The notes below the pieces were generated by a model. That model saw only the letters and a list, made by a program, of their open reading frames with translations. It did no database searches and was not told where the DNA came from. Source: Escherichia phage HMD-P3. Taken from it: a stretch of 64,000 nucleotides of DNA. The translations under genes were made by a program, and so were the position numbers. Within the stretch, counting starts at the first letter, position 1, and each line of letters begins with the position of its first letter. Shown piece by piece: positions 1-64,000 of this stretch. The DNA is taken from sequence record PQ462667.1; one strand, written 5' to 3'.

Positions 1-225
1 TACAGCCAGGCGCCGTCGCCACTGAGCCAATCCCCCATATTTGAATGAAAAGTAAGTCGGTTAAACTCAAGGTGGAATATTTCAGGATTTCCTGACTTTA
101 CCCCTAAAGGCAACTCGCCTAATTACTTCTCATTCAGATATGTTTCCAAATTAGATAAATATTATATCAAGTTTTATAGTATTGGGCAAGTCAAATTTTA
201 AAGAACTTGCCCAATGCTGTATTAG

Positions 226-501
226 TTAGTCGAACTTAGGAGTGACAGTTAAGGAGAACGGAAGTTCAAAAACTTCTTCGCCCTCATCACTAACAGTGAT
301 TACACGACCTTTAAGTTCAGACATTGAAATATCAATATCAGCTTTTGCATCTGGAGCCATGCCAGCTTCAACACATTTAGCTTTAATTTCCGGCAGAAGT
401 TCTACATCGTAGAAATAAAGCCATTCAATCTCACCTTCCCAGCCTTCCCAGGATTTACAGATTGCACTTTCAATACCAGCTGCTATAACACGATTTTGCA
501 T
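226..501 (-). CDS. hypothetical protein (91 aa)
   Basis: Intact ORF in the minus-strand early block; no recognisable motif. Confidence 0.45.
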   Translation of the reverse strand: MQNRVIAAGIESAICKSWEGWEGEIEWLYFYDVELLPEIKAKCVEAGMAPDAKADIDISMSELKGRVITVSDEGEEVFELPFSLTVTPKFD

Positions 502-591
502 TCGTTAACTCCTTCATCAATTTATACAACTATTATACCAGAAATTTAAAGCAAAAGGCAAGTACATTTTTAAAAATTCTGTTTGGAGGAG

Positions 592-798
592 CTAAACTCC
601 AGATTCTTCAGCCAAGTCTAGACTAATAAGAGATATAGCCATAATTGCCGCTCCATGTTCTTTTTCTCCAGTCTCTTTAGCTAGAGTTATAATGTCAAGA
701 AATTGCTTATGAAAATCTGCAACCTCTTGAGTTATACCTGCCTCAGCAATCATGCCTTTAAGCATGAAACGTTGTGCTGTAATTTCAGGATTAGCCAT
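592..798 (-). CDS. hypothetical protein (68 aa)
   Basis: ORF co-oriented with neighbours; start overlaps the stop of a possible small upstream ORF (TAATG-type coupling). Confidence 0.4.
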   Translation of the reverse strand: MANPEITAQRFMLKGMIAEAGITQEVADFHKQFLDIITLAKETGEKEHGAAIMAISLISLDLAEESGV

Positions 799-973
799 GT
801 TGTTTCTCCAGTTTCATCTTTAATAATCTACAAATAAAATCAATGTCTTCATCCGTGCCTAGATCTCTGTCTTCAAGAGTTGCCTTGAAGTTTTTAGTCA
901 ATTCCATGAGGATAACTTCCCTAGAACGACGTGTTGGCGGAGGTGGATGTCTATACATCTTATTTCCTTAATT

Positions 974-1050
974 TGGTAGGGGTGGTGGGATTCGAACCCA
1001 CAAAACCTGAATTTTAAGTCCAGTACCTATGCCAATTCGATTACACCCCC
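974..1050 (-). tRNA. tRNA, anticodon loop CUUAAAA (anticodon possibly UAA, isotype uncertain)
   Basis: Minus-strand sense GGGGGTG...GTGGGTTCGAATCCCAC...CACCCCTACCA: acceptor stem, T-arm with GGTTCGAATCC, encoded CCA, 5-bp anticodon stem CTGGA/TTCAG. Confidence 0.7.
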
Positions 1051-1151
1051 ATGTAATCAGTTTATTAGTTGATACATATTATAGCCTAGTGAAAATCCTA
1101 CTACTAGTCCTACAAACCAACCAATATAATAATCTTTTAGTTTCACAGGTA

Positions 1152-1337
1152 TTATCCTCGTTCAATATCTAGGGAAATACCGCAGTTAGGATTAATACCT
1201 GTACCCTTGCAATTTGGGCAAACCCAGATATTGCAAAAAGTATCTCCTGCTTCTGCATCAGAACTTTCACCAATTCCCCTACACTCAGGGCAGGCACATT
1301 CTTCTAGCTCTTGCTTGAGTTCTTGAAACTTAGACAT
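1152..1337 (-). CDS. small DnaJ-type zinc-finger protein (61 aa)
   Basis: Two CxxCxGxG motifs (CPECRGIG, CPNCKGTG) plus further Cys pairs. Confidence 0.45.
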   Translation of the reverse strand: MSKFQELKQELEECACPECRGIGESSDAEAGDTFCNIWVCPNCKGTGINPNCGISLDIERG

Positions 1338-1346
1338 AAAGTCTCC

Positions 1347-1535
1347 TTAGTCAATTACTTTTGAGGCTTCAAGGTAGTCGATATAGTGTACGTTTTCTAC
1401 CGTAATCATATAATCAGCCACTTTATCCATAGCTTGGGCTTCAGAGGTAGCTCTGGCTAACCTATATCCTTTTTTATATTCATCCGGGTATTCTCTATCT
1501 TGAATAAACACAACATAAACTATATATAGATCCAT
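1347..1535 (-). CDS. hypothetical protein (62 aa)
   Basis: ORF between tRNA genes, co-oriented; no motif. Confidence 0.35.
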   Translation of the reverse strand: MDLYIVYVVFIQDREYPDEYKKGYRLARATSEAQAMDKVADYMITVENVHYIDYLEASKVID

Positions 1536-1553
1536 TTGTGACCTCTATTTAAT

Positions 1554-1631
1554 TGGTGGCTCCCCGAGGATTCGAACCTACGTACCTTCCGGTTATGAGC
1601 CGGGTGCTCATACCATATGAGCTTGAGAACC
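1554..1631 (-). tRNA. tRNA-Met/Ile2-like (anticodon CAT)
   Basis: Sense GGTTCTC...CCGG-CTCATAA-CCGG...GGTTCGAATCC...GGGAGCC-A-CCA; anticodon loop CUCAUAA; acceptor pairs with two G-U wobbles; T-stem has one bulge. Confidence 0.7.
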
Positions 1632-1637
1632 AAAATC

Positions 1638-1726
1638 TGGCGGAAGAAGTGGGAATCGAACCCACAAGGCTATATTTCAAACCGACAGATTAGCAATCTG
1701 CTGCAATACCGTTATGCTATTCTTCC
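1638..1726 (-). tRNA. tRNA-Ser (anticodon GCT), type II with long variable arm
   Basis: Sense GGAAGAA...GCAGA-TTGCTAA-TCTGT, long variable arm GGTTTGAAATATAGCC, T-arm GTGGGTTCGATTCCCAC, acceptor TTCTTCC-G-CCA. Confidence 0.8.
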
Positions 1727-1747
1727 GAATTTATAAGATATATTATA

Positions 1748-2317
1748 TTAGAAATTTAGCTTCATAGCAAGAAAATTTTTCAAGTTTTCGGTAGACATCT
1801 CATCCACATCTACAGGAGAAACAAATCCATTTAATTGTCTAGCAAACTTTTCACCAGCAGGATCGTTGTCCCCAACAGCTACTAATTTGAAAGGTAATAA
1901 TTTCAGTTGCTTTAATAACGCTTTTCCTGGAGAAGAACCCAGCATTGCCAGGGCTGGATAACCAGCATTATGTAATGCAACTGCCTTAAATACAGATTCA
2001 GCAATCAATACTACTTTTTCATCTCCATTGAGAGTTTCTAGTCCCCATACACACTGTGTAGTGGAGTAGGTAAAATATTTAGCCTCAAAGGGGCACTTAC
2101 CATGCCCTTTTGGAGCAGAAGGATTATACGTCTGATAGCCCCGCAACATCCCAGAGAAGTCATACAATGGGACTGTTAGCCACCCTTCCGGGCTTAACCA
2201 GCAATGATATTTATCTGTATCAAATCCTCTAGATAAGAGGTGCTGTGTTAGCTCATCAACATTCATATTTGGTTCCTCTCTCAAATTTATAGATATATTA
2301 TACAGAGAATTTAGCAT
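1748..2317 (-). CDS. Toprim-domain protein (189 aa)
   Basis: C-terminal half VVLIAESVFKAVALHNAGYPALAMLGSSPG...KLVAVGDNDPAGEKFA matches the Toprim E...DxD pattern of DnaG-type primases; no zinc-binding or helicase-interaction region. Confidence 0.55.
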   Translation of the reverse strand: MLNSLYNISINLREEPNMNVDELTQHLLSRGFDTDKYHCWLSPEGWLTVPLYDFSGMLRGYQTYNPSAPKGHGKCPFEAKYFTYSTTQCVWGLETLNGDEKVVLIAESVFKAVALHNAGYPALAMLGSSPGKALLKQLKLLPFKLVAVGDNDPAGEKFARQLNGFVSPVDVDEMSTENLKNFLAMKLNF

Positions 2318-2340
2318 TCAAGCAATCAAATTTTTTAACT
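2283..2340 (-). promoter_or_regulatory. T5-type early promoter (minus strand)
   Basis: Reverse complement carries the recurring ...tttgattgcttgaatgctaaattctctgtataatatatctataaattt... architecture shared with about 10 other intergenic copies. Confidence 0.55.
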
Positions 2341-2441
2341 TTTTAGAGGAAAATCATAGGGCACTTAAGGGTAGCAGATAAGTGGTGAGGACCAAAATTT
2401 GTGACTCCACTAAAAATCCGGGGGCAATTTTTAAAGACCCC

Positions 2442-2470
2442 TTGACATTTTTGTTGGGGTAGTGTAAAGT
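2442..2470 (+). promoter_or_regulatory. sigma70-type promoter (TTGACA, 17-bp spacer, TG-extended TAAAGT)
   Basis: cTTGACAtttttgttggggtagTGTAAAGTat directly upstream of the plus-strand cassette; differs from the T5 early promoter family used elsewhere. Confidence 0.55.
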
Positions 2471-2532
2471 ATATGTTATGGATGAGTGATCAAAGAGACA
2501 CACATTTTCTATATACTAGGAGGTGTCAAAAA

Positions 2533-3525
2533 ATGACAGAAGAAGTAGCTAAGAGTCCTGAGACCGTCGCTAGCGTTGCAGCAGAACTGCACCGTCACGA
2601 GGAATCAGATAAGAAAAAGTGGGAGAAGGTCAGAGCCTACGAAGAAAAACATCGTGAACACGATGAAGATGATGAAGAAGATGACGATGATGAACATTGT
2701 CATAAATATGGAAAACATAAAATGCAAGAACCAGTAAACGTATTCACTAGTGGCTTCCCTGGCCTAATGGGCGGTTACCCAGCAAACGCAGGTGCTTTTG
2801 GTGGTGAAGGTATGGGTCTATTCGGAGCTATCCTAATCGGTGCTCTATTAACAGGCGGATTCGGTGGTTTCGGTGGATTCGGTGGACGTGGTGTAGTTGG
2901 TGATGGTAGCGCAGTTGATGCAGTGCTTCAGAATCAAGATACCGCTAGTATTCTAGCAGCTATTAACACTACTCGTACAGAAGCTAATCAGGGTACTGGA
3001 GCTGTTTTAAGCGCAGTTAATAATGGTTTTAGCCAGACATCCCAAAACCAGAGCCGTGATACTCAGTCTGTACTAACTACGATCTATGGTACGGGTGCTA
3101 ATCTGTCTAATCAAATCTGCCAGGAAACTCGCAACGTTATTCAGGGTCAGTTCGATCTTTCTCGCCAGATTGATCAATCTTTCGCAGCTAACCAGATAGC
3201 TCGTGCACAAGATAAGTTTGATTCTGCACAGATCGCTTTCCAGCAGACTTTACAAACTAATAACCAGTTTGCAGCTGTTCAGGCTCAGATGTGTGCTAAC
3301 CAGAACTCTCTGGAACGTCAGATCGCTGAATGTTGCTGTGAACTTCAGACTGCGATCGCTGGTGTAACTACTGCACGTATCCAGGACGAGTTAGACGCAT
3401 GTCGCCTACGTGAAGCAATCGCTGCGGGTAGTGGTGCTAACGGTCAGGTAATTAATCAAATCGCTTTAAGTCTTGGTGCTATCACTCAGACTCTGGCTGG
3501 TCTGCAGGCTAAACTGCCGGCTTAA
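2533..3525 (+). CDS. low-complexity protein: acidic/His-rich N-terminus, glycine-zipper hydrophobic segment, Q/N/A-rich C-terminal domain (about 330 aa from the RBS-supported start)
   Basis: Strong RBS (AGGAGG) 7 nt before ATG at 2533 (the track ORF begins at 2473 without an RBS); segment GLFGAILIGALLTGGFGGFGGFGGRG; CCC and further Cys in the C-terminal part. Confidence 0.55.
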   Translation: MTEEVAKSPETVASVAAELHRHEESDKKKWEKVRAYEEKHREHDEDDEEDDDDEHCHKYGKHKMQEPVNVFTSGFPGLMGGYPANAGAFGGEGMGLFGAILIGALLTGGFGGFGGFGGRGVVGDGSAVDAVLQNQDTASILAAINTTRTEANQGTGAVLSAVNNGFSQTSQNQSRDTQSVLTTIYGTGANLSNQICQETRNVIQGQFDLSRQIDQSFAANQIARAQDKFDSAQIAFQQTLQTNNQFAAVQAQMCANQNSLERQIAECCCELQTAIAGVTTARIQDELDACRLREAIAAGSGANGQVINQIALSLGAITQTLAGLQAKLPA

Positions 3526-3546
3526 TATTAAGGGGAGGAGCCCATT

Positions 3547-3963
3547 ATGAGTAAATATGGTTTTGTAAATAACGGACTTAATCAAAGTATGGGCTCCCAG
3601 CAGCCCATTCCAGGTCTGGATAACCCCTACTTACAACAGTTGCAACAGCGTTTAGCAGAAGCGCAACAGATGCAGCAACAACTCCAGCAAAATCCTAGAA
3701 GTGTGAGTCCTATACAAATGATGCAGCAAATGAGCGGGCAGTCGCAAATGCCTCAACAAATGCAGCAACAGATGCCGCAGCAGCAAGTTCAGCAACAAAC
3801 CCAACAACCGCAGGTTTCTGCGGAAGGACAGGCAGTACTAGCCCTTTTCGAAGACTTCGCAAAGACAGAGGATGGGAAGCAGCTTGTATCACTTATGGGT
3901 AAGTTTAATAGCTTCTGCCAAAGCCAAATTGCAAAAGCTCAAAATAGCGGTGATAACTCCTAA
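3547..3963 (+). CDS. glutamine-rich low-complexity protein (138 aa)
   Basis: RBS GGGGAGG upstream; about 35% Q in the central region (QQMQQQLQQ..., PQQMQQQMPQQQVQQQTQQPQ). Confidence 0.5.
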   Translation: MSKYGFVNNGLNQSMGSQQPIPGLDNPYLQQLQQRLAEAQQMQQQLQQNPRSVSPIQMMQQMSGQSQMPQQMQQQMPQQQVQQQTQQPQVSAEGQAVLALFEDFAKTEDGKQLVSLMGKFNSFCQSQIAKAQNSGDNS

Positions 3964-3972
3964 GGAGGAATT

Positions 3973-4167
3973 ATGTGTTGCAGAAAATCTGTTTCGTGCT
4001 GCCCAATGCCTGTAGCACGTTGTTGCTCTCCAGCAATGTTTACGCAAATACCGGCGTTCAATCCGTTTGCCTTTAAGCCTACTCTTATCCTGCCCCCTAG
4101 AGTAGATTTTCAGTCAAGATTGGCCTCCCGTATGGGTGGTTGCTGTACACCGAGAGTGTGGTTCTAA
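3973..4167 (+). CDS. small cysteine-pair-rich protein (64 aa)
   Basis: RBS AAGGAGG upstream; four CC dipeptides (MCC, SCC, RCC, GCC). Confidence 0.4.
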   Translation: MCCRKSVSCCPMPVARCCSPAMFTQIPAFNPFAFKPTLILPPRVDFQSRLASRMGGCCTPRVWF

Positions 4168-4180
4168 ACCAAAAAACAAA

Positions 4181-4215
4181 AGCCCCTGCCGAAAGGTAAG
4201 GGGCTTTTTCTTTTG
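4181..4215 (+). terminator. rho-independent terminator
   Basis: Stem agcccct/aggggct with 11-nt loop followed by tttttctttt. Confidence 0.65.
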
Positions 4216-4219
4216 CCTT

Positions 4220-4259
4220 AAATACAGAAAAGCCCGCGCTCTCAGAGGAAACGCGGGCT
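4220..4259 (-). terminator. rho-independent terminator for the SPFH gene
   Basis: Perfect 8-bp stem agcccgcg/cgcgggct; on the minus strand it is followed by a U-run (revcomp of acagaaa). Confidence 0.6.
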
Positions 4260-4283
4260 TGGTTAGAAGATTACGTGTAACTA

Positions 4284-5231
4284 TTACTTGTTACGCATAT
4301 CCATGATCATTTGACCATCGTAGCCAGTACCTACCACAGTCTGAGGCACACCACCTTGATACTTCTGAGCACGAATCATTTCAACTTCCAGTTGCTTCCA
4401 GCGAATCATCTCAGGAGTAATGGTACGTTGCAATGCGGCGTTAGCTTCAGCTTCTTTTTTAGCTGCGTACAGTTTAGCATCTGCGTCACGTTCATTAGCA
4501 ATAGCTTGGTTGTTGCGAGCTTCACGATCTGCTTCTGCTTGTTTAACTTTTTGCTGTGCTTCCTGTTCAACGCGGGCAAGTTCAGCTTTCGCAGCGTTAA
4601 CTTGCTCTTCACGAACTTTGGTATTCTGTACCTGTTCCATGATTACCGGTGGCAAAGTAATATCCTGAAGAAACACCTGCTTAACTGTGTAACCATATGG
4701 GCGTGCATACTCTTCAACTTCCTGTTGAATTGCAGTTTGCAATTGAGCCTGAATTTTAGCATCAAACAAATCTTGTGCTTTAGGTACAGACTTACCAAAC
4801 TCACGAATAGTAGACAGTAATTTTTCAGTTACATATTTGTCTAATGCTTGATCCTGGGTACCTGCATTAATACGGTTAATCGGTGCCTTAGAACCATCAA
4901 ACTGCAACATAACAGTCAGGTCAACAGTGGATTTAAACTTATCCTGACTAGGAACCTGAAGTTTATCTAATTTTAGAGCAATATCTTTAGTACTAAAAGT
5001 ATCGAAAGAAGCAAAAGGATTTACAATATGAAAGCCGGGTAATACTGGGCTAGGGTCAACTTTACCCAGGAAAGTCTGGGTTTTAACAGTACCGTCTTGG
5101 ACAACAGTATAAGAGTTAAGAGCCAGAACTAAACCTACCAAACCAACTGCAGCACCAATACCCCAACGTTTGATATTACGCATTAATTTTTGCTCATAAG
5201 TCAGTTCTTTAGTGTTTTTAGTAGCAAACAT
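4284..5231 (-). CDS. SPFH/band-7 (prohibitin/HflK/C-like) membrane protein
   Basis: N-terminal TM helix (WGIGAAVGLVGLVLAL), central SPFH-like region, C-terminal charged coiled coil (EQVNAAKAELARVEQEAQQKVKQAEADREARN...). Confidence 0.65.
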   Translation of the reverse strand: MFATKNTKELTYEQKLMRNIKRWGIGAAVGLVGLVLALNSYTVVQDGTVKTQTFLGKVDPSPVLPGFHIVNPFASFDTFSTKDIALKLDKLQVPSQDKFKSTVDLTVMLQFDGSKAPINRINAGTQDQALDKYVTEKLLSTIREFGKSVPKAQDLFDAKIQAQLQTAIQQEVEEYARPYGYTVKQVFLQDITLPPVIMEQVQNTKVREEQVNAAKAELARVEQEAQQKVKQAEADREARNNQAIANERDADAKLYAAKKEAEANAALQRTITPEMIRWKQLEVEMIRAQKYQGGVPQTVVGTGYDGQMIMDMRNK

Positions 5232-5265
5232 ATATTTCCTTTGTTTTAGTTACAGTTAATAAAAT

Positions 5266-5340
5266 TGGCCGAGGTGACAGGATTCGAACCTGCATAAAGG
5301 AATTTAGAAGACTCCTGCCTCTCCCTTAGACTACACCTCG
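5266..5340 (-). tRNA. tRNA-Arg (anticodon TCT)
   Basis: Sense CGAGGTG...GGAGT-CTTCTAA-ATTCC...GCAGGTTCGAATCCTGT-CACCTCG-G-CCA; anticodon loop CUUCUAA. Confidence 0.8.
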
Positions 5341-5832
5341 TTTAAGTATTTTTAAGAACTCTCGTAAAAACTCTTAAAAATACAGACGATACCGGGAGAG
5401 TCATAAGTCTCACTCATTAAGTATTTCAAGACAAAATACGGTAACGTCTACTATTTTCCAGTTTAAGTCAGGGTGACTTAGTGGTTATGTCCTGCGGTAT
5501 ATTGAGGACTCGGTTAGGCTCGGGGTCATGACTTCCCGCCTTTTGCTGCTACTCAACAGGAGTTATCGCGAATTACCTGTGCTATTGTGCACCATTAGTG
5601 ACATCTCTCATGCCAGCATTTCCCACTTTGTGGATAGCTTGAAAAACTACTCCGATATGGAGAAAGAACTTCACTATCCTAGAATACCTTCTAAAGTTCT
5701 TCTTTAGCCTGGACATAGTTAAATCGTAATAAAACTATTCAGCAGACTGGTTGGTTAGTCTGGAACCAACTACCGCGTGGTTTAGGCAGTGCGCAACTAA
5801 CCTCGGAAGCTTTTACTTTAAAAGCATCAGTT

Positions 5833-5914
5833 ATCCAGTTCTTACCGACCATAGGATTCGAACCTACATCTTCCACCAGTTACGGCTTGATAATACCAAT
5901 TATACTAGGACGGC
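5833..5914 (-). tRNA. tRNA-like element (perfect T-arm, imperfect acceptor, anticodon arm not resolved)
   Basis: Sense contains GTAGGTTCGAATCCTAT and acceptor-like GCCGTCC/GGTCGGT with one mismatch; no clean cloverleaf by eye. Could be a divergent or degenerate tRNA. Confidence 0.4.
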
Positions 5915-6129
5915 AGTGTTACTACATAAGTGATTTCCACACCCCACTATTTATAAATTAGAGAAGAGTTTAGGGGAGAGGTTTCAGACGCCTCATTTTA
6001 CACGTTCTAGCCACTAACCGGGATTGCCGCCCCCTGTGTACTAGTTTTACAACTAACCCACCGACTCTATTCAATGCGCTTCGGTTGGGATTATGCATTC
6101 AGCGTAATCGGCTCGCTGTTCCCTAATTT

Positions 6130-6178
6130 ATGAATATATTATACAGAATTTAAAGGCATTTAGCAAATAAATTTTTAA
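6130..6178 (-). promoter_or_regulatory. T5-type early promoter (minus strand) upstream of the tRNA-containing transcription unit
   Basis: Reverse complement aaaatttatttgctaaatgcctttaaattctgtataatatattcataaatt closely resembles T5 PN25 (-35 TTGCTa, -10 TATAAT, A/T-rich upstream). Confidence 0.6.
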
Positions 6179-6618
6179 TTAAATTCGCCAGCAATCTGAG
6201 CAGCAGTACCACCATCATAACGCCCAGGAAATTCTTCCTTAATCGCTTTCATCAGCATACCTTTTGTAATTCCAGGGTTTAGCTTAACTAATTCTGCAAA
6301 GTATTTACGAATCTCAGTATCAGATAACTGAGGAGGCAGATACTCCTGCAACCACTTATTTAGAATGTATTCATACTGAGCAGACTGCAAGCTATAGCTA
6401 TCAAGATCTTGACCATGAAGTTTAGCTTTCATCTGGTTAATGCTTTTTAGTTGAGCTTTGAGATAAGACACAAATTGTTCAGAAGTGATGAAATCTTTAT
6501 CAATACGCTGAAGATCCCCGATTATGGTCTGATAACTTTTAGCGACTTCTTTATCAGAACCATTAAACTTAGAATCCTGCAAAGCTCTACGCAAAACATC
6601 TAAAATATTCTCTTCCAT
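6175..6618 (-). CDS. GatB/YqeY-domain protein
   Basis: C-terminal YLPPQLSDTEIRKYFAELVKLNPGITKGMLMKAIKEEFPGRYDGGTAAQIAGEF matches the GatB/YqeY pattern. Confidence 0.6.
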   Translation of the reverse strand: MEENILDVLRRALQDSKFNGSDKEVAKSYQTIIGDLQRIDKDFITSEQFVSYLKAQLKSINQMKAKLHGQDLDSYSLQSAQYEYILNKWLQEYLPPQLSDTEIRKYFAELVKLNPGITKGMLMKAIKEEFPGRYDGGTAAQIAGEFN

Positions 6619-6788
6619 TATTTCATTCCTAGCGCTTGGTTAAAAGATTGTTCTGTCATAACTGCTGAGACTTTGGCGAAATCAAACTTTTTAGGGTTCG
6701 TAGTGATTTCAGCAACGTTAGAAGTTTTAACAGTTTTCGTAGTACGAATACCGCGAGTGTTAACACCAATAATTACAACTGATTTCAT
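6618..6788 (-). CDS. possible small ORF (56 aa), translationally coupled to the GatB/YqeY gene
   Basis: ATG preceded by GAGAGG; stop overlaps the downstream start (ATGAAATAATG); below the 60-aa track cutoff. Confidence 0.3.
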   Translation of the reverse strand: MKSVVIIGVNTRGIRTTKTVKTSNVAEITTNPKKFDFAKVSAVMTEQSFNQALGMK

Positions 6789-6807
6789 ACTTCGCTTCCT
6801 CTCATTA

Positions 6808-6862
6808 ATTTATGGAAGTATTATACGGAAATTTAAGTAGTTAAGCAAGTAAATTTTTAAGT
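6808..6862 (-). promoter_or_regulatory. T5-type early promoter (minus strand)
   Basis: Reverse complement cttaaaaatttacttgcttaactacttaaatttccgtataatacttccataa. Confidence 0.55.
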
Positions 6863-7324
6863 TTTAGTGACAACAGGTTTATAGAATGTATGTCCCTTAA
6901 TTTTAGTTGTTTTCTTAAATTTCTTTGTCCAGTAAGGTTTATCTTTACCACTATGGAAGTATAGTGCTCCATGTGTAGGATCTTGTGGTAAATCAACGTA
7001 GTATATCACTCTAGCTAAATTCTTAGCGGTTTGCCAAGCCTCATCAGTTTTATCAACTTTTGGTCTCTTAGATACCCAAGAGAACTGGTTAGACTGATAT
7101 ACTACTTTACAGTAGGAATCTGGGAATTTACCGGAGTTTACACGGTTTTTAGTAACATGTGCAATCGCCGTCATTCCCTTTATGCCCTCACCACGACTTT
7201 CGAAATAGATATTTTTAGCAATGCAATCTATTTCTTTTGCATCGTGCGATGCCTGACTACTAAAGCTGAAGGTAAGGGCAGCTACTAAAAGCAAAGCTGC
7301 CTTCATTCTTTTTACTCCTGCCAA
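6857..7324 (-). CDS. secreted cell-wall hydrolase, SleB-like
   Basis: N-terminal signal peptide (MKAALLLVAALTFSFSSQA); core IAKNIYFESRGEGIKGMTAIAHVTKNRV...VVYQSNQFSW matches the SleB-type cell-wall hydrolase signature. Confidence 0.65.
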   Translation of the reverse strand: MAGVKRMKAALLLVAALTFSFSSQASHDAKEIDCIAKNIYFESRGEGIKGMTAIAHVTKNRVNSGKFPDSYCKVVYQSNQFSWVSKRPKVDKTDEAWQTAKNLARVIYYVDLPQDPTHGALYFHSGKDKPYWTKKFKKTTKIKGHTFYKPVVTKT

Positions 7325-7629
7325 TCATATTCAACACGATTGGGATTTTCTTTATACCCTAAGTCAAGCAAATCATTACGCATATTTTGCTTAGCTACTG
7401 GGTTCGAGGTTACTAGTACCACTTTCTTTGGTCTCTGCCCAAATTCTAATAGTAAACGAAGAATTTGATAACCTTCCATACCATCTACAGCCAAGTCATT
7501 ATCCATATAAACGAAATGGCCTGTGGTATCAGTTTTATTCAGAAACTCTACAGCGGCTTCTGGGGTTCGAATGATAATGTCCATTCCGTGAAGATTACGC
7601 ACATCATCAATCAAAATATGAAAAGTCAT
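7312..7629 (-). CDS. hypothetical protein, possibly receiver (REC)-like fold (105 aa)
   Basis: Acidic motifs in REC-like spacing (ILIDDVR, VYMDNDL, VLVTSNP); weak, by eye only. Confidence 0.35.
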   Translation of the reverse strand: MTFHILIDDVRNLHGMDIIIRTPEAAVEFLNKTDTTGHFVYMDNDLAVDGMEGYQILRLLLEFGQRPKKVVLVTSNPVAKQNMRNDLLDLGYKENPNRVEYDWQE

Positions 7630-7647
7630 AATAGCCTCGTTTCATCA

Positions 7648-7705
7648 ATTTAAAAATATATTATACATATAATTTAGTAGATTAGCAAATACATTTTTAA
7701 ATTGT
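7648..7705 (-). promoter_or_regulatory. T5-type early promoter (minus strand)
   Basis: Reverse complement aaaaatgtatttgctaatctactaaattatatgtataatatattttt. Confidence 0.55.
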
Positions 7706-8071
7706 GAAACTAGTAAACCGATAAACAGCCTAGAGGCGCCACAGGCCATACCTTATGAGCCATGTACCTTTGATCTAGGGTTTTAATCATCAACGAATAC
7801 TTTGCATCTTTTAGCTTTAGAAGTTTAGAAGTTTGAGTTCTTTAAACTTTTCAGCTTTCATACTTAAATGTTGATCTTTGAAGTTGTGTCGGTAATATCA
7901 ACGACGCTTTGTTTTTACGTGTCAGCTTAAAAGGCTGGTGTAATAAACATAATCTCCAATAGATTATACTTTATAGTATGGTCAGCGGTCCTATTTAACC
8001 TCGTATTTCAACCGCTGCTGCGAGGTAAGATGCTTGGGCTTTCGTCTACCGATTTACTAGCTTTTAAATTA

Positions 8072-8710
8072 TTACTCTACTTCAATGAAGGTAGAGGCGT
8101 TAGACTCGGACAGAACAAAGTCAACATTTGTTGCAAAGTCCTGATATTCCTCGTCATGCTGCTTAATCAGCTTTTCCAGTTCCAGCGGATCAATCAAGAA
8201 TGGAGTATTCTTGAGTTCCAGCAGGTTGAGCTGCATTTTAACTTCATCTTCGGAAGTTTTCTTATCGCGAGTAGCCATGCTATCCTGCAAACGCTCATAT
8301 TTAGCATCAAACTGTGCTTTCTGCGTATTAAACTTAACCGTAGCGGCATGGAACTGCTTACGCATGTTAGCAAGCAGTTGAGCTTTAAGTTCCATAGAAC
8401 GCTTAGCTTCAATTGCTTCCGCAACAGTCATCTTACGAGAGCCAATCTCAACGATTGTTTCTGCATTGCTCTTAATCAGAGCAGATTTGATACTATCACG
8501 CTTAGACATCATATCCAGCAGAGACTGGAAATCAGTCTTAATACGAGTAGACAGATCGGCTACTTCGATTGCAGCGCCAACTACAACCTGGTTTTTATCC
8601 TTACCTTCACCAACAGCGATCAGAAGCTGCTGTTCAGTAGCTTTACGGATTTTAGCTTCCAGAGATTTGATAGTTGCCAGAGCACGAGTTTTAGAAATAC
8701 GAGTAGTCAT
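8072..8710 (-). CDS. hypothetical protein (212 aa)
   Basis: ORF with RBS; overlapping plus-strand ORFs are shadow frames; followed by a roughly 440-bp non-coding tail. Confidence 0.55.
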   Translation of the reverse strand: MTTRISKTRALATIKSLEAKIRKATEQQLLIAVGEGKDKNQVVVGAAIEVADLSTRIKTDFQSLLDMMSKRDSIKSALIKSNAETIVEIGSRKMTVAEAIEAKRSMELKAQLLANMRKQFHAATVKFNTQKAQFDAKYERLQDSMATRDKKTSEDEVKMQLNLLELKNTPFLIDPLELEKLIKQHDEEYQDFATNVDFVLSESNASTFIEVE

Positions 8711-8763
8711 TATTTGCTTCCTTATATGAAGTTTGAGATTTGAATTTGTTTGAATTTGGTCTA

Positions 8764-8946
8764 TTACAGACCAATTGCCAGCAGAGTGCGCAGAACAGTA
8801 TCGTTACTGTTATCAATTTTAGGATTAGCACGATTTAGTAGATTAAAGATTTTCTGGATACCTGATTGACGTTCAGCCATACGACGGATACCCAGATTAC
8901 GAGTAGCTTTCTTACCATTTTTACGAACATTTTTAGATACTGGCAT
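8764..8946 (-). CDS. small basic protein (60 aa)
   Basis: Lys/Arg-rich N-terminus; T5-type promoter immediately upstream (8962-9018). Confidence 0.4.
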   Translation of the reverse strand: MPVSKNVRKNGKKATRNLGIRRMAERQSGIQKIFNLLNRANPKIDNSNDTVLRTLLAIGL

Positions 8947-9016
8947 ATTTGTTTTCCTTTTATTGTTTTCTCAAATTTATGAATATATTATACAGAATTT
9001 TGGAGCCGGAAGCAAA

Positions 9017-9718
9017 TCAAATTTTCATTTTTTCGATCATAGCTGCAACACAATAGCTCTCAACTAAGGCATCAAATGCAGGATCATGCTTAACCGGATA
9101 AATCCCATAACGAATAGTGTCCATCTTCTCCATTTTAGCTATTGCCCAGCTAATACCTTCGGTCTCTAGAGCTTTATAACTGTATCCAGCTTGCATCCAG
9201 AGATTACGAAGAGATCGAACATTGCCCAAATTCCAGAATTTCCACGGAACTACTTCTTCATTGGTTCCAGCATGGAACGTGTTTGCAGAGTAGATAGTCA
9301 TATCAAACTCTGGGCCATTGCCATAATACAAAGCATTTTCGCCTAGAGCCAACTCCATAATATTTTTAGCCATAGAGAAGGCAGCATAGTTTGAGCCAAG
9401 TTTATTAGTGCAATGATGTTTACCATTTTGGAAGGCAATCAGTTTTGGATTACGCTCGTTCATAGCTTCCATAATGTGGATAGCAGACGGGCTATTTTTA
9501 GCTTGATCCATCCAGAATGCTAGAGTAGATGCTGTAACTTTGGCACCAGAATTAAGTTGATCTTGCACATCCAAAGTAACAAATACTAGATCAGGGTCTT
9601 TATCAATCCCATGCATAGCTACAAAAGCGAAAGAAGGCATTGCGATATGAGTAGTACCACAATCTCCTGGAGTTCCTAGAGATTCAATATCTAGCATACC
9701 AAATGGTTTTACTTTCAT
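9017..9718 (-). CDS. putative DnaQ-like (DEDDh) 3'-5' exonuclease
   Basis: N-terminal Exo I-like GMLDIESLGT and C-terminal Exo III-like HDPAFDAL (H-x4-D-A); middle motif not clearly seen. Confidence 0.45.
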   Translation of the reverse strand: MKVKPFGMLDIESLGTPGDCGTTHIAMPSFAFVAMHGIDKDPDLVFVTLDVQDQLNSGAKVTASTLAFWMDQAKNSPSAIHIMEAMNERNPKLIAFQNGKHHCTNKLGSNYAAFSMAKNIMELALGENALYYGNGPEFDMTIYSANTFHAGTNEEVVPWKFWNLGNVRSLRNLWMQAGYSYKALETEGISWAIAKMEKMDTIRYGIYPVKHDPAFDALVESYCVAAMIEKMKI

Positions 9719-9746
9719 AAGTTATCCTTTATTGTGTAGAAAACTA

Positions 9747-9968
9747 TTAAAGAGCTGTCTCTTTAATAGACTCCCACTTCTTGGGGTCTTTAAAACCAGG
9801 GAGCATATCCTCACTGACATCCCAGTTCTCCTCCATATAGAGGTCATCTAAGTCTAACTCACCCACTGCTAAATCCATTACCTCATGACTAGAAAGTCGT
9901 GTATAATCCCTAGCGGACTTATGAGTGCTAGCACGGTTAAAATCATTCTTTGCTACAAAATTACGCAT
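9747..9968 (-). CDS. hypothetical protein (73 aa)
   Basis: ORF co-oriented in the operon; no motif. Confidence 0.4.
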   Translation of the reverse strand: MRNFVAKNDFNRASTHKSARDYTRLSSHEVMDLAVGELDLDDLYMEENWDVSEDMLPGFKDPKKWESIKETAL

Positions 9969-10009
9969 AGTTTCTCCGATTAAGAGGGGCTTTCGCCCCT
10001 ATTTATCTA

Positions 10010-10525
10010 TTACTTCGCTTTACGCTTGCGAGCTGGTTTAGCAGATTTACGAGCAGAATCACCCGTGAACTTAATGCCTACACCGTAACACAGAGCACGA
10101 ACATTATCTTTACTATACTCTACACCAAAGATATTTGGCTTAACAGAACCAAACTGTCCACGAGTATCACGCAATACATCTGCTGTTGGTTTACGCTTCT
10201 GGTTAACTGCCTTCTCATAGTCTTTCATAGACATACCATTACGAGAGAACAATTCAGCCCCAGCGTTGAAGCTCAGGGAAACTGGGACAGATTTGTGGCC
10301 GTAATTTTCTACATACATAACCATTTTGTAGGATTTACGGGTGGCATTTTTAGCTTTAGGCTTCTGACGAATCGGAGCCGGATTATTCAGTGCTTGCGCA
10401 GCCTGAGCATCGGTAGGATGCTTACGCAGGTGACGTTCCAGACGAGCTTTGCGATTAGCCTCAGTCTTCGGGAAAGTTTTAACTGCCGGAGCTGCTTGAG
10501 TTTTTGCGTTTTTCTGCTTAGCCAT
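10010..10525 (-). CDS. hypothetical basic protein (171 aa)
   Basis: Lys/Arg-rich termini; T5-type promoter upstream (about 10548-10606). Confidence 0.5.
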   Translation of the reverse strand: MAKQKNAKTQAAPAVKTFPKTEANRKARLERHLRKHPTDAQAAQALNNPAPIRQKPKAKNATRKSYKMVMYVENYGHKSVPVSLSFNAGAELFSRNGMSMKDYEKAVNQKRKPTADVLRDTRGQFGSVKPNIFGVEYSKDNVRALCYGVGIKFTGDSARKSAKPARKRKAK

Positions 10526-10608
10526 TATTTGTTTTCCTTTTTGTTTATCAATTTATGAAGTATATTATACGAGAATTTGAAGCGTTTAGCAAATGAATTT
10601 TTTAAAAA

Positions 10609-10887
10609 TTATCTACCAACCATCTTAGCTTGTTCGGCATCTGAGACATATTGATACGCCCCTTTATTATACGCTGGAGCAGTACACATTTTCTTACGCT
10701 CAATCTCTTCTTGAGCTTTTCTTTCGCGTTCAGCTAACTCTTCGTCCAGATAAACTAAACGTTGCTCTGGAGGAGGTGGAAGACGTGTTTCTGGCTCACC
10801 AATATTAGCCTTTCTTATTTGACGAGGTGATTGTGCACGTTTTCTCAATGGCTTAAATCCTAATGAATTTGAGTTATAAATCCGCAT
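10609..10887 (-). CDS. hypothetical protein (92 aa)
   Basis: ORF with T5-type promoter upstream (about 10900-10960). Confidence 0.45.
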   Translation of the reverse strand: MRIYNSNSLGFKPLRKRAQSPRQIRKANIGEPETRLPPPPEQRLVYLDEELAERERKAQEEIERKKMCTAPAYNKGAYQYVSDAEQAKMVGR

Positions 10888-10963
10888 AAAGCCCTCCTCA
10901 CTTTCAATATGAATATTATACTAAATTAGAGGGCTTTAAGCAAGTGAATTTTTAATTTATTTA

Positions 10964-11440
10964 TTACATCTCAGCCATTTCAGCTTCAGTAATAACTGTA
11001 TTACACAATGCATCTACAGCTTCATTACCACTAATACCAGAATGTCCTTTGACCTTAATAAAGGTAGGGTTAGTGTTATGAAAGTTGATATACTGCTGTG
11101 TTAATTTAAATGCTTCCTGCCAAAGTTCTAGATTAAGAGGAACTTCACCATCTGCTTTCTTCCATCCTTTCCTTTGCCAAGAAAACATCCAACTTTCCAT
11201 GCCATTTTTGCAATAAGCAGAGTCAGTATAGATAGCAATTGGTCTATTATCTTTTTTAACAGACCAACGTAGAGCTTCTACAATAGCTGTGAGTTCCATC
11301 TCATTATTTGTAGTTTTAGGATTATAACCAGATTTAGAACCTAAACGATCGTCGTTATCATCATAGACAATAAAACCCCAAGCACCTGGACCTGGATTAG
11401 ACTTACAAGCACCATCTGTGTAAATGTGGAAAACGCTCAC
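10964..11440 (-). CDS. rnhA: ribonuclease HI
   Basis: N-terminal IYTDGACKSNPGPGAWG and downstream TNNEMELTAI...IYTDSAY...GHSGISGNEAVDAL match the RNase H fold motifs. Confidence 0.85.
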   Translation of the reverse strand: MSVFHIYTDGACKSNPGPGAWGFIVYDDNDDRLGSKSGYNPKTTNNEMELTAIVEALRWSVKKDNRPIAIYTDSAYCKNGMESWMFSWQRKGWKKADGEVPLNLELWQEAFKLTQQYINFHNTNPTFIKVKGHSGISGNEAVDALCNTVITEAEMAEM

Positions 11441-11985
11441 TTATTAAGTTCCTCTACTGGTGGGTAATAGTTGGTATAGAAATCTTCTATAACTGCTTCG
11501 CTACCATGAAGTGTTTTTCTTAGTTCATTAGCCTTTATGACCGCACTTTCTAGATCTAAGTAGTCAAAAACACCCCCGTAAATATTTTTACCATTATTAT
11601 CAATTACCTGTACTTGCCATTTCTGTAGTTGTTTGTTCCAGTGTACACCTAGATATCCAGATTTACTCGATGCGGTACAATTTCTATTATTAGACTGGCT
11701 TGTAGCTTCTCTTAGATTTATCCACCTATTATCTGACCTAATTCTATTTTTGTGGTCTATTAAATCAGGTATTGATCCTGTCATGTATAGAAAGGCTAAC
11801 CTATGTGCTAAATAATCTATTTTATCTATCTTAATAGTTATATAGCCATCTTTTCTTAGGTATCCAGCGGGCGAACCTGCTTTTCCTCCCCTACCACGAC
11901 TCACCTTATTAGTAAATATACCAGTATCTGGATCATAGATTAGTATTTCTTTTAATCTTTCTTGGCTAGGTAGCTTTTTACTCAT
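11437..11985 (-). CDS. HNH homing endonuclease with AP2-type DNA-binding domain
   Basis: HNH motif DHKNRIRSDNRWINLREATSQSNNRN; C-terminal GYLGVHWNKQLQKWQVQV...GGVFDYLDLESAVIKANE resembles an AP2 domain; free-standing between rnhA and the next gene. Confidence 0.75.
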   Translation of the reverse strand: MSKKLPSQERLKEILIYDPDTGIFTNKVSRGRGGKAGSPAGYLRKDGYITIKIDKIDYLAHRLAFLYMTGSIPDLIDHKNRIRSDNRWINLREATSQSNNRNCTASSKSGYLGVHWNKQLQKWQVQVIDNNGKNIYGGVFDYLDLESAVIKANELRKTLHGSEAVIEDFYTNYYPPVEELNK

Positions 11986-12361
11986 CTAACCATCCTATGT
12001 CTATACTAAGTAGTGCTTTTATTCCTGTAATACCTGTACCATAAGTATTATATCGAATAGCACTTCTGCTCTTTACTTCAAGTATATTTTCATGCTCTGT
12101 ATTTTCTAGAATTTCTGTAGATATACCTAAATATCCTAATTGATCTTCCTCGTCCCAACCCATATCTTCTAGAAGATTTAGACGTAACTCTACCTTCTCA
12201 TCTCCATTTCCTACAGAGTAGTGGTCTTCTAAAGTCCTGAATTTAGAAGTGATAGAATCTAGTATTAATAATACCTGTTCCTTAGTAATAGTTTCTTTAT
12301 CACCCTGTAAGTAATTGGAGTAATTCAGAAGGGCTTGTTCTAATTCAATTTCTTTACTCAT
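11978..12361 (-). CDS. hypothetical acidic protein (127 aa)
   Basis: ORF overlapping the HNH gene start by 8 nt; promoter with a palindrome upstream. Confidence 0.5.
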   Translation of the reverse strand: MSKEIELEQALLNYSNYLQGDKETITKEQVLLILDSITSKFRTLEDHYSVGNGDEKVELRLNLLEDMGWDEEDQLGYLGISTEILENTEHENILEVKSRSAIRYNTYGTGITGIKALLSIDIGWLDE

Positions 12362-12387
12362 TTTATTATCCTTTTGTACTTATTGAG

Positions 12388-12440
12388 TATATTATATTTG
12401 AAATTGTACTCAATAAGCGAGTACAATTTCAAATATAATA
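12388..12440. promoter_or_regulatory. perfect 17-bp inverted repeat (7-bp spacer) overlapping a promoter
   Basis: tatttgaaattgtactc-aataagc-gagtacaatttcaaata; the right arm runs into a TATAAT element on the minus strand. Confidence 0.5.
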
Positions 12441-12460
12441 GCCCCGAAGGGCTACTTAAG

Positions 12461-13300
12461 TTAAGAGGACATCTTAGCTTTAAGAGCTGGATGTGGATCA
12501 TATCCTTCCAGCTTGAAAGACCAGGCCGCAGTATTATTCTCTAATAAATCATAAAGATCTACAAATTCTGGCATTACTAGAGCTGGCAAAGGACGTGGTT
12601 TACGTTTCAATTGCTCCTCTACTTGCCCTATATGATCACTATAAATATGTGTATCTCCACCACTAAAGATGAGATAACGAGGTTTTAATCCAGTCAGTTT
12701 TGCTAGGATATGTGTTAGTAAAGCATAACTAGCAATATTGAAAGGTAGACCTAGAAAACAGTCTACAGAACGTTGTGTCCATTTAAGATCTAAGTATCCA
12801 TCATTACTTACGTAACATTGGAAACCATAGTGACACGGTGGTAATGCCATCTTATCCAGTTCAGCTACGTTCCATGCAGATACTAGGTGTCTACGACCAT
12901 GTGGATTATTCTTGAGACCCTCAATGAGTTCTAGGATCTGATCTCGTCCACCAAAGTTGCGCCATTGTTTACCATATACTGGCCCCAGATTACCTCTGTC
13001 ATAACCCATGCTTATGGCTTGGTCTTCATAATTTGGAGTCCAGATAGTCCACTGTCCTTCGTCACGCCCAAATGTGAATACTCGTAGATCATGGAGATTT
13101 GTAGATCCAGATAAAAACCATAGGAGTTCTCCAACTACCGATTTCCAAGCTAGACGTTTAGTGGTTACAGCTGGAAATCCTTCACGTAGATCGAACTTAG
13201 CATAGGAATCGAAAATCGAAACTGTGCCTGTCCCCGTACGATCGTTACGTGGTTCACCTAGTAAAATTACATCTGTTAGAATTTTTAAATATTGTTGCAT
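12461..13300 (-). CDS. thyA: thymidylate synthase
   Basis: Catalytic region ALPPCHYGFQCYV plus conserved TGTGT and WxxW motifs; 279 aa. Confidence 0.9.
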   Translation of the reverse strand: MQQYLKILTDVILLGEPRNDRTGTGTVSIFDSYAKFDLREGFPAVTTKRLAWKSVVGELLWFLSGSTNLHDLRVFTFGRDEGQWTIWTPNYEDQAISMGYDRGNLGPVYGKQWRNFGGRDQILELIEGLKNNPHGRRHLVSAWNVAELDKMALPPCHYGFQCYVSNDGYLDLKWTQRSVDCFLGLPFNIASYALLTHILAKLTGLKPRYLIFSGGDTHIYSDHIGQVEEQLKRKPRPLPALVMPEFVDLYDLLENNTAAWSFKLEGYDPHPALKAKMSS

Positions 13301-13833
13301 TAATAAGTAACCAATTCCTGTACAAATCGCAGGCTGTTATCACTGTTTGCGCCAGTTGCGTAAACTAAACGAGTAGATTCATAGTTGTAATCTAGAATCG
13401 TATTATCCAGATGTACATCTGCCTCTAGTTTTTGATTACTAAAGATTGTGGATACGAAAGCACTTTCAATATGACCATGAATATACATTTCGTACAGTAA
13501 TGTTGCGCCACCTAAAACCACTGTCTGTTGATCTTTTAAGAATGTAGGTAATGTATCCCCAATCTTAGAAATTGGAGTGTAAATACCATGTTTAATATCA
13601 TCAGGCAGAGGACGATCCGCACGAATAAAGAGGTCAGATTCTCCAATCATACGTTGCCGAACAACTTCTGGAAGTGCTAAATAAGTACCCGCACCAATGA
13701 TGATGTTATCTGGGTTCAACACGTCCAGTTGAGAGTAGAAAGCATCTAGTTCTTCTTTGAAGGAACCCCATGGAAGTTTACCTCGGAGGCCGAACTCCCC
13801 ATTCGGCCCAACTGCATATAATGCCGTTATCAT
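13300..13833 (-). CDS. frd: dihydrofolate reductase
   Basis: N-terminal MITALYAVGPNGEFGLRGKLPW and VVLGGATLLYEM fit the DHFR pattern; ATGA overlap with thyA. Confidence 0.8.
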   Translation of the reverse strand: MITALYAVGPNGEFGLRGKLPWGSFKEELDAFYSQLDVLNPDNIIIGAGTYLALPEVVRQRMIGESDLFIRADRPLPDDIKHGIYTPISKIGDTLPTFLKDQQTVVLGGATLLYEMYIHGHIESAFVSTIFSNQKLEADVHLDNTILDYNYESTRLVYATGANSDNSLRFVQELVTY

Positions 13834-14975
13834 AAGAAATCTCCAAATTCATTGCCCAGATCTTTCAGAGTATCAGTAGAGGTCTCAGTTACCTGACCTA
13901 CACGGTATGCTGCACCAATCTGGATTTCTTGTGGAGCAGGCTGTAGAGAAGTAGTATCCAACCAGTTCATGATCCACGGAATAGGGTTTTTGGTAATTAC
14001 TGGTAAGTGACTAGGCCATTCTACACCAATGTGCATAAATGCGTTACGTCCCACAAAGTACAAATACTCTTCTAGAAGTTCTGCGTTCAAACCAATCAGG
14101 CTACGACCTTTGAAAATGAAATGACCCCATTCAATTTCAGTTTTCAGAGTTTTCAGGAGCTGTGCTGGTGCTTTAGCCACTGCTTCATCTACCAGATCTT
14201 TGTCAAATTGCTGAAACATAATCTGGATGATTGCTTTGGACATCTGAGTATGCAGAGCTTCATCTTTAGCGATTAATTGCAGATTTTTAGCAATACCTTG
14301 CAGAATATCGTTCTCTGCTAATGCAAAGGTACATGCAAAGGATGCGTAAAACTGCATTGCTTCCAGACCATAGATCGCAAAGTAAGCGTCTAATAGTTTA
14401 GCCTGAGTTTCACGTTTAACTTCAGGGAACTCAGTTTCTGGGTATGTATTGTCGCCACGATGATCGCGTACTGCGATGAAATACTGACCTAACTGGTACA
14501 GTTCATCGAATAGTTCAACAGAATCAGCGATGCGTGCGAATGCTTCTTGGTTTTTGGTTACAGAATCAATAAATTCTGCTGGATCAGTTAACACATTACG
14601 AATAATATTGCTATAAGCACGACTATGCAGATCTTCAAAATAGCTCCACTGCTTGAGCATACCTTCCAATTCTGGACGACTTACAAGCGGCATAATAGCT
14701 GCTTCAGGAGCACGACTGATAAAGGAGTCGGTTTGGGTTTGCCATGCTAAGTTCAGGAGTGTAATTTCCTGAATTTCACGCGGAAGGTTAGGCCATTGTT
14801 TCTTATCTGCTTCCAGACTGATTTCAGTTTCAGTCCAAAATTGAGAGCGTTGCAGTAGTGCCAGACGTTCTAGTTCTGGATGTGCTACACGTACGTAATC
14901 TGCGATACCGAGAGAATCTCCCAGGAAAAGGTCAGCGTTAGTATGATCCCAATTCAGGTTTAGTAAAGTAGTCAT
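13830..14975 (-). CDS. nrdB: ribonucleotide reductase class Ia, small (beta) subunit
   Basis: 381-aa ORF immediately downstream of nrdA, acidic/aromatic C-terminal tail; call rests mainly on context and length. Confidence 0.8.
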   Translation of the reverse strand: MTTLLNLNWDHTNADLFLGDSLGIADYVRVAHPELERLALLQRSQFWTETEISLEADKKQWPNLPREIQEITLLNLAWQTQTDSFISRAPEAAIMPLVSRPELEGMLKQWSYFEDLHSRAYSNIIRNVLTDPAEFIDSVTKNQEAFARIADSVELFDELYQLGQYFIAVRDHRGDNTYPETEFPEVKRETQAKLLDAYFAIYGLEAMQFYASFACTFALAENDILQGIAKNLQLIAKDEALHTQMSKAIIQIMFQQFDKDLVDEAVAKAPAQLLKTLKTEIEWGHFIFKGRSLIGLNAELLEEYLYFVGRNAFMHIGVEWPSHLPVITKNPIPWIMNWLDTTSLQPAPQEIQIGAAYRVGQVTETSTDTLKDLGNEFGDFL

Positions 14976-14989
14976 TGATTTTCCTCTTT

Positions 14990-15050
14990 CTCACTATTTC
15001 AGGAATATTATAGCAAATCTGGTAGAGATTAGCAAGTAAAATTTCAAAGA
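14990..15050 (-). promoter_or_regulatory. T5-type early promoter for nrdB
   Basis: Reverse complement ...ttttacTTGCTAatctctaccagatttgcTATAATattcc (17-bp spacer). Confidence 0.55.
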
Positions 15051-15081
15051 AAAAGGAGACCCGAAGATCTCCTTGTTTTTA
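15041..15081 (-). terminator. hairpin terminator downstream of nrdA
   Basis: Stem aaggaga/tctcctt with 8-nt loop, flanked by A/T runs on both sides. Confidence 0.5.
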
Positions 15082-17517
15082 TTAAATAGTACAACCACCG
15101 GATGCACAACCGGCTGCTTCTTCTCCAGCACCTCCACCATTTGCGGTATTGAAGTTAGCATAATACCAAGTTTTCCACCCATACTTAACAGCAGTCATGA
15201 AATCACGAACTACTACTGGGCCAGGAATGATTTCATTCTCAAACTTGGTGTAGTCATAGTACATATTCGTACTGATAGACTGACTGAAGAATTTCTGCAT
15301 AGTTGCTACCCATTTGATCCACTCGATACGATCTACATCATAAGCCAGTTTATAGCTCATTAACGTTTCCCAATCGGTTGCGCCTGGAGCAATTGCAATT
15401 ACTTTATTTACTGCACTACCTTTAATAGATACAATCTTACGGGGTGGTTCGATAGAGTTAGTAACACCTAACAGAACAGAAGAACTTTCCCCTGGCATCT
15501 GAGCAGTCAGAACAGAGTTACGCATACCATATTTCAGAATATCTGCACGCAGAGACTCCCAATCCATTTCTAGACCTACGGATACCAGTTCATCAACAGT
15601 TTTCTTGTACGTGTCGATTACCAGAATTCCTTTAGATGGTTTAGTACGATCAAACCACTCACATGCACCCTGTTCTTTAGCTAGGCGTACAGAGGCTTTA
15701 TGCAGGAAGTAAGACAGTTTTTCAGCTTCACGGTGAATCCAGTTACGGGCTTCAATACCTTCATAAGCCAGACCTTCTGCCGCCATTGCACCTGCTGCGT
15801 TCATCAGGCCAATACCAACATTACGACGTTTCTTAGCCGTATATTCCATAGTTGGGAACGGATAATCCTGAATTTCAATAATTGTATCAACGAATTTCAG
15901 GAGGATGTAGCAAGTTTTTTCCCACTCAGCCAAAGATTCCATGCGCCCAAGTACAACACCACCTAAGTTACACAGAGATACTTCACCAATATCCTCCGGC
16001 TTCATTTGATCAAGCTGCTCTTTTGTCTTGTACAGCTCTGTAATGTGATGGAACGGGCGTGTAGGCTGAGTAATTTCAACACAAAGGTTTGTCATACGGA
16101 TCGGATCAAGGAAGTTACCGTGACGATTAGATTCCCCGATGTGATGAGCATACATACGTCCTGTTTCCATTCGGATACGTAGCCAAGTATCTAGGATTTC
16201 TTTTGCAGAGACTTTAGGAGCTGCTGGAACTGTTTTTCCTTCGTGGTCGATCTTTGTAAGAGATGCCACACGTTTCTCCGCTGCCACGTAGATTTCTTCA
16301 AATTTAGCCTCGTCATCACTATAAAACGCTTCATGAACTTCTGGAGCATAGAAGTATGACATTAGCGTAATATCTTCGTTTTTCAGATAACGTTTTAACA
16401 AAAGATTGTTGAAGCTCAGAGAGTAATCCATCTTATCGATTTTATTCTCATCTGTAGCACGTTGTTGCTTAACCTGCATCAATTGAATGATTTCAGGGTC
16501 GAAGTATGGATAAGACACTGTAGCAGAACCACCACGAGTTTGCTGAGTATTGGCCTTTACTGAGCGGTCAATGTGTCGATAATATGGCAGTTTTCCGGAA
16601 TGCGGGAATGCCCCATTTCGCACCGGATCAGCAATTGATCGGCTTTCAAGATGATACCCGATTCCCGCTCTGGCTGCGACCATTTTGAAGACGATGTGCT
16701 CGGCGGTGTCGATTGAATCCAACGTGTCAGTGGAATCCACGAGGCAGCAACTAGCAAATCCACGGTCACTAGAGCGCAGACCAACCAGTGGCGGCGTAGG
16801 AACGTTAATTTTGTGGAGCGACATTGCGTTGTAGAGGTCGATTGCATCTAGAATTGTCCAGTTAGGTTGAGATAGCATCGCCATTGCCATACCCATGTAG
16901 GCAAACTGCGGAGTTTCATAAATTTCACCAGTGGCTATGTTACGGCGGGAATACTTATCAAAGAACTGCTTCAGCCCACCACTAGTAAAAAGACGGTCAC
17001 GATCATGGTCGATAACCTGATTCAGAGCTTCAAATTGCTCATCGGTAATCCATGCACTCATGTCTTCCCATGCACCTACGCTAACCATATGGTCATGGAA
17101 GAAACGCAGAGAAGGCGGTTCGAAGGAATCATAAAGGCGTTTACGCATTTGCGCAAGACGTAATTCCTTTGCTGGCACATCATATGCTGGATTATCTTTG
17201 ATAAGACTTTCAGCAGCTTTAATTAATGCATCCATCAGAGTGTCGGAATCTACAACCCCTTTAGGCAGAGTTTTTTGAGCAGCCATAGTAATGGCTGACC
17301 AACTTACATCAACTGTTTTGCAACCATACTCTGCCCAACCATTGATTTTTTCAGGAGCAAAGTCTTCTACAGTACCGTCACGTTTAATTACTTTTTCAAT
17401 GCGATGGCTCATTTGGCTTTCCTTTTTATAGTTATCAGGATTTAAGGAATATTCTACTTTATTATCGGTCATTAGGCAAATAAAATTTTCTGATAGAAAA
17501 GGCCCGAGTATTTTCAT
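15082..17517 (-). CDS. nrdA: ribonucleotide reductase class Ia, large (alpha) subunit
   Basis: 811 aa; N-terminal ATP-cone-like region (VIKRDGTVEDFAPEKI), C-terminal redox Cys pair (CASGGCTI). Confidence 0.9.
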   Translation of the reverse strand: MKILGPFLSENFICLMTDNKVEYSLNPDNYKKESQMSHRIEKVIKRDGTVEDFAPEKINGWAEYGCKTVDVSWSAITMAAQKTLPKGVVDSDTLMDALIKAAESLIKDNPAYDVPAKELRLAQMRKRLYDSFEPPSLRFFHDHMVSVGAWEDMSAWITDEQFEALNQVIDHDRDRLFTSGGLKQFFDKYSRRNIATGEIYETPQFAYMGMAMAMLSQPNWTILDAIDLYNAMSLHKINVPTPPLVGLRSSDRGFASCCLVDSTDTLDSIDTAEHIVFKMVAARAGIGYHLESRSIADPVRNGAFPHSGKLPYYRHIDRSVKANTQQTRGGSATVSYPYFDPEIIQLMQVKQQRATDENKIDKMDYSLSFNNLLLKRYLKNEDITLMSYFYAPEVHEAFYSDDEAKFEEIYVAAEKRVASLTKIDHEGKTVPAAPKVSAKEILDTWLRIRMETGRMYAHHIGESNRHGNFLDPIRMTNLCVEITQPTRPFHHITELYKTKEQLDQMKPEDIGEVSLCNLGGVVLGRMESLAEWEKTCYILLKFVDTIIEIQDYPFPTMEYTAKKRRNVGIGLMNAAGAMAAEGLAYEGIEARNWIHREAEKLSYFLHKASVRLAKEQGACEWFDRTKPSKGILVIDTYKKTVDELVSVGLEMDWESLRADILKYGMRNSVLTAQMPGESSSVLLGVTNSIEPPRKIVSIKGSAVNKVIAIAPGATDWETLMSYKLAYDVDRIEWIKWVATMQKFFSQSISTNMYYDYTKFENEIIPGPVVVRDFMTAVKYGWKTWYYANFNTANGGGAGEEAAGCASGGCTI

Positions 17518-17562
17518 ACCCAGGCCCTATATATTACCAGTCTAGCTTTTTAGCTTATTCAA

Positions 17563-17778
17563 TTACTTTAGCTCTCTAGCTACTTCTTTTAATAGAATAT
17601 CTATGGAGGTGCTCAGCTCGTTATAATTGAATGGTTTATTTGGATTTGAGGTTACAATTTTCCACGCTAGGGTTGTCTTAGGACTTTCTTCCCCTTCCTT
17701 ACGTGTAATCATATTAGCAGCACTCAGTGAAGTACGATGTATTTTAGTTTTACGGCTCAGATGAACGACGTTTCCCAT
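17563..17778 (-). CDS. hypothetical protein (about 71 aa from the internal ATG)
   Basis: Track ORF 17563-17847 overlaps the phoH 3' end; an in-frame ATG in a TAATATG arrangement with RBS GGGGAAGG gives a coupled start. Confidence 0.35.
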   Translation of the reverse strand: MGNVVHLSRKTKIHRTSLSAANMITRKEGEESPKTTLAWKIVTSNPNKPFNYNELSTSIDILLKEVARELK

Positions 17779-17779
17779 A

Positions 17780-18541
17780 TTACACCTTCCCCATGTCTTT
17801 AAAAATATCATAGAATGCTTTAGACTCAACAGAACGAACGTTATCAATCAATTCGATCATTGAGAATGGGGCATTTTCGTATTTCTCATAGACTTCCATA
17901 AGGAGCGCTAGACCTGAGTCACCTTTAATGTCTTTCTGAGCTATATCTCCGCAGATAATTAAACGGCAGTCTTGCCCTACACGAGTTAGGAGACAAATCA
18001 TTGCCTCAACGGAAATATTCTGAGCTTCATCGACAATTACATAGGAGTTGTTGAAAGTTCTGCCACGAGCATGTTCGATAGCCAAAAATTTAATTTTCTG
18101 ACGTTCGACATATCCTTTATATGCATGATCGCCGATGGCCCATTTCATACCATCAGCTATTGGCTCCAACCAAGGCTCTAGCTTTTCCGCTAGATCACCA
18201 GGAAGCATACCAAGAGACTTACCTAGAGGTTCATTAGGACGTACGAGGATCACTTGCTCAATATCTGAGTGAATGTCTACGAGTTCCTGAGCTGCAAGAA
18301 CGGACGGAATAAAGGTTTTACCAGTACCTGGCTCACCTATACCTACAGTCACTGTGTTGTTCTTGATCATATTGATATATGATTTTTGCTCGCGGTTTTT
18401 ACCTACTAGGGATTTAGCAACTGGGTTAGCGTAATCAGTAGAAAAATCAGCCTGAATTACGTTATTCTCATATTTGTTGCCACGCTTTCTTGAACCATTG
18501 CGGTTCTCTCTTTTTTGACGTGCTTTTCCCATAAATAACAC
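17780..18541 (-). CDS. phoH: PhoH-like ATPase
   Basis: Walker A GEPGTGKTF and Walker B-like VIVDEAQN; track start is GTG. Confidence 0.85.
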   Translation of the reverse strand: MLFMGKARQKRENRNGSRKRGNKYENNVIQADFSTDYANPVAKSLVGKNREQKSYINMIKNNTVTVGIGEPGTGKTFIPSVLAAQELVDIHSDIEQVILVRPNEPLGKSLGMLPGDLAEKLEPWLEPIADGMKWAIGDHAYKGYVERQKIKFLAIEHARGRTFNNSYVIVDEAQNISVEAMICLLTRVGQDCRLIICGDIAQKDIKGDSGLALLMEVYEKYENAPFSMIELIDNVRSVESKAFYDIFKDMGKV

Positions 18542-18826
18542 TCCTATAGTGTACTTCGCTAACAGAGGATCAACAAAAAGATCTTGTTTATCAACTTACA
18601 AATATATTATACCAATATATACAGTAAAAAGCAACTACAATTTTAAATAAGCCTATGATATTGCATTTAAATAAAAAATTTGCTTGCTTTTAACGTGAGA
18701 TGTGTGATACTAGATAATCATTTTATATCGCGTGCACGAGTGCGTGATTATACAATTTTTAATAGAGATTGGCAAATAAAATTTTTTGACTCAGATCATG
18801 TTACAGAACTTTATAGTAAAATATTG

Positions 18827-18855
18827 TTGACATCCGCCCTCGAATGAGTTATAAT
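18827..18855 (+). promoter_or_regulatory. consensus sigma70 promoter (TTGACA-17-TATAAT) for nrdD
   Basis: TTGACAtccgccctcgaatgagtTATAAT, then RBS GAAGGAGAG and ATG at 18885; lies in a divergent promoter region with further candidate -10 elements. Confidence 0.65.
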
Positions 18856-18884
18856 AGTAGTCTTAGTTAGAGAAGGAGAGTATA

Positions 18885-20759
18885 ATGAATCGCAATGAAG
18901 AACTAAAGTATAAAGAAATGCAGGCGTTAATTAGAAACTGCAAAGAGATTATCGAAGGGTCAGCAGATGAAGAGCTGCTGTTTAATAATGCTAATAAACC
19001 CTCAGAACGTTTCCCTACACAAAGGGATATGCTTGCAGGTGAATTGAGTAAGTATCTGATTCTAGAAGAAATGCCAATTCAGATTCGAAATGCTCATATG
19101 ATTGGGGATATTCATTTCCATGATGCTGATTATGCTGCATTAGGCATGACTAACTGTTGTCTGGTAGCTCTGGAAGATATGCTGAAGAATGGTATGAAGG
19201 TTGGTAATGCTGAAATTAGCACTCCAAACTCTATCACTACTGCGGCGGCTATTACTGCTCAGATTATCACTCAGGTTAGCTCTCATCAGTATGGTGGTAC
19301 TTCTGTAGATCGCCTTGATGAAGTATTAGCCCCTTATGTTCGTAAATCCTATGACAAAAATCATGCGTTTGCAAAACGTTGGACTAAGGATGAAGCCAAA
19401 GCATCAGTAATGGCTACGGAGATGACTGAAAAGGAAGTCTATGATGCCTGTCAGGGTCTAGAGTATGAAATCAATACGATGTTCAACTCTAACGGTCAGA
19501 GTCCATTTATTACCTTTGGTTTTGGTCTAGGAACTTCTTGGGAAGCACGTCTAGTACAGAAAGCAATACTGAAAGTACGCATGGATGGTTTAGGTATCAA
19601 TAAACGTACAGCTATCTTCCCGAAACTGGTATTTGTACTTCGTGATGGAGTAAATATGAAACCAGGAGATGTTAATTATGACATCAAGAAGTTAGCTATG
19701 AAATGTACTGCTGAACGTATGTATCCAGACTATATCAGCTATGATAAGGTTGTGGAAGTTACTGGGGACTACAAAGTTTCTATGGGTTGTCGTTCATTCC
19801 TAGCTGCTACAGAAGATGGTGAAACTGCCGGTCGTAATAACTTAGGTGTTGTTTCTGTAAACTTGCCTAGAATTGCTATCGAAGCTGAAGGAAATATTGA
19901 CCTATTCTTTGATTTGCTTGAGCTACGTGTAGATACAGCGTTAAAAGCGTTGGAGTGGAGAGTTGATCGCTTAAAATACATTCAAGCTAAAGCTGCACCC
20001 ATCCTGTATATGTCAGGAGCCTTTGGACTGCGCTTGGAGCCTGATGAATATGTATTCGATCATTTCTATAACCGTGCTTCTGTATCTCTAGGGTATATTG
20101 GTTGCCATGAAATGCTACAGTTTATGTTTGGCAAAGATGTAGACACAATGTCCGAGACCTGCATCAAGTTTGTTCAGCGTGTATTGCAGTACATGCGGGA
20201 TAGAGTCGATCAGAAGAAGGAAGAAACTAAATTAGGTTATAGCCTGTATGCTACACCATCAGAATCCCTATGTGACCGTTTTTGTCGTCTAGACCGTGAA
20301 TATTTCCCAGAGCATGAAGATATTCTGTCCAAAGGATACTACACTAACTCGCACCACCTTGATGTAGAACGTAAAGTTGCTCCCAATGTGAAATTTGATT
20401 ATGAATCTAACTTTACTCCGATTGCTTCTGGTGGGTGCATTTCCTATGTAGAACTACCGGATATGAAACGATTCCCAGATGCACTGGAATGGGTTATTAA
20501 TTATGCTGCTAGTAAGGTTCATTACTTCGGTATTAATACCCCAGTGGATTCTTGTGGTAAATGTGGATTCTTAGGTGAAACAATAGCATCCGAAGATGGA
20601 TTTAAGTGCCCTATCTGTGGTAATCATGACCCCGAAACTCTTGAAGTAACTCGTCGAGTTTGTGGGTATCTTGGAAATCCGGGTGCTCGTCCATTTAACC
20701 CCGGCAAACAGCACGAGGTGATGGGCAGAGTGAAGCATCAGGATATTCGAGCTAAGTAA
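18885..20759 (+). CDS. nrdD: anaerobic ribonucleoside-triphosphate reductase (class III)
   Basis: C-terminal glycyl-radical motif TRRVCGYLG; C-terminal Zn-ribbon Cys pairs (CGKC...CPIC); 624 aa. Confidence 0.9.
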   Translation: MNRNEELKYKEMQALIRNCKEIIEGSADEELLFNNANKPSERFPTQRDMLAGELSKYLILEEMPIQIRNAHMIGDIHFHDADYAALGMTNCCLVALEDMLKNGMKVGNAEISTPNSITTAAAITAQIITQVSSHQYGGTSVDRLDEVLAPYVRKSYDKNHAFAKRWTKDEAKASVMATEMTEKEVYDACQGLEYEINTMFNSNGQSPFITFGFGLGTSWEARLVQKAILKVRMDGLGINKRTAIFPKLVFVLRDGVNMKPGDVNYDIKKLAMKCTAERMYPDYISYDKVVEVTGDYKVSMGCRSFLAATEDGETAGRNNLGVVSVNLPRIAIEAEGNIDLFFDLLELRVDTALKALEWRVDRLKYIQAKAAPILYMSGAFGLRLEPDEYVFDHFYNRASVSLGYIGCHEMLQFMFGKDVDTMSETCIKFVQRVLQYMRDRVDQKKEETKLGYSLYATPSESLCDRFCRLDREYFPEHEDILSKGYYTNSHHLDVERKVAPNVKFDYESNFTPIASGGCISYVELPDMKRFPDALEWVINYAASKVHYFGINTPVDSCGKCGFLGETIASEDGFKCPICGNHDPETLEVTRRVCGYLGNPGARPFNPGKQHEVMGRVKHQDIRAK

Positions 20760-20794
20760 GCTAATCAGCCGGGTTGCTAGTCGACCTGGCTTTT

Positions 20795-20858
20795 ATTTTA
20801 TTTGCTTTCAGCCAAAAATTTATATATAATAGATTTATAAATTTGAGAGGAGAAAGAT
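20795..20858 (+). promoter_or_regulatory. T5-type early promoter
   Basis: tttatttgctttcagccaaaaatttatatataatagatttataaatttgagaggag, PN25-like. Confidence 0.6.
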
Positions 20859-21239
20859 ATGGAATTAAAGCCCTATATAGTTGAATCTACATGTGGTAGT
20901 TTCCATCTGGGTGTGGATAATATTGCTGAGGCTGTCTTTGCTGCTACAGGTGATTACTCGCATATAGAGGGTGTTGCATACCCTACCATTATTGGCGATT
21001 GGGTGGGAACAAATCTAGATGTATCGCCTTATAACCCATATTGCTTGTTTGATGAAGACAGAGATGAAGTAAAATGTAATCTTGAATTTGTGTATAATAG
21101 AGTGTTAAAAGTGTACCAACGTAGCCCCAATGGGTACGAAGATATTACTTGGAGTATTAAACAGTATCTTAAAGATATATACTCTAGTTTTTCTGACGAA
21201 GACCTAGAAACAGTTGCAGTGGAGTTTAATAATGACTAA
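20859..21239 (+). CDS. hypothetical protein (126 aa)
   Basis: First gene of the operon after the promoter; no CxxxCxxC, so not NrdG. Confidence 0.5.
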   Translation: MELKPYIVESTCGSFHLGVDNIAEAVFAATGDYSHIEGVAYPTIIGDWVGTNLDVSPYNPYCLFDEDRDEVKCNLEFVYNRVLKVYQRSPNGYEDITWSIKQYLKDIYSSFSDEDLETVAVEFNND

Positions 21240-21438
21240 GAATGTGAAACACCTTAAATATCGCTTAATTTACAACGGACGTATGGAAACAGAAGATCTG
21301 GCCCAGTTAGCTATTAATTCTAATGAGGTTACAGTACGCGCGCTGGCAATTGAAAAGTTGCGTGCCTCTTATGAAAATCGTGTTATGGAACTAGAGGAGA
21401 AACTTTATGGCATTCTCGAAGCCGATGCTACCAGATAA
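21214..21438 (+). CDS. hypothetical protein (74 aa)
   Basis: Overlapping start/stop with neighbours. Confidence 0.4.
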   Translation: MQWSLIMTKNVKHLKYRLIYNGRMETEDLAQLAINSNEVTVRALAIEKLRASYENRVMELEEKLYGILEADATR

Positions 21439-21628
21439 GGGTTTAAACGCCGCTTTGGAAAACGCATTAATGCAGCGCTGGGAAACTGGCTATAAGGATG
21501 GTGTTGAATCCTGCGCTACTATGCTAGAAGTTATTGCTAATACCTTAATGGAGAAAGGCAATAAAGAATTAGCTGAGCTATTAGACAGTATTGGGCAAAA
21601 CTTCAGAGAACAGGTGAAAAATGCGTAG
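21407..21628 (+). CDS. hypothetical protein (73 aa)
   Basis: Overlapping start/stop with neighbours. Confidence 0.4.
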   Translation: MAFSKPMLPDKGLNAALENALMQRWETGYKDGVESCATMLEVIANTLMEKGNKELAELLDSIGQNFREQVKNA

Positions 21629-22436
21629 ATTAATTATTATTAGTGGTGCAGGTTTGAGTGTTGAAAGTGGTGTACGAGCTTTTCGTACTGATACTGCTAG
21701 CGGTAAAGCATTGTGGGATGATTATGATCTAGAAGAAGTATGTAATATTCATGCCTTTCGCGGTAATTTTTATCATAAAACCCATATGTTTTACAACAAG
21801 CGTCGTGAAGAACTAAAAACTGTTGAACCCAATCTTGCGCATTTGCGTATTGGTGAATGGTATAAACAATATCCAGGTCAAATAGTAAACTTGACTACCA
21901 ATGTTGATGACCTTATTGAGCGTGCTGGCGTTCCACATAGTGACATTCTGCACATTCACGGATATTTAAAAGAGGTTGTTGTAGCTGATAACTACAATAG
22001 TAGCAATAAACGGATTATTGATGTAGGATACAATTCTATTGATCCAGATGATTATAAATGGGTTAAACCTAATGTAATCTTCTTTGGAGAGCATGCTCCA
22101 GCATATGCGGAGATGTACAATGTTTTTGATGGTATTACCAGTCAAGATATGATCATTGTGGTTGGTTGCTCCAACCAAGTAATTAACTTCTACTGGGAAT
22201 TATTTCCTGTTCTTAATTTGACTGCTGCTAAGCTAATGGTTGTTAACTACTATGATAGTGCCCTAGCGGTGGAACCGGGCTATCAAGGTATGACTCGTAG
22301 TGAGATGTATCAACTGGAAGAACGTGGTATCCCTTACTGGAGTAAAGGTGCGGTAGATGCTTTCAGTGATCCTGATTTTATTGCTCGTGTAGAAGCTCAT
22401 TTAGGGGGTAGACCTTATGTATCAGGAACTAAGTAA
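21621..22436 (+). CDS. Sir2-family NAD-dependent deacylase/ADP-ribosyltransferase-like protein lacking the zinc ribbon
   Basis: Sirtuin motifs in order: GAGLSVESGVRAFR, TTNVDDLIERAG, HIHG, VIFFGE, IIVVGCSNQV; the CxxC...CxxC zinc motif is absent. Confidence 0.8.
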   Translation: MRRLIIISGAGLSVESGVRAFRTDTASGKALWDDYDLEEVCNIHAFRGNFYHKTHMFYNKRREELKTVEPNLAHLRIGEWYKQYPGQIVNLTTNVDDLIERAGVPHSDILHIHGYLKEVVVADNYNSSNKRIIDVGYNSIDPDDYKWVKPNVIFFGEHAPAYAEMYNVFDGITSQDMIIVVGCSNQVINFYWELFPVLNLTAAKLMVVNYYDSALAVEPGYQGMTRSEMYQLEERGIPYWSKGAVDAFSDPDFIARVEAHLGGRPYVSGTK

Positions 22437-22929
22437 TACTCCAATTATTTTTCTAGACATTGATGGGGTGCTCAATTCGAGCATCTCCCACCATCATGCA
22501 CCTGATAATGAAAAGATTTTCTTTGGAAGTGACTGGGTTTTCAAACCGCTTCTCAAGGCTTTTCAGGACTTTATTCGTCCTTCTCCAATAATGATTGTTG
22601 GAGTATCATCTTGGTTCTCTGTCAGAAATGAGATGGAGAACGTTCAGATTATGACCGGATTAGGTCTTATCGATCGCTTTCTTGGTACAACGGATTTTAC
22701 TGGTGGTGGATTATCTAGGGGTAATTCTGTTCTTCGTTTCGTCGAAAAGCATAAGCTCAAACATTGGTGTGTACTTGATGATGCGGGTGCTATGATGTAT
22801 CAGTATCCAACGGTTATAGTCAACGGTAGAACTGGGATAAATCTTCAAGATTTAAAAGCTGTTAGCTATATGCTAGAATTTAGCCCAGATCTTGAAATGT
22901 GTAAATCCTTACAACAATTTAAGGTGTAA
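22417..22929 (+). CDS. HAD-superfamily phosphatase-like protein
   Basis: HAD motif I FLDIDGVLN near the N-terminus and a late acidic motif WCVLDDAG. Confidence 0.5.
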   Translation: MYQELSNTPIIFLDIDGVLNSSISHHHAPDNEKIFFGSDWVFKPLLKAFQDFIRPSPIMIVGVSSWFSVRNEMENVQIMTGLGLIDRFLGTTDFTGGGLSRGNSVLRFVEKHKLKHWCVLDDAGAMMYQYPTVIVNGRTGINLQDLKAVSYMLEFSPDLEMCKSLQQFKV

Positions 22930-22931
22930 AT

Positions 22932-23360
22932 ATGTTCAATAATGTATTCTCTAAAGAAGCTAACCCAATTTTGGTTAACTTTTGGCGTACTCTCCCGGCT
23001 AGCCTGTATAATGAGGCTATTAACTCCTTGAAAATATGGTGTGAGAATAACGAAATCTCTTTTGCTTTTAAAGATGATGTTGATGAGGCCCCTTGTATTG
23101 GTTTAAGTGTGCAGGTAGAGGAGGGTCTTGAAGAGATTGTCGGCTGGAAAGAGTTAGATGAAATGGGCTTAGTTTTTGCGTTAAACTATAAGCTGTTTAT
23201 GCCTGCTAAGCATCGCCTCGTTGTTAACTATAAAACTAGTGAATCTCCTGGTTTTCAGGTTAATGAACGTTATGGTTGGTCTTACTCACCGGAAGAAGTA
23301 AATGAGGGGATTCAGAAACTTCGACGTTTCGGGTATATAATCCCAGGTTTAACTGCTTAA
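22932..23360 (+). CDS. hypothetical protein, paralog A of a tandem pair
   Basis: Shares ...SF-F...D-PCIG...W-EL...GL--ALN...F-P...W-Y-P...L-R-G...PGL with the next ORF. Confidence 0.5.
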   Translation: MFNNVFSKEANPILVNFWRTLPASLYNEAINSLKIWCENNEISFAFKDDVDEAPCIGLSVQVEEGLEEIVGWKELDEMGLVFALNYKLFMPAKHRLVVNYKTSESPGFQVNERYGWSYSPEEVNEGIQKLRRFGYIIPGLTA

Positions 23361-23369
23361 GGAGGCAGA

Positions 23370-23759
23370 ATGGAACAAGTATATTGGCGTCAGATTGACC
23401 CTAGTTTGGTGAAACGTGCGGAGAAGCTGCTACAACGTTGGTTGGGGGTAAGACAAGCCTCCTTTACTTTTCCGGAACAGCAAATAGATGACCCCTGCAT
23501 TGGTGTTTTCCTGTCTGGATATGCCGGGGAATGGGAATTGGATTGGAATGAATTGTCTGCTATGGGCTTGATTGTTGCCCTAAACTTCTCTATATTCCAT
23601 CCACGTGGTTTGGCCATATGTCGTGTGCCGGATGATGGTTGTTCGCCCCATCTTTTACAGGTGGAAGATGATATTTGGGAGTACACTCCAGATATTCTCA
23701 AAGAAGCTAAAGAACAATTAAACCGTGTTGGGATCTATGTTCCGGGGTTAAGTGACTAA
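23370..23759 (+). CDS. hypothetical protein, paralog B of a tandem pair
   Basis: Paralogous to 22932-23360 (conserved PCIG, MGL-ALN, VPGL motifs); hairpin plus T-run downstream. Confidence 0.5.
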   Translation: MEQVYWRQIDPSLVKRAEKLLQRWLGVRQASFTFPEQQIDDPCIGVFLSGYAGEWELDWNELSAMGLIVALNFSIFHPRGLAICRVPDDGCSPHLLQVEDDIWEYTPDILKEAKEQLNRVGIYVPGLSD

Positions 23760-24380
23760 TGATTTTTATTAGCTGAACTCTGATTACCGAGTCATTTTGG
23801 CTCGGTTTTCTCTATGCTCAAGGACACTGATAGCACCTTTGGGAAAATTTTACTTGCAGGATGCCCAAAATCTTGATATAATATTTATATTGAATTGAGA
23901 GACATTAGTAAAAATTGATTTTGCTAATTTTTCTTGTTTACAATCCGCGATACGGAACAGTTAGGCTGCCCCATTAAGGGTTGTTTTAACTGTTACGTGT
24001 TAGTTTTTAAACAAATAATTAATAGAATACTTAGCGATCTACATCCCGTAGGAACCCTGGTAAGGCCTCGAAGCAACCTAGTGTGAGGTGGTTGTGAAGT
24101 GAGACGGGAAGAGTGAAAAACTCTGAGAAGTGATGACGTAAGGTATACTGCATCTAGTATGAGCTAGTATATGAAGCATTAGGTGAGCAAATCTGGCTTA
24201 GCGGCCATCCTCAAGGATTTGTGCGGTATAGTGAAGCGGCAGTGTAGCGTGAAAGGGGAAGTTGCCACCCCCCTTCAGTATTTGCGATTAATTGTTGAGA
24301 AATTGACAGTAACAGTTGTTCTATTCTTTCTGAATAGTCCTAAAGAAAACTTATTTCATTTCCAACACAGGAGTATTGTT

Positions 24381-27170
24381 GTGTTCTCAATCCTACAAGG
24401 TCATGCAGGATTTCATCGCGATTTAGCCACAGGCAATTGGCGGGAAGTTAAAGCAGAAAACTATCTTTTTGCTAAAAGATTTTCCTCAAAGCATCCTGAA
24501 GGTAAACCAGCTTCAATGCCCTTCAAGTTTGATGTAATTGATGAAGTTGATCCTCAAACCCTAGTAGAAATGCTCCCTCTTATGAGACGTTTAACGTCTG
24601 ACCCTCATATCGTTGCGGTACGAGGTCGATGTCTTGCACCTAAAAATAATGTGCGACGTAAGAAGGGCAACTTTAATGTATCTAACCCAAGTCATATAAT
24701 TGCAATGGACGTGGATGGTATTGTAGATACAGGTGGTTGTAACAAGTTTGATCTTGTTGGCATGGCTCGACATATTATTAGAATGTTAAATAGTATTAGT
24801 GAGGATATGTTTCCTCTTGATGCAGGGTTTATCGCTCATGCATCGTCTTCGGCTGGGCTAAAACCAGGTATCCGAATGCACTTAATACTAGAATCTAATG
24901 TTAAAGTAACTCAGGGTCAAATCAAATTCTTATTTACATCTATCAACGAAAGTAGTAGACAAAAGTATGGCTTTGATATTGCCGACTTAGCTTATTACTC
25001 TTCCGTACAGCTCCATTATTTTGCAGATCCGTTATTTACTGATGGTATAGTAGATCCGTTTAAAGCGGAGGGTGCTTCACGTCTGGTATTTGTTAAGGGT
25101 TCTAAGGTAAACTTACCCAATAATCTGGTTGATTATGAAACAACTAGAGGTGAGTTTAAAGAGGAGTTTTACTCTTTACTCGACCAAATTAAGGGTAAAA
25201 AAGCTGCCTCTGATAAAGTAGAGGAAACTATCAGCGAACTAGAAGAAGCTGAGGATGGAGTGTACCTACGTATCATACCTAAACTCTATCACAGAGCTTT
25301 AGAGGATGGTGTTGATTTTGCGTGGCTAGAAAAAGAAATCCGTCCAGCCTTATCAGAATATATTGCAACTAAAGATAATAGTCGTAATATTCAAGATTAC
25401 TTTAATAACGGTCGTAAACAGGCTCTGAAAGCGTTTGTTAATAATTCTAAACGCGATATACCTGATGTTTTAAAAGGTATTCCACTTAAAAAGCTAGAAA
25501 CTAATTCTTTAGAAACTGATAACTTCTTGAAATTAAATACTGTACCACCAGAAGGTTATATGACTTTTGTAAAAGCAAGTCTAGGTACAGGTAAAACTAC
25601 GGCGGTTGTGCGTTGGTTAGATTCAGGAGTTATTAAGGGTAATTTCTTAGCAATTACCAATACTCGAGCACTGGTATCTTCAAATGCTAAGAAATTTAGT
25701 GCAGGACAATATGATAAGTCTGTAGATATGCTTAATTTTAAGCGTGGCGCTATTGACCGTATGTCCACAACTATTCACTCTTTGCATAAGTTCAAGAGTT
25801 TTATTGGTCAAATCGATGCAATCTTTATCGATGAATGTGATGCTGTAATGAATGACCTATTATTCGCCCCGGTTGTTAAACAACGTCGTGAATGTATTCA
25901 GGTTCTTCGGGATATTCTTGCAACTGCAAAAATCATTATATTATCTGATGGGGATATTAGTGCTGAAACAATTGAAGCATATGGTTCTTTGATTGAGTTT
26001 GATAAACCGGTTGCATTTTATAATCACCACCGTAAGATGCTGTCAAAAGCTCATGCTTATGAATTCCCTGATGAATCCAGTATTTGGGTTGCACTTCAGA
26101 CTTCTCTAGAGATGGGTGAGAAGTCTATCCTAGTATCTGACTGTGGTCCAGATGAACTGAATGAGAAGGGTATGGCATTGCGTCGTAATACGGGTGCGTT
26201 AGTTAAGGAAATCCACTCAAACTCTACGTCTGATGTAGATATTCGACGTATTCTGGATTACACAACTAATGAGCTAATTGACCAACAAATTGATTGCTTA
26301 TTATGTAGTCCATCCGTAACGAGTGGTGTTGACTTTAACTATTTTGATAACGTATTCGTTATCACTAGAACCTCAAACCAAGCGCCAAACATGCGTTTTC
26401 AAGCAATCAGGCGCGACCGTGGCGCTCAGAACATTTATTATTTTATTGATAAATCTACGAGTGGATTCTCCGCAGGTTCTGAACAATATAACATTGATGA
26501 AGGTTGGCTGGAGTTAGCACAGCAATTATACGCACGTCGTAGGGAGCTGGAATCTAGGAACTATACTAGTACTTTACGTTATTACTTGCTTGATCAGGGT
26601 GCAACTATTGATATTTTCAGTGAAAGCTGGGGAACTATCGAAGGTGCAGGAAAAGAGTATACGGAAGAGCGAATCAAAGCTATTTTGTATTCAACTCCTG
26701 ATTATTGTGCTCCACGCCATGCAGATGCGTATGAGGCTAAACTACTTCTTGTTCGCTATTATCATCTTGAGTCTATTAAAGATGTAACAGTTGAGCACGT
26801 TGAACAATATATCAAGGATAAACCGAATGATCGAGCTGCATTCTTCCATAAGATGCACGAGATGTTCTGGGAAGATATTAAGAAGTGTTCAAATGTCACT
26901 ATCAAACCATTCATAGAAGCTCTGAAAGGTAAGAAGAAAGATTTCTTCCTTAAAACAGGTCAGAGTGCTAACCCAAAATATGCAAGAATGTATCTTGGTA
27001 TGATGGGTATTGGTAAGGATATGAACACTGAAAATATTGTAGACTGGTACAGAACCTATTGTAAAATCGAGTGTATGCCAATCCCGTATAAGTTTATGAC
27101 TGATGAGGAGAAACATATGCATGATGAAGCAATGGCAGAGCTAGGTGCTAGAAATGACAGTGAAGAATAA
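24381..27170 (+). CDS. putative replication initiator / origin-binding P-loop NTPase (helicase-like), about 929 aa
   Basis: Walker A FVKASLGTGKTTAV and Walker B IFIDECDAV in the central region. The track ORF begins at 24183, but the first 66 codons have atypical codon usage and no RBS; an in-frame GTG at 24381 follows ACAGGAG by 8 nt. Start is uncertain. Confidence 0.55.
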   Translation: MFSILQGHAGFHRDLATGNWREVKAENYLFAKRFSSKHPEGKPASMPFKFDVIDEVDPQTLVEMLPLMRRLTSDPHIVAVRGRCLAPKNNVRRKKGNFNVSNPSHIIAMDVDGIVDTGGCNKFDLVGMARHIIRMLNSISEDMFPLDAGFIAHASSSAGLKPGIRMHLILESNVKVTQGQIKFLFTSINESSRQKYGFDIADLAYYSSVQLHYFADPLFTDGIVDPFKAEGASRLVFVKGSKVNLPNNLVDYETTRGEFKEEFYSLLDQIKGKKAASDKVEETISELEEAEDGVYLRIIPKLYHRALEDGVDFAWLEKEIRPALSEYIATKDNSRNIQDYFNNGRKQALKAFVNNSKRDIPDVLKGIPLKKLETNSLETDNFLKLNTVPPEGYMTFVKASLGTGKTTAVVRWLDSGVIKGNFLAITNTRALVSSNAKKFSAGQYDKSVDMLNFKRGAIDRMSTTIHSLHKFKSFIGQIDAIFIDECDAVMNDLLFAPVVKQRRECIQVLRDILATAKIIILSDGDISAETIEAYGSLIEFDKPVAFYNHHRKMLSKAHAYEFPDESSIWVALQTSLEMGEKSILVSDCGPDELNEKGMALRRNTGALVKEIHSNSTSDVDIRRILDYTTNELIDQQIDCLLCSPSVTSGVDFNYFDNVFVITRTSNQAPNMRFQAIRRDRGAQNIYYFIDKSTSGFSAGSEQYNIDEGWLELAQQLYARRRELESRNYTSTLRYYLLDQGATIDIFSESWGTIEGAGKEYTEERIKAILYSTPDYCAPRHADAYEAKLLLVRYYHLESIKDVTVEHVEQYIKDKPNDRAAFFHKMHEMFWEDIKKCSNVTIKPFIEALKGKKKDFFLKTGQSANPKYARMYLGMMGIGKDMNTENIVDWYRTYCKIECMPIPYKFMTDEEKHMHDEAMAELGARNDSEE

Positions 27171-27387
27171 AAAATGGGAAACAAGGAAGTTCCCAGTAAA
27201 AGAACGTAAAGTTCCTGTTTACGACACTTCGGAAAAGCTATGTAGGGTGGTACCGCATAGATTAGTTGGCATCCCTAACATATCCGAGTGGTTACTTAAA
27301 CAACGGAAAACAAACGTGTCTCTTCGCATCGGCTTTGAGTTAGATAAAGTCTATGCTGAACTTGCTTCTTTGCTCAAGGAATCGTAA
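27145..27387 (+). CDS. hypothetical small protein (80 aa)
   Basis: ORF overlapping the end of the preceding gene; weak. Confidence 0.3.
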   Translation: MLEMTVKNKKWETRKFPVKERKVPVYDTSEKLCRVVPHRLVGIPNISEWLLKQRKTNVSLRIGFELDKVYAELASLLKES

Positions 27388-27452
27388 AAATTTATTTGCT
27401 TTCAGGAAAATTTTTCTGTATAATAGATTTATAAATTTGAGAGAGGAGTTTA
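27383..27452 (+). promoter_or_regulatory. T5 early promoter, near-identical to PN25
   Basis: aaaatttatttgctttcaggaaaatttttctgtataatagatttataaatttgagagaggagtt matches my recollection of T5 PN25 with very few differences. Confidence 0.75.
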
Positions 27453-27455
27453 AAT

Positions 27456-28160
27456 ATGGCTGGTTCTCGTAGAAAGAAACACATTCATGAAATCCCGGAT
27501 GAAGTCTTTAAAAAGGTTATAGAGCATCTGGAGAACGGTGGTACTAAGAAAGCAGCATGTGAAATGCTCGGCGTATCGTCCAATCCAACTATGGAAAGGA
27601 TGATTGAAGAATGGCAAGACCGCCAGATCCAAGTTGCCGAAATGAAGAAAAAGAAACGTGGCACACTTATTGAAGGCATCGAGTTAGCTAACGTTATTGA
27701 GCAGTATTTATCTGGTGATTCTTTTGAAGAAATTGCCGATCGTAATTATCGCTCTGTAGCAATGGTTAAATCTGTTCTGGAACGATACGGTGCTCTACTT
27801 CGTTTGAATGATATTGTAGATCCATTGAATCCTCCGATTATTCCTGATGATGCTGTAGCAGAAGAATTTGCAGTTGGTGAACTTGTTTGGGTTCCTGGAT
27901 ACCAGTGTATCGGTGAAATCAAAAAAGCAATGGATAATCCTGTTGGTTGCTACCGTGTATGGCTTCTATCAGAAGGCAAACAACAGAACGTCCATTATAT
28001 GAATTACGAGCTGGCTTCTGTTAAACATCTGGAAAAGTTAGGGGTAGACGTAAAATCTCTGGGGTATAAATGGACTCGTGAAGAAATTATTACGTTGATT
28101 AACGAAGCTGTTAAGGCTGCCCTGAAACTTGATAAAGAAAAAGGAAAACGCCGTGAGTAA
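27456..28160 (+). CDS. DNA-binding protein with N-terminal HTH (possibly T5 D5-like)
   Basis: N-terminal IEHLENGGTKKAACEMLGVSSNPTMERMIEEW resembles an HTH; downstream of the PN25-like promoter. Confidence 0.5.
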   Translation: MAGSRRKKHIHEIPDEVFKKVIEHLENGGTKKAACEMLGVSSNPTMERMIEEWQDRQIQVAEMKKKKRGTLIEGIELANVIEQYLSGDSFEEIADRNYRSVAMVKSVLERYGALLRLNDIVDPLNPPIIPDDAVAEEFAVGELVWVPGYQCIGEIKKAMDNPVGCYRVWLLSEGKQQNVHYMNYELASVKHLEKLGVDVKSLGYKWTREEIITLINEAVKAALKLDKEKGKRRE

Positions 28161-28383
28161 ACTAACAGATTTGCTTAAAGATGGAGATGTAAAATATCTC
28201 CAGCGTGATAGTTGGGAAAATAATAAATACTTTACAGTGGTTTTAGAATTTAACGTAGGGCAGGGTACAGTGACCGAACATGTGTGGGAGAACGGTATGG
28301 AATCCCCACTTATCCGTCAAGTAAACCTTACCCTAGACGAGGCTCTGGCCGACGATTGGGAGATCATTGAGCTAGATGTGTAG
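28129..28383 (+). CDS. hypothetical protein (84 aa)
   Basis: ORF overlapping the previous stop. Confidence 0.4.
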   Translation: MIKKKENAVSKLTDLLKDGDVKYLQRDSWENNKYFTVVLEFNVGQGTVTEHVWENGMESPLIRQVNLTLDEALADDWEIIELDV

Positions 28384-28489
28384 CAATTACAGAAAAATTT
28401 CAGTTGCTTAATCCTATAATTCTTGATATAATATTCTCATAGTTTGAAAGAACTATTCTGTTTAATTCTTAATTAAGGAAATATAAAAT

Positions 28490-28900
28490 ATGACTACTCC
28501 AACTCAGTGGACTGATGAACTGTTCGAAAAAATGTCTTCCGAATACGTTGCTCGTATGGAGCAATTCCCAGAGGATGAACGTCCGGGTGTTAGCATGGAA
28601 ATTGTTAGCGAAATTGCCCAGGAAAATGGTGTAACTCCGAACGGTTTTCGTATGAAGCTGACTAAAGCAGGTTTGTATATCAAGAAAGCTGCTGGCTCTG
28701 CTTCTAAATCTAGCGCATCTACTGGAGAAAAAGCTTCTGGTGGTTCTCGTACTTCCAAAGCCCAGGCGCATGCAGATCTTCGTTCAGCGTTCTCTGATGC
28801 TGGCCTAGCACCAGATTTTCTGGATGATGCAATTATCGACAAACTGACCGGTAAAGCGGCTGCTCATCTGGCAGAAGCAATCCGAGCTATCACTAAGTAA
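28490..28900 (+). CDS. hypothetical protein (136 aa)
   Basis: ORF with RBS (AAGGAAA) and its own promoter-like element (cttgatataatattctcat) upstream. Confidence 0.5.
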   Translation: MTTPTQWTDELFEKMSSEYVARMEQFPEDERPGVSMEIVSEIAQENGVTPNGFRMKLTKAGLYIKKAAGSASKSSASTGEKASGGSRTSKAQAHADLRSAFSDAGLAPDFLDDAIIDKLTGKAAAHLAEAIRAITK

Positions 28901-28936
28901 TTTTTAGATAAATCCACCAACAAAAGGAACACAGTT

Positions 28937-29233
28937 ATGACCAAAGCTGAAATTATCGCACAATGTGAAAAATTTGGTGAGTTTTATCTTCATTACGAGA
29001 AACTTCGTCAGAAAGGAACCACGTACCTTCAGGGTACGATGGAATTTGATCCAGCCCAAGATAAATATCTGGCTGAGCGTATTAAACGTGAACGTATTCG
29101 TAAAGCGAAAGATGATGAAATCCTTGTCTTCTCTCGTACTAATGATAGCTTCCGTTTTATTCCTGTCGAGAAAGTCCGTCGTGTGACTAGCCTCCAATCA
29201 GAGTTAGATCGTGCTTCTCCAGTAGGCCGATAA
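28937..29233 (+). CDS. hypothetical protein (98 aa)
   Basis: ORF with RBS AAGGAAC. Confidence 0.45.
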   Translation: MTKAEIIAQCEKFGEFYLHYEKLRQKGTTYLQGTMEFDPAQDKYLAERIKRERIRKAKDDEILVFSRTNDSFRFIPVEKVRRVTSLQSELDRASPVGR

Positions 29234-29283
29234 GAAACCAATTAGCCCCTATATGGGGCTTTTTGTGTATTTGGGATATGTAA

Positions 29284-29592
29284 ATGAGCGAACAGGTAAA
29301 TCAAAACTATGAAGGACACGTTGATGACCAGTCCATCATACTTTGGGAGAAGGAGGGAGAACAAGTAAGATTAACAGTATCTGAATTTCGTGGGAATCTA
29401 TACATGGGTATTCGTTACTGGCTTCTTGATATTAATGATGAATGGTTTCCAACGAAATCTGGCTTCTCTTTTCCTTACACCCTAGAAACAACATCACAGC
29501 TTTTCTATGCGTTTACACAGATTCTTAGCGAATCTGAGGTTTTACATGAAGTACAGAAACGAGCTGAAGAACTCAAAGCCAAGAATGCCTAG
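29284..29592 (+). CDS. PC4/Sub1-like ssDNA-binding protein
   Basis: VRLTVSEFRGNLYMGIRYW fits the PC4 C-terminal domain signature; a PC4-like protein is documented for T5. Confidence 0.55.
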   Translation: MSEQVNQNYEGHVDDQSIILWEKEGEQVRLTVSEFRGNLYMGIRYWLLDINDEWFPTKSGFSFPYTLETTSQLFYAFTQILSESEVLHEVQKRAEELKAKNA

Positions 29593-29604
29593 TTCTTGGC
29601 TTTT

Positions 29605-29676
29605 TCTTTATAAATGTATTTGCTTTCAACTCAGTTTTGTTATATAATATTTATATAAATTGATGAGAGGATCAAT
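29605..29676 (+). promoter_or_regulatory. T5-type early promoter
   Basis: tgtatttgctttcaactcagttttgttatataatatttatataaattgatgagagg. Confidence 0.55.
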
Positions 29677-29866
29677 TATGAACATAACACTTCCAAAAAT
29701 TCAAGCAAAGTTAAACCTAGTATCAACTGCTAGAAATAACTATCTAGATAACTTTGGTGGAATCAACGATAAAGCGTACAAAGATGCGTGGTTGAAAGAA
29801 GCGCAAGAGTTAGCCGATCTCACTACTCAGTATAGTAAAGAACTACAGGTAGAAATGAATGACTAA
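29660..29866 (+). CDS. hypothetical protein (68 aa)
   Basis: ORF immediately upstream of, and overlapping, the ligase N-fragment. Confidence 0.4.
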   Translation: MMRGSIMNITLPKIQAKLNLVSTARNNYLDNFGGINDKAYKDAWLKEAQELADLTTQYSKELQVEMND

Positions 29867-30830
29867 TGTAAAAGACTTTATTAAACGTTGTCAAGAAGCA
29901 TATTACCAGGGAATGTCTTTAATCTCTGACGAAGAATATGATCGTCTGATTAAAAGATTTCCGTTAGAAGAAGAGATCGGGCCTAAGGGTGATATTCCAC
30001 ATCTGTATCGTATGTATTCTTTACAGAAAGTTTATTATAATCGTGGAGATAAACCTCCGTTTAACCCATTAGGTCAGGTAGAAACTGATAAGTTAGATGG
30101 TTGTGCGATTTCTCTGTTATATATTAATGGCGAATTTGTTCAAGCACTAACTCGTGGTAATGGTATTCTAGGGAACGATGTCACAAGCAACGTAAGATTG
30201 CTGAACATTCCTAAAAAGATTTCCCAAAAAGTACCTACTCAAATCACTGGTGAAGTTCTAATTACAAAAGAAGTAGAAAATAAACGTAACTTTGCCTCTG
30301 GTGCTATTAACCTCAAAGATAGTGATGATTTCGTACAGCGTATCGGAGAAGGTGGTTTAATCTTCGTTGCATACGGTATCCAGTGTTCTGGTGAATCTGT
30401 AGGTATTACAGAAACGTATTTAAAAGATATGCTTTGGCTAGAGAATGAGAACTTCTTAACAGTTGTTAATGTGCGTTCCTTCTTTAAGTGGATTCCAACG
30501 GATGGTAAAGTTGTTCGTATTAATGACAACAACAAATTCTTCCGAGAAGGCTGGACTAATAAATTTCCTCGTGGAGCATTCGCTATTAAAGAGGATGAAG
30601 AAGGTGAGATTACTACTCTTACTAAAGTTGAATGGCAGGTAGGGGCTTCTGGTAAAGTAACTCCAGTTGGTTATTTCGAACCGGTAATTATTGATGATGC
30701 TACAATTGTTAAGGCGACTCTTAATAACGTTGATTATATTAACTCTCTCGATCTAGAGATCGGTTGCCAGATTCGAGTAATTCGTGCTGGTGGTGTAATC
30801 CCGTGCATAGTAGAGCGAGTATACGATTAA
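29859..30830 (+). CDS. ligA: NAD-dependent DNA ligase, N-terminal fragment (adenylation + OB domains)
   Basis: EEYDRLIKRF, adenylation lysine motif KLDGCAISLLY, TRGNGILGNDVTSNV and an OB-domain tail align to bacterial LigA. Confidence 0.85.
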   Translation: MTNVKDFIKRCQEAYYQGMSLISDEEYDRLIKRFPLEEEIGPKGDIPHLYRMYSLQKVYYNRGDKPPFNPLGQVETDKLDGCAISLLYINGEFVQALTRGNGILGNDVTSNVRLLNIPKKISQKVPTQITGEVLITKEVENKRNFASGAINLKDSDDFVQRIGEGGLIFVAYGIQCSGESVGITETYLKDMLWLENENFLTVVNVRSFFKWIPTDGKVVRINDNNKFFREGWTNKFPRGAFAIKEDEEGEITTLTKVEWQVGASGKVTPVGYFEPVIIDDATIVKATLNNVDYINSLDLEIGCQIRVIRAGGVIPCIVERVYD

Positions 30831-31029
30831 TACATAACCCTTTGCTACCCATCTACCATATCGGAATTATAAAGTGGTTATTGACATTTTCGCCGCTTAG
30901 GTATATACTATTATCATTCAGTTGAGGGATAGAAAGTTATGGCGAGGGTAAGCAAAGTTAGTTAAAATTGTAGTTGCTAAATGCTTAAATACTTGCTATA
31001 ATATTTATATAAATTGATAAGGAAGAAAT

Positions 31030-31812
31030 TTGATGAAAATCGAAATTCCAATACAATGTCCCTCTTGTGGTTCTAAGCTAGATCTTGTCAACGGACAATT
31101 ATTCTGTCGGAATAAGTCCAACTGTCCAGCGCAATCAAGTAAGTTAATTGAGAACTTCTGTACAAAAATGAAGTTAAAGGGCTTTGGCCCAAAAACTATT
31201 GAGAAGCTGGAGCTGACGAAGATTTCAGAACTATTCTACCTAACCGAAGAAGATTTGGTTAGAGCCGTGGGTAGCAAGGTTGCCGCTAAATTAATTAGCG
31301 AATTAAATACTAAAGTTCGCGGAGACATTGACTTTGGTTCAGTTCTCGGTTCTTTAGGAATCCCTCTAATTGGAGAGGTTGCAGCAAAGAAATTATCCCA
31401 AAATTGCACTAGCTTCCACGATGTGAAGGCTGACGGCAAGGCTGGAGAAAACTATAAAACCTGGCTAAATTCCCCACAAGGCAAGGATGTTATTGAATTA
31501 CCGTGGAAATTCTCAACTGGTATCAGAGGTGCAAAAGCTAATATTATCATTACAGATGAATTAGTTGCCCAGCCAAACGGAATCGCGGTATGTATTACCG
31601 GATCTTTGCAAGATTTTGCAAATCGAACGGATGCAACAAACTATTTAGAAAGTCTAGGATATACGGTTAAGAAATCCGTTACCAAAGACGTCAAATACCT
31701 AATCTGTGAGGATGAATCAAAACGTTCTTCCTCATCTTATAAGAAAGCCGAAACGAATGGGATAGAAATCCTGTCGATTAAAGAACTATTGGAGAAAAAT
31801 AATAATGTCTAA
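31030..31812 (+). CDS. ligB: NAD-dependent DNA ligase, C-terminal fragment (Zn finger, HhH, BRCT)
   Basis: CPSCGSKLDLVNGQLFCRNKSNCPAQ (LigA Cys4 zinc finger), helix-hairpin-helix segment, BRCT-like ICITGSL...; separated from the N-fragment by a 199-bp gap carrying promoters. Confidence 0.85.
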   Translation: MMKIEIPIQCPSCGSKLDLVNGQLFCRNKSNCPAQSSKLIENFCTKMKLKGFGPKTIEKLELTKISELFYLTEEDLVRAVGSKVAAKLISELNTKVRGDIDFGSVLGSLGIPLIGEVAAKKLSQNCTSFHDVKADGKAGENYKTWLNSPQGKDVIELPWKFSTGIRGAKANIIITDELVAQPNGIAVCITGSLQDFANRTDATNYLESLGYTVKKSVTKDVKYLICEDESKRSSSSYKKAETNGIEILSIKELLEKNNNV

Positions 31813-32572
31813 ACTGAACTGGAACGTAGAAGGTGTAACCGAGTCTCTGAAAGCAAAAGCCACTGCTCTGGGTGTTGCTGTAATCTCTCAAGAACAAGTA
31901 GCTGCTATCGCTGCTGAACTGGCTGCTGAAACTGGCAAAGACGTTACAGCTCGCTCTGTCGGCTCTAAACTGCGTAAAGAAGGTTTTGAAGTACAGAAAG
32001 CTAACGAAGTACAGAAATCCCCGTGGACTCCTGAGCAGGAAGCTGAACTGGTTGATTTCCTGAACGCTCATGCTGGTCAGTACACCTATGCTGAAATCGC
32101 TGCTGCTGTAGCTGGTGGTCAGTTCGGTGCTAAACAGGTACAGGGTAAGATCCTGAGTCTGGAAATGACCGCTTCTGTTAAGCCAACCGAAAAAGCTGCT
32201 GCTGTTCGTTCCTTTACTCCAGATGAAGAAACTGATTTTGTTAATCAGGTTGTTGCTGGTGCTACTATTGAAGCTATCGCTGCTCACTTCGGTCGTAATA
32301 TCAAGCAGATCCGTGGTAAAGCTCTGAGCCTGCTTCGTGAAGGTCGTATCGCTGCTATGCCGGTACAGGAAACTTCAAGTGCTAAAACTCGTGAAGATCT
32401 GTTAGAAGGTCTGGATCTGGTTAACATGACTGTTGCTGAGATCGCTGAGAAAACTGGTAAGTCTGAGCGCGGTGTTAAATCTATGCTGTCTCGTCGTGGT
32501 CTGGTTGCTAAGGACTATGATGGTGCCGCTAAGCGTGCTAAACTGGATGCAAAAGCTGCGGCTGCTGAATAA
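31805..32572 (+). CDS. protein with three tandem ~50-aa alpha-helical repeats
   Basis: Three repeats of the form (T)PE/DE..E.V.F.N...G.T..EIAA..G.....V.GK.LSL...; the third continues ...MTVAEIAEKTGKSERGVKSMLSRRGL (HTH/SAP-like); terminator downstream. Confidence 0.55.
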   Translation: MSKLNWNVEGVTESLKAKATALGVAVISQEQVAAIAAELAAETGKDVTARSVGSKLRKEGFEVQKANEVQKSPWTPEQEAELVDFLNAHAGQYTYAEIAAAVAGGQFGAKQVQGKILSLEMTASVKPTEKAAAVRSFTPDEETDFVNQVVAGATIEAIAAHFGRNIKQIRGKALSLLREGRIAAMPVQETSSAKTREDLLEGLDLVNMTVAEIAEKTGKSERGVKSMLSRRGLVAKDYDGAAKRAKLDAKAAAAE

Positions 32573-32588
32573 TCTGGTAAATTAAACC

Positions 32589-32622
32589 TAAGGGGAGGGG
32601 GCTATGCTCCTTCCCCTTTTTG
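32589..32622 (+). terminator. rho-independent terminator
   Basis: aaggggagggggctatgctccttcccctttttg: G/C-rich stem with T-run; the track ORF start at 32604 lies inside it. Confidence 0.6.
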
Positions 32623-32654
32623 CATTTAGAAGGCACGAAAGCGTGCAAAGGAGA

Positions 32655-34127
32655 ATGACCTTGTTTAACGTGCAAGCTGTAGTGTTGAAGATGCTTCTCG
32701 CTTCTGAACAGAAGCAAATAGCATTGGAAACATTCTCAAAACTGCATAAAGATCATTTTAATGACGCTTTCTCCTCAATTTACCAAGCCGTCCAGAATTA
32801 TTATAAAAAATATAACACAATGCCGTCCATTGACGCACTTATGCTTGAAGCTAATAGGAACGCCCGCCTTTCTCAAGCTCTAGTCGTCTTAGCTAACACT
32901 CAAATTCCAGAAGTGAGCATGGAACAGGCACTTGAAGTCCTAGAGGCTGAATATACACAGGATTTATTCCTGAAGCTTCTAGAAACAGACGTGCTTCAAG
33001 ATTTAACAATGCTGGATCAGGGAGAAATTCTCAACCGAGTTGCCTCCCTTCACTTAAAATTAGAAGAGAAAGTAACGAATACTGGAAAAGTATTCAACGC
33101 AGATAACATGCGTATTTTCCAGAGAGAAGAAGATACCAAACTGAACTTAATCGCTCTTGGTATTTGTAATGAGTTCGACGCTCAAATTGGTTTAGCTCGC
33201 ACAGAAACGTTACTGCTTGGTGGTTGGCGTGGTACTGGTAAATCCATTATCTGTTCAAACATACAGGTTCAGCAATATTTGAATGGAGATATTGCTCCAT
33301 ACTTCTCAATTGAGATGAAAGAACATGAAGTATTTAGACGTAATCTAGCCATGTTAGCAGGTGTATCAGCACTAGCAATGCGTAATAATACTCTAGAAGG
33401 TGCAGCTCTGTTGAGATTAGCCAGAACTAGAGCTAGAATGTTTAATGGTGGTGAAGAGCTTTTTGATAACTTCGTTAAACAGTACACAATGGCTAAGATG
33501 AGTGATTTCTACGATATGGAGAGTAAGCTAATAGAAGGATATGAGCTACATACTCCTATGATTATTGTTTATGACCCTGAGCTGTCTATTACAACAGTTG
33601 ACGTAGAACTAAATAAATTAGTTGCTAGATATGGAGATAAAGTTACAGTAGCTTTACTGGACTATATTAACCAAACCCGACTTCCAGATTCTAAAACCAT
33701 TGATATGTATGACTGGAAAGAACAGATGGTTGTTAGCTCGTCTTTCAAATCTATCTGCCAGAAACATAACGTGGCTGGTGTAGCTCCTTACCAGATCGAT
33801 CAAGATGGTAGAACACGTATGTCAAAGGGGATTCTTGATTCCGCGGATATGGCTGCTAATCTTAATGCTGCAAAAGCTGATAATGGTCAAGGTGCTATTA
33901 TGTTTGACTTCGTTAAGACTCGTTCTTCTGATAGCGTGAAGTTTATGCCTAAGATGAACTGGGAAACTCTGCGAATGGATAACACTACCAACCTAGCAAT
34001 GGAAGACATATCTCAAATGGAAGCTGAGTTCGTTATCCCTATTGAGAAGGATAAGCCGGCTCAACCTAAACGTGCTAAGAAAGACAAAGCTGAAAATTCA
34101 ACAGGTGAACAGGCCAGCGATATATGA
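32655..34127 (+). CDS. DnaB-like / RecA-fold replicative helicase
   Basis: Walker A LLGGWRGTGKS and Walker B-like VALLDYINQ; start set to ATG 32655 (RBS AAGGAGA; a TTG at 32661 is an alternative) rather than the track start inside the terminator. Confidence 0.6.
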   Translation: MTLFNVQAVVLKMLLASEQKQIALETFSKLHKDHFNDAFSSIYQAVQNYYKKYNTMPSIDALMLEANRNARLSQALVVLANTQIPEVSMEQALEVLEAEYTQDLFLKLLETDVLQDLTMLDQGEILNRVASLHLKLEEKVTNTGKVFNADNMRIFQREEDTKLNLIALGICNEFDAQIGLARTETLLLGGWRGTGKSIICSNIQVQQYLNGDIAPYFSIEMKEHEVFRRNLAMLAGVSALAMRNNTLEGAALLRLARTRARMFNGGEELFDNFVKQYTMAKMSDFYDMESKLIEGYELHTPMIIVYDPELSITTVDVELNKLVARYGDKVTVALLDYINQTRLPDSKTIDMYDWKEQMVVSSSFKSICQKHNVAGVAPYQIDQDGRTRMSKGILDSADMAANLNAAKADNGQGAIMFDFVKTRSSDSVKFMPKMNWETLRMDNTTNLAMEDISQMEAEFVIPIEKDKPAQPKRAKKDKAENSTGEQASDI

Positions 34128-35014
34128 GTAGAATAACAGAACTACTTGATCTGAAAGGCATTGAATATAAAGACACAGGTGGGGACATCCTCATCTGTTG
34201 TCTCAATCCAGATCATGACGATAAACACCCAAGTTTGCGTATTGATCCTGAAACAGGTATTATGCACTGCTTGAGTTGTGGCTTCGGTAAAGGTATACCG
34301 AGCATTTACCATTATTTTAATGAGACTCAGTACCGACAGTCCCCAAGGCTATCGCAAGTACGCAAAAAGATTTCAGAGATTAGGAATGGATCAACGAATC
34401 TTGCAATTCCTGAATCTGCTTACCTTTTCGAAGGTGATTTCCGAGGTATAAGTTCTAAGACCTTGAAGAAATATTTTGCTTTCCAACACCAAGCAGACTG
34501 GGAAGGCAGAATTGTATTCCCAATCACAGATGCTGTTGGACGCAATATCCTATTTTTGGGTCGTTCTATAAACAGTTCTGCCCCTCCTAAATACTTAGTA
34601 AAACCAAAACAAGTTTCACCACCGATTTTCCCTGTACGATATAATACTCCAGTTCTTATTCTAGTTGAAGGTATCTTTGATATGCTGAACCTAGAGGATA
34701 ATGGTATAGACTATGCTTCTTGCTGCTTTGGTACACATCAGTTTACTTCGGATAACATTGCAGATAAGTTCAGTCCTTATATTATTGCGGGTGTAAAAGT
34801 TGTTGTTATCTTACTAGATAATGATGCTTCTGGTAATAAGGCTGCACAAGCATTGGCCAAATTAATTCGTACAAAAACGCGTTTAACACCTGTAGTGGCT
34901 AACTTTCTTCTGCCTGAGGGTAAAGATCCTGGTGAGTTAAACAAAGATGAAATTGATATGTTAGCAAAACGTATTGAAATTTTAGTTGCTGAATCGCTTA
35001 AAGATTTGGTATAA
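34124..35014 (+). CDS. DnaG-type DNA primase
   Basis: N-terminal zinc-binding CCLNPDHDDKHPSLRIDPETGIMHCLSCG; Toprim VLILVEG...VVILLDNDASGNKAA. Confidence 0.8.
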   Translation: MSRITELLDLKGIEYKDTGGDILICCLNPDHDDKHPSLRIDPETGIMHCLSCGFGKGIPSIYHYFNETQYRQSPRLSQVRKKISEIRNGSTNLAIPESAYLFEGDFRGISSKTLKKYFAFQHQADWEGRIVFPITDAVGRNILFLGRSINSSAPPKYLVKPKQVSPPIFPVRYNTPVLILVEGIFDMLNLEDNGIDYASCCFGTHQFTSDNIADKFSPYIIAGVKVVVILLDNDASGNKAAQALAKLIRTKTRLTPVVANFLLPEGKDPGELNKDEIDMLAKRIEILVAESLKDLV

Positions 35015-35076
35015 TATATTGGTAAGTTAGAGAAGAAACACTGAAGTTATACTTACTTACCAAGAGGAGATTAAAT

Positions 35077-37644
35077 TTGAAAATCGCAGTAGTTGATAAA
35101 GCTCTAAATAACACTCGTTACGATAAACATTTCCAGCTATACGGCGAGGAAGTTGATGTATTCCATATGTGTAACGAGAAGTTATCTGGTCGTTTGCTTA
35201 AAAAGCATATTACTATTGGAACACCAGAAAACCCATTCGATCCGAATGATTATGATTTTGTTATACTAGTAGGTGCTGAACCTTTCCTGTACTTTGCAGG
35301 TAAGAAAGGTATTGGTGACTATACTGGTAAACGTGTAGAGTATAATGGATATGCTAACTGGATTGCGAGTATCAGCCCAGCCCAGTTACACTTTAAGCCC
35401 GAAATGAAACCAGTTTTTGATGCAACAGTAGATAATATCCACGATATTATCAATGGTCGTGAGAAGATTGCAAAAGCTGGTGATTACCGTCCTATTACTG
35501 ACCCTGACGAGGCGGAAGAATATATCAAGATGGTGTATAATATGGTTATCGGACCTGTCGCATTCGACTCCGAAACCTCAGCACTATACTGTCGAGATGG
35601 TTATCTGCTTGGTGTTTCTATGTCTCACCAAGAGTATCAGGGTGTATATATCGATTCTGATTGTCTCACAGAGGTTGCAGTATATTATCTCCAGAAAATT
35701 CTGGATAGTGAAAACCACACTATTGTTTTTCACAACCTGAAGTTTGATATGCACTTTTATAAGTACCATCTGGGACTTACTTTTGATAAAGCACATAAAG
35801 AACGCAGGCTCCATGATACTATGTTGCAGCATTATGTCCTAGATGAGCGTCGTGGTACTCATGGCTTGAAATCTCTAGCAATGAAGTATACCGATATGGG
35901 TGACTATGACTTTGAACTAGATAAGTTCAAGGAGGATTACTGCAAAGCACATAAAATCAAGAAAGAAGATTTCACCTATGATTTAATTCCGTTTGATATT
36001 ATGTGGCCTTACGCTGCAAAAGATACCGATGCCACCATACGTTTACACAACTTCTTCTTACCAAAAATTGAGAAGAACGAAAAGCTTTGCAGTCTGTATT
36101 ATGATGTTTTGATGCCTGGTTGTGTATTTCTCCAGCGTGTTGAGGATCGTGGTGTACCTATTTCTATTGATCGTTTAAAAGAAGCTCAGTACCAGTTAAC
36201 TCATAATCTGAATAAAGCTCGTGAAAAGCTGTATACTTATCCAGAAGTAGTTCAGCTAGAGAAAGATCAGAATGAAGCGTTTAACCCAAACTCTGTTAAA
36301 CAACTCCGTGTTCTTCTGTTTGACTATGTTGGCTTAACTCCAACAGGTAAATTGACGGATACTGGAGCAGACTCTACAGATGCAGAAGCTCTGAACGAAT
36401 TGTCTACGCAGCATCCAATTGCTAAGACTCTACTAGAGATTCGTAAGCTGACTAAGCTGATCTCTACTTACGTTGAAAAAATTCTTCTGAGTATTGATGC
36501 AGATGGTTGCATTCGTACTGGTTTCCACGAACATATGACTACTTCTGGTCGTCTGAGTTCTTCTGGTAAACTGAACCTGCAACAGTTACCTCGTGATGAA
36601 TCTATTATCAAGGGCTGTGTAGTAGCTCCTCCTGGGTATCGTGTAATTGCTTGGGACTTAACAACTGCGGAAGTTTATTATGCTGCTGTTCTATCTGGGG
36701 ATAGAAATATGCAACAAGTATTTATCAACATGAGAAATGAACCTGATAAATACCCTGACTTCCACTCTAACATCGCACACATGGTATTTAAGCTCCAATG
36801 CGAGCCTCGTGATGTTAAAAAGTTATTCCCAGCTCTGCGTCAAGCAGCTAAAGCAATCACCTTTGGTATTCTGTATGGTTCTGGCCCAGCTAAAGTAGCT
36901 CATTCTGTTAACGAAGCTCTTCTGGAACAGGCTGGTAAGACAGGCGAACCGTTTGTAGAGTGTACTGTTGCAGATGCTAAAGAGTACATTGAAACTTACT
37001 TCGGTCAGTTCCCACAGCTTAAGCGTTGGATTGATAAGTGTCACGACCAGATCAAGAACCATGGATTTATCTATAGTCACTTTGGTCGTAAACGTCGTCT
37101 GCATAATATCCACTCCGAAGACCGTGGTGTTCAGGGTGAAGAAATCCGTTCTGGATTTAACGCAATCATTCAGTCTGCTTCTTCTGATAGTCTCCTTTTA
37201 GGTGCTGTAGATGCAGATAATGAGATCATTTCTCTTGGCCTAGAACAAGAGATGAAGATTGTTATGCTGGTTCATGACTCCGTAGTTGCTATTGTTCGTG
37301 AAGACTTGATCGACCAATACAATGAAATCCTGATTCGTAATATCCAAAAAGACCGTGGTATCAGTATTCCTGGCTGTCCGATTGGTATTGATTCTGATTC
37401 TGAAGCTGGAGGTTCTCGTGACTACTCTTGTGGTAAGATGAAGAAGCAACATCCATCAATCGCTTGTATTGATGATGATGAATATACTCGTTATGTTAAG
37501 GGTGTATTACTTGACGCAGAGTTCGAGTATAAGAAACTAGCTGCAATGGATAAAGAGCATCCAGATCATAGCAAATACAAGGATGATAAGTTTATTGCTG
37601 TATGTAAAGATTTGGATAACGTGAAAAGGATTCTCGGTGCTTGA
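35077..37644 (+). CDS. DNA polymerase, family A, with 3'-5' exonuclease domain
   Basis: 855 aa, matching the T5 DNA polymerase length; exonuclease motif VAFDSETSALY; C-terminal polymerase region with RQAAKAITFGILYGSG (motif B-like) and VMLVHDSVV (motif C). Confidence 0.9.
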   Translation: MKIAVVDKALNNTRYDKHFQLYGEEVDVFHMCNEKLSGRLLKKHITIGTPENPFDPNDYDFVILVGAEPFLYFAGKKGIGDYTGKRVEYNGYANWIASISPAQLHFKPEMKPVFDATVDNIHDIINGREKIAKAGDYRPITDPDEAEEYIKMVYNMVIGPVAFDSETSALYCRDGYLLGVSMSHQEYQGVYIDSDCLTEVAVYYLQKILDSENHTIVFHNLKFDMHFYKYHLGLTFDKAHKERRLHDTMLQHYVLDERRGTHGLKSLAMKYTDMGDYDFELDKFKEDYCKAHKIKKEDFTYDLIPFDIMWPYAAKDTDATIRLHNFFLPKIEKNEKLCSLYYDVLMPGCVFLQRVEDRGVPISIDRLKEAQYQLTHNLNKAREKLYTYPEVVQLEKDQNEAFNPNSVKQLRVLLFDYVGLTPTGKLTDTGADSTDAEALNELSTQHPIAKTLLEIRKLTKLISTYVEKILLSIDADGCIRTGFHEHMTTSGRLSSSGKLNLQQLPRDESIIKGCVVAPPGYRVIAWDLTTAEVYYAAVLSGDRNMQQVFINMRNEPDKYPDFHSNIAHMVFKLQCEPRDVKKLFPALRQAAKAITFGILYGSGPAKVAHSVNEALLEQAGKTGEPFVECTVADAKEYIETYFGQFPQLKRWIDKCHDQIKNHGFIYSHFGRKRRLHNIHSEDRGVQGEEIRSGFNAIIQSASSDSLLLGAVDADNEIISLGLEQEMKIVMLVHDSVVAIVREDLIDQYNEILIRNIQKDRGISIPGCPIGIDSDSEAGGSRDYSCGKMKKQHPSIACIDDDEYTRYVKGVLLDAEFEYKKLAAMDKEHPDHSKYKDDKFIAVCKDLDNVKRILGA

Positions 37645-38134
37645 TTTCAAATTGCCCGTATATGCTTTACGGGCGTTTGTATCAATTGAGCAGGAAGGTG
37701 ATTATTCCGTAATTACAACAAGATATAATAAATATGTGCTAGATAACAGGAAGTTGCCTGGCACTTTTTCTCAACGTAGACTTATTCTATTTGAGAAACG
37801 GAAAGAATTACCGTACAAGCTCTACCCTATTAGAGGTAGAATATCAATGTTGTCTCAATTAGTTGGGTCAAAGCGTAGCCAATTTATAGATTCTGATGGA
37901 AATCTTATTAACTGGAAGAAAACTACGTTCTATGATGTTGTCACCTCTAAAGTTTTGCATTCAGCTAGAATTTATAACGGAAAATACCAATGCTATGTAG
38001 CTAAAGTTCCATATCCATTTGTATTATCCTATGTTCCAGCTTATATAAGCTATATTCTGGTAAATAATAGCCCTGTTATTTATCAAGTCCATCAAGAGGA
38101 GCCTGAAATTCCTAGACTTAGAATAAAATTATGA
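37637..38134 (+). CDS. hypothetical protein with atypical codon usage (165 aa)
   Basis: Sits between polymerase and helicase with ATGA-type overlaps at both ends; rich in AGA/AGG/ATA/CTA codons that are rare in flanking genes. Confidence 0.45.
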   Translation: MLDFKLPVYALRAFVSIEQEGDYSVITTRYNKYVLDNRKLPGTFSQRRLILFEKRKELPYKLYPIRGRISMLSQLVGSKRSQFIDSDGNLINWKKTTFYDVVTSKVLHSARIYNGKYQCYVAKVPYPFVLSYVPAYISYILVNNSPVIYQVHQEEPEIPRLRIKL

Positions 38135-39483
38135 AGGTTGTTATATCTAATAAAGCCTATTTCAAGCCCGATGATGAACTTTGGGATTATTGTAGTAAAC
38201 AAACCACTTATCACATAGAGACAATGACTAGTAAATACCCTATTATGTATAAGAATAGTGGTGTTGTTGCCAAAGAGATTAAGTGGATTCCTATTACGCG
38301 TCTGGATTTACTAGATGCTAAAGGAGTAAAATACGAATTAGTCGATAAACGTACATTAGCTCCTGTAGATATACCAAAACCTAAGTTCAAGCTGCGTGAA
38401 GAAGATCAGCTTCCAATATACGAAGAATGCGATGATACCTGTATTATTAATGGTAAGCCTGGATTTGGTAAAACTATCCTAGCCCTTGCACTTGCGTATA
38501 AATTTGGCCAGAAAACTTTGGTAATTTGTACCAACACATCTATTCGTGAAATGTGGGCTGCAGAAGTTCGTAAATGGTTTGGGTTTGAACCGGGTATCAT
38601 AGGTTCTGGGAAATACAATATTGATCCACCAATTGTGGTCAGTAATATTCAAACAGTGAATAAACATGCGAATAATCTGTCTAAAGTATTCGGTACTGTT
38701 ATAGTTGATGAAGTTCACCATTGTGTGGCCACAACTTTCACTAACTTCCTAGAAATATCATGTGCTCGCTATAAGATTGGACTATCTGGAACATTAAAAC
38801 GTAAAGATGGTCTACAAGTTATGTTCAAAGATTTCTTTGGATATAAGGTCTTTAGCCCACCGGTTAATAATACTGTTGCACCTACAATCCATAGGTACTC
38901 CGTGCCTGTTGAGTTATCAGGAAACCAAAACGTACCGTGGGCATTACGTGCTAATGATGTGTACAACCATCCTGAATATCGAGAGACTATTATAAATCTA
39001 GCACATTTATACGTGAACATGGGACATAAAGTACTCATTGTAAGTGACAGAACAGAGTTAATCCAAACAGTACTAGAAGCTCTTGCACAGCGTGGTGTTA
39101 CAACATATGAAATTATAGGGGCAACCCACTTAGATGACCGATTAAAAATTCAGGAAGATATAGCAAAAGGTGGACCTTGTGTACTTGCAGCAGCTCAAAG
39201 TATCTTCTCTGAGGGTATTTCTCTAAATGAGTTGTCTTGTTTAATAATGGGAAGTCTCATTAATAATGAATCTCTCATTGAACAGCTTGCAGGACGTGTT
39301 CAACGTATTGTCGATGGTAAACTCGACCCTATTGTTGTAGATTTAATTATGAAAGGCGGCACTGGACTAAGACAGGCTTCTGGACGTATGGCAGTATATC
39401 GTAATAACGGGTGGAAAACTATTACTATGACTCCGGAGAAAGCAGTTCAATTAGCTAAAATTGCATTTGGCAACAGCTCATAA
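38131..39483 (+). CDS. SF2 DEAD/DEAH-box helicase (T5 D10-like)
   Basis: Walker A GKPGFGKT, DEVH box VIVDEVHHC, helicase C-terminal domain; 450 aa. Confidence 0.8.
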   Translation: MKVVISNKAYFKPDDELWDYCSKQTTYHIETMTSKYPIMYKNSGVVAKEIKWIPITRLDLLDAKGVKYELVDKRTLAPVDIPKPKFKLREEDQLPIYEECDDTCIINGKPGFGKTILALALAYKFGQKTLVICTNTSIREMWAAEVRKWFGFEPGIIGSGKYNIDPPIVVSNIQTVNKHANNLSKVFGTVIVDEVHHCVATTFTNFLEISCARYKIGLSGTLKRKDGLQVMFKDFFGYKVFSPPVNNTVAPTIHRYSVPVELSGNQNVPWALRANDVYNHPEYRETIINLAHLYVNMGHKVLIVSDRTELIQTVLEALAQRGVTTYEIIGATHLDDRLKIQEDIAKGGPCVLAAAQSIFSEGISLNELSCLIMGSLINNESLIEQLAGRVQRIVDGKLDPIVVDLIMKGGTGLRQASGRMAVYRNNGWKTITMTPEKAVQLAKIAFGNSS

Positions 39484-39489
39484 ATGATG

Positions 39490-39625
39490 TATAATATATA
39501 CATAAATTTGAGAGAGAAAGTTTCGGATTGATAAGAAAGTCCGAAGCAGAAAAATAAAAATTTTAGTTGCTAAATTCTCTCGAAATCTAGTATAATATAT
39601 ACATAAATTCGAGGAGAAAACAAAA
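39490..39625 (+). promoter_or_regulatory. two tandem T5-type early promoters
   Basis: tataatatatacataaatttgagagag and tagtataatatatacataaattcgaggag about 100 bp apart, separated by a small hairpin. Confidence 0.5.
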
Positions 39626-39703
39626 ATTAAATTCTTCGATTATGAAAAGCTATACTTACTAGCTAGAGGAAATTCCGACCTAATTATTAAGCTATTCAAA
39701 AGA

Positions 39704-39988
39704 ATGCTTACAGAGCCTGATGCTCACCAATTATTGGTCGGTTCCTCATTCATTTTGAATGAATCAACAATAGTTGATAATCCAAATAAATTGTCTAATA
39801 GACAACTGGCAGAATATCTAGGAATTTTAAGTCTACGAAATTATGCCGAATACAAGTTTACAAACGATCCTAGTTTGGACATACAATATGTTCCAGTATG
39901 GATACCACGTTTAGTAATCGACACTAACCCACTAATCGCAATTAACAAATCGAAATTAATCTTTAAAGAGGAAATAAAATATGGCTAA
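39704..39988 (+). CDS. hypothetical protein (94 aa)
   Basis: ORF overlapping the next start. Confidence 0.4.
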   Translation: MLTEPDAHQLLVGSSFILNESTIVDNPNKLSNRQLAEYLGILSLRNYAEYKFTNDPSLDIQYVPVWIPRLVIDTNPLIAINKSKLIFKEEIKYG

Positions 39989-40754
39989 GTCTTGGGGCGA
40001 AACTACTGGCGGTTCTAACGATAAAATCGAATTCCTGAAGTTCAACAACGGTATCACTCGTGTTCGTATCGTTTCTGGTGTTCTTCCACGTTATGTCTAT
40101 TGGCTGACTAATAAAGATGGTAACGCAGCTCCTTTCGAATGTCTCCGTTTTAACCGTGACAAAGAGAGTTTTGTTCGTGGTAAAGCTGATCCGGTTCATG
40201 AGATGGGCTTCTTCGAGAAAGAGCTGGATAAAGATGGTAATCGTGTTCCGCTGAAACCGAAGAAAAACTATATAGCTTTTGTTATCGACCGTTCTGATAA
40301 CAAACTGAAAGTAATGGAAGTCAAGGCTACTATTCTGAAAGGCATCCAGTCTATCATGAAGCAGTTGAATCTGGCAACTCCGTTTGATATTGATATTTCT
40401 ATCGAGAAAAAAGGTAAAGGTTTCGATACTGAGTATGATGTACAGCAGATTGCTGCTATGCAGTTCCAGATTAAGCTGCAAGATCCTAACAGTGCGGAAT
40501 CTAAGCAATATGCTGCGGATGTAGATCTGATCGGTGAAGCTATGTGTGACGAAGATGGCGACATCATTAAGTTCGAAAAAGTTCCTTCTCTGGAACAAAC
40601 CTATCCGGTTCCTACCTATGAAGAGCAGAAAGAAGCAATTCAAGCCTTCATGGAGGGGCGTGAGAATAAAGATGATGATGCCAAATCTGGTAATAGCAAT
40701 GCAGGTTCCCAGAAAGGTATTGACTCAGAAGCTGCAAGCGATCTGGACGACTAA
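39981..40754 (+). CDS. putative ssDNA-binding protein
   Basis: Position in the replication module; Gly/Ser-rich linker and acidic C-terminal tail (SEAASDLDD) typical of phage SSBs; codon usage of a highly expressed gene. By analogy only. Confidence 0.5.
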   Translation: MAKSWGETTGGSNDKIEFLKFNNGITRVRIVSGVLPRYVYWLTNKDGNAAPFECLRFNRDKESFVRGKADPVHEMGFFEKELDKDGNRVPLKPKKNYIAFVIDRSDNKLKVMEVKATILKGIQSIMKQLNLATPFDIDISIEKKGKGFDTEYDVQQIAAMQFQIKLQDPNSAESKQYAADVDLIGEAMCDEDGDIIKFEKVPSLEQTYPVPTYEEQKEAIQAFMEGRENKDDDAKSGNSNAGSQKGIDSEAASDLDD

Positions 40755-40790
40755 TAAATAGAGGGGCTTCGGCCCCTTTCTTTTTAACCA

Positions 40791-41768
40791 ATGAGAATAT
40801 TATTTAGTGCTGATCATCATATCAAACTAGGACAAGATAAGGTTCCAAAGGAATGGCAGAAGCGTCGCTTCCTGATGCTAGGAGAACGGTTAAATGATAT
40901 ATTCCATAATCATAACTGTGATCTTCATATTGCTGGTGGTGATATACTTGATATTGCCGACCCGTCGTCAGAAGAAATAGAACTGCTTGAACAGTTCATG
41001 TCAAGACTTGACCATCCAGGCAAAATCTTTACTGGAAATCATGAAATGTTAACTAAAACCATTTCATGCCTATATCATTATGCAGGAGTTATTAATAAAG
41101 TAACGAGCGGGAAGTGGGAAGTAATTACCAAACCATATCGTTCCCCTGAATTTGATATTGTTCCGTATGATGAGATCCATAAGTCTAAGTGGAAACCATC
41201 TGAATCAAAACTATGTTTCACGCATGTTCGTGGTGAAATCCCTCCACATGTAAAACCAGAAATTGATCTAACTAAGTACAACTGTTATGATACTGTAATT
41301 GCTGGCGATTTACATTCTTATACTAATAGCCAGACTATCGGATCTACTAGACTCCTCTACCCAGGCTCTCCATTAACTACATCGTTCCATAGAGAACGCA
41401 CAAAAGGTACAAATGGTTGCTTTATCATTGATACCGATACATTAAAAGTAGAATGGATTGAACTTGGTGATTTGCCACAACTGATTCGTAAAACAATCGG
41501 AGCTGGTGAAGAGATGGAACCTAGCGATTATGATCGTGTAGTCTATGAAGTTACTGGTGACGTTGTTCAATTAAAGTCTATCAAAGACTCTGATTTATTA
41601 GATAAGAAGATTAACCATCGAGTTACTAAAGACGCTAAGTTAAATCTTGTTGATCTTGATATGTTAGGTGAACTTGAACTTTACTTCCGTGAAGTCGAGA
41701 AGCTATCTCAAGGCGACATTGATAGAATCTTGGCTAGAGCTGCGAAATATGTCAAAGATTACAATTAA
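40791..41768 (+). CDS. SbcD/Mre11-like nuclease (calcineurin-like phosphoesterase)
   Basis: N-terminal ILFSADHH and later GGDILD, GNHE phosphoesterase motifs; paired with the downstream SbcC-like ATPase. Confidence 0.75.
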   Translation: MRILFSADHHIKLGQDKVPKEWQKRRFLMLGERLNDIFHNHNCDLHIAGGDILDIADPSSEEIELLEQFMSRLDHPGKIFTGNHEMLTKTISCLYHYAGVINKVTSGKWEVITKPYRSPEFDIVPYDEIHKSKWKPSESKLCFTHVRGEIPPHVKPEIDLTKYNCYDTVIAGDLHSYTNSQTIGSTRLLYPGSPLTTSFHRERTKGTNGCFIIDTDTLKVEWIELGDLPQLIRKTIGAGEEMEPSDYDRVVYEVTGDVVQLKSIKDSDLLDKKINHRVTKDAKLNLVDLDMLGELELYFREVEKLSQGDIDRILARAAKYVKDYN

Positions 41769-43587
41769 GACACTAAAATTTAGTAACGTTATGTCTTACG
41801 GTAAGGACATCGTAATTCATTTCGATAAGAATCCAGTTACTCAACTAATTGGTGGCAATGGGCTAGGGAAATCCACTATTGCTACTGTTATTGAAGAACT
41901 ATTCTATAATAAGAACTCACGCGGTATTAAGAAGGATGCCCTGTTCTCTTGGTCTTCTCCGAAGAAAGAGTATGATATGCATGCTTACTTCTCAAAAGAT
42001 GAAGATGAGTATGAATTGCATAAAGTAGTTAAATCAACTGCTAAAGTAACTCTTATTAAGAATGGAGAAGATATTAGTGGCCACACGGCAACTCAAACAT
42101 ACAAGATGATTGAAGAGATTATGGGTGGTGACTTCCAAACATTCACCAAACTGATTTATCAATCAGTGGGTTCCAATCTAGACTTTCTAAAAGCAACAGA
42201 CGCAACACGTAAGGCTTTTCTTGTTAACTTGTTCAATCAAGAACAGTACAAAGAAATGTCAGAAACTATTAAGGCTGACCGTAAAGAAATAGCAAATACC
42301 TTAAATAATTTGCAGGGCCAAATGGCTGTAATTACGAAAATCCTTAATGGAAAGAATAACCTGGGAACTTTGCAAGAACCAGTCGAAGTGCCTGAGTTTG
42401 ATGAAGAGCCATTAGCACAAGAACTTACTGAATCGAAAATTAAGGCGGCATTAGCCAAGTCTCAAGAGGCTAATATTACTAAATTGCGTAATTTGGACAA
42501 AGCTGTACAAGTTGCCGAACAATCTTTCGAGCCTTTCAAAAATTTACCCGCGCCCACTGACCAAAATGAAGAGATCTCGAGTGTTACGCGTGACCTAACG
42601 ATTGTGACCTCACGTGCGGGCGAAGTCAAGAAACGTTATCAGAAGTTCAAGCAAGAAGCTTCAAATACTAAATGTCCTACTTGTGGTACTCATCTGGATA
42701 CAACTGCTGCTCAAAAAGCAATGGATATGGCCAGAATAGAATATGACCCACTGTTCAAAGAGAAGCAATCTCTTGAAGCTAAGCTAGAACAGTTGAAGAA
42801 AGAACAACTTGAGTACGTTGCGTATACTAGAGCAAAGGATGCTTTGGATAAAGCAGTAGCAGCTAGAGATGAGTTCAAAAACTCAATGAGTGATGCTTCT
42901 TTTGAAGAACTCAATGTGCAAATCCTACAGGTGCAAATCCGACAATTAGAACAGGAAATCGCTGATGGCCGTTCTAAAGTTGCAATTGCCAAAGAGCATA
43001 ATGCAAATGTCGAATTAGCCAATGCAAAATATAAAGCGAAACTAGAACAGATTGAGAAAGCTGAGGCAGAAATGTCTGAGATTACTTCCAAACTGGATGG
43101 AGTATCAGAAGCTGTTGCTGATCTCGATATTCTGATCGCCGCATTGAAAAATCTGGTAGGGTATAAACTAGAACATAGTGTGAAAGTATTTGAAGAACTA
43201 ATTAATAAATACCTTTCTATTATGACTGGTGGTAAGTTCGCACTTGGATTTGAACTTGATGAAACGAAATTACAAGTAGTAATCTTCAATGATGGAAACC
43301 GTACTAGTATGGAGAACTGCTCTACTGGTCAGCAAAGTCGAATTAATCTAGCAACTCTGTTAGCTATTCGGATGCTACTAACATCTATTAGTAAAGTTAA
43401 TATTAATCTTCTATTCCTTGATGAAGTAATTAGCTTTATTGATACGAAAGGACTTGACACTCTTGTTGAATTATTAAATGAGGAAGAAAGTCTAAATTCT
43501 ATCATTGTTTCTCATGGGCATACGCATCCATTGGCCCATAAGATTACTGTCAAAAAAGATGCAGAAGGATTTTCCTACTTAGAATAA
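41749..43587 (+). CDS. SbcC/Rad50-like recombination ATPase
   Basis: Walker A GGNGLGKST, long coiled coil with zinc-hook CPTCG, Walker B LLFLDEV; start set at the RBS-proximal ATG 41749 (track start 41668). Confidence 0.8.
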   Translation: MSKITIKTLKFSNVMSYGKDIVIHFDKNPVTQLIGGNGLGKSTIATVIEELFYNKNSRGIKKDALFSWSSPKKEYDMHAYFSKDEDEYELHKVVKSTAKVTLIKNGEDISGHTATQTYKMIEEIMGGDFQTFTKLIYQSVGSNLDFLKATDATRKAFLVNLFNQEQYKEMSETIKADRKEIANTLNNLQGQMAVITKILNGKNNLGTLQEPVEVPEFDEEPLAQELTESKIKAALAKSQEANITKLRNLDKAVQVAEQSFEPFKNLPAPTDQNEEISSVTRDLTIVTSRAGEVKKRYQKFKQEASNTKCPTCGTHLDTTAAQKAMDMARIEYDPLFKEKQSLEAKLEQLKKEQLEYVAYTRAKDALDKAVAARDEFKNSMSDASFEELNVQILQVQIRQLEQEIADGRSKVAIAKEHNANVELANAKYKAKLEQIEKAEAEMSEITSKLDGVSEAVADLDILIAALKNLVGYKLEHSVKVFEELINKYLSIMTGGKFALGFELDETKLQVVIFNDGNRTSMENCSTGQQSRINLATLLAIRMLLTSISKVNINLLFLDEVISFIDTKGLDTLVELLNEEESLNSIIVSHGHTHPLAHKITVKKDAEGFSYLE

Positions 43588-43590
43588 AAC

Positions 43591-44073
43591 ATGGCTGTAG
43601 ATAGTAGAGAGAAAGGTAAACGCGGTGAATATCAGGTAAGAGATATTCTACGTGAGCGTACAGGTCTTGAGTGGGAACGTGTTCCTGGCTCTGGTGCTTT
43701 TGGCCAGAGCCACGGACTGAAAGGTGACATCTACCTTCCACCACAAAGCGGACACATTAGTAAATACTGCTTCGAAGTTAAGTGGTATAAAGATGATAAT
43801 ATATCAAGTAATTTATTTAATGTTGGTGAATCCACTCTAGAGAAGTGGTGGCAGCAGTGCTCACGTGAAGGTGAGCAGATGAACTCCAAACCTGCATTAA
43901 TATTCAAAAAAGACAGAGGACAGTGGTTAATAGCTTTGGATAGCTCAGACCCGATGGTTGACAACTTAATGAGTCGTACCCATATGGTGTTAAATAAGAA
44001 AGACATGGAAATCGTAATTGGTTTATTTGAGCCGTGGCTACATCATGCATCTGTTGAGGACTTAATTAAATAA
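43591..44073 (+). CDS. putative PD-(D/E)xK-type nuclease / resolvase-like protein
   Basis: Motif arrangement E...GDIY...FEVKWYK compatible with a PD-(D/E)xK core; weak. Confidence 0.4.
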   Translation: MAVDSREKGKRGEYQVRDILRERTGLEWERVPGSGAFGQSHGLKGDIYLPPQSGHISKYCFEVKWYKDDNISSNLFNVGESTLEKWWQQCSREGEQMNSKPALIFKKDRGQWLIALDSSDPMVDNLMSRTHMVLNKKDMEIVIGLFEPWLHHASVEDLIK

Positions 44074-44948
44074 TGAGTAAATCCTGGGGAAAATTTATTG
44101 AAGAAGAGGAAGCTGAAATGGCTTCCCGTCGTAACCTAATGATTGTTGATGGAACTAACTTAGGCTTTCGCTTCAAGCATAATAACAGTAAAAAACCATT
44201 TGCCTCAAGTTATGTTTCCACTATTCAGTCTCTAGCAAAATCTTATTCCGCTAGAACTACAATAGTTTTAGGAGATAAAGGGAAGTCTGCATTCCGCTTA
44301 GAGCATCTCCCTGAGTATAAAGGGAATCGAGATGAGAAATACTCGCAGCGTACGGAAGAGGAGAAAGCGTTAGATGAGCAGTTCTTCGAGTATTTGAAAG
44401 ATGCTTTCGAACTATGTGAAACTACATTCCCAACATTCACTATTCGTGGTGTAGAAGCAGATGATATGGCGGCTTATATCGTTAAACTCATTGGACATCT
44501 TTATGATCATGTTTGGCTAATTTCTACCGATGGTGACTGGGATACTTTATTAACTGATAAAGTTTCTCGCTTCTCTTTCACAACACGTCGTGAATATCAT
44601 CTTCGTGATATGTATGAGCATCATAATGTTGACGATGTAGAGCAGTTTATCTCTCTGAAAGCAATTATGGGTGATTTAGGAGATAATATCCGAGGTGTTG
44701 AAGGTATTGGGGCAAAACGCGGATATAATATTATTCGTGAATTTGGTAATGTTCTGGATATTATTGATCAGCTTCCATTGCCTGGAAAACAGAAATATAT
44801 ACAGAATTTAAATGCTTCGGAAGAATTGCTTTATCGAAACCTAATTCTGGTTGATTTACCTACCTACTGTGTGGATGCTATTGCTGCTGTAGGTCAAGAT
44901 GTATTAGATAAGTTTACAAAAGATATTTTGGAGATTGCAGAACAATGA
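44073..44948 (+). CDS. flap endonuclease / 5'-3' exonuclease (T5 D15-like)
   Basis: N-terminal NLMIVDGTNLGFRF and downstream acidic clusters typical of the 5' nuclease family; 291 aa matches T5 D15. Confidence 0.9.
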   Translation: MSKSWGKFIEEEEAEMASRRNLMIVDGTNLGFRFKHNNSKKPFASSYVSTIQSLAKSYSARTTIVLGDKGKSAFRLEHLPEYKGNRDEKYSQRTEEEKALDEQFFEYLKDAFELCETTFPTFTIRGVEADDMAAYIVKLIGHLYDHVWLISTDGDWDTLLTDKVSRFSFTTRREYHLRDMYEHHNVDDVEQFISLKAIMGDLGDNIRGVEGIGAKRGYNIIREFGNVLDIIDQLPLPGKQKYIQNLNASEELLYRNLILVDLPTYCVDAIAAVGQDVLDKFTKDILEIAEQ

Positions 44949-45391
44949 TTAAAATTAAATTAACTCATCCAGATTGTATGCCTAAGATTGGTTCCGAAGA
45001 CGCCGCAGGTATGGATCTGCGTGCATTCTTTGGTACTAACCCTGCTGCAGATTTACGTGCTATTGCACCAGGTAAATCCCTAATGATTGACACCGGTGTC
45101 GCGGTGGAAATTCCGCGAGGTTGGTTCGGTTTGGTAGTTCCTCGCAGCTCTCTAGGTAAGCGTCATCTGATGATCGCAAATACCGCAGGAGTGATCGACT
45201 CAGACTATCGTGGAACTATTAAGATGAACCTTTATAACTACGGTTCTGAAATTCAAACTCTGGAAAATTTTGAAAGACTTTGCCAGTTGGTAGTAGTACC
45301 ACACTACTCAACACATAATTTTGAAATTGTTGATGAACTAGGAGAAACTGATCGTGGAGAAGGTGGATTTGGAAGTTCAGGAAGTAAATAA
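44945..45391 (+). CDS. dut: dUTP diphosphatase
   Basis: dUTPase motifs AAGMDLRA, PRSSLG, GVIDSDYRG, GDRGEGGFGSSG. Confidence 0.9.
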   Translation: MIKIKLTHPDCMPKIGSEDAAGMDLRAFFGTNPAADLRAIAPGKSLMIDTGVAVEIPRGWFGLVVPRSSLGKRHLMIANTAGVIDSDYRGTIKMNLYNYGSEIQTLENFERLCQLVVVPHYSTHNFEIVDELGETDRGEGGFGSSGSK

Positions 45392-45412
45392 TCTACATAT
45401 CAAATAAATAAT

Positions 45413-45450
45413 AAACCCCAATGGACAAAATCCATTGGGGTTTTCTTTTA
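45413..45450. terminator. bidirectional rho-independent terminator between convergent dut and tail-fibre genes
   Basis: Perfect 10-bp stem ccccaatgga/tccattgggg, 5-nt loop, T-run on plus and A-run upstream. Confidence 0.75.
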
Positions 45451-47604
45451 TTGTGATACTAGTTGTACCTTTAATTGCTCAAGCTCTTTCTCCAGATCTT
45501 CAATCCTTTTAATAAGATCTTGCACAACATGCATAGTGTCAAGAAGCATTGGAGTTGTATCTAATTCCTTTTGTTCCTGCTCTACTCCGTCATCATTATA
45601 GAATCTTCTGGTCTTTACATAGAGGGGCTCTATAGTCTCTACTTGCTGCGCAATAACCCCACGTCGGATACGAGATTTTTCATCGTTATTATATATAAAG
45701 GACTGGAATTCTAATCCTTTTAATACCTCGATGGACTTAGTTGCATCTATAGCTTTAATATCATGCTTTAAACGAGAATCAGATATAGCATTTAACTGCA
45801 GAGTATACGTTGCTGCGCCATTGGGCCACCAAGAATAGAAATAAATACTATTATTGTTTGGCTGAATTTTTAAACGTACACCATATTTGTTATCCGCGTC
45901 TCCCGATACGTGCCAGCAAGAATCAGCAAAGGAACCCAAGTCATTATGAATTAATCCAAAATGTGCAGATGTTTTATACCCCGCAGTAGAATACTGGGAA
46001 CCACTCAAAATACTATTAAAATTAAATGTACTGCCTATATTCGCTTCGCTCTGAGAAAAAGTACCTTGTACCCAGCCTGTCTGAGACCACGCCATACCAG
46101 TTACTAGTCTAGCTTCAAAACGATCCGCTACAAAATTCCCAGTATCTACAAGCTGGGCGGAACTCGATTTACCAGTAGATTTATTTTCTATTAGTAGCTC
46201 AGTAGAGTAGTTGCCATCAATAGTAGCTTTAGCACGTAATGTACTTACAGCTTCACTACTAGTACCTACTTTATACTCAGATAGTACACTCCCGCCATAA
46301 ACAGTAGTACTAGCAGAAGGTTTGACAGCATCGCCATTAATGACACTCCACGAGGTATTCGCAGCCACGAATCCACCAGAAGCACGGATTACCCATACAC
46401 CGACAAAGTTTCGTGTAAGGATTTCGTCCTGTGCTGCACCGTAGATAGGGCTTGAGTGTGAGGCGTCAAAATTTAATGTATTATAGCGCCCAGTTAATGC
46501 AATATTTCCTGTACTGGGGATCGCATCCCCATCCCCATTAGGAAAAATCCCATTATTAACAAAGAATGCACCGGCAGCAGCAGACCCAAATACCTGAGCG
46601 TAGCTAGTACTTGAGTAGCTAGGAACAGTACCTGTTATATTAGGCGCAGCTGATTCAAATAGCTGACCATTTGCACTACTATTCCCACCATCACCACGAC
46701 CGTAAAGAGCACGTATTGATCCTTGTTGCACACCGTTCCGATCTGGCACACGGAAAGTAGTTGTGCCATCACCCAAGGAGTATCTGCCACGCTGAAATTT
46801 ATCTGCTAACCAAACTGAATCATCTATGGCCCCAACCATTTGTGCATATGCCCAAAGTTCAGGCCAATCAGCCCTATTAAGGAGCTGTCCGTCAGAAACG
46901 ACTTCGTATGGCTGAATATACGCACGACTATCTCGGAGGTGAAAATCACCAACACCGTAGTTCATAACACCATTCATGGTAGGTCCAACTGTACCAGTGT
47001 TAATCTTATTCTCTACCCAACGCTTAGTAACAGCATCATAATCATTAACGGGATCTCCAGCAAGTGGAGTAGACCCAATAGGGCGTACATTTAGCCACGC
47101 AGCGGCTCGGTCTGCTAAATCTGATAAATTATTTTCAGATAATAGACTTTCGTCTTTTGTTGGCACATTATAACTTTGTCTAAAAGCTTCTTTTGATACT
47201 ACTCCAGTACCTCCTTGTTCTATAGAAAGTGCAGTGGTTAAACCTGTTAAAGATTTAATAGTTGAGTTGGCACCATCCATGTCTATACTAGCAAATCTTG
47301 ACCATGCAGTCCATGAATTGTAAAAAGATCTACTATATATCTCATTACTATTATAAGGTAAGTAAATTTGAGTACAAGAAGTTGATAAACTGCTTGCATT
47401 ATTTTTTAAGACTAGTAATGTACCTGCAGCTGCAACAGGATAGTTAAGAGAAGTAGGAGAGTTAGCATTTCCAGATTGCCAGTACTTTCCATACACCCTT
47501 CCATCAAGTGTATTTAAATCTGTTCCTGCAGTAATTAAACCATATACAGGTAATGCGGCTACATCAGTAGCCTTTAAGTTAATTTTATCAATTCTAAGAG
47601 CCAT
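45448..47604 (-). CDS. tail fibre protein with C-terminal intramolecular chaperone (S74-type autoproteolytic) domain
   Basis: C-terminal SDSRLKHDIKAI...GVIAQQVETIEP...LEKELEQLK is the hallmark of the tail-fibre/endosialidase intramolecular chaperone; the upstream part is Gly/Ser/Thr/Asn-rich. Confidence 0.75.
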   Translation of the reverse strand: MALRIDKINLKATDVAALPVYGLITAGTDLNTLDGRVYGKYWQSGNANSPTSLNYPVAAAGTLLVLKNNASSLSTSCTQIYLPYNSNEIYSRSFYNSWTAWSRFASIDMDGANSTIKSLTGLTTALSIEQGGTGVVSKEAFRQSYNVPTKDESLLSENNLSDLADRAAAWLNVRPIGSTPLAGDPVNDYDAVTKRWVENKINTGTVGPTMNGVMNYGVGDFHLRDSRAYIQPYEVVSDGQLLNRADWPELWAYAQMVGAIDDSVWLADKFQRGRYSLGDGTTTFRVPDRNGVQQGSIRALYGRGDGGNSSANGQLFESAAPNITGTVPSYSSTSYAQVFGSAAAGAFFVNNGIFPNGDGDAIPSTGNIALTGRYNTLNFDASHSSPIYGAAQDEILTRNFVGVWVIRASGGFVAANTSWSVINGDAVKPSASTTVYGGSVLSEYKVGTSSEAVSTLRAKATIDGNYSTELLIENKSTGKSSSAQLVDTGNFVADRFEARLVTGMAWSQTGWVQGTFSQSEANIGSTFNFNSILSGSQYSTAGYKTSAHFGLIHNDLGSFADSCWHVSGDADNKYGVRLKIQPNNNSIYFYSWWPNGAATYTLQLNAISDSRLKHDIKAIDATKSIEVLKGLEFQSFIYNNDEKSRIRRGVIAQQVETIEPLYVKTRRFYNDDGVEQEQKELDTTPMLLDTMHVVQDLIKRIEDLEKELEQLKVQLVSQ
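45451..45795 (-). other. intramolecular chaperone domain (predicted autocleavage near SDSRLK)
   Basis: Domain limits estimated from the last ~115 residues of the fibre ORF. Confidence 0.6.
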
Positions 47605-47613
47605 TTTAATTCC

Positions 47614-47919
47614 TCATGCCCACATGCGAACAGGTGTTTCTGGGTTTACTATAAACTTATCTAGTATAGAGAGATCAAAATCATCAATATTCATAATACG
47701 CAGATTAACGTGATATCCTTCTTGCACTACATACTCAATATCTTCTATATTTTGATACTCTGTTAAGGGTTTTACAGGCTGACTAATAATACCTATAAAA
47801 TCAATACTAACATTTTCACAGTATAAACTACCTGTTTCTTCATCTAAACTAAAGCCAAATTTTATCAAATTAATTTTCATTTCATCAGCATTAGTAAATT
47901 TTAGATATAAATCTTTCAT
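47614..47919 (-). CDS. hypothetical protein (101 aa) between the two fibre genes
   Basis: Stop lies 9 nt upstream of the next start; AT-rich. Confidence 0.45.
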   Translation of the reverse strand: MKDLYLKFTNADEMKINLIKFGFSLDEETGSLYCENVSIDFIGIISQPVKPLTEYQNIEDIEYVVQEGYHVNLRIMNIDDFDLSILDKFIVNPETPVRMWA

Positions 47920-47964
47920 TATAGGATCCTTAATTTATGGGAGCATTATATAATGCTCCTGTAC

Positions 47965-50060
47965 TTACCGTAAGCCATTAATCTGATCATTATTTAAGGC
48001 CCTATACCATACTCGGAAATTCTTAATATGATATACAAATTTAGAAACGGTATAAGGTGGTGGTGTACCTAACCTAGACGGAGTACCTGTCAAACTCACG
48101 GGAGTACTAGTAGATTTAGCAGTTTTACCATTAAAATAGTTGCTTATTTCATCTCCAACTATTTTTTGGACATAGGTCATAGGAGGTAAACTTTCTATAT
48201 CTGGAATAGATAAGGTTGGCCCACCACTAGATCTATATGTTATTATAGTGGCACTATCACTGCTATTACAGCGGCAGATAATGTCATTCCTAGAGCCTCT
48301 TACTTGCATAACTTCTACATAACTAGTATAAGGCCGTACTTTACAATTAAATTCAAAAGATACTGTACGCTCAAAGTAGTCCGCTAGGGTTCTATAGCCG
48401 GCATTATCTGGTATACACCACCATTCATCTGCTGTTCTAGTAGTAGTGGTATCAGTGCTATTACGGATGTAAGAAGTTGGAGCTATGCCTTCCTCAACCT
48501 GTATACCCCAGATGTAGAAACCAGAAACACCATCCCCCGGATAGACGGTAACACCAGTAGTTTTAGCCATCTGGAGTCTAAATATAGTATCTTTACTTGT
48601 AGTGGCAGCAAAAGAAAGCCAAATTCTATATATACCTCCAGTTAGTCTCTCATATCCCCCTCTAATATTACTAGCAGAACCACTTGTAGTAACAGTTTCA
48701 TTTTTAATATCAAAAAACATGCCCGCTGTTGTACCGGAAGCTACACGTAGGTATACTAAACGATTTGCAGTATCATCTTTAACATAAGCAGAATAGCAAT
48801 AAAAAGTATCAGCAGTCAAAGATATAAATTTATCTTTGGAATAATGCTCGCTGTCATTGGTATTCTCGGTAAACTTAGTCATTAACATTTCGCCAGTCGG
48901 ACAAGCCGAAGCATTAGGAGTTGTAATAACTGTACTACTTCCAGTAATTTCTTCTGAATTAGTATATAAATTAGTGCACTGGGACTCCATTAATAAACCT
49001 TGCTTTTCAAATCTAGGTTCATTAATATCTGCAAAACACATTTTACCACTTTTATCTATATAACTGGCGGTAGTTGAGCGAGTAAAATTTGCAGATTTTG
49101 TTGGTAATTCCAGAGTTACATCATTAATTGTTGCTAAATCGTAAGGGGCCATACCAGATAATAATCTCATATCATCAGTTAAAGGTACCCAAACATCCGG
49201 ATAGGGGACAGGTTCATATATAATAATACTAGCAGCAGAGGCAGCAGCAGCGGCTTCAGAAGCTTTAGCATTAATTTCAGAAGCTTTAGCATTAGTCTCT
49301 GAAGCTTTAGCATTAGTCTCAGAAGTTTTTGCTGCTGTTTGTGAAGCTGCTGCTGCATTTTTACTTGCTAATGCATCAGCGGCACTTCAATTTAATGATA
49401 CGGCGACCACCGAGATCTACACCTGAGGAAACACTCTTTCCCTACACGACGCTCTTCCGATCTAGCTGCCGCTAATTCGGAAGCTTTAGCATTAGTTTCA
49501 GAAGTCTTAGCATTAGTCTCAGAAGTTTTTGCTGCTGTTTGTGAAGCTGCTGCTGCATTTTTACTTGCTAATGCATTAGTCTCACTAGTTTTAGCATTAG
49601 TCTCGGAGGCTTTAGCTTTTGTTTCACTAGTCTTAGCATTAGTTTCTGATACTTTTGCATTAGTCTCTGAGGTTTTAGCCTTAGTTTCACTAGCTTTCGC
49701 ATTAGTCTCAGATACTTTAGCTGCTGCGGCTGATTCTGCAGATCTATCCGCTGATGCAGCAGATTGAGTAGCAGATGTAGCGGACTGAGTAGCAGAAGTT
49801 TCAGAAGCTCCAGCAGAAATAGCTGCTTCCTGTTCAGAGTTCTTAGCGTTAAGCTCCGAAGTTTTAGCCGCTATCTCAGAATCTTTTGCAGCTGCAGCAG
49901 ACTTAGCTGCTGCTTCAATAGAAGATACTAACTCACTTGCAGTAATAGAGCTAATAGAATTACCTAGAGTTACTGTATATCTAGGAAACTTACTAGCAGT
50001 AGCTTTAGTATCATCAATATTTAATATTTGTTGTACAATAATTTTAGTAGTTACTGCCAT
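47965..50060 (-). CDS. L-shaped tail fibre protein (LtfA/pb1-like), frame interrupted in this assembly by an adapter-derived insertion
   Basis: N-terminal part (49392-50060) has SETNAK-type fibre repeats. The frame of the 401-aa ORF 47965-49170 is open upstream through 49171-49380 and encodes the same repeat sequence, so the two track ORFs are fragments of one gene split by the artefact at about 49377-49463. Confidence 0.55.
49394..49463. other. Illumina TruSeq-type universal (P5/i5) adapter sequence (contamination / assembly artefact)
   Basis: AATGATACGGCGACCACCGAGATCTACAC + 8-nt index CTGAGGAA + ACACTCTTTCCCTACACGACGCTCTTCCGATCT; its translation gives the ORF tail ...RVGKECFLRCRSRWSPYH; flanked by duplicated sequence. 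Confidence 0.95.
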
Positions 50061-50482
50061 TATTTAGTTACCCCATCACTGATAAATACTTTACCCTCCA
50101 TTATACGAAAGGAGCTAATTGCAGATCCTATAATATCTCTAGTCATAATTATATCATAGTATCCCGCAAATCTCTGACGAGGATTATATTTATCTCTATC
50201 TTTAGATGCCTTAGCTCCTATATTTTCCACAGATTCTACTGGCAAACTTATAGCTACAGCCCCCTGAGCAGCATCAATAATATTAGTAGTAAAGGATGCT
50301 AATATCTCCGCATTCTCATCTAGGCTATTTTTTATAGTACCCCTTAGAGAGTACCCAGTTAAGTTAACAGGGGTATTTGTAGGTGGATAAGTACTATCAT
50401 CAACATCTAAGAACTGCATCATTAAACCATAAGGTACTTTTTCATCTATTACTAAGTCTATAACTCTATTTTCAGTACTCAT
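50060..50482 (-). CDS. putative collar protein (T5 p132-like, 140 aa)
   Basis: 140-aa ORF directly upstream of the fibre gene, the position and size of T5 p132; call by synteny. Confidence 0.5.
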
Positions 50483-50485
50483 TAT

Positions 50486-52558
50486 TTACCTTATATGAAT
50501 GTACCCGTTTTGCAGGTCTATCTTCATTCTGTAATAGGCTTCCGGGTTAGATGATAGTGCGGCCGCACGATCATATATAATATTCACACCAATTTGAGAT
50601 AAGAAAGCATTACCAGCAACTATTTTACTAGCGGTTACAGTACCATTAACTATCATATCTCCGTGTAAGACCATAGCAGGACTAACCCATGCCGAACCAT
50701 TCCATTGTCTAGTAAATGCTGTTTGCGGAGCATTACTATTAAACTCAGTTAATACATCGTATTTAACAGGTGGGGAACCAAAATTACTTTGGAAGAAGGA
50801 GTTAGCACGACTATCGTCCCATCCTCCTAATCCGGCCACTCCAAGAGAATACATGCCCGGGCCTCTCTGGCCATCCGCACCAATAGTACCTTCAGTACCA
50901 CTCCACTGAACAACGTCTGCCCAGCTAGTACCTTCTAGTAACTTATTAGTAACAGGGTCTAGAGTACCAGTTGTAGCATAAATATTCTGAGTCATATCAG
51001 TACGGTTAGGCGGTGTTTTAGACCAGCCAGGTGGTGGGTAATCCTGCTCCAATGGTTTTGCTGGTAAACTTTTACCAAGTTTATAAACAAATACTGTTTG
51101 TTTACCTTGCATACCAGTTCCAATATCTACGTCACCATTAGGAGTTCCAATAACAACCCCGCTAGAAATACGAAGAGTATCCCCATCATAACGTATCCAC
51201 TGAGTAGCATTACCTATATCTAACTTTGGCTTAGCAGAAGTGTTATCCATTCCCATCCAGATACCAGATTTTGTATCTCCCCAAGTTTTACCTTGAGTAT
51301 AGATTGCCGGATTATCTTGGCCAGTTAGATTAGTCATTACAAAGTTAGCAGCATTGATAGTTTTAGTTATAACACTACCATCAACGTTAACTATCTTTTT
51401 AATAGGATCGAAAGATATTGGTGCTTTTCCTTCGGCATCTAGGAGGCCTATATTAATAGCACCAGTAGTAGCATCGATTAAAAATGTTTGCTTCCACGTG
51501 GAGCCATCTTTAATCTTACCTTTAATATACGCATAGTTTACTTCTATACCAGTTTCATTAACAAAACTATTGTCAAGAGGGGTATCCTCATTTAGTATAA
51601 AAGTCTGTACTACAGAATCTGTTACATCTTGAGCATTTGGCCCCCACGCTATAGAGGAGACTTTAAATTTATGCTCAATTTTCCACGGGAACGATATAAT
51701 AGTTGCCGCTTGTGCAGCACCTACGTTAATTTTTTGGGCCTTAGTCCATCCAGTTCTTGCAAATTCTGCGGAGTCTATATAAGACACGACAAATTCACGA
51801 ACATTTGCTCCAGATCCCTTATTCCAATCCCATTGCACACGTAAATCATAACGTTCTTTACCATCTGCAATTCTTGCAGCCTTGAAGGTAATATTGCTAG
51901 GAGCAGTGGGTGGTACAAAGTTATATTCTACAGTAAGAAATTTAGAAAACTCAAAGTATCCAGAGGAATCTACAGTTACACCATCAGGCATAGTAACTTG
52001 CCCTGATATACGTACTTTATAATCTCCAATAGGAACACCACCAAATCTAATAGTCGGAGATAGTGGGCCTATATAATACTTTATCCATGGGCTATTTGAA
52101 GGTTGAGTACTTTTTAACTCAATAGTACAATAACTAGCTTCTCCTGTAGTTTCTATAACTACTATAGGAGCACCTACGCCCACATCTACTGGATCAGCTT
52201 CTGATCTAGCGGCAGTAATAATAGGTTTTCTCTTAGTACTAAAGGTAGTTTTATTGGATAAGTTTATACCAATTTTAGCCTCTAGTAATTCAGAATCTAT
52301 AATAGAATCATAAAAAGCCCCTTGAACTTCATAAGAGGTTGAAGGGGTTAGATTATTAATCATTACGAAGAAAGTATCTATACCAGTATAATCACGTCTA
52401 TCTATACTTTCTCCTAACTTTAGCCAAAAAGATCTACCAATAACATCATAGTCAGTATATATAGAGTGCTGGACATACGCCATTGTATATCCAGTCATTA
52501 TACTATTTAAGACCATTTTGGCTGGTGCATTATTCGAAATCATTAAATGGATGCCCAC
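50486..52558 (-). CDS. tail/baseplate protein (T5 pb4-like, 690 aa)
   Basis: Large beta-rich Gly/Thr/Ser-rich protein between the hub-like protein and the collar; by synteny and length. Confidence 0.55.
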   Translation of the reverse strand: MGIHLMISNNAPAKMVLNSIMTGYTMAYVQHSIYTDYDVIGRSFWLKLGESIDRRDYTGIDTFFVMINNLTPSTSYEVQGAFYDSIIDSELLEAKIGINLSNKTTFSTKRKPIITAARSEADPVDVGVGAPIVVIETTGEASYCTIELKSTQPSNSPWIKYYIGPLSPTIRFGGVPIGDYKVRISGQVTMPDGVTVDSSGYFEFSKFLTVEYNFVPPTAPSNITFKAARIADGKERYDLRVQWDWNKGSGANVREFVVSYIDSAEFARTGWTKAQKINVGAAQAATIISFPWKIEHKFKVSSIAWGPNAQDVTDSVVQTFILNEDTPLDNSFVNETGIEVNYAYIKGKIKDGSTWKQTFLIDATTGAINIGLLDAEGKAPISFDPIKKIVNVDGSVITKTINAANFVMTNLTGQDNPAIYTQGKTWGDTKSGIWMGMDNTSAKPKLDIGNATQWIRYDGDTLRISSGVVIGTPNGDVDIGTGMQGKQTVFVYKLGKSLPAKPLEQDYPPPGWSKTPPNRTDMTQNIYATTGTLDPVTNKLLEGTSWADVVQWSGTEGTIGADGQRGPGMYSLGVAGLGGWDDSRANSFFQSNFGSPPVKYDVLTEFNSNAPQTAFTRQWNGSAWVSPAMVLHGDMIVNGTVTASKIVAGNAFLSQIGVNIIYDRAAALSSNPEAYYRMKIDLQNGYIHIR

Positions 52559-55392
52559 TCCACAGACTGTTCTCCATCATCTCCTTCTGCTCTAATACGA
52601 AAATATAGTTTTCTATTGATCCCTAGAGCACCACTGTTATGAAGAGCAAAATCTGCCTTATTATACATTAATAAATAGTCATAAGTATACTGATTTTCAA
52701 TACGTACACTTCTTAGCATTCTATTCTGAGAATCATAGATCTCCAGAGTATAGAATATACTTTCTATTATATCTTCTTCTGGTATCCTATCCCAAGCTAG
52801 TCTTACATCTGGGCCTACAAACTCAGTTACATCCCCAGAAGCCATATTAGTTACCCTAAAATTAGATACTACACTTAGGTTTTTAGCAGAGTTAAGTTCT
52901 ATAGATAATGTTACTGGAGAACTTCTTCTACCGTTTATATCCACGGCCCTTATTTCAAATATTGCTAAACCTGCAGGCTCTCCAATTATCTCTTGGACCA
53001 TGCGTTCATTGGGATTTGTTTCTAGTTGCTGCACGATATAGGGTTCAGCATGACCTGAATGCACGATAGAGTAATAAACTACGTTATTAGTTAAACTTGG
53101 AAGCCAAGATAGCTCACCATTTTTTCCTATAGAGCCAACTAAACCACCGGGTGTAGGGGTATATTTAAAATCTCTAGGAGGAAGAACATTGTTACTAATA
53201 TCTGGTATATCATTACCACTATTATCTACTTGATCAGAGTTGATAAATACATCTTCCCCATACTCTTGTAGAGTAACATTTATCTTTCCTTCCCTAGAGT
53301 TTTCGACTTCATCTACTAAAAAGTATTTCTTATCCCATCCGTAACGGTCGTATGTAAATGCAATGGCATCGTTAGGTTCAATACCAATGAATTGATATGG
53401 TAAAGAAAAAGAAAGGGTTCTAGAATACCTAGATTTCTTAAGTTCTCTGTCTGCAAAACTTCTAGCAGTATAGTAGTTAGTTATATTTGCAAAAGATAAT
53501 TGTAATTTTTTGTCTAAATTTTTATCTTGCTCTTTATATCTAGAGTTATAAAAGGTAATAGAGTTAGTTTTCCAGCTAAGAGCTGGGTCTACGATGGATG
53601 CTTGAACTGAGTTGAACTTATTTCTACCAGTAGTATCTGATAGCTCTAAATCACCATAAGTATCCAGAAAATTAATCTCTAATGGAGTATTAGAATACTT
53701 TTCCACAGTAATTCTATACTGACCAGATAAGTTGTTAATAGCTCCACCATAGGACTCTAGCAAACCTTGCACATTTTTGAATACTGATTCAGATGTATCT
53801 AGAATAGTATTCATTTGTACTATTTGTCTATTTTCTGCTAATGGATCAGTCCACCCAATGTACCTCCAGTACGGCTGCCAGGATACTTGGTAAGATTCAT
53901 CTATAATATCTAGGATAGCAGCTTCCTGTATCAATTGTTGAAGAGGGAATTGATCAATAGTAATATTAGCACCGTATCTATCTGAAGTTAAGTAATCAAG
54001 TGTTTGCCAGATACCATTTAAACTAGTGCTATTAGCAGTTACTCTACCATCAGAGTGGTAGATTTTTACCTTCTTACCCTGAATCTCAGCACTAACTTCT
54101 GGAATCTCAGTTCTATTTTCATTAATAGTAAAGCGCACTACCGCATAAGCAGTATCTAATAGTTTATATCTAGCATCCCAGTACTCAGGCCCATTACCGT
54201 TCATACTTTGAAGATAGAACCCACGCTCCTTCGCTATATTTACTAATACTTCAGAAGCCGTTTGATCGGCTTTTCCATGATAAGTCCAAATCCTTATATC
54301 ACCATTACCATCGTTATATTTATATTCCTGGCCATGCACAGAAGGACTACTAGAAGATATTCCTGATGCTATTCTTTGCATGGTGTCTCCTGCTACTTTT
54401 TTAACACCGAAGCAGGTTCTAGCAGAGCTATCATTAGAGTCCATACAAATCATAGGATTATCACCAAAGGAAAAGTCAAGAAAACCGTCTATCTCTCCTT
54501 CAGCAAAAGCATATACTACATAAACTATATTAGGATTGTGTAATTCCGTATCCGCAAAAATAGGTATTCCCGGTATTTTCTGTACACCATAAACTACTGG
54601 TATATACTTAGCAGCAAGGTTAAAATCTATATCTACTTCTTTAGTAACAGTCTCATAATACTTTTTAAGACTATAACTTCTAGATAGTCCAAATAGCTTT
54701 TTCTTAGATTTTAGCTTGTATCTTTCTTCCTGTACCTGATACTTTGCTAGAATAGAGATACTTTTATTGGCATGAAAGAAACCGTAATCTTCTTGGTACT
54801 CAAGTCTTTTAGCCCCGTTAGATGGAAGTAATTGCCCTGCTACAACTTCAAGCCCTCTATGAGAAGCATCATCAGTAAATCTACCATTAACCCTATCAAA
54901 ATCATAGAATTGGTTAGAACAATTCCAAGTAATTGTGGAGGTTCCAACTCCCGAAGTACTAATATTATCCTTAATACCTCCACCAGTAATTCTACCTCTA
55001 AAGTATAATAAAGGCCCGTTTGTGTCTGGGTCTACAGGTAAAATAGAACCATCCTCTGTAATAATTGCTTGGTGGATTGATACTGTTCTATCTAAAAAGG
55101 ACACACCATTCTGCACTAATTTCAGTACTTCATCCTGCGCTGTACCCGTAATAGTAAAAGATAGACTGCCAATAGATAAATCTCTGTTTTGTTTATGTGC
55201 GCTAATAGATTTAACTTTACCAGCCTGATACAAAATACCATTATATAGTACATCTCTAAAATAATCAGTTAAATAAATAAAAGCAGTACTAGTACCAGTA
55301 GAGCTAGGCAACTCTAGAGAAATTAGACTAGCAGTTTTTATTCTGCTATTATTTTTTAAGTAGTTTCTAGCACTATCTAATATTTTTTTCAT
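52543..55392 (-). CDS. baseplate hub / tail tip protein (T5 pb3-like, 949 aa)
   Basis: 949-aa ORF immediately downstream of the Dit-like gene; by synteny and length. Confidence 0.6.
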   Translation of the reverse strand: MKKILDSARNYLKNNSRIKTASLISLELPSSTGTSTAFIYLTDYFRDVLYNGILYQAGKVKSISAHKQNRDLSIGSLSFTITGTAQDEVLKLVQNGVSFLDRTVSIHQAIITEDGSILPVDPDTNGPLLYFRGRITGGGIKDNISTSGVGTSTITWNCSNQFYDFDRVNGRFTDDASHRGLEVVAGQLLPSNGAKRLEYQEDYGFFHANKSISILAKYQVQEERYKLKSKKKLFGLSRSYSLKKYYETVTKEVDIDFNLAAKYIPVVYGVQKIPGIPIFADTELHNPNIVYVVYAFAEGEIDGFLDFSFGDNPMICMDSNDSSARTCFGVKKVAGDTMQRIASGISSSSPSVHGQEYKYNDGNGDIRIWTYHGKADQTASEVLVNIAKERGFYLQSMNGNGPEYWDARYKLLDTAYAVVRFTINENRTEIPEVSAEIQGKKVKIYHSDGRVTANSTSLNGIWQTLDYLTSDRYGANITIDQFPLQQLIQEAAILDIIDESYQVSWQPYWRYIGWTDPLAENRQIVQMNTILDTSESVFKNVQGLLESYGGAINNLSGQYRITVEKYSNTPLEINFLDTYGDLELSDTTGRNKFNSVQASIVDPALSWKTNSITFYNSRYKEQDKNLDKKLQLSFANITNYYTARSFADRELKKSRYSRTLSFSLPYQFIGIEPNDAIAFTYDRYGWDKKYFLVDEVENSREGKINVTLQEYGEDVFINSDQVDNSGNDIPDISNNVLPPRDFKYTPTPGGLVGSIGKNGELSWLPSLTNNVVYYSIVHSGHAEPYIVQQLETNPNERMVQEIIGEPAGLAIFEIRAVDINGRRSSPVTLSIELNSAKNLSVVSNFRVTNMASGDVTEFVGPDVRLAWDRIPEEDIIESIFYTLEIYDSQNRMLRSVRIENQYTYDYLLMYNKADFALHNSGALGINRKLYFRIRAEGDDGEQSVEWASI

Positions 55393-56003
55393 AGACTTTC
55401 CCGTAAATTTAATGAGATGTTGGAATATGTTCCGTTATTATTTAGTGTAGACCCAAAAGCATCACCATTCATGAGTTTTGTTCTAAATAGTATTCCATTA
55501 AATACTGGCTTCTCCGCTCCAGTAGTAGTTATAAATAAATCAGGGTATAAGTTTATAGACCATGTATTACCTGATTTGTTAAATGATGTTATTTTATATA
55601 CTTTTGGGTGGTTAGACAGCTTAAATAGATCCCCCGGTTTTGGAGTACCTGTAAGAAGTCCTTTTGTATCCATAGTTATATTAGAACCCTTCTGTCCAGC
55701 GGGTATACTTACTAGACTAGTATTACCTCTAACTCTAAAAGCTTCGTATTGTGGTAGTATAACATCAATATAACCACCAGTCCTTTTGTATTCTAGAATA
55801 AAAGCATCTAGAACACTATATTCATCTGGAAATAATTCTGGATAAGAAATATTTATACCCCAGTATTGAGCAGATACCTTAACTTCGTTAACTTTACCAT
55901 TTGGTAACTCATCACGAATTACTGGGTCATTATCAATCAGGTTAACACTTTCGAATCCTAAGCCTGAAAGTTCTGGATTCGTGTATGGGTCTGGTAATCT
56001 CAT
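55389..56003 (-). CDS. distal tail protein (Dit, T5 pb9-like, 204 aa)
   Basis: 204-aa ORF directly downstream of the tape measure gene. Confidence 0.6.
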   Translation of the reverse strand: MRLPDPYTNPELSGLGFESVNLIDNDPVIRDELPNGKVNEVKVSAQYWGINISYPELFPDEYSVLDAFILEYKRTGGYIDVILPQYEAFRVRGNTSLVSIPAGQKGSNITMDTKGLLTGTPKPGDLFKLSNHPKVYKITSFNKSGNTWSINLYPDLFITTTGAEKPVFNGILFRTKLMNGDAFGSTLNNNGTYSNISLNLRESL

Positions 56004-56070
56004 AGTTAATTTCTCCTCTTTAATAACAATATTATAATAGTATTAGAAAATTTTATCAAGAAATTTTTAT

Positions 56071-56106
56071 TTTTCCATAAAGAAAAGGAGGACTCAAAGT
56101 CCTCCT
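56071..56106 (-). terminator. hairpin terminator/attenuator downstream of the tape measure gene
   Basis: 8-bp stem aggaggac/gtcctcct, 4-nt loop, followed on the minus strand by a U-rich run. Confidence 0.5.
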
Positions 56107-56112
56107 CCAGTT

Positions 56113-59100
56113 TTAAGAATTTCCTAATGTTTTCAGACTAGCACCGTTCTCATTCAGAGCTAATTCTACTGCGTCTCTCAGAGCACCACTATTACTAGAA
56201 GCAAACTCTCTAAAACTTGCAGCATCCATAGCACTAATATTCAGGATGATAGGTCTTCCTGAAGTTGAGTTAGATGAAGTTTTTAGCTCATCATTAGGTG
56301 TAGATTTCATAGGAACCATAGGGGTAACTACTTCTGTACCATGTTCACCCATTTGATAACTAACCCCAGGGTACATATTACCACCCTCAGCACGAGGAAC
56401 GAAAGAATTAGCACCACCTATACCTTTATCGCCTCTGATATAAGATAATTCACCAGCATTAGCAGACATAGACACATCTATATTCTTCTGACGCTCTCCT
56501 AAGGTTAGGTAACTAGTTGTATTTGCTCCAGAATCCACAGAGGGTATAGAGGATGCACCAGAAGCAGCGGCTAAGGATAGTGCGCCTGCAGCAGCCGCAG
56601 TGGCCATCATCGTTAACCCTAATGGTAAGAACGGACGGGTAGCTGCAGCGTTCATCATAGCTACGGCTGTAGATATGATTATTTGCTTTTTAGCTTCTCG
56701 CTGTTGTATCTTAGTCTTTTCTGCCTCCAACTTCTTGATTTTAGCTTTAGATTCCTCAGACTTACCATCACGCTTCTGTTCTGCTGCAATAGCCTGGTCT
56801 ATTGCACTTATTTGCTGGTTAGCGGAATATGCCATCATCTGTCCCACCATCTGCATACCTGCAGATATGGTTGTTATACTATCCAAGCTATCTTGTGCAT
56901 TAGCCACCACTGCTAAGGAGAAATTACCTATGCTGTTAGCCAATGCTGTAGAAGCAGAATCCACTTCTGACATCTTAGCTATAGCCTGATCATACATAGA
57001 CATTCTATTCTCAAAATCAGCAAACTCCTTATCAGCACCAGATAATCCATAGGTAGGAGTGAAGGTACCCCCTAGTGAGGATACGACTGATTTGTACTTT
57101 TGATCCTCTCTTTGCTTTTTAAGCTGTTCTAAGGCTGCTGAAGTTTTATAAATCTCATTACGATATTTAATTTCTTCTTCAGTATTATCTTTAGACAGCT
57201 CCAGCTGCTGCTGCAGAATAGATAACCTTTCAGTGAGAATCTGTGACTGACCAGTGACATTTCTCTGCGTTTGGCTAACCTCTAAGGCATCCATAAGGGC
57301 GGATACATGAGTAGCAGTAGCTTGCTTTTCTGCTTCCCACTTCTCTCTCTCTAGCTGTGCCTGTGCACGTCTAGATTGTTCCAGTTTAACCTGGCTATCA
57401 GCCTGTTTAGCGTATAGCTTAGTTTTTTTCCCCTCTAACTCTAGTTCAAGATCTAACTGTGCTAGACGATACTGAGTATCAGTCATAGTACGGTTATTTA
57501 AAAGGGCTATTTCTTCGTCAATGCCAAGAATTTTATCTGTTTGATCCTTAACCTTTTTAGCGGTTTCAAATCCTTGAGCTTTAGTGTTGAGAATTTCCGT
57601 TTCTATTTTAGCTACTTGTTTTAATGCTTCAGGATCATTTGGATTTATAGCTAATAGTGTTTTTGCTGCACTAAGCTGTTCCTGTTGTTGACGCAGTAAT
57701 ACTTCCCTAGCTGCTGCCTCTGCCTTAGCCTTGTCCTTAGTCTGAGCGTAAACCTCATCCTTACGTTTAGCTACCTCTAGTGCATTCTGCTCAGTTTTAT
57801 CCATAGCAGTTACATATTCTGCTAGGCCTTTCTGAGCATTCTTAATTTGATCTAGGCTTGTGAAACCTAGATTTAGATCCTTAACTAGAGTATCTGCACT
57901 TTGCCCAGTTATTTTAGAAGTATCTTCTATTGCCTTTACAACACTGTTTAGGTCACTAGAGGCTTTCTTAGCGTTAGTAATACTACTTGCCGCCATTTTT
58001 ATGTTATTTGCAGTATCACTAGAACTTTTCTTCAGGAAGTCAAAGTTCTTCTGTATCTCTGCGGCAGCTTTGAGGTTCTTAGGATCAATTTCGAATACTC
58101 CTTTTTCTCCCGGGATAGCAGTGGCAGCATACTTCATTTTAGCTCCTAACTGCTCAGCCAGATTGCCATTACGTAACAGAGCTTCCCCGGTATCCTGTAC
58201 CGCCTGTCTTAGAACCTTCTCGGTTTTGGCTCGTTCTTCTATTTCTTTGTTTTGACGAGCCAACTCATTAGTAAGCTGTACTACTAACAGATTACTCTCA
58301 TCTGTAGGAAGACCACCAAAAGCAGTCAATGCATTGACAAAAGGAGCAGTAAATGATTGTTTTGCTTTAATATCATCCAATTGCTGTTTAATCTCTTGAG
58401 CTTTCTTAATACGTTCTTCACTTTCTTTAAGATATGTATCTAGGTCTTCTTGAGCCCCTACAGCATTCCCTATTAAAGCTGTAACGTTTTCAGATGGAGT
58501 AATTTTAGCGGATGCACTACGTGCCATTGCAGAAACTCTTGATTGAGAAGCCTTAGTTTGGTATAAGAAAGTATTAAGTGTATCCATAACAGGATTTAAG
58601 TATGTAGCAGCACTTTGTTGTAAACTTCTTAGAGCTGAGTTAGCATTGGCAGCAAATTGTTCCCAAGAGGTTGCCTTAAGAGCATCATCCAGGTATCCAA
58701 ATCTACGAGTAGACTCTGCAATAACCTCATTTGCATATGCTTGTTGTCTCTGGTAGGTAGTCAGGCTATCTACAGTATATTTAATGCCGGTACTAGTAGC
58801 ATTTAACTGTTTAACATAATTTGCATACGCATCGTTAAGACGAATAGTAACACCAAGTTCATCCAGAAGTTCAATTTCTTGTTTTGATACACCCTTAATT
58901 ACACGGTTAAGTGCATCAGTCATATCAACACCAAGAACAGCAGCAGCACGACGTGCTACTAAACCAAACTGCTCCAATTGTTCACTGTCAAATCCATAAG
59001 CGGAAGCAGTAGATGCTTGGCGCATAGCTTCTTCAAAGGATATAGCACCATTAGTAGCGTTTTGTAGTGATAAAGCTAGTGTCTGTACAGGTGTACCTGT

Positions 59101-59775
59101 TATGGTACCAACAATAGTGCCAAACTGCTCTAACCTGTTTAGCTGATCACCTACTTTTAGGTTCTCAAAAGCAGTCTGTAGGACGTATACGTTAGAAGCA
59201 AAGGCTGCGTATAGTATAGGTAGACGACCACCGATCTTAGCCATTGCCGCAAAATCACGAGTAGCTCCGCGTGCTGAACCGGAAGTATTACCTAAAGCTC
59301 TAGAAGCCCTACCAGCAGCACCAGCAGTATCATTAAAACCTCTAGATGTACCACCTAAAGCTCTATTAGTATCGTATAGCCTATCTTGAACTTTCTCTGT
59401 TGCAGCTGCAACATCATTACCCATTGCTTTAACAGATCTAGAGACTCCATTAAACCCAACCTCTAGTTTATCCGCTACTTCGATCATTGCAATAGCTAGA
59501 TCATCTAACTTAACACCAATACTATCAATGGATTTAGTGATACCAGCCATACCCCTACTAGCTTGCATTTTAGTAAGACTTTTTGCTGCTCTATCCGCTG
59601 CCCTCTCAATGGAGTAAAGGGTTTTGGGCATTTTACCTAACTGCTCGTTTGTCAGTTCGGAAGCAGCAGCAGCGTTTTCTAACGCATCAGATACGTTTTC
59701 AATAGACTTTGCAGTACGAGTTGCCCCCTTCTGCTTAACGTCTATTAGTAATTCTCGTATTAGCTTATCAGTCAT
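56113..59775 (-). CDS. tail tape measure protein (T5 pb2-like, 1220 aa)
   Basis: Very long Ala/Gln/Lys/Glu-rich coiled-coil protein with C-terminal hydrophobic and Gly-rich segments; located between the chaperone pair and Dit. Confidence 0.85.
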   Translation of the reverse strand: MTDKLIRELLIDVKQKGATRTAKSIENVSDALENAAAASELTNEQLGKMPKTLYSIERAADRAAKSLTKMQASRGMAGITKSIDSIGVKLDDLAIAMIEVADKLEVGFNGVSRSVKAMGNDVAAATEKVQDRLYDTNRALGGTSRGFNDTAGAAGRASRALGNTSGSARGATRDFAAMAKIGGRLPILYAAFASNVYVLQTAFENLKVGDQLNRLEQFGTIVGTITGTPVQTLALSLQNATNGAISFEEAMRQASTASAYGFDSEQLEQFGLVARRAAAVLGVDMTDALNRVIKGVSKQEIELLDELGVTIRLNDAYANYVKQLNATSTGIKYTVDSLTTYQRQQAYANEVIAESTRRFGYLDDALKATSWEQFAANANSALRSLQQSAATYLNPVMDTLNTFLYQTKASQSRVSAMARSASAKITPSENVTALIGNAVGAQEDLDTYLKESEERIKKAQEIKQQLDDIKAKQSFTAPFVNALTAFGGLPTDESNLLVVQLTNELARQNKEIEERAKTEKVLRQAVQDTGEALLRNGNLAEQLGAKMKYAATAIPGEKGVFEIDPKNLKAAAEIQKNFDFLKKSSSDTANNIKMAASSITNAKKASSDLNSVVKAIEDTSKITGQSADTLVKDLNLGFTSLDQIKNAQKGLAEYVTAMDKTEQNALEVAKRKDEVYAQTKDKAKAEAAAREVLLRQQQEQLSAAKTLLAINPNDPEALKQVAKIETEILNTKAQGFETAKKVKDQTDKILGIDEEIALLNNRTMTDTQYRLAQLDLELELEGKKTKLYAKQADSQVKLEQSRRAQAQLEREKWEAEKQATATHVSALMDALEVSQTQRNVTGQSQILTERLSILQQQLELSKDNTEEEIKYRNEIYKTSAALEQLKKQREDQKYKSVVSSLGGTFTPTYGLSGADKEFADFENRMSMYDQAIAKMSEVDSASTALANSIGNFSLAVVANAQDSLDSITTISAGMQMVGQMMAYSANQQISAIDQAIAAEQKRDGKSEESKAKIKKLEAEKTKIQQREAKKQIIISTAVAMMNAAATRPFLPLGLTMMATAAAAGALSLAAASGASSIPSVDSGANTTSYLTLGERQKNIDVSMSANAGELSYIRGDKGIGGANSFVPRAEGGNMYPGVSYQMGEHGTEVVTPMVPMKSTPNDELKTSSNSTSGRPIILNISAMDAASFREFASSNSGALRDAVELALNENGASLKTLGNS

Positions 59776-59787
59776 ATTTTATTTTTC

Positions 59788-59823
59788 CCAATAAAAAAGG
59801 CTCTGGGCAAATCACCCAGAGCC
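59788..59823 (-). terminator. hairpin terminator/attenuator immediately upstream of the tape measure start
   Basis: Perfect 9-bp stem ggctctggg/cccagagcc, 7-nt loop, followed on the minus strand by TTTTTTATT. Confidence 0.55.
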
Positions 59824-59858
59824 AAGCCTCATCGTGGAACGCCCATTGGAGGAAACTT

Positions 59859-60227
59859 TTACCGTGCTCGAGATCTAGCATGTGGCTTAACGTTAGGAAT
59901 CCTTCCGTTTTGCGGTTTATGCTTCTCAGCACGTTTACGTGCAGCATCTACAGCTTTAGCATCAAATATATTGATAATGTGTAGAACAAATTCTTTTTCT
60001 ATAGGATCAGTAATCCCATAAATATCAAATAAAACACCTAATGCAGCCTTATCCTTACCTATAAAAATAGGAAAGTCACCTGGTATAAAGCAGTCAATTA
60101 GACTGTTATAAATATTCATACTAACAGATACAATAGGCGGAAAATCTTCGAGTTCAACGGGCATAGCCTTAGGATCAGGTTCTATACCCATGGACTCGCA
60201 AAGTATTAAATATTGTTGTTTAGTCAT
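59859..60227 (-). CDS. tail assembly chaperone, downstream ORF (T-like)
   Basis: 122-aa ORF just upstream of the tape measure gene; no obvious SD before its ATG; its frame is open for 29 codons upstream, overlapping the end of the preceding ORF. Confidence 0.45.
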   Translation of the reverse strand: MTKQQYLILCESMGIEPDPKAMPVELEDFPPIVSVSMNIYNSLIDCFIPGDFPIFIGKDKAALGVLFDIYGITDPIEKEFVLHIINIFDAKAVDAARKRAEKHKPQNGRIPNVKPHARSRAR

Positions 60228-60288
60228 TTTAGATGCTGAGCTTTTAATGCACTTATCAGCAAAGTCAGCAACAGCATCTAGGAGTTCT

Positions 60289-60693
60289 TTACGCTTTTGG
60301 GCTACGAAAAGTGTCTAAGTGGAACACTGTCTGGTTGATCCAAGAATCAAACGCAGCAGAGTTCTGCATAAGCATTACAGCATTATCACGACTGAATGGA
60401 ACTTCAGTAGCAGGATCAGCATCTGTTTCAATCAGCATCAGTTTTTCAACGTCACCTACAGTCAAACCAGTCCAACCTTTAATAGCTGCATCAACAAAGG
60501 CTTCAATGAACTTATCATCATCCTGTACCTGAACCAAAGTACCGTTAACCCATTCATCGCGTTTAGCAGAAGAAATAACACGTTTAGAGGTAGCACGAGA
60601 CATATAGTTAAGTTCTAGTTTAAAGTTCGGCATACCTGGGTAGGAAAGAGTAATAGTACGAGTATCAAGAGTAATATCTTTTAAATTAATCAT
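60289..60693 (-). CDS. tail assembly chaperone, upstream ORF (G-like)
   Basis: 134-aa ORF at the conserved chaperone position; ATGA-type overlap with the upstream gene. Confidence 0.45.
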   Translation of the reverse strand: MINLKDITLDTRTITLSYPGMPNFKLELNYMSRATSKRVISSAKRDEWVNGTLVQVQDDDKFIEAFVDAAIKGWTGLTVGDVEKLMLIETDADPATEVPFSRDNAVMLMQNSAAFDSWINQTVFHLDTFRSPKA

Positions 60694-61589
60694 TTTTTAA
60701 TTTCTCCAAAGAAATCTATTCTCACTGGGTCTGAAGAAGCAGTAGGTATAATATCCCACTCAACTCTATACACATCTGAGAACTCTAGGCGTTTTGTAAT
60801 ACGTGCTGAAGGAAAATCTATAGAAATATTATTATTTCTTATCGTTAAAGGTACATCTATCTCCGGTTCTATATTATAAACCATATCTCCTGCAAAACGT
60901 TTTAAGTAGTACAGAGAAATGGTTGCCGAAGCATTCATTTCAGTTACATAGGCTCTTTTATTATTATAAATTTTATTTATATCAAAAACACTCTTATCCT
61001 CTCTCCAGGAGCACTGCTGTTGGAAAGATAAAGAGGCAGAAATAAGACCGGGTAAGATGCTGCCATTAGTAGAAGCTATTACTGGGCTGTAAGACATTAC
61101 TTCACCCTGTATAATAGAAGCTGCTTCTCTATACGTAGATACTTCTGAGAATTTCCCAGACTCAATACCAACATTAAGAATTGGTATATTCTTATCTAAA
61201 GAAAAATCTACCGTAGATACATAGCAGTTTTCAAAATATACACAGTTATTATCTTTATTTACTATATAGATATTGAACATAATAGGTTCAATATTACTAC
61301 TATATAGTGGTAGTAAGAAAGTATTACCTTTTCTATCAAAACCTAACCATTCAAAGAAGTTAGCCTCAGTAAGAGTATTACTGAAATTTACTGCTAGAGA
61401 GATAGAAGAGGGGGTTTGAGCATTTATAATAGAGTCTGCATAGTTAGTTCTACGATGAACAGTCCTACGAAGAGTCTTGAATTCCTCGTAGGAAGTCTGT
61501 ATATCATAGTTTGATAGGGCATCAAAATGAAATGCCCTACCATCATACTCAACTATAACTTTTGACTCTCTCATTAGAGAGTAATACAT
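60690..61589 (-). CDS. tail protein (299 aa)
   Basis: ORF between the major tail tube gene and the chaperone pair; by synteny. Confidence 0.5.
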   Translation of the reverse strand: MYYSLMRESKVIVEYDGRAFHFDALSNYDIQTSYEEFKTLRRTVHRRTNYADSIINAQTPSSISLAVNFSNTLTEANFFEWLGFDRKGNTFLLPLYSSNIEPIMFNIYIVNKDNNCVYFENCYVSTVDFSLDKNIPILNVGIESGKFSEVSTYREAASIIQGEVMSYSPVIASTNGSILPGLISASLSFQQQCSWREDKSVFDINKIYNNKRAYVTEMNASATISLYYLKRFAGDMVYNIEPEIDVPLTIRNNNISIDFPSARITKRLEFSDVYRVEWDIIPTASSDPVRIDFFGEIKK

Positions 61590-61593
61590 TTAA

Positions 61594-63003
61594 TTAGCCA
61601 CCAGAACCGGTAACTGTAATGCTCTTAGTACCTTCTACACCAGAACCGTCTTTAGCTACAGCTTTAACAGTAACTTCTCCAGTCTTAGTAGTGTCCGCAG
61701 TTAATAGACCAGATTCTGGATCAATTGTAGCTGCATCACCACTAGAAATAGACCAAGTTACAGCACTATTAGTAGCATCTGAAGGAGTTACTTCAACAGA
61801 CATTTGTAGAGTATTGCTATTCTCCACTGAAGCTGCATCACCAGCAGATTTAACTGTGATTGATTCAACTAGTTTTGGTGGAGTTTTAGCGCCATCTCCT
61901 GTAGCAATCAGATTAGCCACAGTGGTTTTAGTATACTTGTTAGAGAAACCAAGATAACCCTCATCACCAGTATCCAAATCTGTAGGAATAGCTTTAAACT
62001 CTACTGAAGTACCAAGTACATCATCAGTCTCAATAGTAGGAATGTTAACGTGTGCCTGTTTAGCAACCAACACAGCTGCCGGGCGTTCATCATCATACTC
62101 ACCACCAAGGATAAGTGCAATTTCAAACTTGTTAACTACCTTCAAGGTTTTGATAAGATCTTTATACAGTTCCATAGAACCAAGAGATTTATCATTTAGA
62201 TAGGCAGTTAGTGAACCAGTTAATTCAAATGCACCCGTAAATGAACCAATCGGAATATTTACACGGGACATAATATTCGGGGTTAGGTACGTGATGTTGT
62301 TATTAATGGTGAAAGTACCGCCAGTAATAGGGATATCATATGCCTTATCAGAATCCATATCCTTAATCTTCAGGATAGTCAGTTTGTTCTTAATATAAGA
62401 ACTCTGAATAGTCATATAAGTTTCATCATCAATACCTACAGTATCAGGATCAAATGGTTGCTCATCCAGAGGAATAAGCTGAGTACCATTACCAGACCAA
62501 GTTACACGACCAATATCCTCAATATCAACGTTAACTTCTGCCTGATTAATCTGACAGGAATCGATATAACTCCATGCTTTGTCAGTCAGGATGTAGATAT
62601 GCAGCATTGCCAGCTCGTGGTACGCATTATCTTTAAAGTTAACCATAAAATTGGTTTCGTTATTATGTGCTCCTGTATCACCTTCCAGGTTCAGAGCTTT
62701 ACCACTAGAAAGAGCGTGCCATAACATATAGTCAGGAACAATCTGTTTATTAGTAGTTTTATCTTTGTATGGCAGGATATAAGTAGAGAAACTCCACTCA
62801 GCCGCGTTTAAAGAGTCATTAAAACGTTTAGAACCACGAGTTGGACGCGGACCAGCTTCATTAACAGTAATATCTGTTGAGTTACTGTCCTGACCCCAAG
62901 AAATATCATCCTGAACTAGAATCTCTTGCGTGTTGGTCTTATTATGACCAGTCTTAACCGTAGACACGAAGATTCGAGTATTACGTAATAGTTGTAAAGA
63001 CAT
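61594..63003 (-). CDS. major tail tube protein with C-terminal Ig-like (Big_2-type) domain (T5 pb6-like)
   Basis: 469 aa; C-terminal ~90 aa (ITVKSAGDAASVENSNTLQMSVEVTPSDATNSAVTWS...VTVKAVAKDGSG) resembles a bacterial Ig-like decoration domain. Confidence 0.75.
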   Translation of the reverse strand: MSLQLLRNTRIFVSTVKTGHNKTNTQEILVQDDISWGQDSNSTDITVNEAGPRPTRGSKRFNDSLNAAEWSFSTYILPYKDKTTNKQIVPDYMLWHALSSGKALNLEGDTGAHNNETNFMVNFKDNAYHELAMLHIYILTDKAWSYIDSCQINQAEVNVDIEDIGRVTWSGNGTQLIPLDEQPFDPDTVGIDDETYMTIQSSYIKNKLTILKIKDMDSDKAYDIPITGGTFTINNNITYLTPNIMSRVNIPIGSFTGAFELTGSLTAYLNDKSLGSMELYKDLIKTLKVVNKFEIALILGGEYDDERPAAVLVAKQAHVNIPTIETDDVLGTSVEFKAIPTDLDTGDEGYLGFSNKYTKTTVANLIATGDGAKTPPKLVESITVKSAGDAASVENSNTLQMSVEVTPSDATNSAVTWSISSGDAATIDPESGLLTADTTKTGEVTVKAVAKDGSGVEGTKSITVTGSGG

Positions 63004-63029
63004 TTAATTATTTTCTCCTAATCTGTAAC

Positions 63030-63515
63030 TTATCTGCGAAGTGACCTACGTGGAGGCTGATACCTCACTGTTACATTTATTTCTGCTAAACCATATGGGG
63101 CCAGTAGACCCTCATCTGTACTAACTGATGTAATGATCATATCAGTTGCCTCACATGGGAAGGTCGATCCATTAGGTTTACTAACAGTATATTCTAAATT
63201 TCCACCTGTGTCAATAACGGTTTTTATATCCGCTACGAGTTTTTCAAGTTGCTCTTGAATGTCTGTTTTCTCTTTATCGTACACCAGGATTGGAAGTTCT
63301 AAAAACATCCACTGTTGGCCCGAAGGAAGATACTGCCCAGTTTCAGTTCCGATATGAACTGCCACATAAGGAAACTCTCGTATTTCCTCAAATTTATAAG
63401 TTTGACGAGAAACGTTTCCATATAGGTTATTAAAATATTCGTCAGGTTGAGAACCATCCAACTGTTTAGATATACGGTCAACCAGAGCTTGTGCAATACT
63501 TGTTCTATGATCCAT
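63030..63515 (-). CDS. tail completion / head-tail joining protein (161 aa)
   Basis: ORF upstream of the major tail gene; by synteny. Confidence 0.45.
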   Translation of the reverse strand: MDHRTSIAQALVDRISKQLDGSQPDEYFNNLYGNVSRQTYKFEEIREFPYVAVHIGTETGQYLPSGQQWMFLELPILVYDKEKTDIQEQLEKLVADIKTVIDTGGNLEYTVSKPNGSTFPCEATDMIITSVSTDEGLLAPYGLAEINVTVRYQPPRRSLRR

Positions 63516-63518
63516 TTA

Positions 63519-64000
63519 TTATGTTCCTTGATTAACCTTGATTTTATATCTAGAGTGAATCAGGTCTCTTGCAGCTTTTGCTATAGCCTCTCCAATAAGT
63601 TTTTGGGGGTTTCTAGCACCAGGATAAGGTCGTAGAGATAGTCTCCTGTAGGTAGATACTGCAGGGTTGAACACAGAATATGGACGAGTCATATAATTAT
63701 ATGTTACGTTCAATTCAGGGGAGCCTTTACTAGCATCAGAATCGCGGAGCATAACATCCTTAATTTTTAAAGAGTTTGCAAAGCGACCAGTTCTATATTT
63801 TAGTGGTGCTCCTGTCTTCTTCATATCCTTTATTAAGTACTCTTTAGCAACTATCTCTAATATAGCCTTCATATTGCTATTAGACACAAAACGTCCGGAA
63901 GCACCTGTTATTGCACCTGAGTATCCATCCTCTACGTCTCTAGGATCACCAAAGTTTACATCTACTCTGCCTGTAGAACGTTTTTTACCTACCGCAGATT
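63519..64000 (-). CDS. structural protein, partial (runs off the window end)
   Basis: The frame of track ORF 63519-63887 (GTG start) stays open on the minus strand through position 64000, so the true start is probably outside the window. Confidence 0.45.
   Translation of the reverse strand, partial: SAVGKKRSTGRVDVNFGDPRDVEDGYSGAITGASGRFVSNSNMKAILEIVAKEYLIKDMKKTGAPLKYRTGRFANSLKIKDVMLRDSDASKGSPELNVTYNYMTRPYSVFNPAVSTYRRLSLRPYPGARNPQKLIGEAIAKAARDLIHSRYKIKVNQGT

Follow-up and report, generated by a model that had tools for sequence, protein, structure and literature searches.

The stretch of DNA analysed here (the window; 64,000 nucleotides of Escherichia phage HMD-P3, record PQ462667.1) is from a Tequintavirus and is 98% identical to Shigella phage SSP1. 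It carries two adjacent genes, ligA and ligB, that are predicted to encode the two chains of a NAD+-dependent DNA ligase. The genes and the features around them are as follows, in order along the window.

29575..29603, plus strand: terminator-like hairpin (stem of 12 pairs, then a T-run); follows the PC4-like gene (29284-29592) and closes the upstream unit
29620..29648, plus strand: putative early promoter, homologue of T5P35, TTGCTT-17-TATAAT; nearly identical to the T5 sequence
29643..29667, plus strand: copy of 'repeat b' covering the -10 hexamer and the initial transcribed region; 'repeat b copy 4' in T5
29678..29866, plus strand: orf62, 62 aa, between the promoter and ligA; the same as SSP1_113; match to phrog_8267 with E = 1e-38
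29859..30830, plus strand: ligA (subunit A, dnlj1), with Ia, nucleotidyltransferase and OB domains; 323 aa; catalytic lysine K78
30831..31032, no strand: intergenic spacer of 202 bp, with stop codons in all frames; very conserved in close relatives
30881..30909, plus strand: putative promoter 1, homologue of T5P36, TTGACA-17-TATACT; from a promoter scan, 11 of 12 matches
30974..31002, plus strand: putative promoter 2, homologue of T5P37, TTGCTA-17-TATAAT with an extended -10 TG; from the scan, 10 of 12 matches
30997..31021, plus strand: copy of 'repeat b', 'repeat b copy 5' in T5; common to the ligA-side promoter
31020..31026, plus strand: Shine-Dalgarno AAGGAAG, 6 nt 5' of the ligB ATG; read from the sequence
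31033..31812, plus strand: ligB (subunit B, dnlj2), with Cys4 zinc finger, HhH and BRCT; 259 aa
31805..32572, plus strand: D5 DNA-binding protein gene, its start overlapping the ligB stop ATGTCTAA; annotated as D5 in relatives
32590..32618, plus strand: terminator-like hairpin (stem of 13 pairs, 8 G-C, then a T-run); closes the ligB-D5 unit

Both genes have close counterparts in sequenced phages. The ligA product (LigA-N) is 98% identical to T5 AAX12044 and to SSP1_112, and the ligB product (LigB) is 96-98% identical to T5 AAX12045 (96%) and SSP1_111. The spacer is 99.5% identical to that of T5. The T5 record AY587007 labels the pair dnlj1/dnlj2, and the subunits A and B of another T5 record (AAU05253/AAU05254) have been named ligA and ligB (PMC3632103), the only source of subunit names found by a literature search. 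On sequence grounds, the locus holds the two-gene NAD-dependent DNA ligase of T5-like phages, which is already known and is not new. A literature search on heterodimeric or split phage ligases returned no relevant paper. T5 and this phage also share T5P36, T5P37, 'repeat b' and the downstream D5, helicase and primase genes. They differ in the 62-aa ORF that here separates ligA from its upstream promoter and is without a counterpart in T5; otherwise no difference was found between the two.

The domains of bacterial LigA are distributed over the two products. Pfam matched DNA_ligase_aden (PF01653; E = 8e-24) and DNA_ligase_OB (PF03120; E = 4e-22, residues 252-321) on LigA-N and BRCT (E = 6e-8) on LigB, where the HhH matches did not reach the Pfam thresholds (for HHH_2, E = 3e-5 and 24.5 bits, with 27 needed). 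The enzymes of E. coli (2OWO) and Thermus filiformis (1DGS/1V9P) have the same domain order, Ia, NTase, OB, zinc finger, HhH and BRCT, and LigB was aligned to residues 401-653 of 1DGS. In the phage, the last three of these are on a second polypeptide, unlike the rest of the set. The single chain of E. coli LigA is 671 aa long, whereas the phage chains come to 323 + 259 = 582 aa.

Single-chain bacterial LigA and the phage enzyme have in common the KxDG lysine, the NMN-binding Ia residues and the Cys4 site. By alignment, the KLDG motif of LigA-N (K78-G81) lies opposite K115-G118 of E. coli LigA, and K78, D80, G81, R99, E132, R143, D215 and K244 are conserved with the E. coli enzyme. Residues Y15, D24, Y27 and D28 of the phage Ia domain lie opposite the NMN-binding residues Y22, D32, Y35 and D36 of E. 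coli, and H23 of E. coli is replaced by Y16. The zinc cysteines C9, C12, C25 and C31 of LigB align with E. coli C408, C411, C426 and C432. The phage enzyme differs from E. coli LigA in several NTase and HhH deletions and in a few substitutions of important residues. Of the residues with a reported importance in E. coli LigA, R208, K290 and R333 correspond to N151, R220 and A263, and R277 falls in a deletion. Two of the four HhH glycines checked align with E. coli LigA. The differing residues and the glycines point to a compact, derived form of LigA that may contact DNA differently in detail. Subunits A and B carry between them the features of the NAD+-dependent ligase family, and nick joining is their predicted activity.

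The initial annotation of this DNA had placed the split exactly at the boundary of the OB and zinc-finger domains. Alignment to E. coli LigA bears this out: the last residue of LigA-N is opposite S393 and K2 of LigB is opposite E401, which puts the break in the linker between the two domains. In six unsplit compact relatives, the linker at the break is about 6 to 25 residues long with nothing missing, and the junction residues of the phage align straight onto the linker of the unsplit homologues without extra sequence. The same linker is broken in every Demerecviridae genus examined, in 41 related loci. The proposed arrangement is of a chain interrupted in a flexible, length-variable linker with all structured residues retained. 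Subunit A would hold the NAD+/NMN site and the adenylated lysine K78, and subunit B would be the DNA-binding half that closes the clamp around the nick.

The 41 loci come from Tequintavirus, Epseptimavirus-like phages, Sugarlandvirus, Hongcheonvirus, Providencia and Proteus phages, Vipunavirus and other Vibrio phages, and in all of them a ligA homologue lies 5' of ligB on the same strand. The best 120 homologues of LigA-N (down to 46% identity) are 310-337 aa long, bar one partial record of 240 aa. These comparisons bear on the possibility that the split arose from an error of sequencing or assembly, or that a recent mutation disabled the gene and left remnants of it as pseudogenes. One window alone cannot exclude an indel error, but 28 of the 29 closest loci retrieved keep the 202-bp spacer (the exception carries an inserted endonuclease gene), at least 80% of it is covered in 436 phage records, and a stand-alone ligB is found in 984. 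Pseudogene remnants are contradicted by the dN/dS of 0.04-0.19 in both halves, which indicates purifying selection, and by the intact catalytic and zinc-binding residues. The comparative data already refute both forms of this explanation, the chance of which is put at next to nil.

An orthologous ligase has been solved as two chains (PDB 9HU3 and 9I5I). LigA-N matches chain A (339 aa) with E = 2e-104. LigB matches chain B (248 aa), which is named 'DNA ligase subunit B', with E = 7e-80. Chain B is 100% identical to the gene product of Providencia phage vB_PreS_PR1/PSTCR5. This phage is of a different genus and has a gap of 192 bp, with the same two-gene architecture and break point at about 54% protein identity (tblastn). 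Its chain A matches residues 4-323 of LigA-N and its chain B matches residues 1-255 of LigB. A literature search for a publication on 9HU3 found no paper. The joint deposition suggests that the A and B chains are stably complexed in solution.

The initial annotation had also held that the gene is not divided by an intron or a frameshift. Group I introns or inteins do sometimes interrupt phage genes, and the ligA and ligB ORFs are adjacent on the same strand with the break between domains. A single chain might thus be restored by a self-splicing intron in the gap, by trans-splicing of a split intein, or by programmed frameshifting or read-through. Rfam, Pfam and stop-codon checks found no such route. 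The gap is just 202 bp and has seven stops in the ligA frame and about five in each other frame, and the ligB frame differs from that of ligA. An Rfam scan of 29500-32200 with E up to 10 gave three chance-level matches, none of them an intron. Pfam found no intein or Hint domain, and no conserved RNA structure was found in the spacer across relatives. Intein halves would have no room, as LigA-N stops where the OB domain ends and residue 9 of LigB is already the first zinc cysteine. The gap differs in length and content from one relative to another while the promoter pair still adjoins ligB, and the PDB orthologue consists of two separate chains with ends that match the gene boundaries. Restoration of a single chain at the RNA or protein level is therefore considered very improbable.

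The claim of a true two-subunit ligase is upheld by the layout of the 41 loci, by purifying selection and by the two-chain PDB orthologue. With a probability of about 0.9, the NAD+-dependent DNA ligase of the T5 family is encoded here by two genes whose products are the A and B chains of one enzyme. This reading draws on the observed gene structure, domain content, conservation and purifying selection, and on the solved two-chain orthologue that exists. In the presumed mode of assembly and stoichiometry, A and B would associate non-covalently into an enzyme equivalent to single-chain LigA. The assembled ligase would seal Okazaki fragments and nicks in phage replication.

A different reading is that A and B act largely independently. 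A would suffice on its own as a minimal ligase or adenylyltransferase, B would serve D5 and the replication machinery as a DNA-binding or scaffold protein with BRCT and HhH domains, and the split would give B a dosage of its own. This would suit the tandem promoters of ligB, a gene coupled to D5 rather than to ligA, and the Vibrio phages in which other genes separate ligA from ligB by as much as 1.1 kb. It would also suit the unequal nucleotide diversity and mosaic patterns of the two genes; at one locus (L032), ligA is 75.5% identical at the nucleotide level and the first 480 nt of ligB are 90% identical. On the other hand, ligA and ligB co-occur in every one of the 41 loci, both halves are collinear with unsplit homologues that occupy the same place in the genome, and 9HU3 and 9I5I were deposited with both chains together. 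Domain-deletion work points the same way: E. coli fragments made of Ia, NTase and OB self-adenylate and, without HhH, bind and seal nicks poorly. Independent action of the two products is accordingly judged unlikely.

How the two chains are expressed depends on the spacer. The initial annotation described it as a gap of 199 bp with promoters, and this length was confirmed to the TTG at 31030 (260 aa for ligB); it is 202 bp to the ATG at 31033 (259 aa). The ATG is the start in the annotation of relatives, and PDB chain B likewise opens with MKI. Each half had also been credited with its own ribosome-binding site and start, which holds for ligB (AAGGAAG and ATG; relatives have a purine-rich block at this position). 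It does not hold for ligA, which is without a free-standing ribosome-binding site and whose ATG overlaps the stop of the upstream 62-aa ORF by 8 nt. Two sigma-70-type matches lie within the gap. Their activity as promoters is putative, based on consensus matches and conservation. The T5 record annotates 'putative early promoters' T5P36 and T5P37 and 'repeat b copy 5' in the spacer, 'putative early promoter T5P35' at the counterpart of 29620-29648, and a rho-independent terminator at the place homologous to 29575..29603. A literature search for T5 transcription start sites found nothing relevant. In ten sequences from three subfamilies, most positions of the promoter 1 hexamers are invariant or nearly so and promoter 2 is conserved family-wide. 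A first addition to what was known is that the tandem promoters lie directly 5' of ligB in all three subfamilies, even where other genes have been inserted in the gap.

The transcription layout proposed here runs from a terminator through the T5P35-like promoter, orf62, ligA, T5P36 and T5P37, ligB and D5 to a second terminator. No terminator-like site between ligA and ligB was found in the scan. In this layout, ligB would receive read-through from the ligA promoter as well as starts at both gap promoters. The overlap of the D5 start with the ligB stop suggests co-transcription of the two genes and probably translational coupling. A second addition is that, given this overlap, the spacer promoters probably serve a ligB-D5 unit. 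The -10 hexamer and the initial transcribed block ('repeat b') are identical in the T5P35-like and T5P37 promoters. The two copies of this repeat (29643-29667 and 30997-31021) are 25 nt long and 96% identical; its first 19 nt occur exactly at two sites only, with 15 matches in the window at up to three mismatches.

The spacer is also one of the most conserved segments of the region. Nucleotide diversity is 0.011 in the spacer compared to 0.068 in ligA and 0.034 in ligB. The spacer diverges by 0-0.05, whereas the synonymous sites of the flanking genes diverge by 0.13-0.96. In 100-bp windows over 8.8 kb, it ranks with the least diverse, but diversity in a few coding segments is just as low and its conservation was therefore rejected as unique. 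Other candidate features of the spacer were considered. Taken from this phage alone, the putative P36 transcript of 125 nt has a stable fold (-26.1 kcal/mol, z = -3.77); a family-wide structured leader RNA was rejected, as RNAalifold on eight members gave no consensus pairs, and such a leader may exist within the genus. A leader mini-ORF, MARVSKVS (30939-30965, after GAGGGA), was rejected because the Klebsiella phage homologue is without the ATG. The T5 promoter PH207 was also rejected as a gap promoter: its sequence maps elsewhere in T5, and PH207 is only a related member of the family of the spacer promoters.

Divided genes are known from other phages. In Aeromonas phage Aeh1, nrdA is split by the homing endonuclease gene mobE, and in some T4-like phages the DNA polymerase comes from two cistrons, gp43A and gp43B. 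These 'genes in pieces' are likewise for essential enzymes, of replication or nucleotide metabolism, encoded as two adjacent cistrons with non-covalent reassembly, and their gap can hold a free-standing homing endonuclease. In comparison, the gap of the T5 family usually holds promoters and not an endonuclease. Among relatives, it varies from 189 bp to 1135 bp, and some gaps contain independent genes (a GIY-YIG endonuclease, NADAR, a DprA-like gene). The GIY-YIG gene of Salmonella phage SP3 lies between ligA and ligB, as in T4-like cases. A homing endonuclease was nevertheless rejected as the cause of the split. A gap copy is present in three records that represent just two distinct phages, and it therefore seems to be a secondary insertion.

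A third addition is the occurrence of an unsplit compact ligase in uncultured phages that share the gene order of the replication module. Compact LigA proteins of about 555-586 aa are encoded in P0152, P0162, P0172 and others (loci L043-L047), each by one continuous ORF without an intragenic spacer or promoters. They are 36-46% identical to, and collinear with, both phage halves. They also occupy the same genomic position, with small upstream genes (a PC4-domain protein in L043) and, directly 3' of the ligase, a D5 homologue (37-43% identity), followed by a DnaB-type helicase, primase and family-A DNA polymerase. In a neighbour-joining tree of 129 N-terminal regions, which is star-like, fused and split forms interleave in the compact clade. 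One tentative scenario, which on present evidence is more doubtful than not, is that a strong tandem early-promoter cassette was inserted in a permissive linker of an ancestral single-chain compact ligase. If so, the insertion would have been favoured for raising ligB-D5 transcription, D5 being an abundant DNA-binding protein, and the cut in the ligase would be a by-product. With unsplit ligases persisting at the same position, both the ancestral and the derived states would then be available and the event could be reconstructed. In a weaker variant of this scenario, the unusually invariant spacer may also be a recombination junction or a regulatory site.

The split ligase is a correct rediscovery. 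GenBank has carried the annotation of its T5 version for some two decades, and PDB entries now exist for an orthologous two-chain ligase. The residual value of the locus is that it offers a clean natural case of a multidomain enzyme that tolerates a chain break at a flexible linker. Furthermore, the presence of fused and split forms at the same locus in related phages makes a direct test of the reason for the split possible. Candidate reasons include promoter acquisition for D5, dosage control of the DNA-binding half, and a neutral remnant of the insertion of a mobile element.

In Escherichia phage HMD-P3, the NAD-dependent DNA ligase is encoded by two genes lying in different reading frames. 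The features of the locus are as follows.

29859-30830, same strand as ligB: ligA, 323 aa (LigA-N, subunit A)
31033 (ATG; TTG at 31030) to 31812, same strand as ligA: ligB, 259 aa (LigB, subunit B)
29575-29603: terminator-like hairpin upstream of ligA
29620-29648: putative ligA-side promoter, TTGCTT-17-TATAAT, near-identical to annotated T5P35 of phage T5
29678-29866: orf62, 62 aa, phrog_8267, function unknown, between the T5P35-like promoter and ligA
30881-30909: first putative spacer promoter, TTGACA-17-TATACT (promoter scan, 11/12)
30974-31002: second putative spacer promoter, TTGCTA-17-TATAAT with TG upstream (promoter scan, 10/12)
32590-32618: strong terminator-like hairpin after D5, the DNA-binding protein gene that follows ligB

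In Pfam, the LigA-N product hits both the adenylation domain of NAD-dependent ligases (E 8e-24) and the OB domain of LigA (E 4e-22). The LigB product matches BRCT (E 6e-8), and its HhH matches fall under Pfam's own cut-offs (HHH_2 E 3e-5). Residues were mapped by aligning both products to E. coli LigA and 60-odd full-length relatives. The KLDG motif K78-G81 pairs with E. coli K115-G118, and the Ia residues Y15, D24, Y27 and D28 pair with Y22, D32, Y35 and D36. In LigB, C9, C12, C25 and C31 correspond to the zinc cysteines C408, C411, C426 and C432. These matches agree with the initial annotation of an Ia/adenylation/OB N-fragment and a zinc finger, HhH and BRCT C-fragment. The last residue of LigA-N pairs with E. 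coli S393 and LigB K2 with E401; the chain is thus broken in the linker between the OB domain and the zinc finger, where the split had been proposed to fall. The two products are collinear with unsplit homologues, and the break lies in a linker of variable length.

The phage ligase totals 582 aa versus 671 aa in E. coli LigA. R208, K290, R333 and R277 are important residues of the E. coli enzyme. In the phage protein the first three are changed to N151, R220 and A263, and R277 lies inside a deletion. By these sequence criteria, the ligase is a derived LigA. Across T5-family ligases, R takes the place of the lysine in motif IV (K290 in E. coli), the OB-domain pair R333-T334 is A-S (LigA-N residues 263-264), and canonical HhH glycines are fewer. 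Together with LigA-N position 151, these derived features may alter DNA contacts.

Several comparative observations bear on whether the two halves form one enzyme. In each of the 41 fetched loci, ligB is preceded on its own strand by a ligA homologue, and a stand-alone full-length LigB homologue was found by tblastn in 984 phage records. The order A, B, D5, helicase, primase is kept in Sugarlandvirus, Hongcheonvirus, Vipunavirus and two further Vibrio phage groups. The best 120 N-fragment relatives, with identities as low as 46%, have lengths of 310-337 aa and adenylation and OB domains only, the lone exception being a partial record of 240 aa. Against six relatives, both halves show dN/dS of 0.04-0.19. 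The spacer (202 bp when measured to the ATG; 199 bp, the length first reported, when measured to the TTG) contains seven stop codons in the ligase frame and about five in each other frame. An artefact or pseudogene is a negligible prospect, and the original reading of a true two-subunit ligase, neither frameshifted nor interrupted by an intron, is supported by the spacer stops, the co-occurrence, the purifying selection and the independent genes found in relatives' gaps.

In 28 of the 29 closest loci the gap measures 202 bp. It is slightly shorter in Sugarlandvirus (199 bp), the Providencia phages (192 bp) and Hongcheonvirus (189 bp), and other relatives have gaps of 283-1135 bp. The longer gaps contain genes for a GIY-YIG endonuclease, a NADAR-domain protein, a DprA-like protein and further small ORFs. 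Those with coordinates in the relatives' loci are listed below, with a DprA-like gene found outside the gap.

Salmonella phage SP3, 3184-3840: GIY-YIG homing-endonuclease-like gene, 218 aa, directly after ligA
Proteus phage, 3153-3809: NADAR-domain protein gene, 218 aa (PF08719, E 2e-31)
Vibrio phage pVp-1, 1365-2344: DprA-like recombination-mediator gene, phrog_768, inside the ligase gap
Pectobacterium phage DU_PP_V, 783-1346: DprA-like gene, phrog_768, immediately upstream of ligA

Splicing or recoding cannot be reconciled with independent genes lying between the halves. In addition, no Rfam intron was detected in 29500-32200, even at E up to 10, and the residues at the junction align one-to-one with the unsplit homologues' linker, which leaves no space for intein halves. 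Restoration of a single chain at the RNA or protein level is thus very improbable. A heterodimeric LigA is the best-supported account (confidence about 0.9). Subunit A is predicted to perform NAD+-dependent self-adenylation and catalysis, and subunit B would contribute the zinc finger, HhH DNA clamp and BRCT domain.

Only two distinct phages were found to carry the gap endonuclease, which looks secondary. Relative to the window, substitutions cluster in the last ~65 codons of SP3 ligA, much like a co-conversion tract. NADAR domains are tied to NAD/ADP-ribose metabolism and the reversal of DNA ADP-ribosylation, and the Proteus phage gene may be a counter-defence gene. In pVp-1 a small ORF accompanies the DprA-like gene, whose differing position in DU_PP_V indicates an accessory gene mobile around the locus.

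The split ligase is already known, annotated and structurally characterized. Many Tequintavirus genomes, including those of Shigella phage SSP1 and Salmonella phage HMD-7, are 98% identical to the 2.4-kb region, which matches 514 phage records in all. The T5 record AY587007 carries dnlj1 and dnlj2, with 'putative early promoter T5P36', 'putative early promoter T5P37' and 'repeat b copy 5' in the spacer. In a 2013 paper on T5 (PMC3632103), ligA (AAU05253) and ligB (AAU05254) are listed as subunits A and B of an NAD-dependent DNA ligase. In PDB entries 9HU3 and 9I5I there are two chains: one of 339 aa, named 'DNA ligase (NAD(+))', matches LigA-N at E 2e-104, and one of 248 aa, named 'DNA ligase subunit B', matches LigB at E 7e-80. 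The 248-aa chain is 100% identical to a gene product of Providencia phages PR1 and PSTCR5. Given the T5 annotation and these structures, the split ligase is a correct rediscovery of a known feature.

Both spacer promoters in the initial annotation were recovered by the promoter scan and are annotated in T5. The 25-mer 'repeat b', a -10 hexamer plus initial transcribed block, occurs at 29643-29667 and 30997-31021 with one mismatch, and its first 19 nt match exactly only at these two sites. This makes the ligA-side and proximal ligB promoters near-duplicates, an arrangement that would promote matched expression. The T5-type -10 plus initial transcribed block TATAATATTTATATAAATT has 15 matches in the window at up to 3 mismatches, versus 0.24 expected by chance. 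Such matches are scattered (e.g., 148, 519, 2284, 6125, 20825, 27419, 39490 and 39591); those before ~9 kb are on the minus strand and most of those past ~20 kb on the plus strand, a pattern that fits divergent early transcription units. The 62-aa ORF, whose end shares 8 nt with the start of ligA, is absent between T5P35 and ligA in T5; 29633-29833 is the most indel-prone stretch of the locus among relatives (gap fraction 0.25-0.45). Because the ligB stop overlaps the D5 start (ATGTCTAA) and a hairpin follows D5, the putative gap promoters probably serve a ligB-D5 unit. Upstream read-through would also feed this unit, as no terminator-like site was found between ligA and ligB. These putative promoters and the coupling to D5 lend some weight to two products with largely independent functions, an unlikely alternative to the heterodimer. 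The putative transcript of the first gap promoter (30916-31040) forms a long, imperfect hairpin (-26.1 kcal/mol, z = -3.77) and keeps the ligB ribosome-binding site unpaired; no conservation of this fold was seen across genera.

Nucleotide diversity across 29 close relatives comes to 0.011 in the spacer and 0.004 at 30879-31058, versus 0.068 in ligA and 0.034 in ligB (third codon positions, 0.155 and 0.078). Spacer divergence is 0-0.05 versus a synonymous divergence of 0.13-0.96. In an 8.8-kb alignment of 27 sequences the spacer ranks with the lowest-diversity 100-bp windows (0.004-0.005, median 0.053), a level matched by the junction of ligB with D5 and by a few segments of the helicase gene. 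When the 200 bp upstream of ligB were aligned from ten phages of three subfamilies, both promoters were kept, with hexamer positions mostly invariant or nearly so. The pair adjoins ligB on its upstream side even in phages with genes in the gap. Function of the putative spacer promoters thus has good phylogenetic support. Islands of very low diversity (0.0015-0.008 versus a median of 0.053, 27 relatives) occur at 31733-31832, 32733-32832, 33183-33282 and 28433-28532, the lowest being the ligB/D5 overlap. One relative (L032) shares 75.5% nucleotide identity in ligA versus 90% in the first 480 nt of ligB. The islands, this relative and the ligA/ligB diversity difference suggest mosaic recombination with conserved patches as junctions.

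An exhaustive HMMER search across 50%-identity representatives revealed a clade of compact ligases with split-size (~310-330 aa) and continuous (555-586 aa) members at 36-46% identity. Three continuous ligases lie on metagenomic contigs (L043-L047) with T5-type gene order: small upstream genes, ligase, D5 homologue (37-43% identity, E 1e-49 to 1e-56), DnaB-type helicase, primase and family-A DNA polymerase. The small genes of L043 include a PC4-domain protein, as in the window. L043 also encodes, at 59-2429, NAMPT/NAPRTase-like and ribose-phosphate pyrophosphokinase-like proteins, which look like an NAD+ salvage pair near an NAD-dependent ligase. The top cultured-phage matches of the continuous ligases are split Demerecviridae genes, each matched in two pieces; LigA-N and LigB are collinear with them, and the break corresponds to their length-variable linker. 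The neighbour-joining tree is poorly resolved and fits one split or several splits with re-fusions. As to why the gene is split, the data fit a promoter cassette having inserted into a permissive linker, an event that, if true, would have benefited expression of ligB and D5.

What the first reader, a model, noticed from the sequence alone, without database searches (positions are those of the whole stretch)
31805..32572. Highly expressed-looking protein built from three tandem helical repeats
The 255-aa protein contains three ~50-aa repeats with a conserved pattern (acidic start, hydrophobic core, EIAA, G...K.LSL) and codon usage typical of strongly expressed genes, and is followed by a strong terminator. 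Repeated HTH/SAP-like modules suggest a nucleic-acid-binding scaffold with no assigned function.
Basis: seen in the sequence. Interest (0 to 1): 0.35.

Follow-up and report, generated by a model that had tools for sequence, protein, structure and literature searches.

The report
Phage T5 D5 DNA-binding protein
This gene is the long-known D5 protein of T5-like phages, an abundant early DNA-binding protein built from four helix-turn-helix modules, so the repeats and the strong-expression signals are real but the gene is already characterised.

Summary
The ORF at 31805..32572 (+) is real and encodes 255 aa. It is gene D5 of a T5-like phage: 254/255 residues match T5 D5 (YP_006946.1), and the gene order is the same (ligA, ligB, D5, DnaB-like D6, primase, polymerase).

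- **Repeats.** They pass formal tests. Modules 69-126 and 127-190 match at profile E 3.6e-9, and single-sequence z is 7.5 (0 of 2000 shuffles). There are four modules, not three. Module 1 is recovered in register only in relatives. Module 4 is divergent.
- **Structure.** AlphaFold (pLDDT 91, pTM 0.46) gives three three-helix bundles and a C-terminal helix-turn-helix on flexible linkers.
- **Codon bias.** It is the strongest of 54 ORFs in the window (CAI 0.71 against a median of about 0.27) and is conserved in Vibrio and Pectobacterium phage orthologues.
- **Expression signals.** A 13-bp hairpin plus T-run terminator follows the gene. Two T5 early promoters, annotated P-K28b and P-K28a, lie upstream of ligB.

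The modules are helix-turn-helix, not SAP. The function is assigned: the T5 record calls D5 a DNA-binding protein required for replication and late transcription, and a 2026 preprint reports it as a retron trigger. No solved structure exists.

Verdict: already known, low interest.

The parts
30881..30909 (+). Early promoter P-K28b (TTGACA, 17 nt, TATACT), the first of two tandem promoters upstream of ligB and D5.
   Evidence: Promoter scan scores 11/12. The sequence is identical to the T5 region annotated 'promoter P-K 28b'.
30974..31002 (+). Early promoter P-K28a (TTGCTA, 17 nt, TATAAT, with an extended -10 TG).
   Evidence: Promoter scan scores 10/12 plus TG. The sequence is identical to the T5 region annotated 'promoter P-K 28a'.
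31030..31812 (+). ligB (BRCT-containing subunit of the split NAD-dependent DNA ligase). It lies immediately upstream, and its last 8 nt overlap the D5 start, so the two genes probably share a transcript.
   Evidence: ORF list, T5 annotation, and the same overlap in Vibrio and Pectobacterium phage orthologues. No terminator-like site on the + strand lies between the promoters and D5.
31791..31794 (+). GGAG Shine-Dalgarno-like motif, with 10 nt between it and the D5 ATG.
   Evidence: Read from the sequence.
31805..32572 (+). Gene D5: a 255-aa, 27.0-kDa, pI 6.8, 17.6% Ala DNA-binding protein.
   Evidence: 254/255 identical to T5 YP_006946.1. PHROG 323 at E 1.5e-71. 513 phage records match at DNA level and 902 at protein level.
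31805..32008 (+). Module 1 (residues 1-68), a three-helix HTH with helices at 11-22, 29-43 and 49-58. The third helix, ARSVGSKLRK, holds the invariant residues R50, K55, L56 and R57.
   Evidence: AlphaFold model, family alignment, M2/M3 HMM hits in register in relatives up to 18.3 bits, and a weak homeodomain match to 1y66 at E 0.006.
32009..32182 (+). Module 2 (residues 69-126), a three-helix HTH with helices at 76-88, 95-101 and 109-118. It has a Myb-like start (W74-T-P-E-Q-E). The third helix, AKQVQGKILS, holds the invariant residues Q113, G114, K115 and L117.
   Evidence: Pfam Myb_DNA-binding E 0.0043, below the gathering score.
32183..32374 (+). Module 3 (residues 127-190), a three-helix HTH with helices at 139-150, 155-162 and 166-178. 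It is the clear paralogue of module 2. The third helix, IKQIRGKALSLLR, holds the invariant residues G171, K172 and L174.
   Evidence: hhalign M2 vs M3 E 3.6e-9, z 7.5, Pfam HTH_23 E 1.6e-4, AlphaFold.
32375..32569 (+). Module 4 (residues 191-255), a divergent HTH with helices at 210-217 and 221-231, a short beta pair, and a C-terminal Ala/Lys-rich helix at 240-254. It is the most basic part of the protein (pI 9.1).
   Evidence: Pfam Sigma70_r4_2 at 28.7 bits, above the gathering score of 25.7, on residues 204-230. AlphaFold. Charge. Only marginal repeat signal.
32590..32628 (+). Intrinsic terminator: a 13-bp G+C-rich stem, a 3-nt loop, then TTTTTGCATTT.
   Evidence: Terminator scan. RNA fold -22.9 kcal/mol, z -4.1. 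An analogous 12-bp terminator follows D5 in Pectobacterium phage DU_PP_V. None was found by the same scan in Vibrio phage JSF12.

Best explanation
The ORF is gene D5 of a T5-like phage (Tequintavirus). It is an early gene, probably transcribed together with ligB from the two tandem early promoters P-K28b and P-K28a. Host-optimal codons suggest very efficient translation. A strong intrinsic terminator separates it from the downstream helicase and primase genes, which would then be made at lower levels.

The product is a monomeric 27-kDa protein made of four small helix-turn-helix modules strung on flexible linkers: three homologous tri-helical modules and one divergent, basic C-terminal HTH.

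Inferred mechanism: the conserved third helix of each module (R/K-x-h-x-G/S-K-h-L-S/R) contacts a DNA groove and backbone. One molecule therefore makes four weak, low-specificity contacts along duplex DNA, and the protein is needed in stoichiometric, DNA-coating amounts. [quoted passage not shown] The same DNA-binding surface is what a type IX retron senses.

What is shown here: identity, architecture and expression signals. What comes from the T5 record and papers: DNA binding and the replication and late-transcription phenotype. What is inferred: multivalent coating by four modules.
For: Identity:
- 254/255 residues identical to T5 D5.
- Same gene order as T5.
- PHROG 323 'D5-like' at E 1.5e-71.
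- 902 phage records of about 100-126 kb carry it. The Vibrio phage JSF12 and Pectobacterium phage DU_PP_V loci examined show the same ligB-D5-DnaB-primase-polymerase order.

Function:
- The T5 record note reads 'DNA-binding protein; required for DNA replication and late transcription; also is involved in shutoff of expression of ...'.
- A 2026 preprint reports that D5 runs as a 26-kDa species in mass photometry, is toxic when expressed alone, remodels retron-Kva2, and is predicted by AlphaFold3 to bind the retron's msdDNA stem-loop through an HTH. Escape mutations fall at G53D, W74*, V149I and G232D.

Architecture:
- Repeat statistics.
- AlphaFold pLDDT 91 with pTM 0.46, meaning confident modules with undefined mutual orientation. 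The M2-M3 model has pLDDT 85.5.
- The invariant residues cluster in the four third helices.
- Pfam hits are all HTH families.

Abundance:
- CAI 0.713, top of 54 ORFs, Nc 33.8.
- Orthologues have the lowest Nc and highest CAI in their loci (35.6 and 38.8).
- Promoters are identical to T5 P-K28b and P-K28a.
- The D5 homologue is among the most abundant proteins in phiR2-01 virion preparations although it is not a known virion component.
- The two other ORFs with similar codon bias are the T5 D3 DNA-binding protein and D11 SSB homologues, which are also DNA-binding proteins.
Against: - Net charge is about zero (pI 6.8; 34 K+R against 34 D+E), unlike classical basic DNA-coating proteins.
- No solved structure or DNA complex exists. 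PDB sequence searches gave nothing better than E 0.006, apart from one designed repeat protein. Foldseek on PDB gave nothing at E <= 1e-3.
- Nothing run here tests sequence specificity, cooperativity or the number of modules that touch DNA.
- The preprint's escaper carries a stop codon at W74 in D5. Read at face value, that would be hard to reconcile with an essential coating role.
- The papers said to show cooperative duplex binding and inhibition of T5 polymerase at nicks (Rice et al. 1979; Fujimura and Roop 1983) are recalled from memory. I could not read them; look-ups of two other T5 papers failed.
Confidence: 0.85

Rival explanations
1. D5 is a sequence-specific transcription factor or sigma-like RNA polymerase partner. 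It would turn on T5 late promoters and repress early ones by binding defined sites or the polymerase, not by coating DNA.
For: - Module 4 matches Pfam Sigma70_r4_2 above the gathering score (28.7 against 25.7 bits).
- Many records and PHROG 323 call it a transcriptional regulator or transcription factor.
- The T5 record links D5 to late transcription and shutoff.
- How T5 switches gene classes is stated to be still unknown.
- Distant relatives P0249 and P0250 fuse D5-like repeats to a LuxR/sigma region-4 domain.
Against: - The sigma match covers only the 27-residue HTH (profile positions 23-49 of 54). No sigma region 2 was found.
- Extreme codon bias, conserved across genera, fits a stoichiometric protein better than a regulator.
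- Four conserved HTH modules in a monomer are unusual for a promoter-specific factor.
- The RNA polymerase pull-down study of T5 lists RNA polymerase-associated phage proteins of 60 and 11 kDa (pre-early) and 90 and 15 kDa (early), plus gpT5.026. None is the size of D5, about 27 kDa.
Confidence: 0.1
2. D5 mainly recognises DNA structure (nicks, stem-loops, forks) rather than plain duplex. It would guard the natural nicks of T5 DNA from strand-displacement synthesis.
For: - The preprint predicts binding to the stem-loop of retron msdDNA.
- T5 DNA carries site-specific nicks (misc_feature).
- From memory, D5 inhibits T5 polymerase on nicked duplex in vitro (Fujimura and Roop 1983, not read here).
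Against: - The msdDNA complex is an AlphaFold3 prediction, not a structure.
- The expression level suggests far more molecules than there are nicks.
- Nothing run here addresses structure specificity.
Confidence: 0.05

Closest known systems
Bacteriophage T5 D5 protein (T5.118, YP_006946.1; PHROG 323)
   Same: 254/255 residues, same length, same neighbours, identical upstream promoters.
   Different: One substitution (A25 in the window, D25 in T5). The window phage also lacks the HNH gene hegJ between D6 and the primase gene.
Tandem tri-helical HTH DNA-binding arrays: Myb repeats (CDC5L/Cef1, SNAPc4), the paired domain (Pax6), bipartite transposase HTH (Tc3, Mos1, SETMAR)
   Same: Successive three-helix HTH modules of about 50-60 residues on linkers. 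M2 and M3 begin with the Myb-like W/F-T-P-E/D-E-E. These are the best, though non-significant, Foldseek hits. Distant HMM relatives P0254 and P0264 are true Myb-repeat arrays.
   Different: Pfam Myb scores 17.6 bits, below the gathering score of 24.4. Only the first aromatic residue of the Myb Trp triad is conserved. Foldseek E-values are 0.05 or worse. D5 has four modules and no other domain.
Phage phi29 protein p6
   Same: An early phage DNA-binding protein that acts in both replication and the early-to-late transcription switch (abstracts). It works like D5 at the level of role.
   Different: No sequence or fold relationship was tested or expected. This is a functional analogy only.
T5 D3 and A2 HTH proteins (Pfam PF26822, Phage_T5_A2)
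   Same: The window's D3 homologue aligns to module 1 of D5 (hhalign E 4e-4, 35% over 40 residues). Some D5 homologues carry precomputed PF26822 hits. D3 shares the strong codon bias.
   Different: D3 is a single-module protein of 136 aa, and the similarity is weak.

Membership tests
T5 D5 protein family (PHROG 323) | Full-length sequence similarity to T5 D5. | tested here: met
   99.6% identity over 255 aa. PHROG 323 at E 1.5e-71 covering residues 1-253.
T5 D5 protein family (PHROG 323) | Position in the early replication module between ligB and the DnaB-like helicase. | tested here: met
   Window ORFs against the T5 annotation. The same order is seen in Vibrio phage JSF12 and Pectobacterium phage DU_PP_V.
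T5 D5 protein family (PHROG 323) | Binds DNA; needed for replication and late gene expression. | not testable with these tools
   Taken from the T5 record note and the title of McCorquodale 1979.
Helix-turn-helix superfamily, tri-helical (homeodomain-like) class | Three-helix bundle whose second and third helices form the HTH. | tested here: met
   AlphaFold pLDDT 91. Helix triplets at 11-22/29-43/49-58, 76-88/95-101/109-118 and 139-150/155-162/166-178. Module 4 has only two helices plus a C-terminal helix. This is a prediction, not an experiment.
Helix-turn-helix superfamily, tri-helical (homeodomain-like) class | Significant match to a curated HTH family. | tested here: inconclusive
   Only Sigma70_r4_2 on M4 passes its gathering score. 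HTH_23, Myb and HTH_33 on M3, M2 and M1 fall below theirs.
Myb/SANT repeat proteins | Pfam Myb_DNA-binding above threshold and regularly spaced aromatic residues. | tested here: not met
   17.6 bits against a cut-off of 24.4. Only W6, W74 and F137 at the module starts are conserved.
Sigma-70 family | Region 2 (-10 recognition and core binding) together with region 4. | tested here: not met
   No region 2 match. The region 4 match is limited to 27 residues. NCBIfam sigma70-ECF scores 12.6 bits against a cut-off of 42.9.
SAP domain | Match to the roughly 35-residue SAP helix-extension-helix motif. | tested here: not met
   No SAP family among the Pfam hits at E <= 1.

The most novel reading that the evidence does not exclude
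The four-HTH array is a reader of DNA structure, not a plain duplex coat. It would recognise the natural nicks or stem-loop and fork structures of T5 DNA, deciding where the phage polymerase may start and gating late transcription. This same structure-reading surface would be what the retron msdDNA imitates. The D5 module would then be one instance of a wider, variable-copy HTH repeat: relatives with other module numbers (P0186, P0193, P0240), a five-module relative (P0121), and sigma/LuxR-fused arrays (P0249, P0250).
Probability: 0.12. Interest if true: 0.45.

Novelty: already known. Interest (0 to 1): 0.15.

Why it matters
D5 is a conserved gene of T5-like phages, found in 902 phage records. 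It sits where replication and the still unexplained early-to-late transcription switch meet, and it has just been reported as the trigger of a type IX retron.

The explicit four-module description, with the invariant third-helix residues mapped, gives a concrete mutagenesis plan. It could also explain why escape mutations are spread over modules 1 to 4. None of this changes what the gene is: a well-known phage protein.

Tried and rejected
- **PDB sequence searches** with the protein, the family profile and the M2-M3 profile. Nothing convincing came back: Myb21 at E 0.56, a designed engrailed homeodomain at 0.006, and a designed 'CAP repeat' at 2e-5 that matches only the 24-residue HTH core.
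- **Foldseek against PDB** with the full model and the M2-M3 model. No hit reached E <= 1e-3, only generic multi-HTH proteins.
- **NCBIfam.** No family reached its cut-off.
- **DNA-level repeats inside the gene.** Only short GCT-rich matches of 61-86% identity, which I attribute to the Ala codon bias. The modules are therefore not a recent DNA duplication.
- **Codon bias as a sign of foreign origin.** Rejected. GC3 (0.32) is like the neighbours, the extra G+C comes from Ala and Gly at codon positions 1-2, and the bias is conserved in orthologues from other genera.
- **The antisense 169-aa ORF at 31778..32287.** Rejected as a by-product of the codon bias.
- **Reading the classic T5 papers.** McCorquodale 1979 and Davison 2015 are not held in the library. 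Two keyword searches for D5 literature gave nothing further.

Full report
**Observation**

(i) Repeats. I cut the protein into four segments: M1 residues 1-68, M2 69-126, M3 127-190 and M4 191-255. I compared them as family profiles built from a 32-sequence alignment.
- M2 against M3 gives hhalign E 3.6e-9, probability 96%.
- M1 against M2, M3 and M4, and M3 against M4, give E 1.6e-4 to 7e-4. M2 against M4 gives 0.01.
- On the single sequence, Smith-Waterman with 2000 shuffles gives z 7.5 for M2-M3 (0/2000), z about 2 for M4 against the rest, and nothing for M1 against M2 or M3.
- An HMM of M2+M3 recovers M1 in register in relatives at up to 18.3 bits and M4 at up to 8.4 bits. Whole-protein shuffles reach at most 8.9, with a 99th percentile of 3.5.

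The repeat signal is therefore formally significant, but the count is four modules, of which only M2 and M3 are unmistakable from this one sequence.

(ii) Codon usage. CAI against E. coli highly expressed genes is 0.713, the top of 54 ORFs in the window (median about 0.27). GCT, CTG, CGT, GGT and ATC each account for 83-90% of their amino acid. Nc is 33.8.

(iii) Terminator. A 13-bp stem and 3-nt loop at 32590-32618 is followed by a T-run. Free energy is -22.9 kcal/mol, z -4.1.

**Identity**

The window comes from a T5-like phage.
- The gene matches 513 phage records at DNA level, most at 95-99% identity.
- The protein is 254/255 identical to T5 D5 (T5.118, YP_006946.1).
- The surrounding order ligA, ligB, D5, D6 (DnaB-like), primase, DNA polymerase is that of T5.
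- PHROG 323, 'transcriptional regulator, D5-like', matches at E 1.5e-71.
- At protein level 902 phage records carry it. All those listed are genomes of about 100-126 kb, from Escherichia, Salmonella, Klebsiella, Proteus, Vibrio, Aeromonas and Pectobacterium phages.
- The ligB-D5-DnaB-primase-polymerase order, including the overlap of D5 with the end of ligB, is kept in Vibrio phage JSF12 and Pectobacterium phage DU_PP_V.

**Anatomy**

AlphaFold2 with the family alignment gives mean pLDDT 91 but pTM 0.46. The modules are confident, but their mutual arrangement is not defined, which fits beads on flexible linkers.
- M1, M2 and M3 are three-helix bundles, with helices at 11-22/29-43/49-58, 76-88/95-101/109-118 and 139-150/155-162/166-178.
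- M4 has a two-helix HTH (210-217, 221-231), a short beta pair and a C-terminal Ala/Lys-rich helix (240-254).
- A separate model of M2-M3 agrees (pLDDT 85.5).
- The invariant residues of the family sit mainly in the four third helices: R50, K55, L56, R57; Q113, G114, K115, L117; G171, K172, L174; G223, L228, R230, R231.
- All Pfam matches are HTH families. Sigma70_r4_2 on M4 is above its gathering score. HTH_23 on M3, Myb on M2 and HTH_33 on M1 are below theirs.
- The protein is 27.0 kDa, pI 6.8 and 17.6% Ala. M4 is the only clearly basic part (pI 9.1).

No relative has a solved structure. Foldseek finds only weak similarity (E >= 0.047) to tandem-HTH DNA binders such as CDC5L Myb repeats, SNAPc4, SETMAR, Pax6, Tc3 and TraR/NarL. 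In the viral structure library the best hits are D5 of a Vibrio phage (6.5e-27), an unnamed protein (2.1e-16) and, more weakly, other multi-HTH phage proteins.

**Expression signals**

The region upstream of ligB is identical to the T5 region annotated as promoters P-K28b and P-K28a. Both score as near-consensus sigma-70 promoters. No terminator-like site on the + strand separates them from D5. The D5 ATG overlaps the last codons of ligB, and a GGAG lies 10 nt upstream of it.

The terminator after D5 has a counterpart in the Pectobacterium phage but not, by the same scan, in the Vibrio phage. The codon bias is conserved: the D5 orthologues have the lowest Nc (35.6 and 38.8) and the highest CAI in their loci. 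A proteomic study of the T5-like phage phiR2-01 found the D5 homologue among the most abundant proteins in virion preparations, although it is not a known virion component. That fits a very abundant DNA-bound protein.

**Function and mechanism**

The T5 record annotates D5 as a 'DNA-binding protein; required for DNA replication and late transcription; also is involved in shutoff of expression of ...'. The founding paper is cited as McCorquodale 1979, J Virol 29:322.

From memory, and not read here: D5 was purified as a cooperative double-strand DNA-binding protein (Rice et al. 1979) that inhibits T5 polymerase on nicked duplex (Fujimura and Roop 1983).

A 2026 preprint reports the following:
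- D5 runs as a 26-kDa species in mass photometry and is mildly toxic when expressed alone.
- It remodels the type IX retron-Kva2 complex and triggers its HEPN tRNase.
- An AlphaFold3 model has a D5 HTH on the msdDNA stem-loop.
- Escape mutations in D5 are G53D, W74*, V149I and G232D. By my mapping these fall in M1, M2, M3 and M4 respectively.

My reading is that D5 is a multivalent, low-specificity DNA coat made of four HTH modules. [quoted passage not shown] Identity, architecture and expression signals are shown here. DNA binding and the phenotype come from the T5 record and the papers. Four-module coating is inference.

Points against this reading: the net charge is neutral, there are no direct binding data for individual modules, and the escaper carries a stop codon in D5.

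**Rivals**

A promoter-specific or sigma-like regulator is suggested by the Sigma70_r4_2 hit and by annotation names. However, the hit is only the HTH, region 2 is absent, and the T5 RNA polymerase-associated proteins listed in the literature are of other sizes. A structure-specific binder of nicks or hairpins is possible but untested.

**Wider family**

A search of 1.84 billion representative proteins found 515 proteins at E <= 1e-3. They include:
- relatives with other module numbers (P0186, P0193, P0240);
- a 309-aa relative with an extra copy of M2 (P0121);
- proteins that join a LuxR/sigma region-4 domain to four or five D5-like repeats (P0249, P0250);
- long true Myb-repeat arrays (P0254, P0264, P0267; Pfam Myb E 1e-20 to 1e-33).

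The D5 module is thus a Myb/homeodomain-like HTH unit that tolerates copy-number change.

**Verdict**

It is wrong on 'SAP-like' and on 'no assigned function'. The gene is the well-known T5 D5 protein. Novelty: already known. Interest: low (0.15).

Noticed in passing
window 32604-32663: The ATG at 32604, used as the start of the DnaB-like helicase D6 here and in annotated relatives, lies in the 3-nt loop of the D5 terminator hairpin. Orthologues in Pectobacterium phage DU_PP_V and Vibrio phage JSF12 start at M-I-N-V-Q, which aligns with residue 20 of the window ORF. The true start is therefore probably TTG 32661 (GGAG at 32650-32653, 7 nt upstream) or ATG 32655, and the first 17-19 annotated residues are probably not translated.
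   Followed up: partly
window 34124 (D6 / primase junction): The window phage lacks the HNH homing endonuclease gene hegJ that T5 and phage MM-1 carry between D6 and the primase gene. Here the two genes overlap directly, as in Salmonella phage HMD-7.
   Followed up: no
window 28490-28900 and 39981-40754: After D5, the two ORFs with the strongest host-like codon bias are the homologues of T5 D3 (DNA-binding protein; CAI 0.56, Nc 34.9) and D11 (single-strand DNA-binding protein; CAI 0.53, Nc 34.1). D3 also aligns weakly with module 1 of D5 (hhalign E 4e-4).
   Followed up: partly
window 31778-32287 (-): A 169-aa antisense ORF lies entirely inside D5. Its product is Ser/Phe-rich, and I read it as a by-product of the GCT/CTG-rich codon bias of D5 rather than a gene.
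   Followed up: no
window 29859-31812: The NAD-dependent DNA ligase is split into ligA (adenylation and OB domains) and ligB (BRCT). An intergenic region of about 200 nt between them holds the two early promoters P-K28b and P-K28a. The split is conserved in the Vibrio and Pectobacterium phage loci.
   Followed up: no
proteins P0249 and P0250: Two proteins of 506 and 569 aa, of unknown origin, join an N-terminal LuxR/GerE-sigma70 region-4 domain to four or five tandem D5-like HTH repeats. P0121 (309 aa) is a D5 relative with five modules.
   Followed up: partly

Follow-up and report, generated by a model that had tools for sequence, protein, structure and literature searches.

In T5-like phages, reversible binding of the tail fibres to O-antigen precedes the irreversible binding that is mediated by pb5. 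The lateral fibre of T5 itself, pb1 (Ltf), is a single polypeptide of 1396 aa that carries a C-terminal S74 intramolecular chaperone and is associated with the collar protein p132. A branched fibre built from LtfA, LtfB and LtfC has been described for DT57C and DT571/2 (Golomidova 2016; Ayala 2023). In DT57C, LtfA combines a phiEco32-gp14-like region with a C-terminal chaperone and a distal receptor-binding part of its own, and LtfB begins with a phiEco32-gp15-like peptide (PMC4728585). Yet another arrangement, the three-gene locus of IrisVonRoten (Bas32), has been described as encoding a proximal fibre together with a distal one that is T-shaped. For this T-shaped family, it was proposed that a gp12-like RBD1 is combined with a T5-like RBD2 that includes the chaperone, and that the fibre attaches to gp22, the proximal fibre (PMC11990801).

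We analysed a window of 64,000 nucleotides from Escherichia phage HMD-P3 (PQ462667.1). The fibre ORFs lie at the positions given in the initial annotation of this window, on the minus strand throughout, and form a T5-like lateral (L-shaped) tail-fibre locus, which consists of a p132/LtfC collar gene, two fibre genes, here referred to as A and B, and a small ORF, s, between them. Gene content and order are identical in IME178, fp01, AZ21, Bas32 and mar004NP2. In IrisVonRoten (Bas32), gp21-gp24 occupy the same position, between pb4/ltfC and dut, and follow the same order of ltfC, a proximal fibre with a lectin-like C-terminus, a small ORF and an S74 fibre; this type of arrangement is also found in IME178, fp01, AZ21 and vB_Eco_mar004NP2. 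The Bas32 three-gene locus is the correct comparator, and the succession of proximal fibre, small ORF and distal "T-shaped" fibre is an ordinary one, already known from relatives. We consider it likely that the locus is a Tequintavirus lateral tail-fibre operon of the IrisVonRoten (Bas32)/IME178 type, specifying a composite fibre from four gene products. The end of this operon is marked by a bidirectional terminator-like hairpin (45413-45443, not assigned to a strand) with a stem of 13-14 bp and T-runs on both strands, which separates the end of fibre B from the convergent dUTPase gene.

Fibres A and B are encoded by separate genes here, as in IME178, fp01, AZ21, IrisVonRoten and mar004NP2. 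Since this separation is shared by five relatives, the objection foreseen in the initial annotation, namely that both ORFs belong to one continuous gene, does not apply. We likewise attach next to no probability to the idea that sequencing or assembly errors have split a single long pb1-like gene into these fibre ORFs. Fibre A is indeed broken at one place, by the adapter at 49394-49463 that is discussed below. However, the A/s and s/B boundaries have proper stops and starts, the same boundaries are present in the independently sequenced IME178, fp01, AZ21, Bas32, mar004NP2, JenP2 and KurtStettler, and the end of fibre A coincides with the natural C-terminus of its LamG-type family (..NFRVWYRALNNDQINGLR).

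At the upstream end of the locus, the 140-aa product of the collar gene (50060-50482) matches the Pfam family LtfC (PF23926, E 1.6e-14) and is 83% identical to LtfC of DT57C. It also matches the solved structures 8hqz_Q (E 8.5e-75) and 7qg9_R, the latter being T5 p132 (E 3.6e-64). Judged by its homology to the structures solved for T5 and DT57C, LtfC would form a ring that serves as the collar on the tail tip and anchors the lateral fibres. The ltfC stop codon overlaps the start of fibre A by 1 nt (TAATG). The N-terminal piece of fibre A (49464-50060; 199 codons) is 55% identical to residues 1-205 of DT57C LtfA, matches LtfA residues 1-202 in PDB 8hqz_d (E 6.6e-38), and belongs to the tail fibre families PHROG 5481 and 24369. 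These first 199 codons cover the predicted LtfC-binding N-terminus and lead into an Ala-rich shaft of SETNAK heptads (coiled-coil). The T5 pb1/p132 system shares both the collar protein and this N-terminal attachment region.

As called, fibre A is split into an N-terminal ORF of 222 aa (49392-50060), which contains SETNAK heptads, and a C-terminal ORF of 401 aa (47965-49170). The tandem repeat encoding the heptads has a period of 21 nt; it occurs in 11.7 copies at 49476-49721 and in a further 3.6 at 49255-49329. The split is an assembly artefact caused by a sequencing adapter and is not biology. Specifically, the 70 nt from 49463 to 49394 on the minus strand read AGATCGGAAGAGCGTCGTGTAGGGAAAGAGTGT followed by TTCCTCAG and GTGTAGATCTCGGTGGTCGCCGTATCATT, which we take to be the Illumina TruSeq universal/P5 adapter carrying an index of 8 nt. 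These 70 nt also occur in 24 unrelated phage records, mostly at the record ends. The artefact suspected in the initial annotation is therefore real, with exact adapter halves located at these positions. Excision of the 70 nt does not restore the reading frame because seven extra bases remain, so that the artefact as a whole spans 49387-49463 and the C-terminal piece runs from 49386 to 47965 (473 codons plus stop). Compared to IME178, the repeat region lacks approximately 162-169 nt (IME178 nt 605-766 in the alignment), and P0122, a homologue of 729 aa, has both flanks of the junction with 56 residues between them. The adapter and the seven bases thus stand in place of about 56 codons of heptad repeats. 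From the repeats missing relative to IME178 and the spacing of the flanks in P0122, the intact fibre A should be no shorter than 672 aa, with about 729 aa as its probable length, while the roughly 650 aa given for the repaired protein in the initial annotation is too low. Close homologues on record measure 630, 680 and 729 aa, and the number of shaft repeats differs among relatives.

The C-terminal piece of fibre A carries the last heptads, followed by a conserved neck (IIIYEPVPYPDVWVPL...), past which the protein ends in lectin-like beta-sandwich domains. One of these (∼48430-48993) resembles the head-spike fibre of the Rhodobacter gene transfer agent (NCBIfam GTA_spike_fiber, E 1.5e-31; PDB Rcc01080, E 6.9e-21), and the terminal one (∼47977-48366) appears LamG/ConA- or galectin-like, an assignment that in Pfam falls below the gathering threshold. 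Pfam and NCBIfam domain searches detected no S74 chaperone domain in fibre A. The homology to Rcc01080 extends over ∼190-220 residues; Rcc01080 itself is a 325-aa head decoration that lacks a coiled-coil shaft, without a detected LamG terminal domain or a reported adjacent s-like gene. The RcGTA head-spike fibre was shown experimentally to bind capsular polysaccharide, and its neighbouring genes are CPS genes (PMC10218006). The lectin-like domains of fibre A probably themselves bind a surface polysaccharide. The fibre A homologue of mar004NP2 is a virion protein confirmed by MS.

These features bear on the likening of the locus to the LtfA/LtfB organization in the initial annotation, which did not hold. 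In a branched fibre of the DT57C type, fibre A would be a complete receptor-binding fibre that includes a chaperone, and its gp14-like region would be the branch point for fibre B, joined through a gp15-like N-terminus. Conceivably in line with this, two fibre genes follow ltfC, fibre A shares the 55% identical N-terminus with LtfA, and the distal two-thirds of fibre B match the distal halves of LtfA (46% identity, residues 531-1073) and LtfB (41%). The receptor is presumably O-antigen in both systems. However, the similarity of fibre A to LtfA is confined to the N-terminal ∼200 aa and the repeats, which means that the gp14-like docking region (LtfA residues 223-471) is absent, and fibre A has a lectin-like ending in place of the S74 chaperone. 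Furthermore, fibre B lacks the gp15-like N-terminus, its residues 1-120 being only 18-25% identical to LtfB in the alignment, and DT57C has no small ORF, its ltfA and ltfB being 38 nt apart. A DT57C-type architecture is thus very improbable and was largely refuted already at the sequence level.

The small ORF s (47614-47919) in the ORF list encodes an acidic protein of 101 aa with a confidently predicted compact alpha+beta fold. In Bas32-type loci the fibre A and s genes overlap, whereas here they are separated by a 45-nt spacer in which direct reading of the sequence reveals a perfect hairpin, GGAGCATTA-TA-TAATGCTCC (47940-47959), with no T-run after it. The s protein belongs to an uncharacterised family that is always encoded 3′ of LamG-ended fibre genes, regardless of which gene lies downstream. 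Indeed, s directly followed a gene with a LamG-like end motif in all 77 IMG/VR loci where the upstream gene was resolved, and homology to the fibre A C-terminus was detectable for 72 of these upstream genes. The identities of s and the fibre A C-terminus, however, correlated only modestly across loci (Spearman 0.42). This invariant synteny suggests that s may be a dedicated partner of the fibre A C-terminal module, either as an assembly factor, as a structural joint, or both. Like the tail-fibre assembly chaperones lambda Tfa, Mu U and T4 gp38/gp57A, s is a small acidic protein encoded immediately 3′ of, and strictly linked to, one type of fibre C-terminal domain, but no sequence or fold similarity of s to these proteins was detected and a chaperone role is putative. 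Domain, PHROG and fold searches also gave no sequence or structural similarity to any other characterised chaperone or adaptor.

Alternatively, s could be not a non-structural assembly chaperone but a joint that bridges the fibre A C-terminus and the N-terminal anchor of fibre B, like the gp35/gp36 joints of T4. The position of its gene between the two fibre genes, its compact fold and its conservation would fit this idea: compared with IME178, which has the same three genes, s is the best conserved product of the locus (99% identical), ahead of fibre A (91-99%; 91% for the C-terminus) and fibre B (69%). Nevertheless, s is kept intact in 42 of 80 loci, prophage-like ones with A and s, that have no fibre B at all, so that it must have a function independent of fibre B. 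Moreover, no known joint or adaptor resembles it in structure, and it was absent from the eight proteins detected in mar004NP2 virions, although that proteome is very shallow and the absence carries little weight. We regard the joint as a possible but rather doubtful role for s.

Fibre B (45448-47604; 718 aa) was assigned to PHROG 6921 (E 1e-206). In agreement with the initial annotation, it ends in an intramolecular chaperone domain (residues 608-718; 45451-45783) with a Peptidase_S74 match at residues 608-660 (Pfam, E 7.6e-12) and an SDSRLKH motif that begins at Ser608 and includes Lys613. The chaperone logic of T5 pb1 is thereby retained, but shaft and receptor-binding/chaperone parts reside on two polypeptides with a small protein between them. 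Upstream of the chaperone, fibre B comprises an anchor peptide (residues 1-20), a knob-like domain (residues ∼21-137), a conserved shaft (residues 154-320) and two variable cassettes, at residues 321-400 (46405-46644) and 441-600 (45805-46284). Its identity profile is mosaic: cassette 1 is IME178-like and differs from Bas32 (22-42% identity), while cassette 2 is Bas32-like. As the initial annotation anticipated, the distal fibre parts are the variable, host-range-determining ones, and two hypervariable cassettes with different nearest relatives fit two receptor-binding domains. The identity of fibre B to Bas32 gp24 is 81% over 569 aa (residues 150-718), but the anchor peptide differs and the knob-like domain of ∼130 aa is absent from gp24. 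The companion proteins have diverged further, s being only 32% identical to its homologue gp23, and the fibre A C-terminal module only 26% identical to gp22.

Fibre B has an N-terminal peptide whose type co-varies with the clade to which s and fibre A belong. When s belongs to the clade of 93-103 aa, the next fibre gene always starts with M[AV][LN]R[IK]D., a start seen in at least five sequence-distinct contexts with unrelated protein bodies; when it belongs to the clade of 92-93 aa, the next gene always starts with M.T.T.IP.DI..LK. No exceptions to this pairing were found among the loci compared. The perfect match between anchor type and s clade also speaks for the joint role of s, but A and s are adjacent and co-inherited, and the co-variation can therefore not tell whether A or s is the socket; moreover, shared ancestry of whole cassettes could partly account for it. 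A fibre B that is located elsewhere on the tail, or serves as an alternative fibre in a subset of particles, its adjacency merely reflecting cassette inheritance, seems unlikely to us. This idea draws on the homology between the knob-like domain and part of the N-terminal region in Wifcevirus fibres, for which direct binding to baseplates is assumed (PMC11990801). Specifically, residues 104-774 of gp110 from Wifcevirus HermannAdler (Bas98) are 51% identical to fibre B residues 21-712, an alignment that takes in the knob-like domain as well as both variable regions and the chaperone; the T-shaped dual-RBD tail fibres of Wifcevirus and Gordonclarkvirinae are among the closest known systems. However, the first ∼100 residues of Wifcevirus fibres, the baseplate anchor, are replaced in fibre B by the 20-residue peptide, fibre B lacks an LtfC-binding N-terminus, the anchor peptide co-varies with the A/s type, and the DT57C tail core showed no second-fibre density (PMC10713586).

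In the composite fibre that we propose, a trimer of fibre A would insert its N-terminal ∼40 residues into the collar, by the mechanism described for collar and fibre N-terminus (PMC10713586), and project a long alanine-rich SETNAK coiled-coil shaft. Fibre B would be a separate trimeric T-shaped fibre with two exchangeable receptor-binding cassettes that matures by S74 autocleavage at Ser608, as its motif suggests, and docks via its short anchor peptide on the unit of fibre A C-terminus and s, as the co-variation suggests. Such fibres would bind O-antigen reversibly, ahead of pb5, and the locus is useful for host-range prediction.

Between the dUTPase gene (dut; 44945-45391, plus strand) and the pb4/pb3 homologues (50486-55392), our ORF listing placed five ORFs on the minus strand of the window. 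In the direction of transcription, these encode a 140-aa collar protein of the LtfC/p132 type (50060-50482), a 222-aa N-terminal and a 401-aa C-terminal fragment of one long stalk fibre, fibre A (49392-50060 and 47965-49170, respectively), a small 101-aa ORF, here called s (47614-47919), and a distal fibre of 718 aa, fibre B (45448-47604). The initial annotation had described a 101-aa ORF between two fibre genes, the second of which encodes 718 aa and ends in a chaperone domain. Indeed, s is present at this position on the minus strand, and Pfam placed a Peptidase_S74 domain at residues 608-660 of fibre B, where the motif SDSRLK (608-613) aligned to position 1 of the model and supplies the conserved Ser-Lys dyad (S-D-x-R-x-K) with which the domain begins. 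The fibre operon converges with dut, and the two are separated by a strong terminator-like hairpin (45413-45443) with a 13- to 14-bp GC-rich stem and T-runs on both strands, which is probably a bidirectional terminator that ends the fibre operon. Promoter-like sites were not more frequent than in shuffled sequence (13 found versus 16.9 expected).

The nearby genes, encoding an SbcC-like D13-type protein, a flap endonuclease, the dUTPase, pb4 and pb3, constitute a T5-like phage neighbourhood. In nucleotide searches the closest records to the region were Tequintavirus genomes, with IME178 (81% covered, 91.9% identity) and fp01 (76% covered, 91.5% identity) nearest in a collection that excludes the window itself. 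The pb4-like ORF is intact in the window (690 aa, 50486-52558, with a GTG start as listed) and overlaps the 949-aa pb3-like ORF by 16 nt (52543-52558); the listed GTG start may be too far upstream. In the IME178 record, the gene of pb4, the central straight fibre, is split into two overlapping 'tail fiber protein' CDS (locus 6774-8321), probably through a frameshift error in the record.

The interruption of fibre A was traced to a 70-nt sequence at 49463-49394, which in the minus-strand reading is AGATCGGAAGAGCGTCGTGTAGGGAAAGAGTGT-TTCCTCAG-GTGTAGATCTCGGTGGTCGCCGTATCATT. We take this to be the Illumina TruSeq universal (P5) adapter with an 8-nt index, an identity supported by the fact that the same 70-mer, or its halves, occurs in 24 unrelated deposited phage records, mostly at the record termini (for example OR360270, 41599-41668 of 41704, and LC768493, 140769-140837 of 140855). 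The hosts of these phages include Enterococcus, Klebsiella, Bifidobacterium, Listeria and Acinetobacter, and the full-length matches reached only 88-94% identity, as would follow from differing indices. Adapter sequence in deposited phage genomes is thus no rarity. The 222-aa ORF owes its tail RSEERRVGKECFLRCRSRWSPYH and its stop codon to the adapter, on the 5′ side of which 199 genuine fibre A codons are left. On the 3′ side of the adapter another frame runs open for 473 codons, starting at 49386 and reaching its stop at 47965. Since the frames on either side are 77 nt apart, removing only the 70-nt adapter leaves a frameshift.

DNA alignment of the fibre A gene with IME178 matched gene coordinates 1-604 to 1-604 and 673-2096 to 767-2190, so that the window lacks about 162-169 nt of the repeat array. 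In the 729-aa homologue P0122 both flanks, '...ASELAAA' and 'SAADALASKN...', are present, with 56 residues, or eight heptads, between them. From the open codons on both flanks and the repeat gap relative to IME178 and P0122, the length of intact fibre A is put at no less than 672 aa, with about 729 aa most likely. Thus, the fibre locus of the initial annotation is real, but the length of ~650 aa that was given for its first fibre was too low. Close homologues of fibre A measure 630, 680 and 729 aa, so either the number of repeats varies or short-read assembly collapses them. The RefSeq entry for fp01 (NC_048731; locus 4139-6042) contains a run of unknown bases and a frameshift in the same heptad-repeat region, and annotates fibre A as two CDS, a 'tail fiber protein' of 229 aa and a 'tail protein' of 418 aa. 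Judging from these two cases, the 21-nt repeats of fibre A are evidently a recurrent assembly trap. A chimeric origin, with sequence from two different phages meeting at the adapter, was rejected because the flanks resemble IME178 about equally well (90% and 92% nucleotide identity), and P0122 likewise. The gene needs adapter repair before annotation or deposition; left unrepaired, it leads to a mistaken annotation with three or four 'tail fibre' fragments, an error already made for fp01. As a separate observation on public records, sequence of the coliphage-type fibre locus was found in 'Campylobacter phage' records (e.g. C13, 99.9 kb) and in 'Listeria phage LM 4-11-1' (1.8 kb), all of which look like mislabelled or contaminant entries (hits H61, H64, H100, H112 and H113).

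Both features of T5-like lateral-fibre attachment are present at the proximal end of the locus, namely an adjoining LtfC/p132 homologue and an LtfA/pb1-type N-terminus with a collar-inserting segment and a coiled coil. The 140-aa product was identified as LtfC/p132 by Pfam (LtfC, PF23926; E 1.6e-14), is 83% identical to LtfC of DT57C and matches the PDB chains 8hqz_Q and 7qg9_R. Its gene lies immediately upstream of fibre A, the stop of the one overlapping the start of the other by 1 nt. Residues 1-199 of fibre A share 55% identity with residues 1-205 of DT57C LtfA, and the N-terminus matches the solved LtfA chain 8hqz_d (E 6.6e-38). In DT57C, the N-terminal segment of LtfA inserts into the dodecameric LtfC ring and continues as a trimeric coiled coil (PMC10713586); we infer that the SETNAK heptads of fibre A prolong such a coiled-coil shaft.

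The last 420 residues of fibre A start with a neck (IIIYEPVPYPDVWVPL...) whose conservation extends to distant relatives (37-57% identity). The C-terminal module matched the NCBIfam model GTA_spike_fiber (E 1.5e-31) and the head-spike fibre Rcc01080 of RcGTA (E 6.9e-21), while a match to Pfam Laminin_G_3 at the extreme C-terminus was weak and below the cutoff (E 3.8e-4). The RcGTA head-spike fibre was experimentally found to bind capsular polysaccharide (PMC10218006), and gp46 of Pa193 serves as a platform for docking of a trimeric tail fibre (PMC11456595). By analogy with these two proteins, the module of fibre A could serve in glycan binding, in holding the next fibre, or in both roles. The homologue of fibre A in mar004NP2 is annotated as confirmed in virions by mass spectrometry.

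Fibre B starts with an anchor peptide (MALRIDKINLKATDV...), which is followed by a knob-like domain (residues 21-137) that is widespread in tail fibres and absent from gp24, the distal fibre of Bas32 (IrisVonRoten). Across residues 21-712 it is 51% identical to residues 104-774 of the T-shaped fibre of Wifcevirus HermannAdler, and identities to DT57C LtfA 531-1073 and LtfB 116-785 were 46% and 41%, respectively. It belongs to the family of T-shaped fibres, in which RBD1 is gp12-like and RBD2 is T5-like and accompanied by a chaperone (Humolli et al., PMC11990801); the RBD1/RBD2 fold assignments for gp24-type fibres are those of that study. A windowed identity profile revealed two hypervariable cassettes with near-invariant linkers between. 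In cassette 1 (residues 321-400), identity is 85-88% to IME178 and 22-45% to the others; in cassette 2 (residues 441-600), it reaches 82-92% to Bas32 and mar004NP2 but only 12-18% to IME178. Having cassettes with different nearest relatives makes fibre B a recombinant of two known alleles, the mosaic stretch of residues 321-600 corresponding to 45805-46644 and the switch lying in the conserved linker at about residues 401-440. The pattern also fits two exchangeable receptor-binding domains.

The initial annotation had likened the locus to the two-fibre LtfA/LtfB organisation of some T5-like phages, the organisation of DT57C, and its interpretation, while right in part, did not hold in this analogy. 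The defining features of DT57C are an LtfA with a distal receptor-binding part and an S74 chaperone, a phiEco32-gp14-like dock, and a gp15-like N-terminus of LtfB (PMC4728585). Membership in this type was rejected, as all three are missing from the window. First, LtfA carries its own distal receptor-binding region and C-terminal S74 chaperone, whereas fibre A has no S74 match and ends in GTA_spike_fiber and LamG-like domains. Second, the phiEco32-gp14-like region of LtfA (residues 223-471), the proposed dock for LtfB, is absent from fibre A; BLASTP matches of both fibre A parts to LtfA were limited to residues 1-205 and the repeats, with no similarity beyond. Third, the N-terminal ~45 aa of LtfB are phiEco32-gp15-like, and this is not so in fibre B, which matches LtfB only from residue 111 onward and shows 18-25% identity over residues 1-120. 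In addition, DT57C has no intervening ORF.

By contrast, the Bas32-type loci have the same gene order as the window, with ltfC, fibre A, a small ORF and fibre B upstream of a convergent dut, and the order of these four genes also occurs in IME178, fp01, AZ21 and mar004NP2. As in fibre A, the proximal fibre of this type ends in a lectin/galectin-like beta-sandwich instead of a chaperone. Bas32 gp23 (~92 aa) is 32% identical to s over the full length, and profile searches joined the two in one family. Likewise, gp24 is homologous to fibre B, with 81% identity over 569 aa (fibre B residues 150-718), an S74 domain and two variable cassettes. The loci differ in the distal-fibre anchor, which reads MVTKT.IP.DIT.LK in Bas32, while the window has a second plug type paired with a 93-103-aa clade of s. 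They differ also in the 45-nt spacer between fibre A and s, since in Bas32-type, lambdoid and Queuovirinae loci these two genes overlap by 4 nt. The spacer contains a perfect 9-bp hairpin, GGAGCATTA-TA-TAATGCTCC (47940-47959), which is unlike a terminator because no T-run follows it. The three-gene fibre variant was noticed in mar004NP2 (PMC6563131) and interpreted structurally for IrisVonRoten, where the T-shaped fibre is said to attach to the proximal fibre gp22 with a protruding galectin-like domain, and where the small gene is not discussed (PMC11990801). That study calls the proximal fibre 'Gp22' in the legend of Fig 12 and 'Gp23' in the main text; GenBank annotates the 796-aa fibre as gp22 and the 92-aa small ORF as gp23. 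On these comparisons we class the window locus as a further member of the IrisVonRoten-type kind that carries the second type of plug and combines its cassettes in a new way, and as such the finding is ordinary for T5-like phages.

Pfam, NCBIfam and PHROG searches with s returned nothing informative, and a sequence search of the PDB gave only chance-level matches. A single-sequence search recovered only 5 near-identical proteins, and a profile built from phage homologues recovered 251. Among 80 IMG/VR loci, the gene directly upstream of s encoded the LamG-like end motif GH[IV]RN[FL]R[IVL]W..L.D.Q, or a distant variant, in 77 of the 77 that could be resolved, and 72 of these upstream genes were detectably homologous to the fibre A C-terminus. 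The position of s immediately 3′ of one type of fibre C-terminal domain also holds in the phage and prophage loci. The gene 3′ of s, in turn, varied: across the 80 loci it encoded a fibre B homologue (5), a ~97-aa hydrophobic protein (42), a 119-aa protein (13) or others. Lambdoid phages such as 1H12 and 4A7 have fibre A and s, but lack fibre B. Because s is kept beside a LamG-ended fibre whatever lies 3′ of it, and even where fibre B is absent, its distribution indicates that it goes functionally with the lectin-ended fibre, in a role independent of fibre B. Identity to the window correlated weakly between s and the fibre A C-terminus (Spearman 0.42 over 52 non-redundant loci), and we did not count this as evidence. 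Like the Tfa/gp38-type chaperones, s is encoded just 3′ of, and is specific to, one type of fibre C-terminal domain; in sequence and in fold, no similarity of s to a characterised Tfa/gp38-like assembly chaperone was found. In lambdoid prophages, s is followed by a conserved, very hydrophobic ~97-aa protein (MDISPLLHALCAVAAQILVGLF...; L005 and L007, both at 5292-5585, and the 42 IMG/VR loci), a membrane protein that may be a moron or an exclusion factor. In 1H12 and 4A7, this gene is followed on the opposite strand by sitABCD iron/manganese transporter cargo.

The first 15-20 residues of the fibre-like gene 3′ of s fell into two types, which tracked the clade of s without exception. Next to the 93-103-aa clade (...PGYHVNLR...NP.TP.RVWA), this gene starts with M[AV][LN]R[IK]D..., as seen in the window, fp01, IME178, AZ21, the IMG/VR locus L021, two Leclercia prophages and an Atlantibacter contig, where the protein bodies are unrelated (the T-shaped S74 fibre, a 287-aa Phage_tail_C_2 protein and others). 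Next to the 92-93-aa clade, it starts with M.T.T.IP.DI..LK, as in Bas32, mar004NP2, JenP2, KurtStettler, several IMG/VR loci and an Escherichia ruysiae prophage, and here too the bodies differ. A scan of bacterial genomes added only 7 loci to this table, too few for statistics. Such co-variation points to an exchangeable anchor peptide that fits a docking partner, and supports the view that fibre B attaches to a unit formed by the fibre A C-terminus and s. Either fibre A or s would fit as the socket, and shared cassette ancestry presumably contributes to the pattern. With considerable reserve, we suggest that the 92-103-aa alpha+beta family and the lectin-like C-terminus of fibre A might together act as a socket, not recognised before, on which fibres are stacked in modular fashion. 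Its two clades would each take distal fibres with a matching N-terminal plug of ~15-20 residues (M.T.T.IP.DI..LK or MA[LN]R.D.I.L), and s would be a fibre joint or assembly factor of a new class, not related to Tfa/gp38.

For host range, the phage is better modelled on the composite fibres of the IrisVonRoten type than on DT57C. Up to three candidate glycan-binding sites are present, namely the lectin module of fibre A and cassettes 1 and 2 of fibre B, and these, together with the origins of the cassettes from different relatives, are the information needed to predict or engineer O-antigen specificity. If the socket reading is true, T5-like phages, Queuovirinae and lambdoid-type prophages could bolt unrelated receptor-binding fibres onto a common stalk, and the co-variation of plug and socket, if confirmed, would provide a simple rule for exchanging distal fibres between siphoviruses.

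Follow-up and report, generated by a model that had tools for sequence, protein, structure and literature searches.

An Illumina adapter embedded in a tail-fibre gene of Escherichia phage HMD-P3 (PQ462667.1) is, with a probability of roughly 0.93, an assembly artefact accompanied by loss of sequence, in which two ends were joined after assembly had broken at a repeat array. The adapter stretch is not a biological feature of the 64,000-nt sequence that was analysed in full (hereafter the window). The identity of the adapter, the missing sequence, the native character of the duplication beside it and the repeated assembly failure at this locus were each established directly. The artefact is of a known kind, adapter contamination, but in a less commonly noticed internal form that hides a 169-nt gap. 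A reading made previously from the window alone (the sequence-only reading) had likewise judged the region to be an assembly artefact, and this judgement stands on the basis of a synthetic adapter lying inside one tail-fibre gene and of the discontinuity of that gene relative to its orthologues.

The adapter and the gene that it interrupts

Positions 49394-49463 on the plus strand are identical, with no mismatches over 70 nt, to an Illumina adapter comprising P5, an 8-nt index and the TruSeq read-1 primer site. The flow-cell binding sequence P5 (AATGATACGGCGACCACCGAGATCTACAC, synthetic) occupies 49394..49422 (+), is exact at 29 of 29 nt and is without counterpart in the orthologues of IME178, AZ21 and the metagenome contig L010 described below. 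It is followed by the i5 index CTGAGGAA at 49423..49430 (+), in the slot that separates P5 from the read-1 primer site, and by the TruSeq read-1 sequencing-primer site ACACTCTTTCCCTACACGACGCTCTTCCGATCT at 49431..49463 (+), which is exact at 33 of 33 nt and directly abuts the insert. The reverse complement of this primer site is what Read 2 yields past a short insert. Phage sequence proper resumes at 49464, straight after the primer site; the final T/A at this adapter-phage junction is ambiguous, the orthologues reading GCAGCT followed by ACTTCGG where the adapter reads AGATCGG. A complete P5/TruSeq adapter with an 8-nt index at about 49394-49463 had been recognised in the sequence-only reading, and the adapter screen bore this out at 70 of 70 nt and as a single copy.

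No second copy was found in the 64,000 nt of the window even with three mismatches allowed, no match at up to three mismatches appeared in 100 dinucleotide-preserving shuffles, and a sequence search of the window for P7, read-2 and Nextera adapter sequences returned none. The GC content of the adapter is 51.4%, against 39.0% for the window. A literature search for the index string gave no kit match. The adapter is missing from the orthologous loci of IME178, fp01, AZ21 and L010. Its position within the window is internal (49394 of 64000) and not at a contig extremity, as it would be if a contig end had once lain there and had been joined up afterwards. That the adapter-like sequence is physically part of the phage genome, inserted either naturally or in the laboratory, has practically no chance of being correct. 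Its presence in the contig, and nothing more, speaks for such an insertion, whereas the sequence matches a synthetic oligonucleotide, index slot included, at all 70 nt, it breaks an essential structural gene and leaves the downstream part behind a stop codon, it has no counterpart in any orthologue, and the same oligonucleotide is scattered over unrelated phage records, mostly at record ends.

By sequence comparison, the interrupted gene appears to be an ltfA-type lateral tail-fibre gene, on the minus strand, of a Tequintavirus (T5-like phage). Among GenBank phages (INPHARED, August 2025), IME178 and fp01 come closest to it at the locus, with 92-93% identity, and the adjoining tail module shares 88-94% identity with many Tequintavirus genomes; in IMG/VR, no exact counterpart of either flank was found. 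The real N-terminal 199 codons of the LtfA-type gene lie at 49464..50060 (-) and match phrog_5481, tail fiber protein (E 6.5e-77), and phrog_24369 (E 4e-54). The 222-aa ORF that contains them (49392..50060, -) reads ...ASELAAA and then continues into a fake C-terminus of 23 codons, RSEERRVGKECFLRCRSRWSPYH, and a TAA stop at 49392..49463 (-), so that the adapter-encoded tail previously attributed to this ORF was recovered in its translation. The C-terminal 473 codons and the stop of the same gene lie at 47965..49386 (-), in a frame open down to 47965. Both pieces match phrog_1419 collinearly, the N-terminal piece at profile positions 58-267 and the C-terminal piece at 347-790, and both are collinear with the 729-aa orthologues, in agreement with the earlier proposal that one fibre gene has been split into two ORFs.

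The C-terminal piece is listed only as a 401-aa ORF (47965-49170), because an in-frame TGA created by the artefact is present at 49387-49389 and the next ATG is at 49170; 72 real codons (49171-49386) belong to neither the 222-aa nor the 401-aa ORF. A continuous ORF of about 729 aa is absent from the window, the 222-aa and 401-aa ORFs being present instead, a split that is put down to the artefact. A collection of 15 billion proteins contained no exact copy of the 222-aa, the 401-aa or the neighbouring 140-aa protein, and the concern raised previously that a protein deposited from this contig would carry a fake C-terminus was in this respect not confirmed.

The surroundings of the split gene are consistent with a lateral-fibre locus. 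Directly upstream is a gene at 50060..50482 (-) predicted to encode an LtfC-like collar protein for lateral-fibre attachment (PF23926 LtfC, 54.7 bits, cut-off 27; phrog_34807). On the minus strand, this gene and the split fibre gene are followed by a 101-aa ORF and by a gene at 45448..47604 (-) for a second, LtfB-like fibre protein of 718 aa with a predicted C-terminal Peptidase_S74 chaperone domain (PF13884, 45.8 bits, cut-off 22; phrog_6921, E 1e-206). Branched lateral tail fibres of LtfA and LtfB have been described in the T5-like phages DT57C and DT571/2 (PMC4728585), and the succession of LtfC-like collar gene, repeat-rich fibre gene, small ORF and S74 fibre gene is DT57C-like, a likeness of locus organisation and family profiles. 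The published repeats of DT57C LtfA, in contrast to the array in the window, are 19-aa motifs at a different position (PMC4728585).

Missing sequence and the native module array

Intact forms of the gene provided the reference for what the window has lost. IME178 has one 729-aa CDS at this position (QYC97257.1), and an intact 729-aa ORF without adapter is present in metagenome contig ERZ506775 NODE_915 (L010), the sole contig with real phage flank that was found by scanning metagenome contigs (JGI/ENA). The first 199 codons in the window share 99.0% and 93.5% amino-acid identity with residues 1-199 of L010 and IME178, respectively, and the 473 codons from 49386 share 92.8% and 91.3% with residues 257-729; the true protein should accordingly be about 729 aa. 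At the DNA level, blastn aligned window 47313-49388 to L010 1-2077 and window 49457-52997 to L010 2240-5780, and the two flanks of the junction keep the order and orientation that they have in L010.

Between the anchors GCGGCACTTC and AGCTGCCGCTAATTCGG, L010 has 169 nt (2078-2246) where the window has 75 nt (AATTT and the adapter, 49389-49463). The assembly junction is placed at 49388..49464 (-), with 169 nt of real gene lost between these two bases, a figure that derives from relatives 92-98% identical and could differ if this phage has a module count of its own. The lost stretch corresponds to approximately 57 codons, TSATNAATSETNALASKNAAAASQTAAKSSETKAKASETNAATSKTNALASKNAAAG in L010 and residues 200-256 in IME178. 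In these alignments the adapter is a replacement of gene sequence and not an insertion. Since 169 is 3x56+1, fusing 49388 straight to 49464 shifts the reading frame, and the gene is not restored by excision of the adapter.

The junction is flanked by an exact 70-nt direct repeat (49307-49376 and 49507-49576), which is the sole exact repeat of at least 25 nt within 49150-50060. Identity of about 70 bp on either side of the adapter had been reported in the sequence-only reading, and this part holds, with the coordinates now shifted from roughly 49305-49376 and 49510-49576; the duplication had also been counted as part of the artefact, and this part does not hold. The N-terminal array of the ltfA-type gene is built of 21-nt SETNAK-type units in three 147-nt modules. 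Modules similar to the 70-nt repeat of the window start at 1996, 2143 and 2290 in L010, with 1, 8 and 1 mismatches to it, and at 2909, 3056 and 3203 in IME178, with 16, 7 and 4 mismatches, and the spacing in both is exactly 147 nt (7 units of 21 nt, 49 aa). The copy at 49307..49376 (-), which codes for ...ALASKNAAAASQTAAKTSETNAK, corresponds to the third native module (L010:1996, 1 mismatch; IME178:2909, 16) and the copy at 49507..49576 (-) to the first (L010:2290, 1 mismatch; IME178:3203, 4). The duplication therefore differs by only 1 of 70 nt from L010 modules at each of the two positions. The sequences beside the copies are paralogue-specific as in the orthologues, with KASELAAA after module 1 and (G)SAAD before module 3. 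The two copies in the window are 200 nt apart, which is no multiple of 3 or 21, against an expected 294 nt, and the shortfall of 94 nt equals 169 - 75. On this comparison the duplication is native, the window copies being the outer modules of three, and what is absent is the middle module together with its flanks. Comparison with related T5-like genomes, suggested previously as a way to recover the repeat count, thus gave three modules at 147-nt spacing in L010 and IME178, and the earlier caution that the local repeat number is unreliable proved justified, with the middle of the three modules missing relative to both.

A different account of the duplication is that of a pure insertion with artefactual duplication, in which a single 70-bp copy is true, the remainder represents overlapping contig ends and collapse to one copy restores the gene. 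The complete identity of the two window copies over 70 nt would be expected under this account, the longest exact repeat of this region in IME178 is merely 38 nt, and overlapping contig ends do occur in the clade, as the 111-nt overlaps of AZ21 and AZ23 illustrate. However, the sequence beyond each copy is paralogue-specific and collinear with intact orthologues (...KASELAAA on one side and (G)SAAD on the other), L010, an independent contig, shows almost the same sequence in both places (one mismatch each, 294 nt apart), and a one-copy collapse would cost 98 aa relative to every intact orthologue. Such an insertion is very unlikely, and because orthologue modules exist at both places with collinear paralogue-specific flanks, the reading of the repeat as an artefactual overlap of contig ends was rejected in favour of native modules and a deletion between them.

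Bases at the junction and a proposed origin

The 17 nt preceding the adapter (49377-49393) had been singled out in the sequence-only reading; they are present as described, and the description of them as unexplained now applies to two bases. The first 12, at 49377..49388 (minus strand GAAGTGCCGCTG), are genuine gene sequence coding for (G)SAA of ...GSAADALASK... and align to GGAAGTGCCGCAGATGC in IME178 and L010; the blastn alignment with L010 ends exactly at 49388. The remaining five, AATTT at 49389..49393 and assigned to neither strand, are non-phage, the orthologues having CAGCT (L010) or CAGCA (IME178) there. A second adapter was also considered as the source of the 17 nt and was rejected, as P7, read-2 and Nextera sequences are absent from the window and the orthologues account for 12 of the 17 nt.

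Other adapter-carrying phage records in GenBank provide a counterpart for three of the five bases. A run of 3-10 T immediately 5' of P5 was present in 5/5 such records, and poly-C lay outward of the T-run in 4/5. On the read strand this corresponds to ...ATCATT followed by A's and then poly-G, as expected of a read that runs past the end of a library molecule. In the window, TTT (49391-49393) directly precedes P5, with 3 nt only before AA and without a poly-G/C tail, and this TTT would fit the read-through signature of the other contaminated records. The AA (49389-49390) has no explanation. In the immobilised primers used for bridge amplification, P5 is preceded on its 5' side by a 10-T spacer. 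To our knowledge, a proper library molecule never has any sequence 5' of P5, and the phage DNA to the left of 49394 must for this reason come from another molecule than the adapter. Home-made immobilised primers have been built on the same T-spacer design (PMC11123353).

The read behaviour and the join that produced the structure can be inferred as follows. Short-read assembly of a circular-looking T5-like genome would have broken inside the ltfA array. At one broken end, Read-2 reads that had not been trimmed and that ran through a short library fragment ending at 49464 would have lengthened the contig, the read-through covering the full reverse-complemented TruSeq/i5/P5 sequence and a few bases beyond, which may represent the T-spacer of the flow-cell oligonucleotide or junk. 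The opposite broken end would have stopped 12 nt beyond the third module. The ends would then have been concatenated in the right order and orientation, with no overlap check and no Ns, likely on the occasion of rotation to a conventional start or of contig ordering on a reference, and the outcome would be 75 nt of non-phage sequence in place of 169 nt of real gene.

A chimeric library molecule or read, arising by ligation or PCR chimerism, could in principle have placed phage, P5 adapter and phage sequence in one read that the assembler then followed through the repeats. This possibility is in keeping with a seamless junction that has no Ns, no poly-G/C tail and 5 odd nt between phage and P5. 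It is nonetheless quite unlikely, given that the 5' end of the P5 adapter is not normally ligatable, that the TTT before P5 resembles the read-through signature and not a ligation junction, and that the joined ends are the exact two sides of a repeat-induced gap, which is expected for end-joining and would be a coincidence for a random chimera. A chimeric read would still be an artefact and would have the same consequences. The joining of two broken ends, one of them carrying read-through adapter, is thus retained as the preferred origin.

Recurrent assembly failure and implications for the fibre locus

Three further records of the clade are interrupted in the same gene. In fp01 (NC_048731), a run of 41 Ns bridges the equivalent of window 49326-49558, its flanks match window 49301-49325 and 49559-49583, and the gene is annotated as two CDSs. 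AZ21 (LC788708) and AZ23 (LC788707), each described as a 'complete sequence', both have their two termini within this gene, and the end of each overlaps its start exactly over 111 nt, which indicates un-rotated circular contigs opened in the array. Four assemblies of the clade (the window, fp01, AZ21 and AZ23) fail at the same array. The three records share with the window the gene, the array of 147-nt period and breakpoints less than about 250 nt from the window junction. They differ in that their problem is flagged, by Ns or by 'partial CDS' at the record ends, and they contain no adapter, whereas in the window a seamless join hides the problem.

Adapters are reported to be concentrated at the extremities of contigs and to be capable of breaking them (PMC11536531, BMC Genomics 2024), and in other GenBank phage records the adapter was mostly within about 150 nt of the record end, with its 5' end outward. 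The window resembles contamination of this type in the synthetic sequence itself, a probable untrimmed read-through origin, a contig break and an adapter 5' end pointing away from real sequence. Unlike such contamination, the adapter in the window is internal (about 49.4 kb of 64 kb) and masks a 169-nt deletion. Internal adapter junctions were also found in two 'complete' phage genomes, Acinetobacter phage TAC1 (MK170160, ~22.6 kb) and Paenibacillus phage Pd_22F (MZ092003, ~49.3 kb), both of which, like the window, have an embedded P5 adapter with a T-run before it. In TAC1 the adapter lies between two CDSs annotated as 'tail fiber protein', possibly another fibre gene split in this way. Both genomes derive from Nextera-type libraries, with two head-to-head adapters in TAC1 and poly-G and poly-C tails in Pd_22F, whereas the window contains a single adapter, of TruSeq type, with hardly any tail. 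In a separate record, PQ336906, a deposited CDS sits on poly-C and adapter sequence.

The significance of the finding is one of quality control only, in that the contig misrepresents an LtfA-type lateral tail-fibre gene of relevance to host range. A protein of about 729 aa is shown as a 222-aa fragment, of which 23 residues are fake, and a 401-aa fragment, and about 57 codons are absent. Because excision of the adapter leaves a frameshift, repair of the locus calls for re-sequencing or for a new assembly from trimmed reads, and because the adapter is internal, screens restricted to contig ends miss it. As assembly at this array has also failed in at least three further deposited records of the clade (fp01, AZ21 and AZ23), fibre repeat counts obtained here from short reads are untrustworthy. 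A further conjecture, considered unlikely, is that the phage stock is heterogeneous in module number and that this contributed to the assembly break in addition to the repeats. If true, recombination between modules could add or remove 49-aa units in frame, and the length of the lateral-fibre shaft would be naturally variable in this clade.

Adapter sequence in deposited phage genomes

The adapter that splits the lateral tail-fibre gene of HMD-P3 is an exact Illumina P5/TruSeq sequence, and its i5 index, CTGAGGAA (window 49423-49430), which a literature search did not match to any commercial index set, could help to trace the source library or run. In all, 24 GenBank phage records were found to carry the P5/TruSeq adapter. 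The record of Salmonella phage CHRF_10034 has poly-C and this adapter at its end (PQ336906.1 44830-44975), and a deposited 'hypothetical protein' CDS, XKI62255.1, is placed on the poly-C and adapter stretch, which contains two stop codons when translated in frame 1, the only frame read. XKI62255.1 is an example of an annotated CDS on adapter sequence.

Adapter blocks were also observed within two records deposited as complete genomes. In Acinetobacter phage TAC1 (MK170160.1 about 22431-22859), Nextera/P5 adapters lie head-to-head with a T10 run between TAC_0042 and TAC_0043, each of which is annotated as 'tail fiber protein'. The two CDSs are probably parts of a further fibre gene that an internal adapter junction has divided. 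In Paenibacillus phage Pd_22F (MZ092003.1 about 49155-49583), poly-G, poly-C, TTT, P5, an index and a Nextera adapter follow one another in the middle of an 86-kb record, an arrangement that looks like the join of two contig ends, each with a junk tail.

Interruptions of the orthologous fibre gene

The orthologous fibre gene is also interrupted in the records of other phages. The RefSeq genome of phage fp01 contains a run of 41 Ns within this gene (NC_048731.1 60627-60667), both edges of which fall inside repeat modules, leading from one module to another, and the annotation divides the gene between HWB87_gp087 and gp088, a pair of CDSs that overlap. The records of AZ21 (LC788708) and AZ23 (LC788707), labelled 'complete sequence', both start and end within the gene, retain an exact end/start overlap of 111 nt, and annotate the gene solely as a 'partial CDS' misc_feature. 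Joining each record through this overlap would restore an unbroken fibre gene with three modules.

Higher-order repeat of the fibre shaft

The N-terminal shaft of the fibre is built from SETNAK-type units of 21 nt (7 aa), and these units form larger modules that recur every 147 nt (49 aa) as a higher-order repeat. This organisation is seen at 49255-49329 and 49476-49721 in the window, 1996-2360 in the metagenome contig locus (L010) and 2909-3273 in the IME178 locus (L001), with three modules present in the intact relatives. The outer modules are nearly identical in the window lineage (70/70 nt in the window), whereas those of IME178 are far more diverged. This difference is a hint that the array has undergone concerted evolution or internal recombination.
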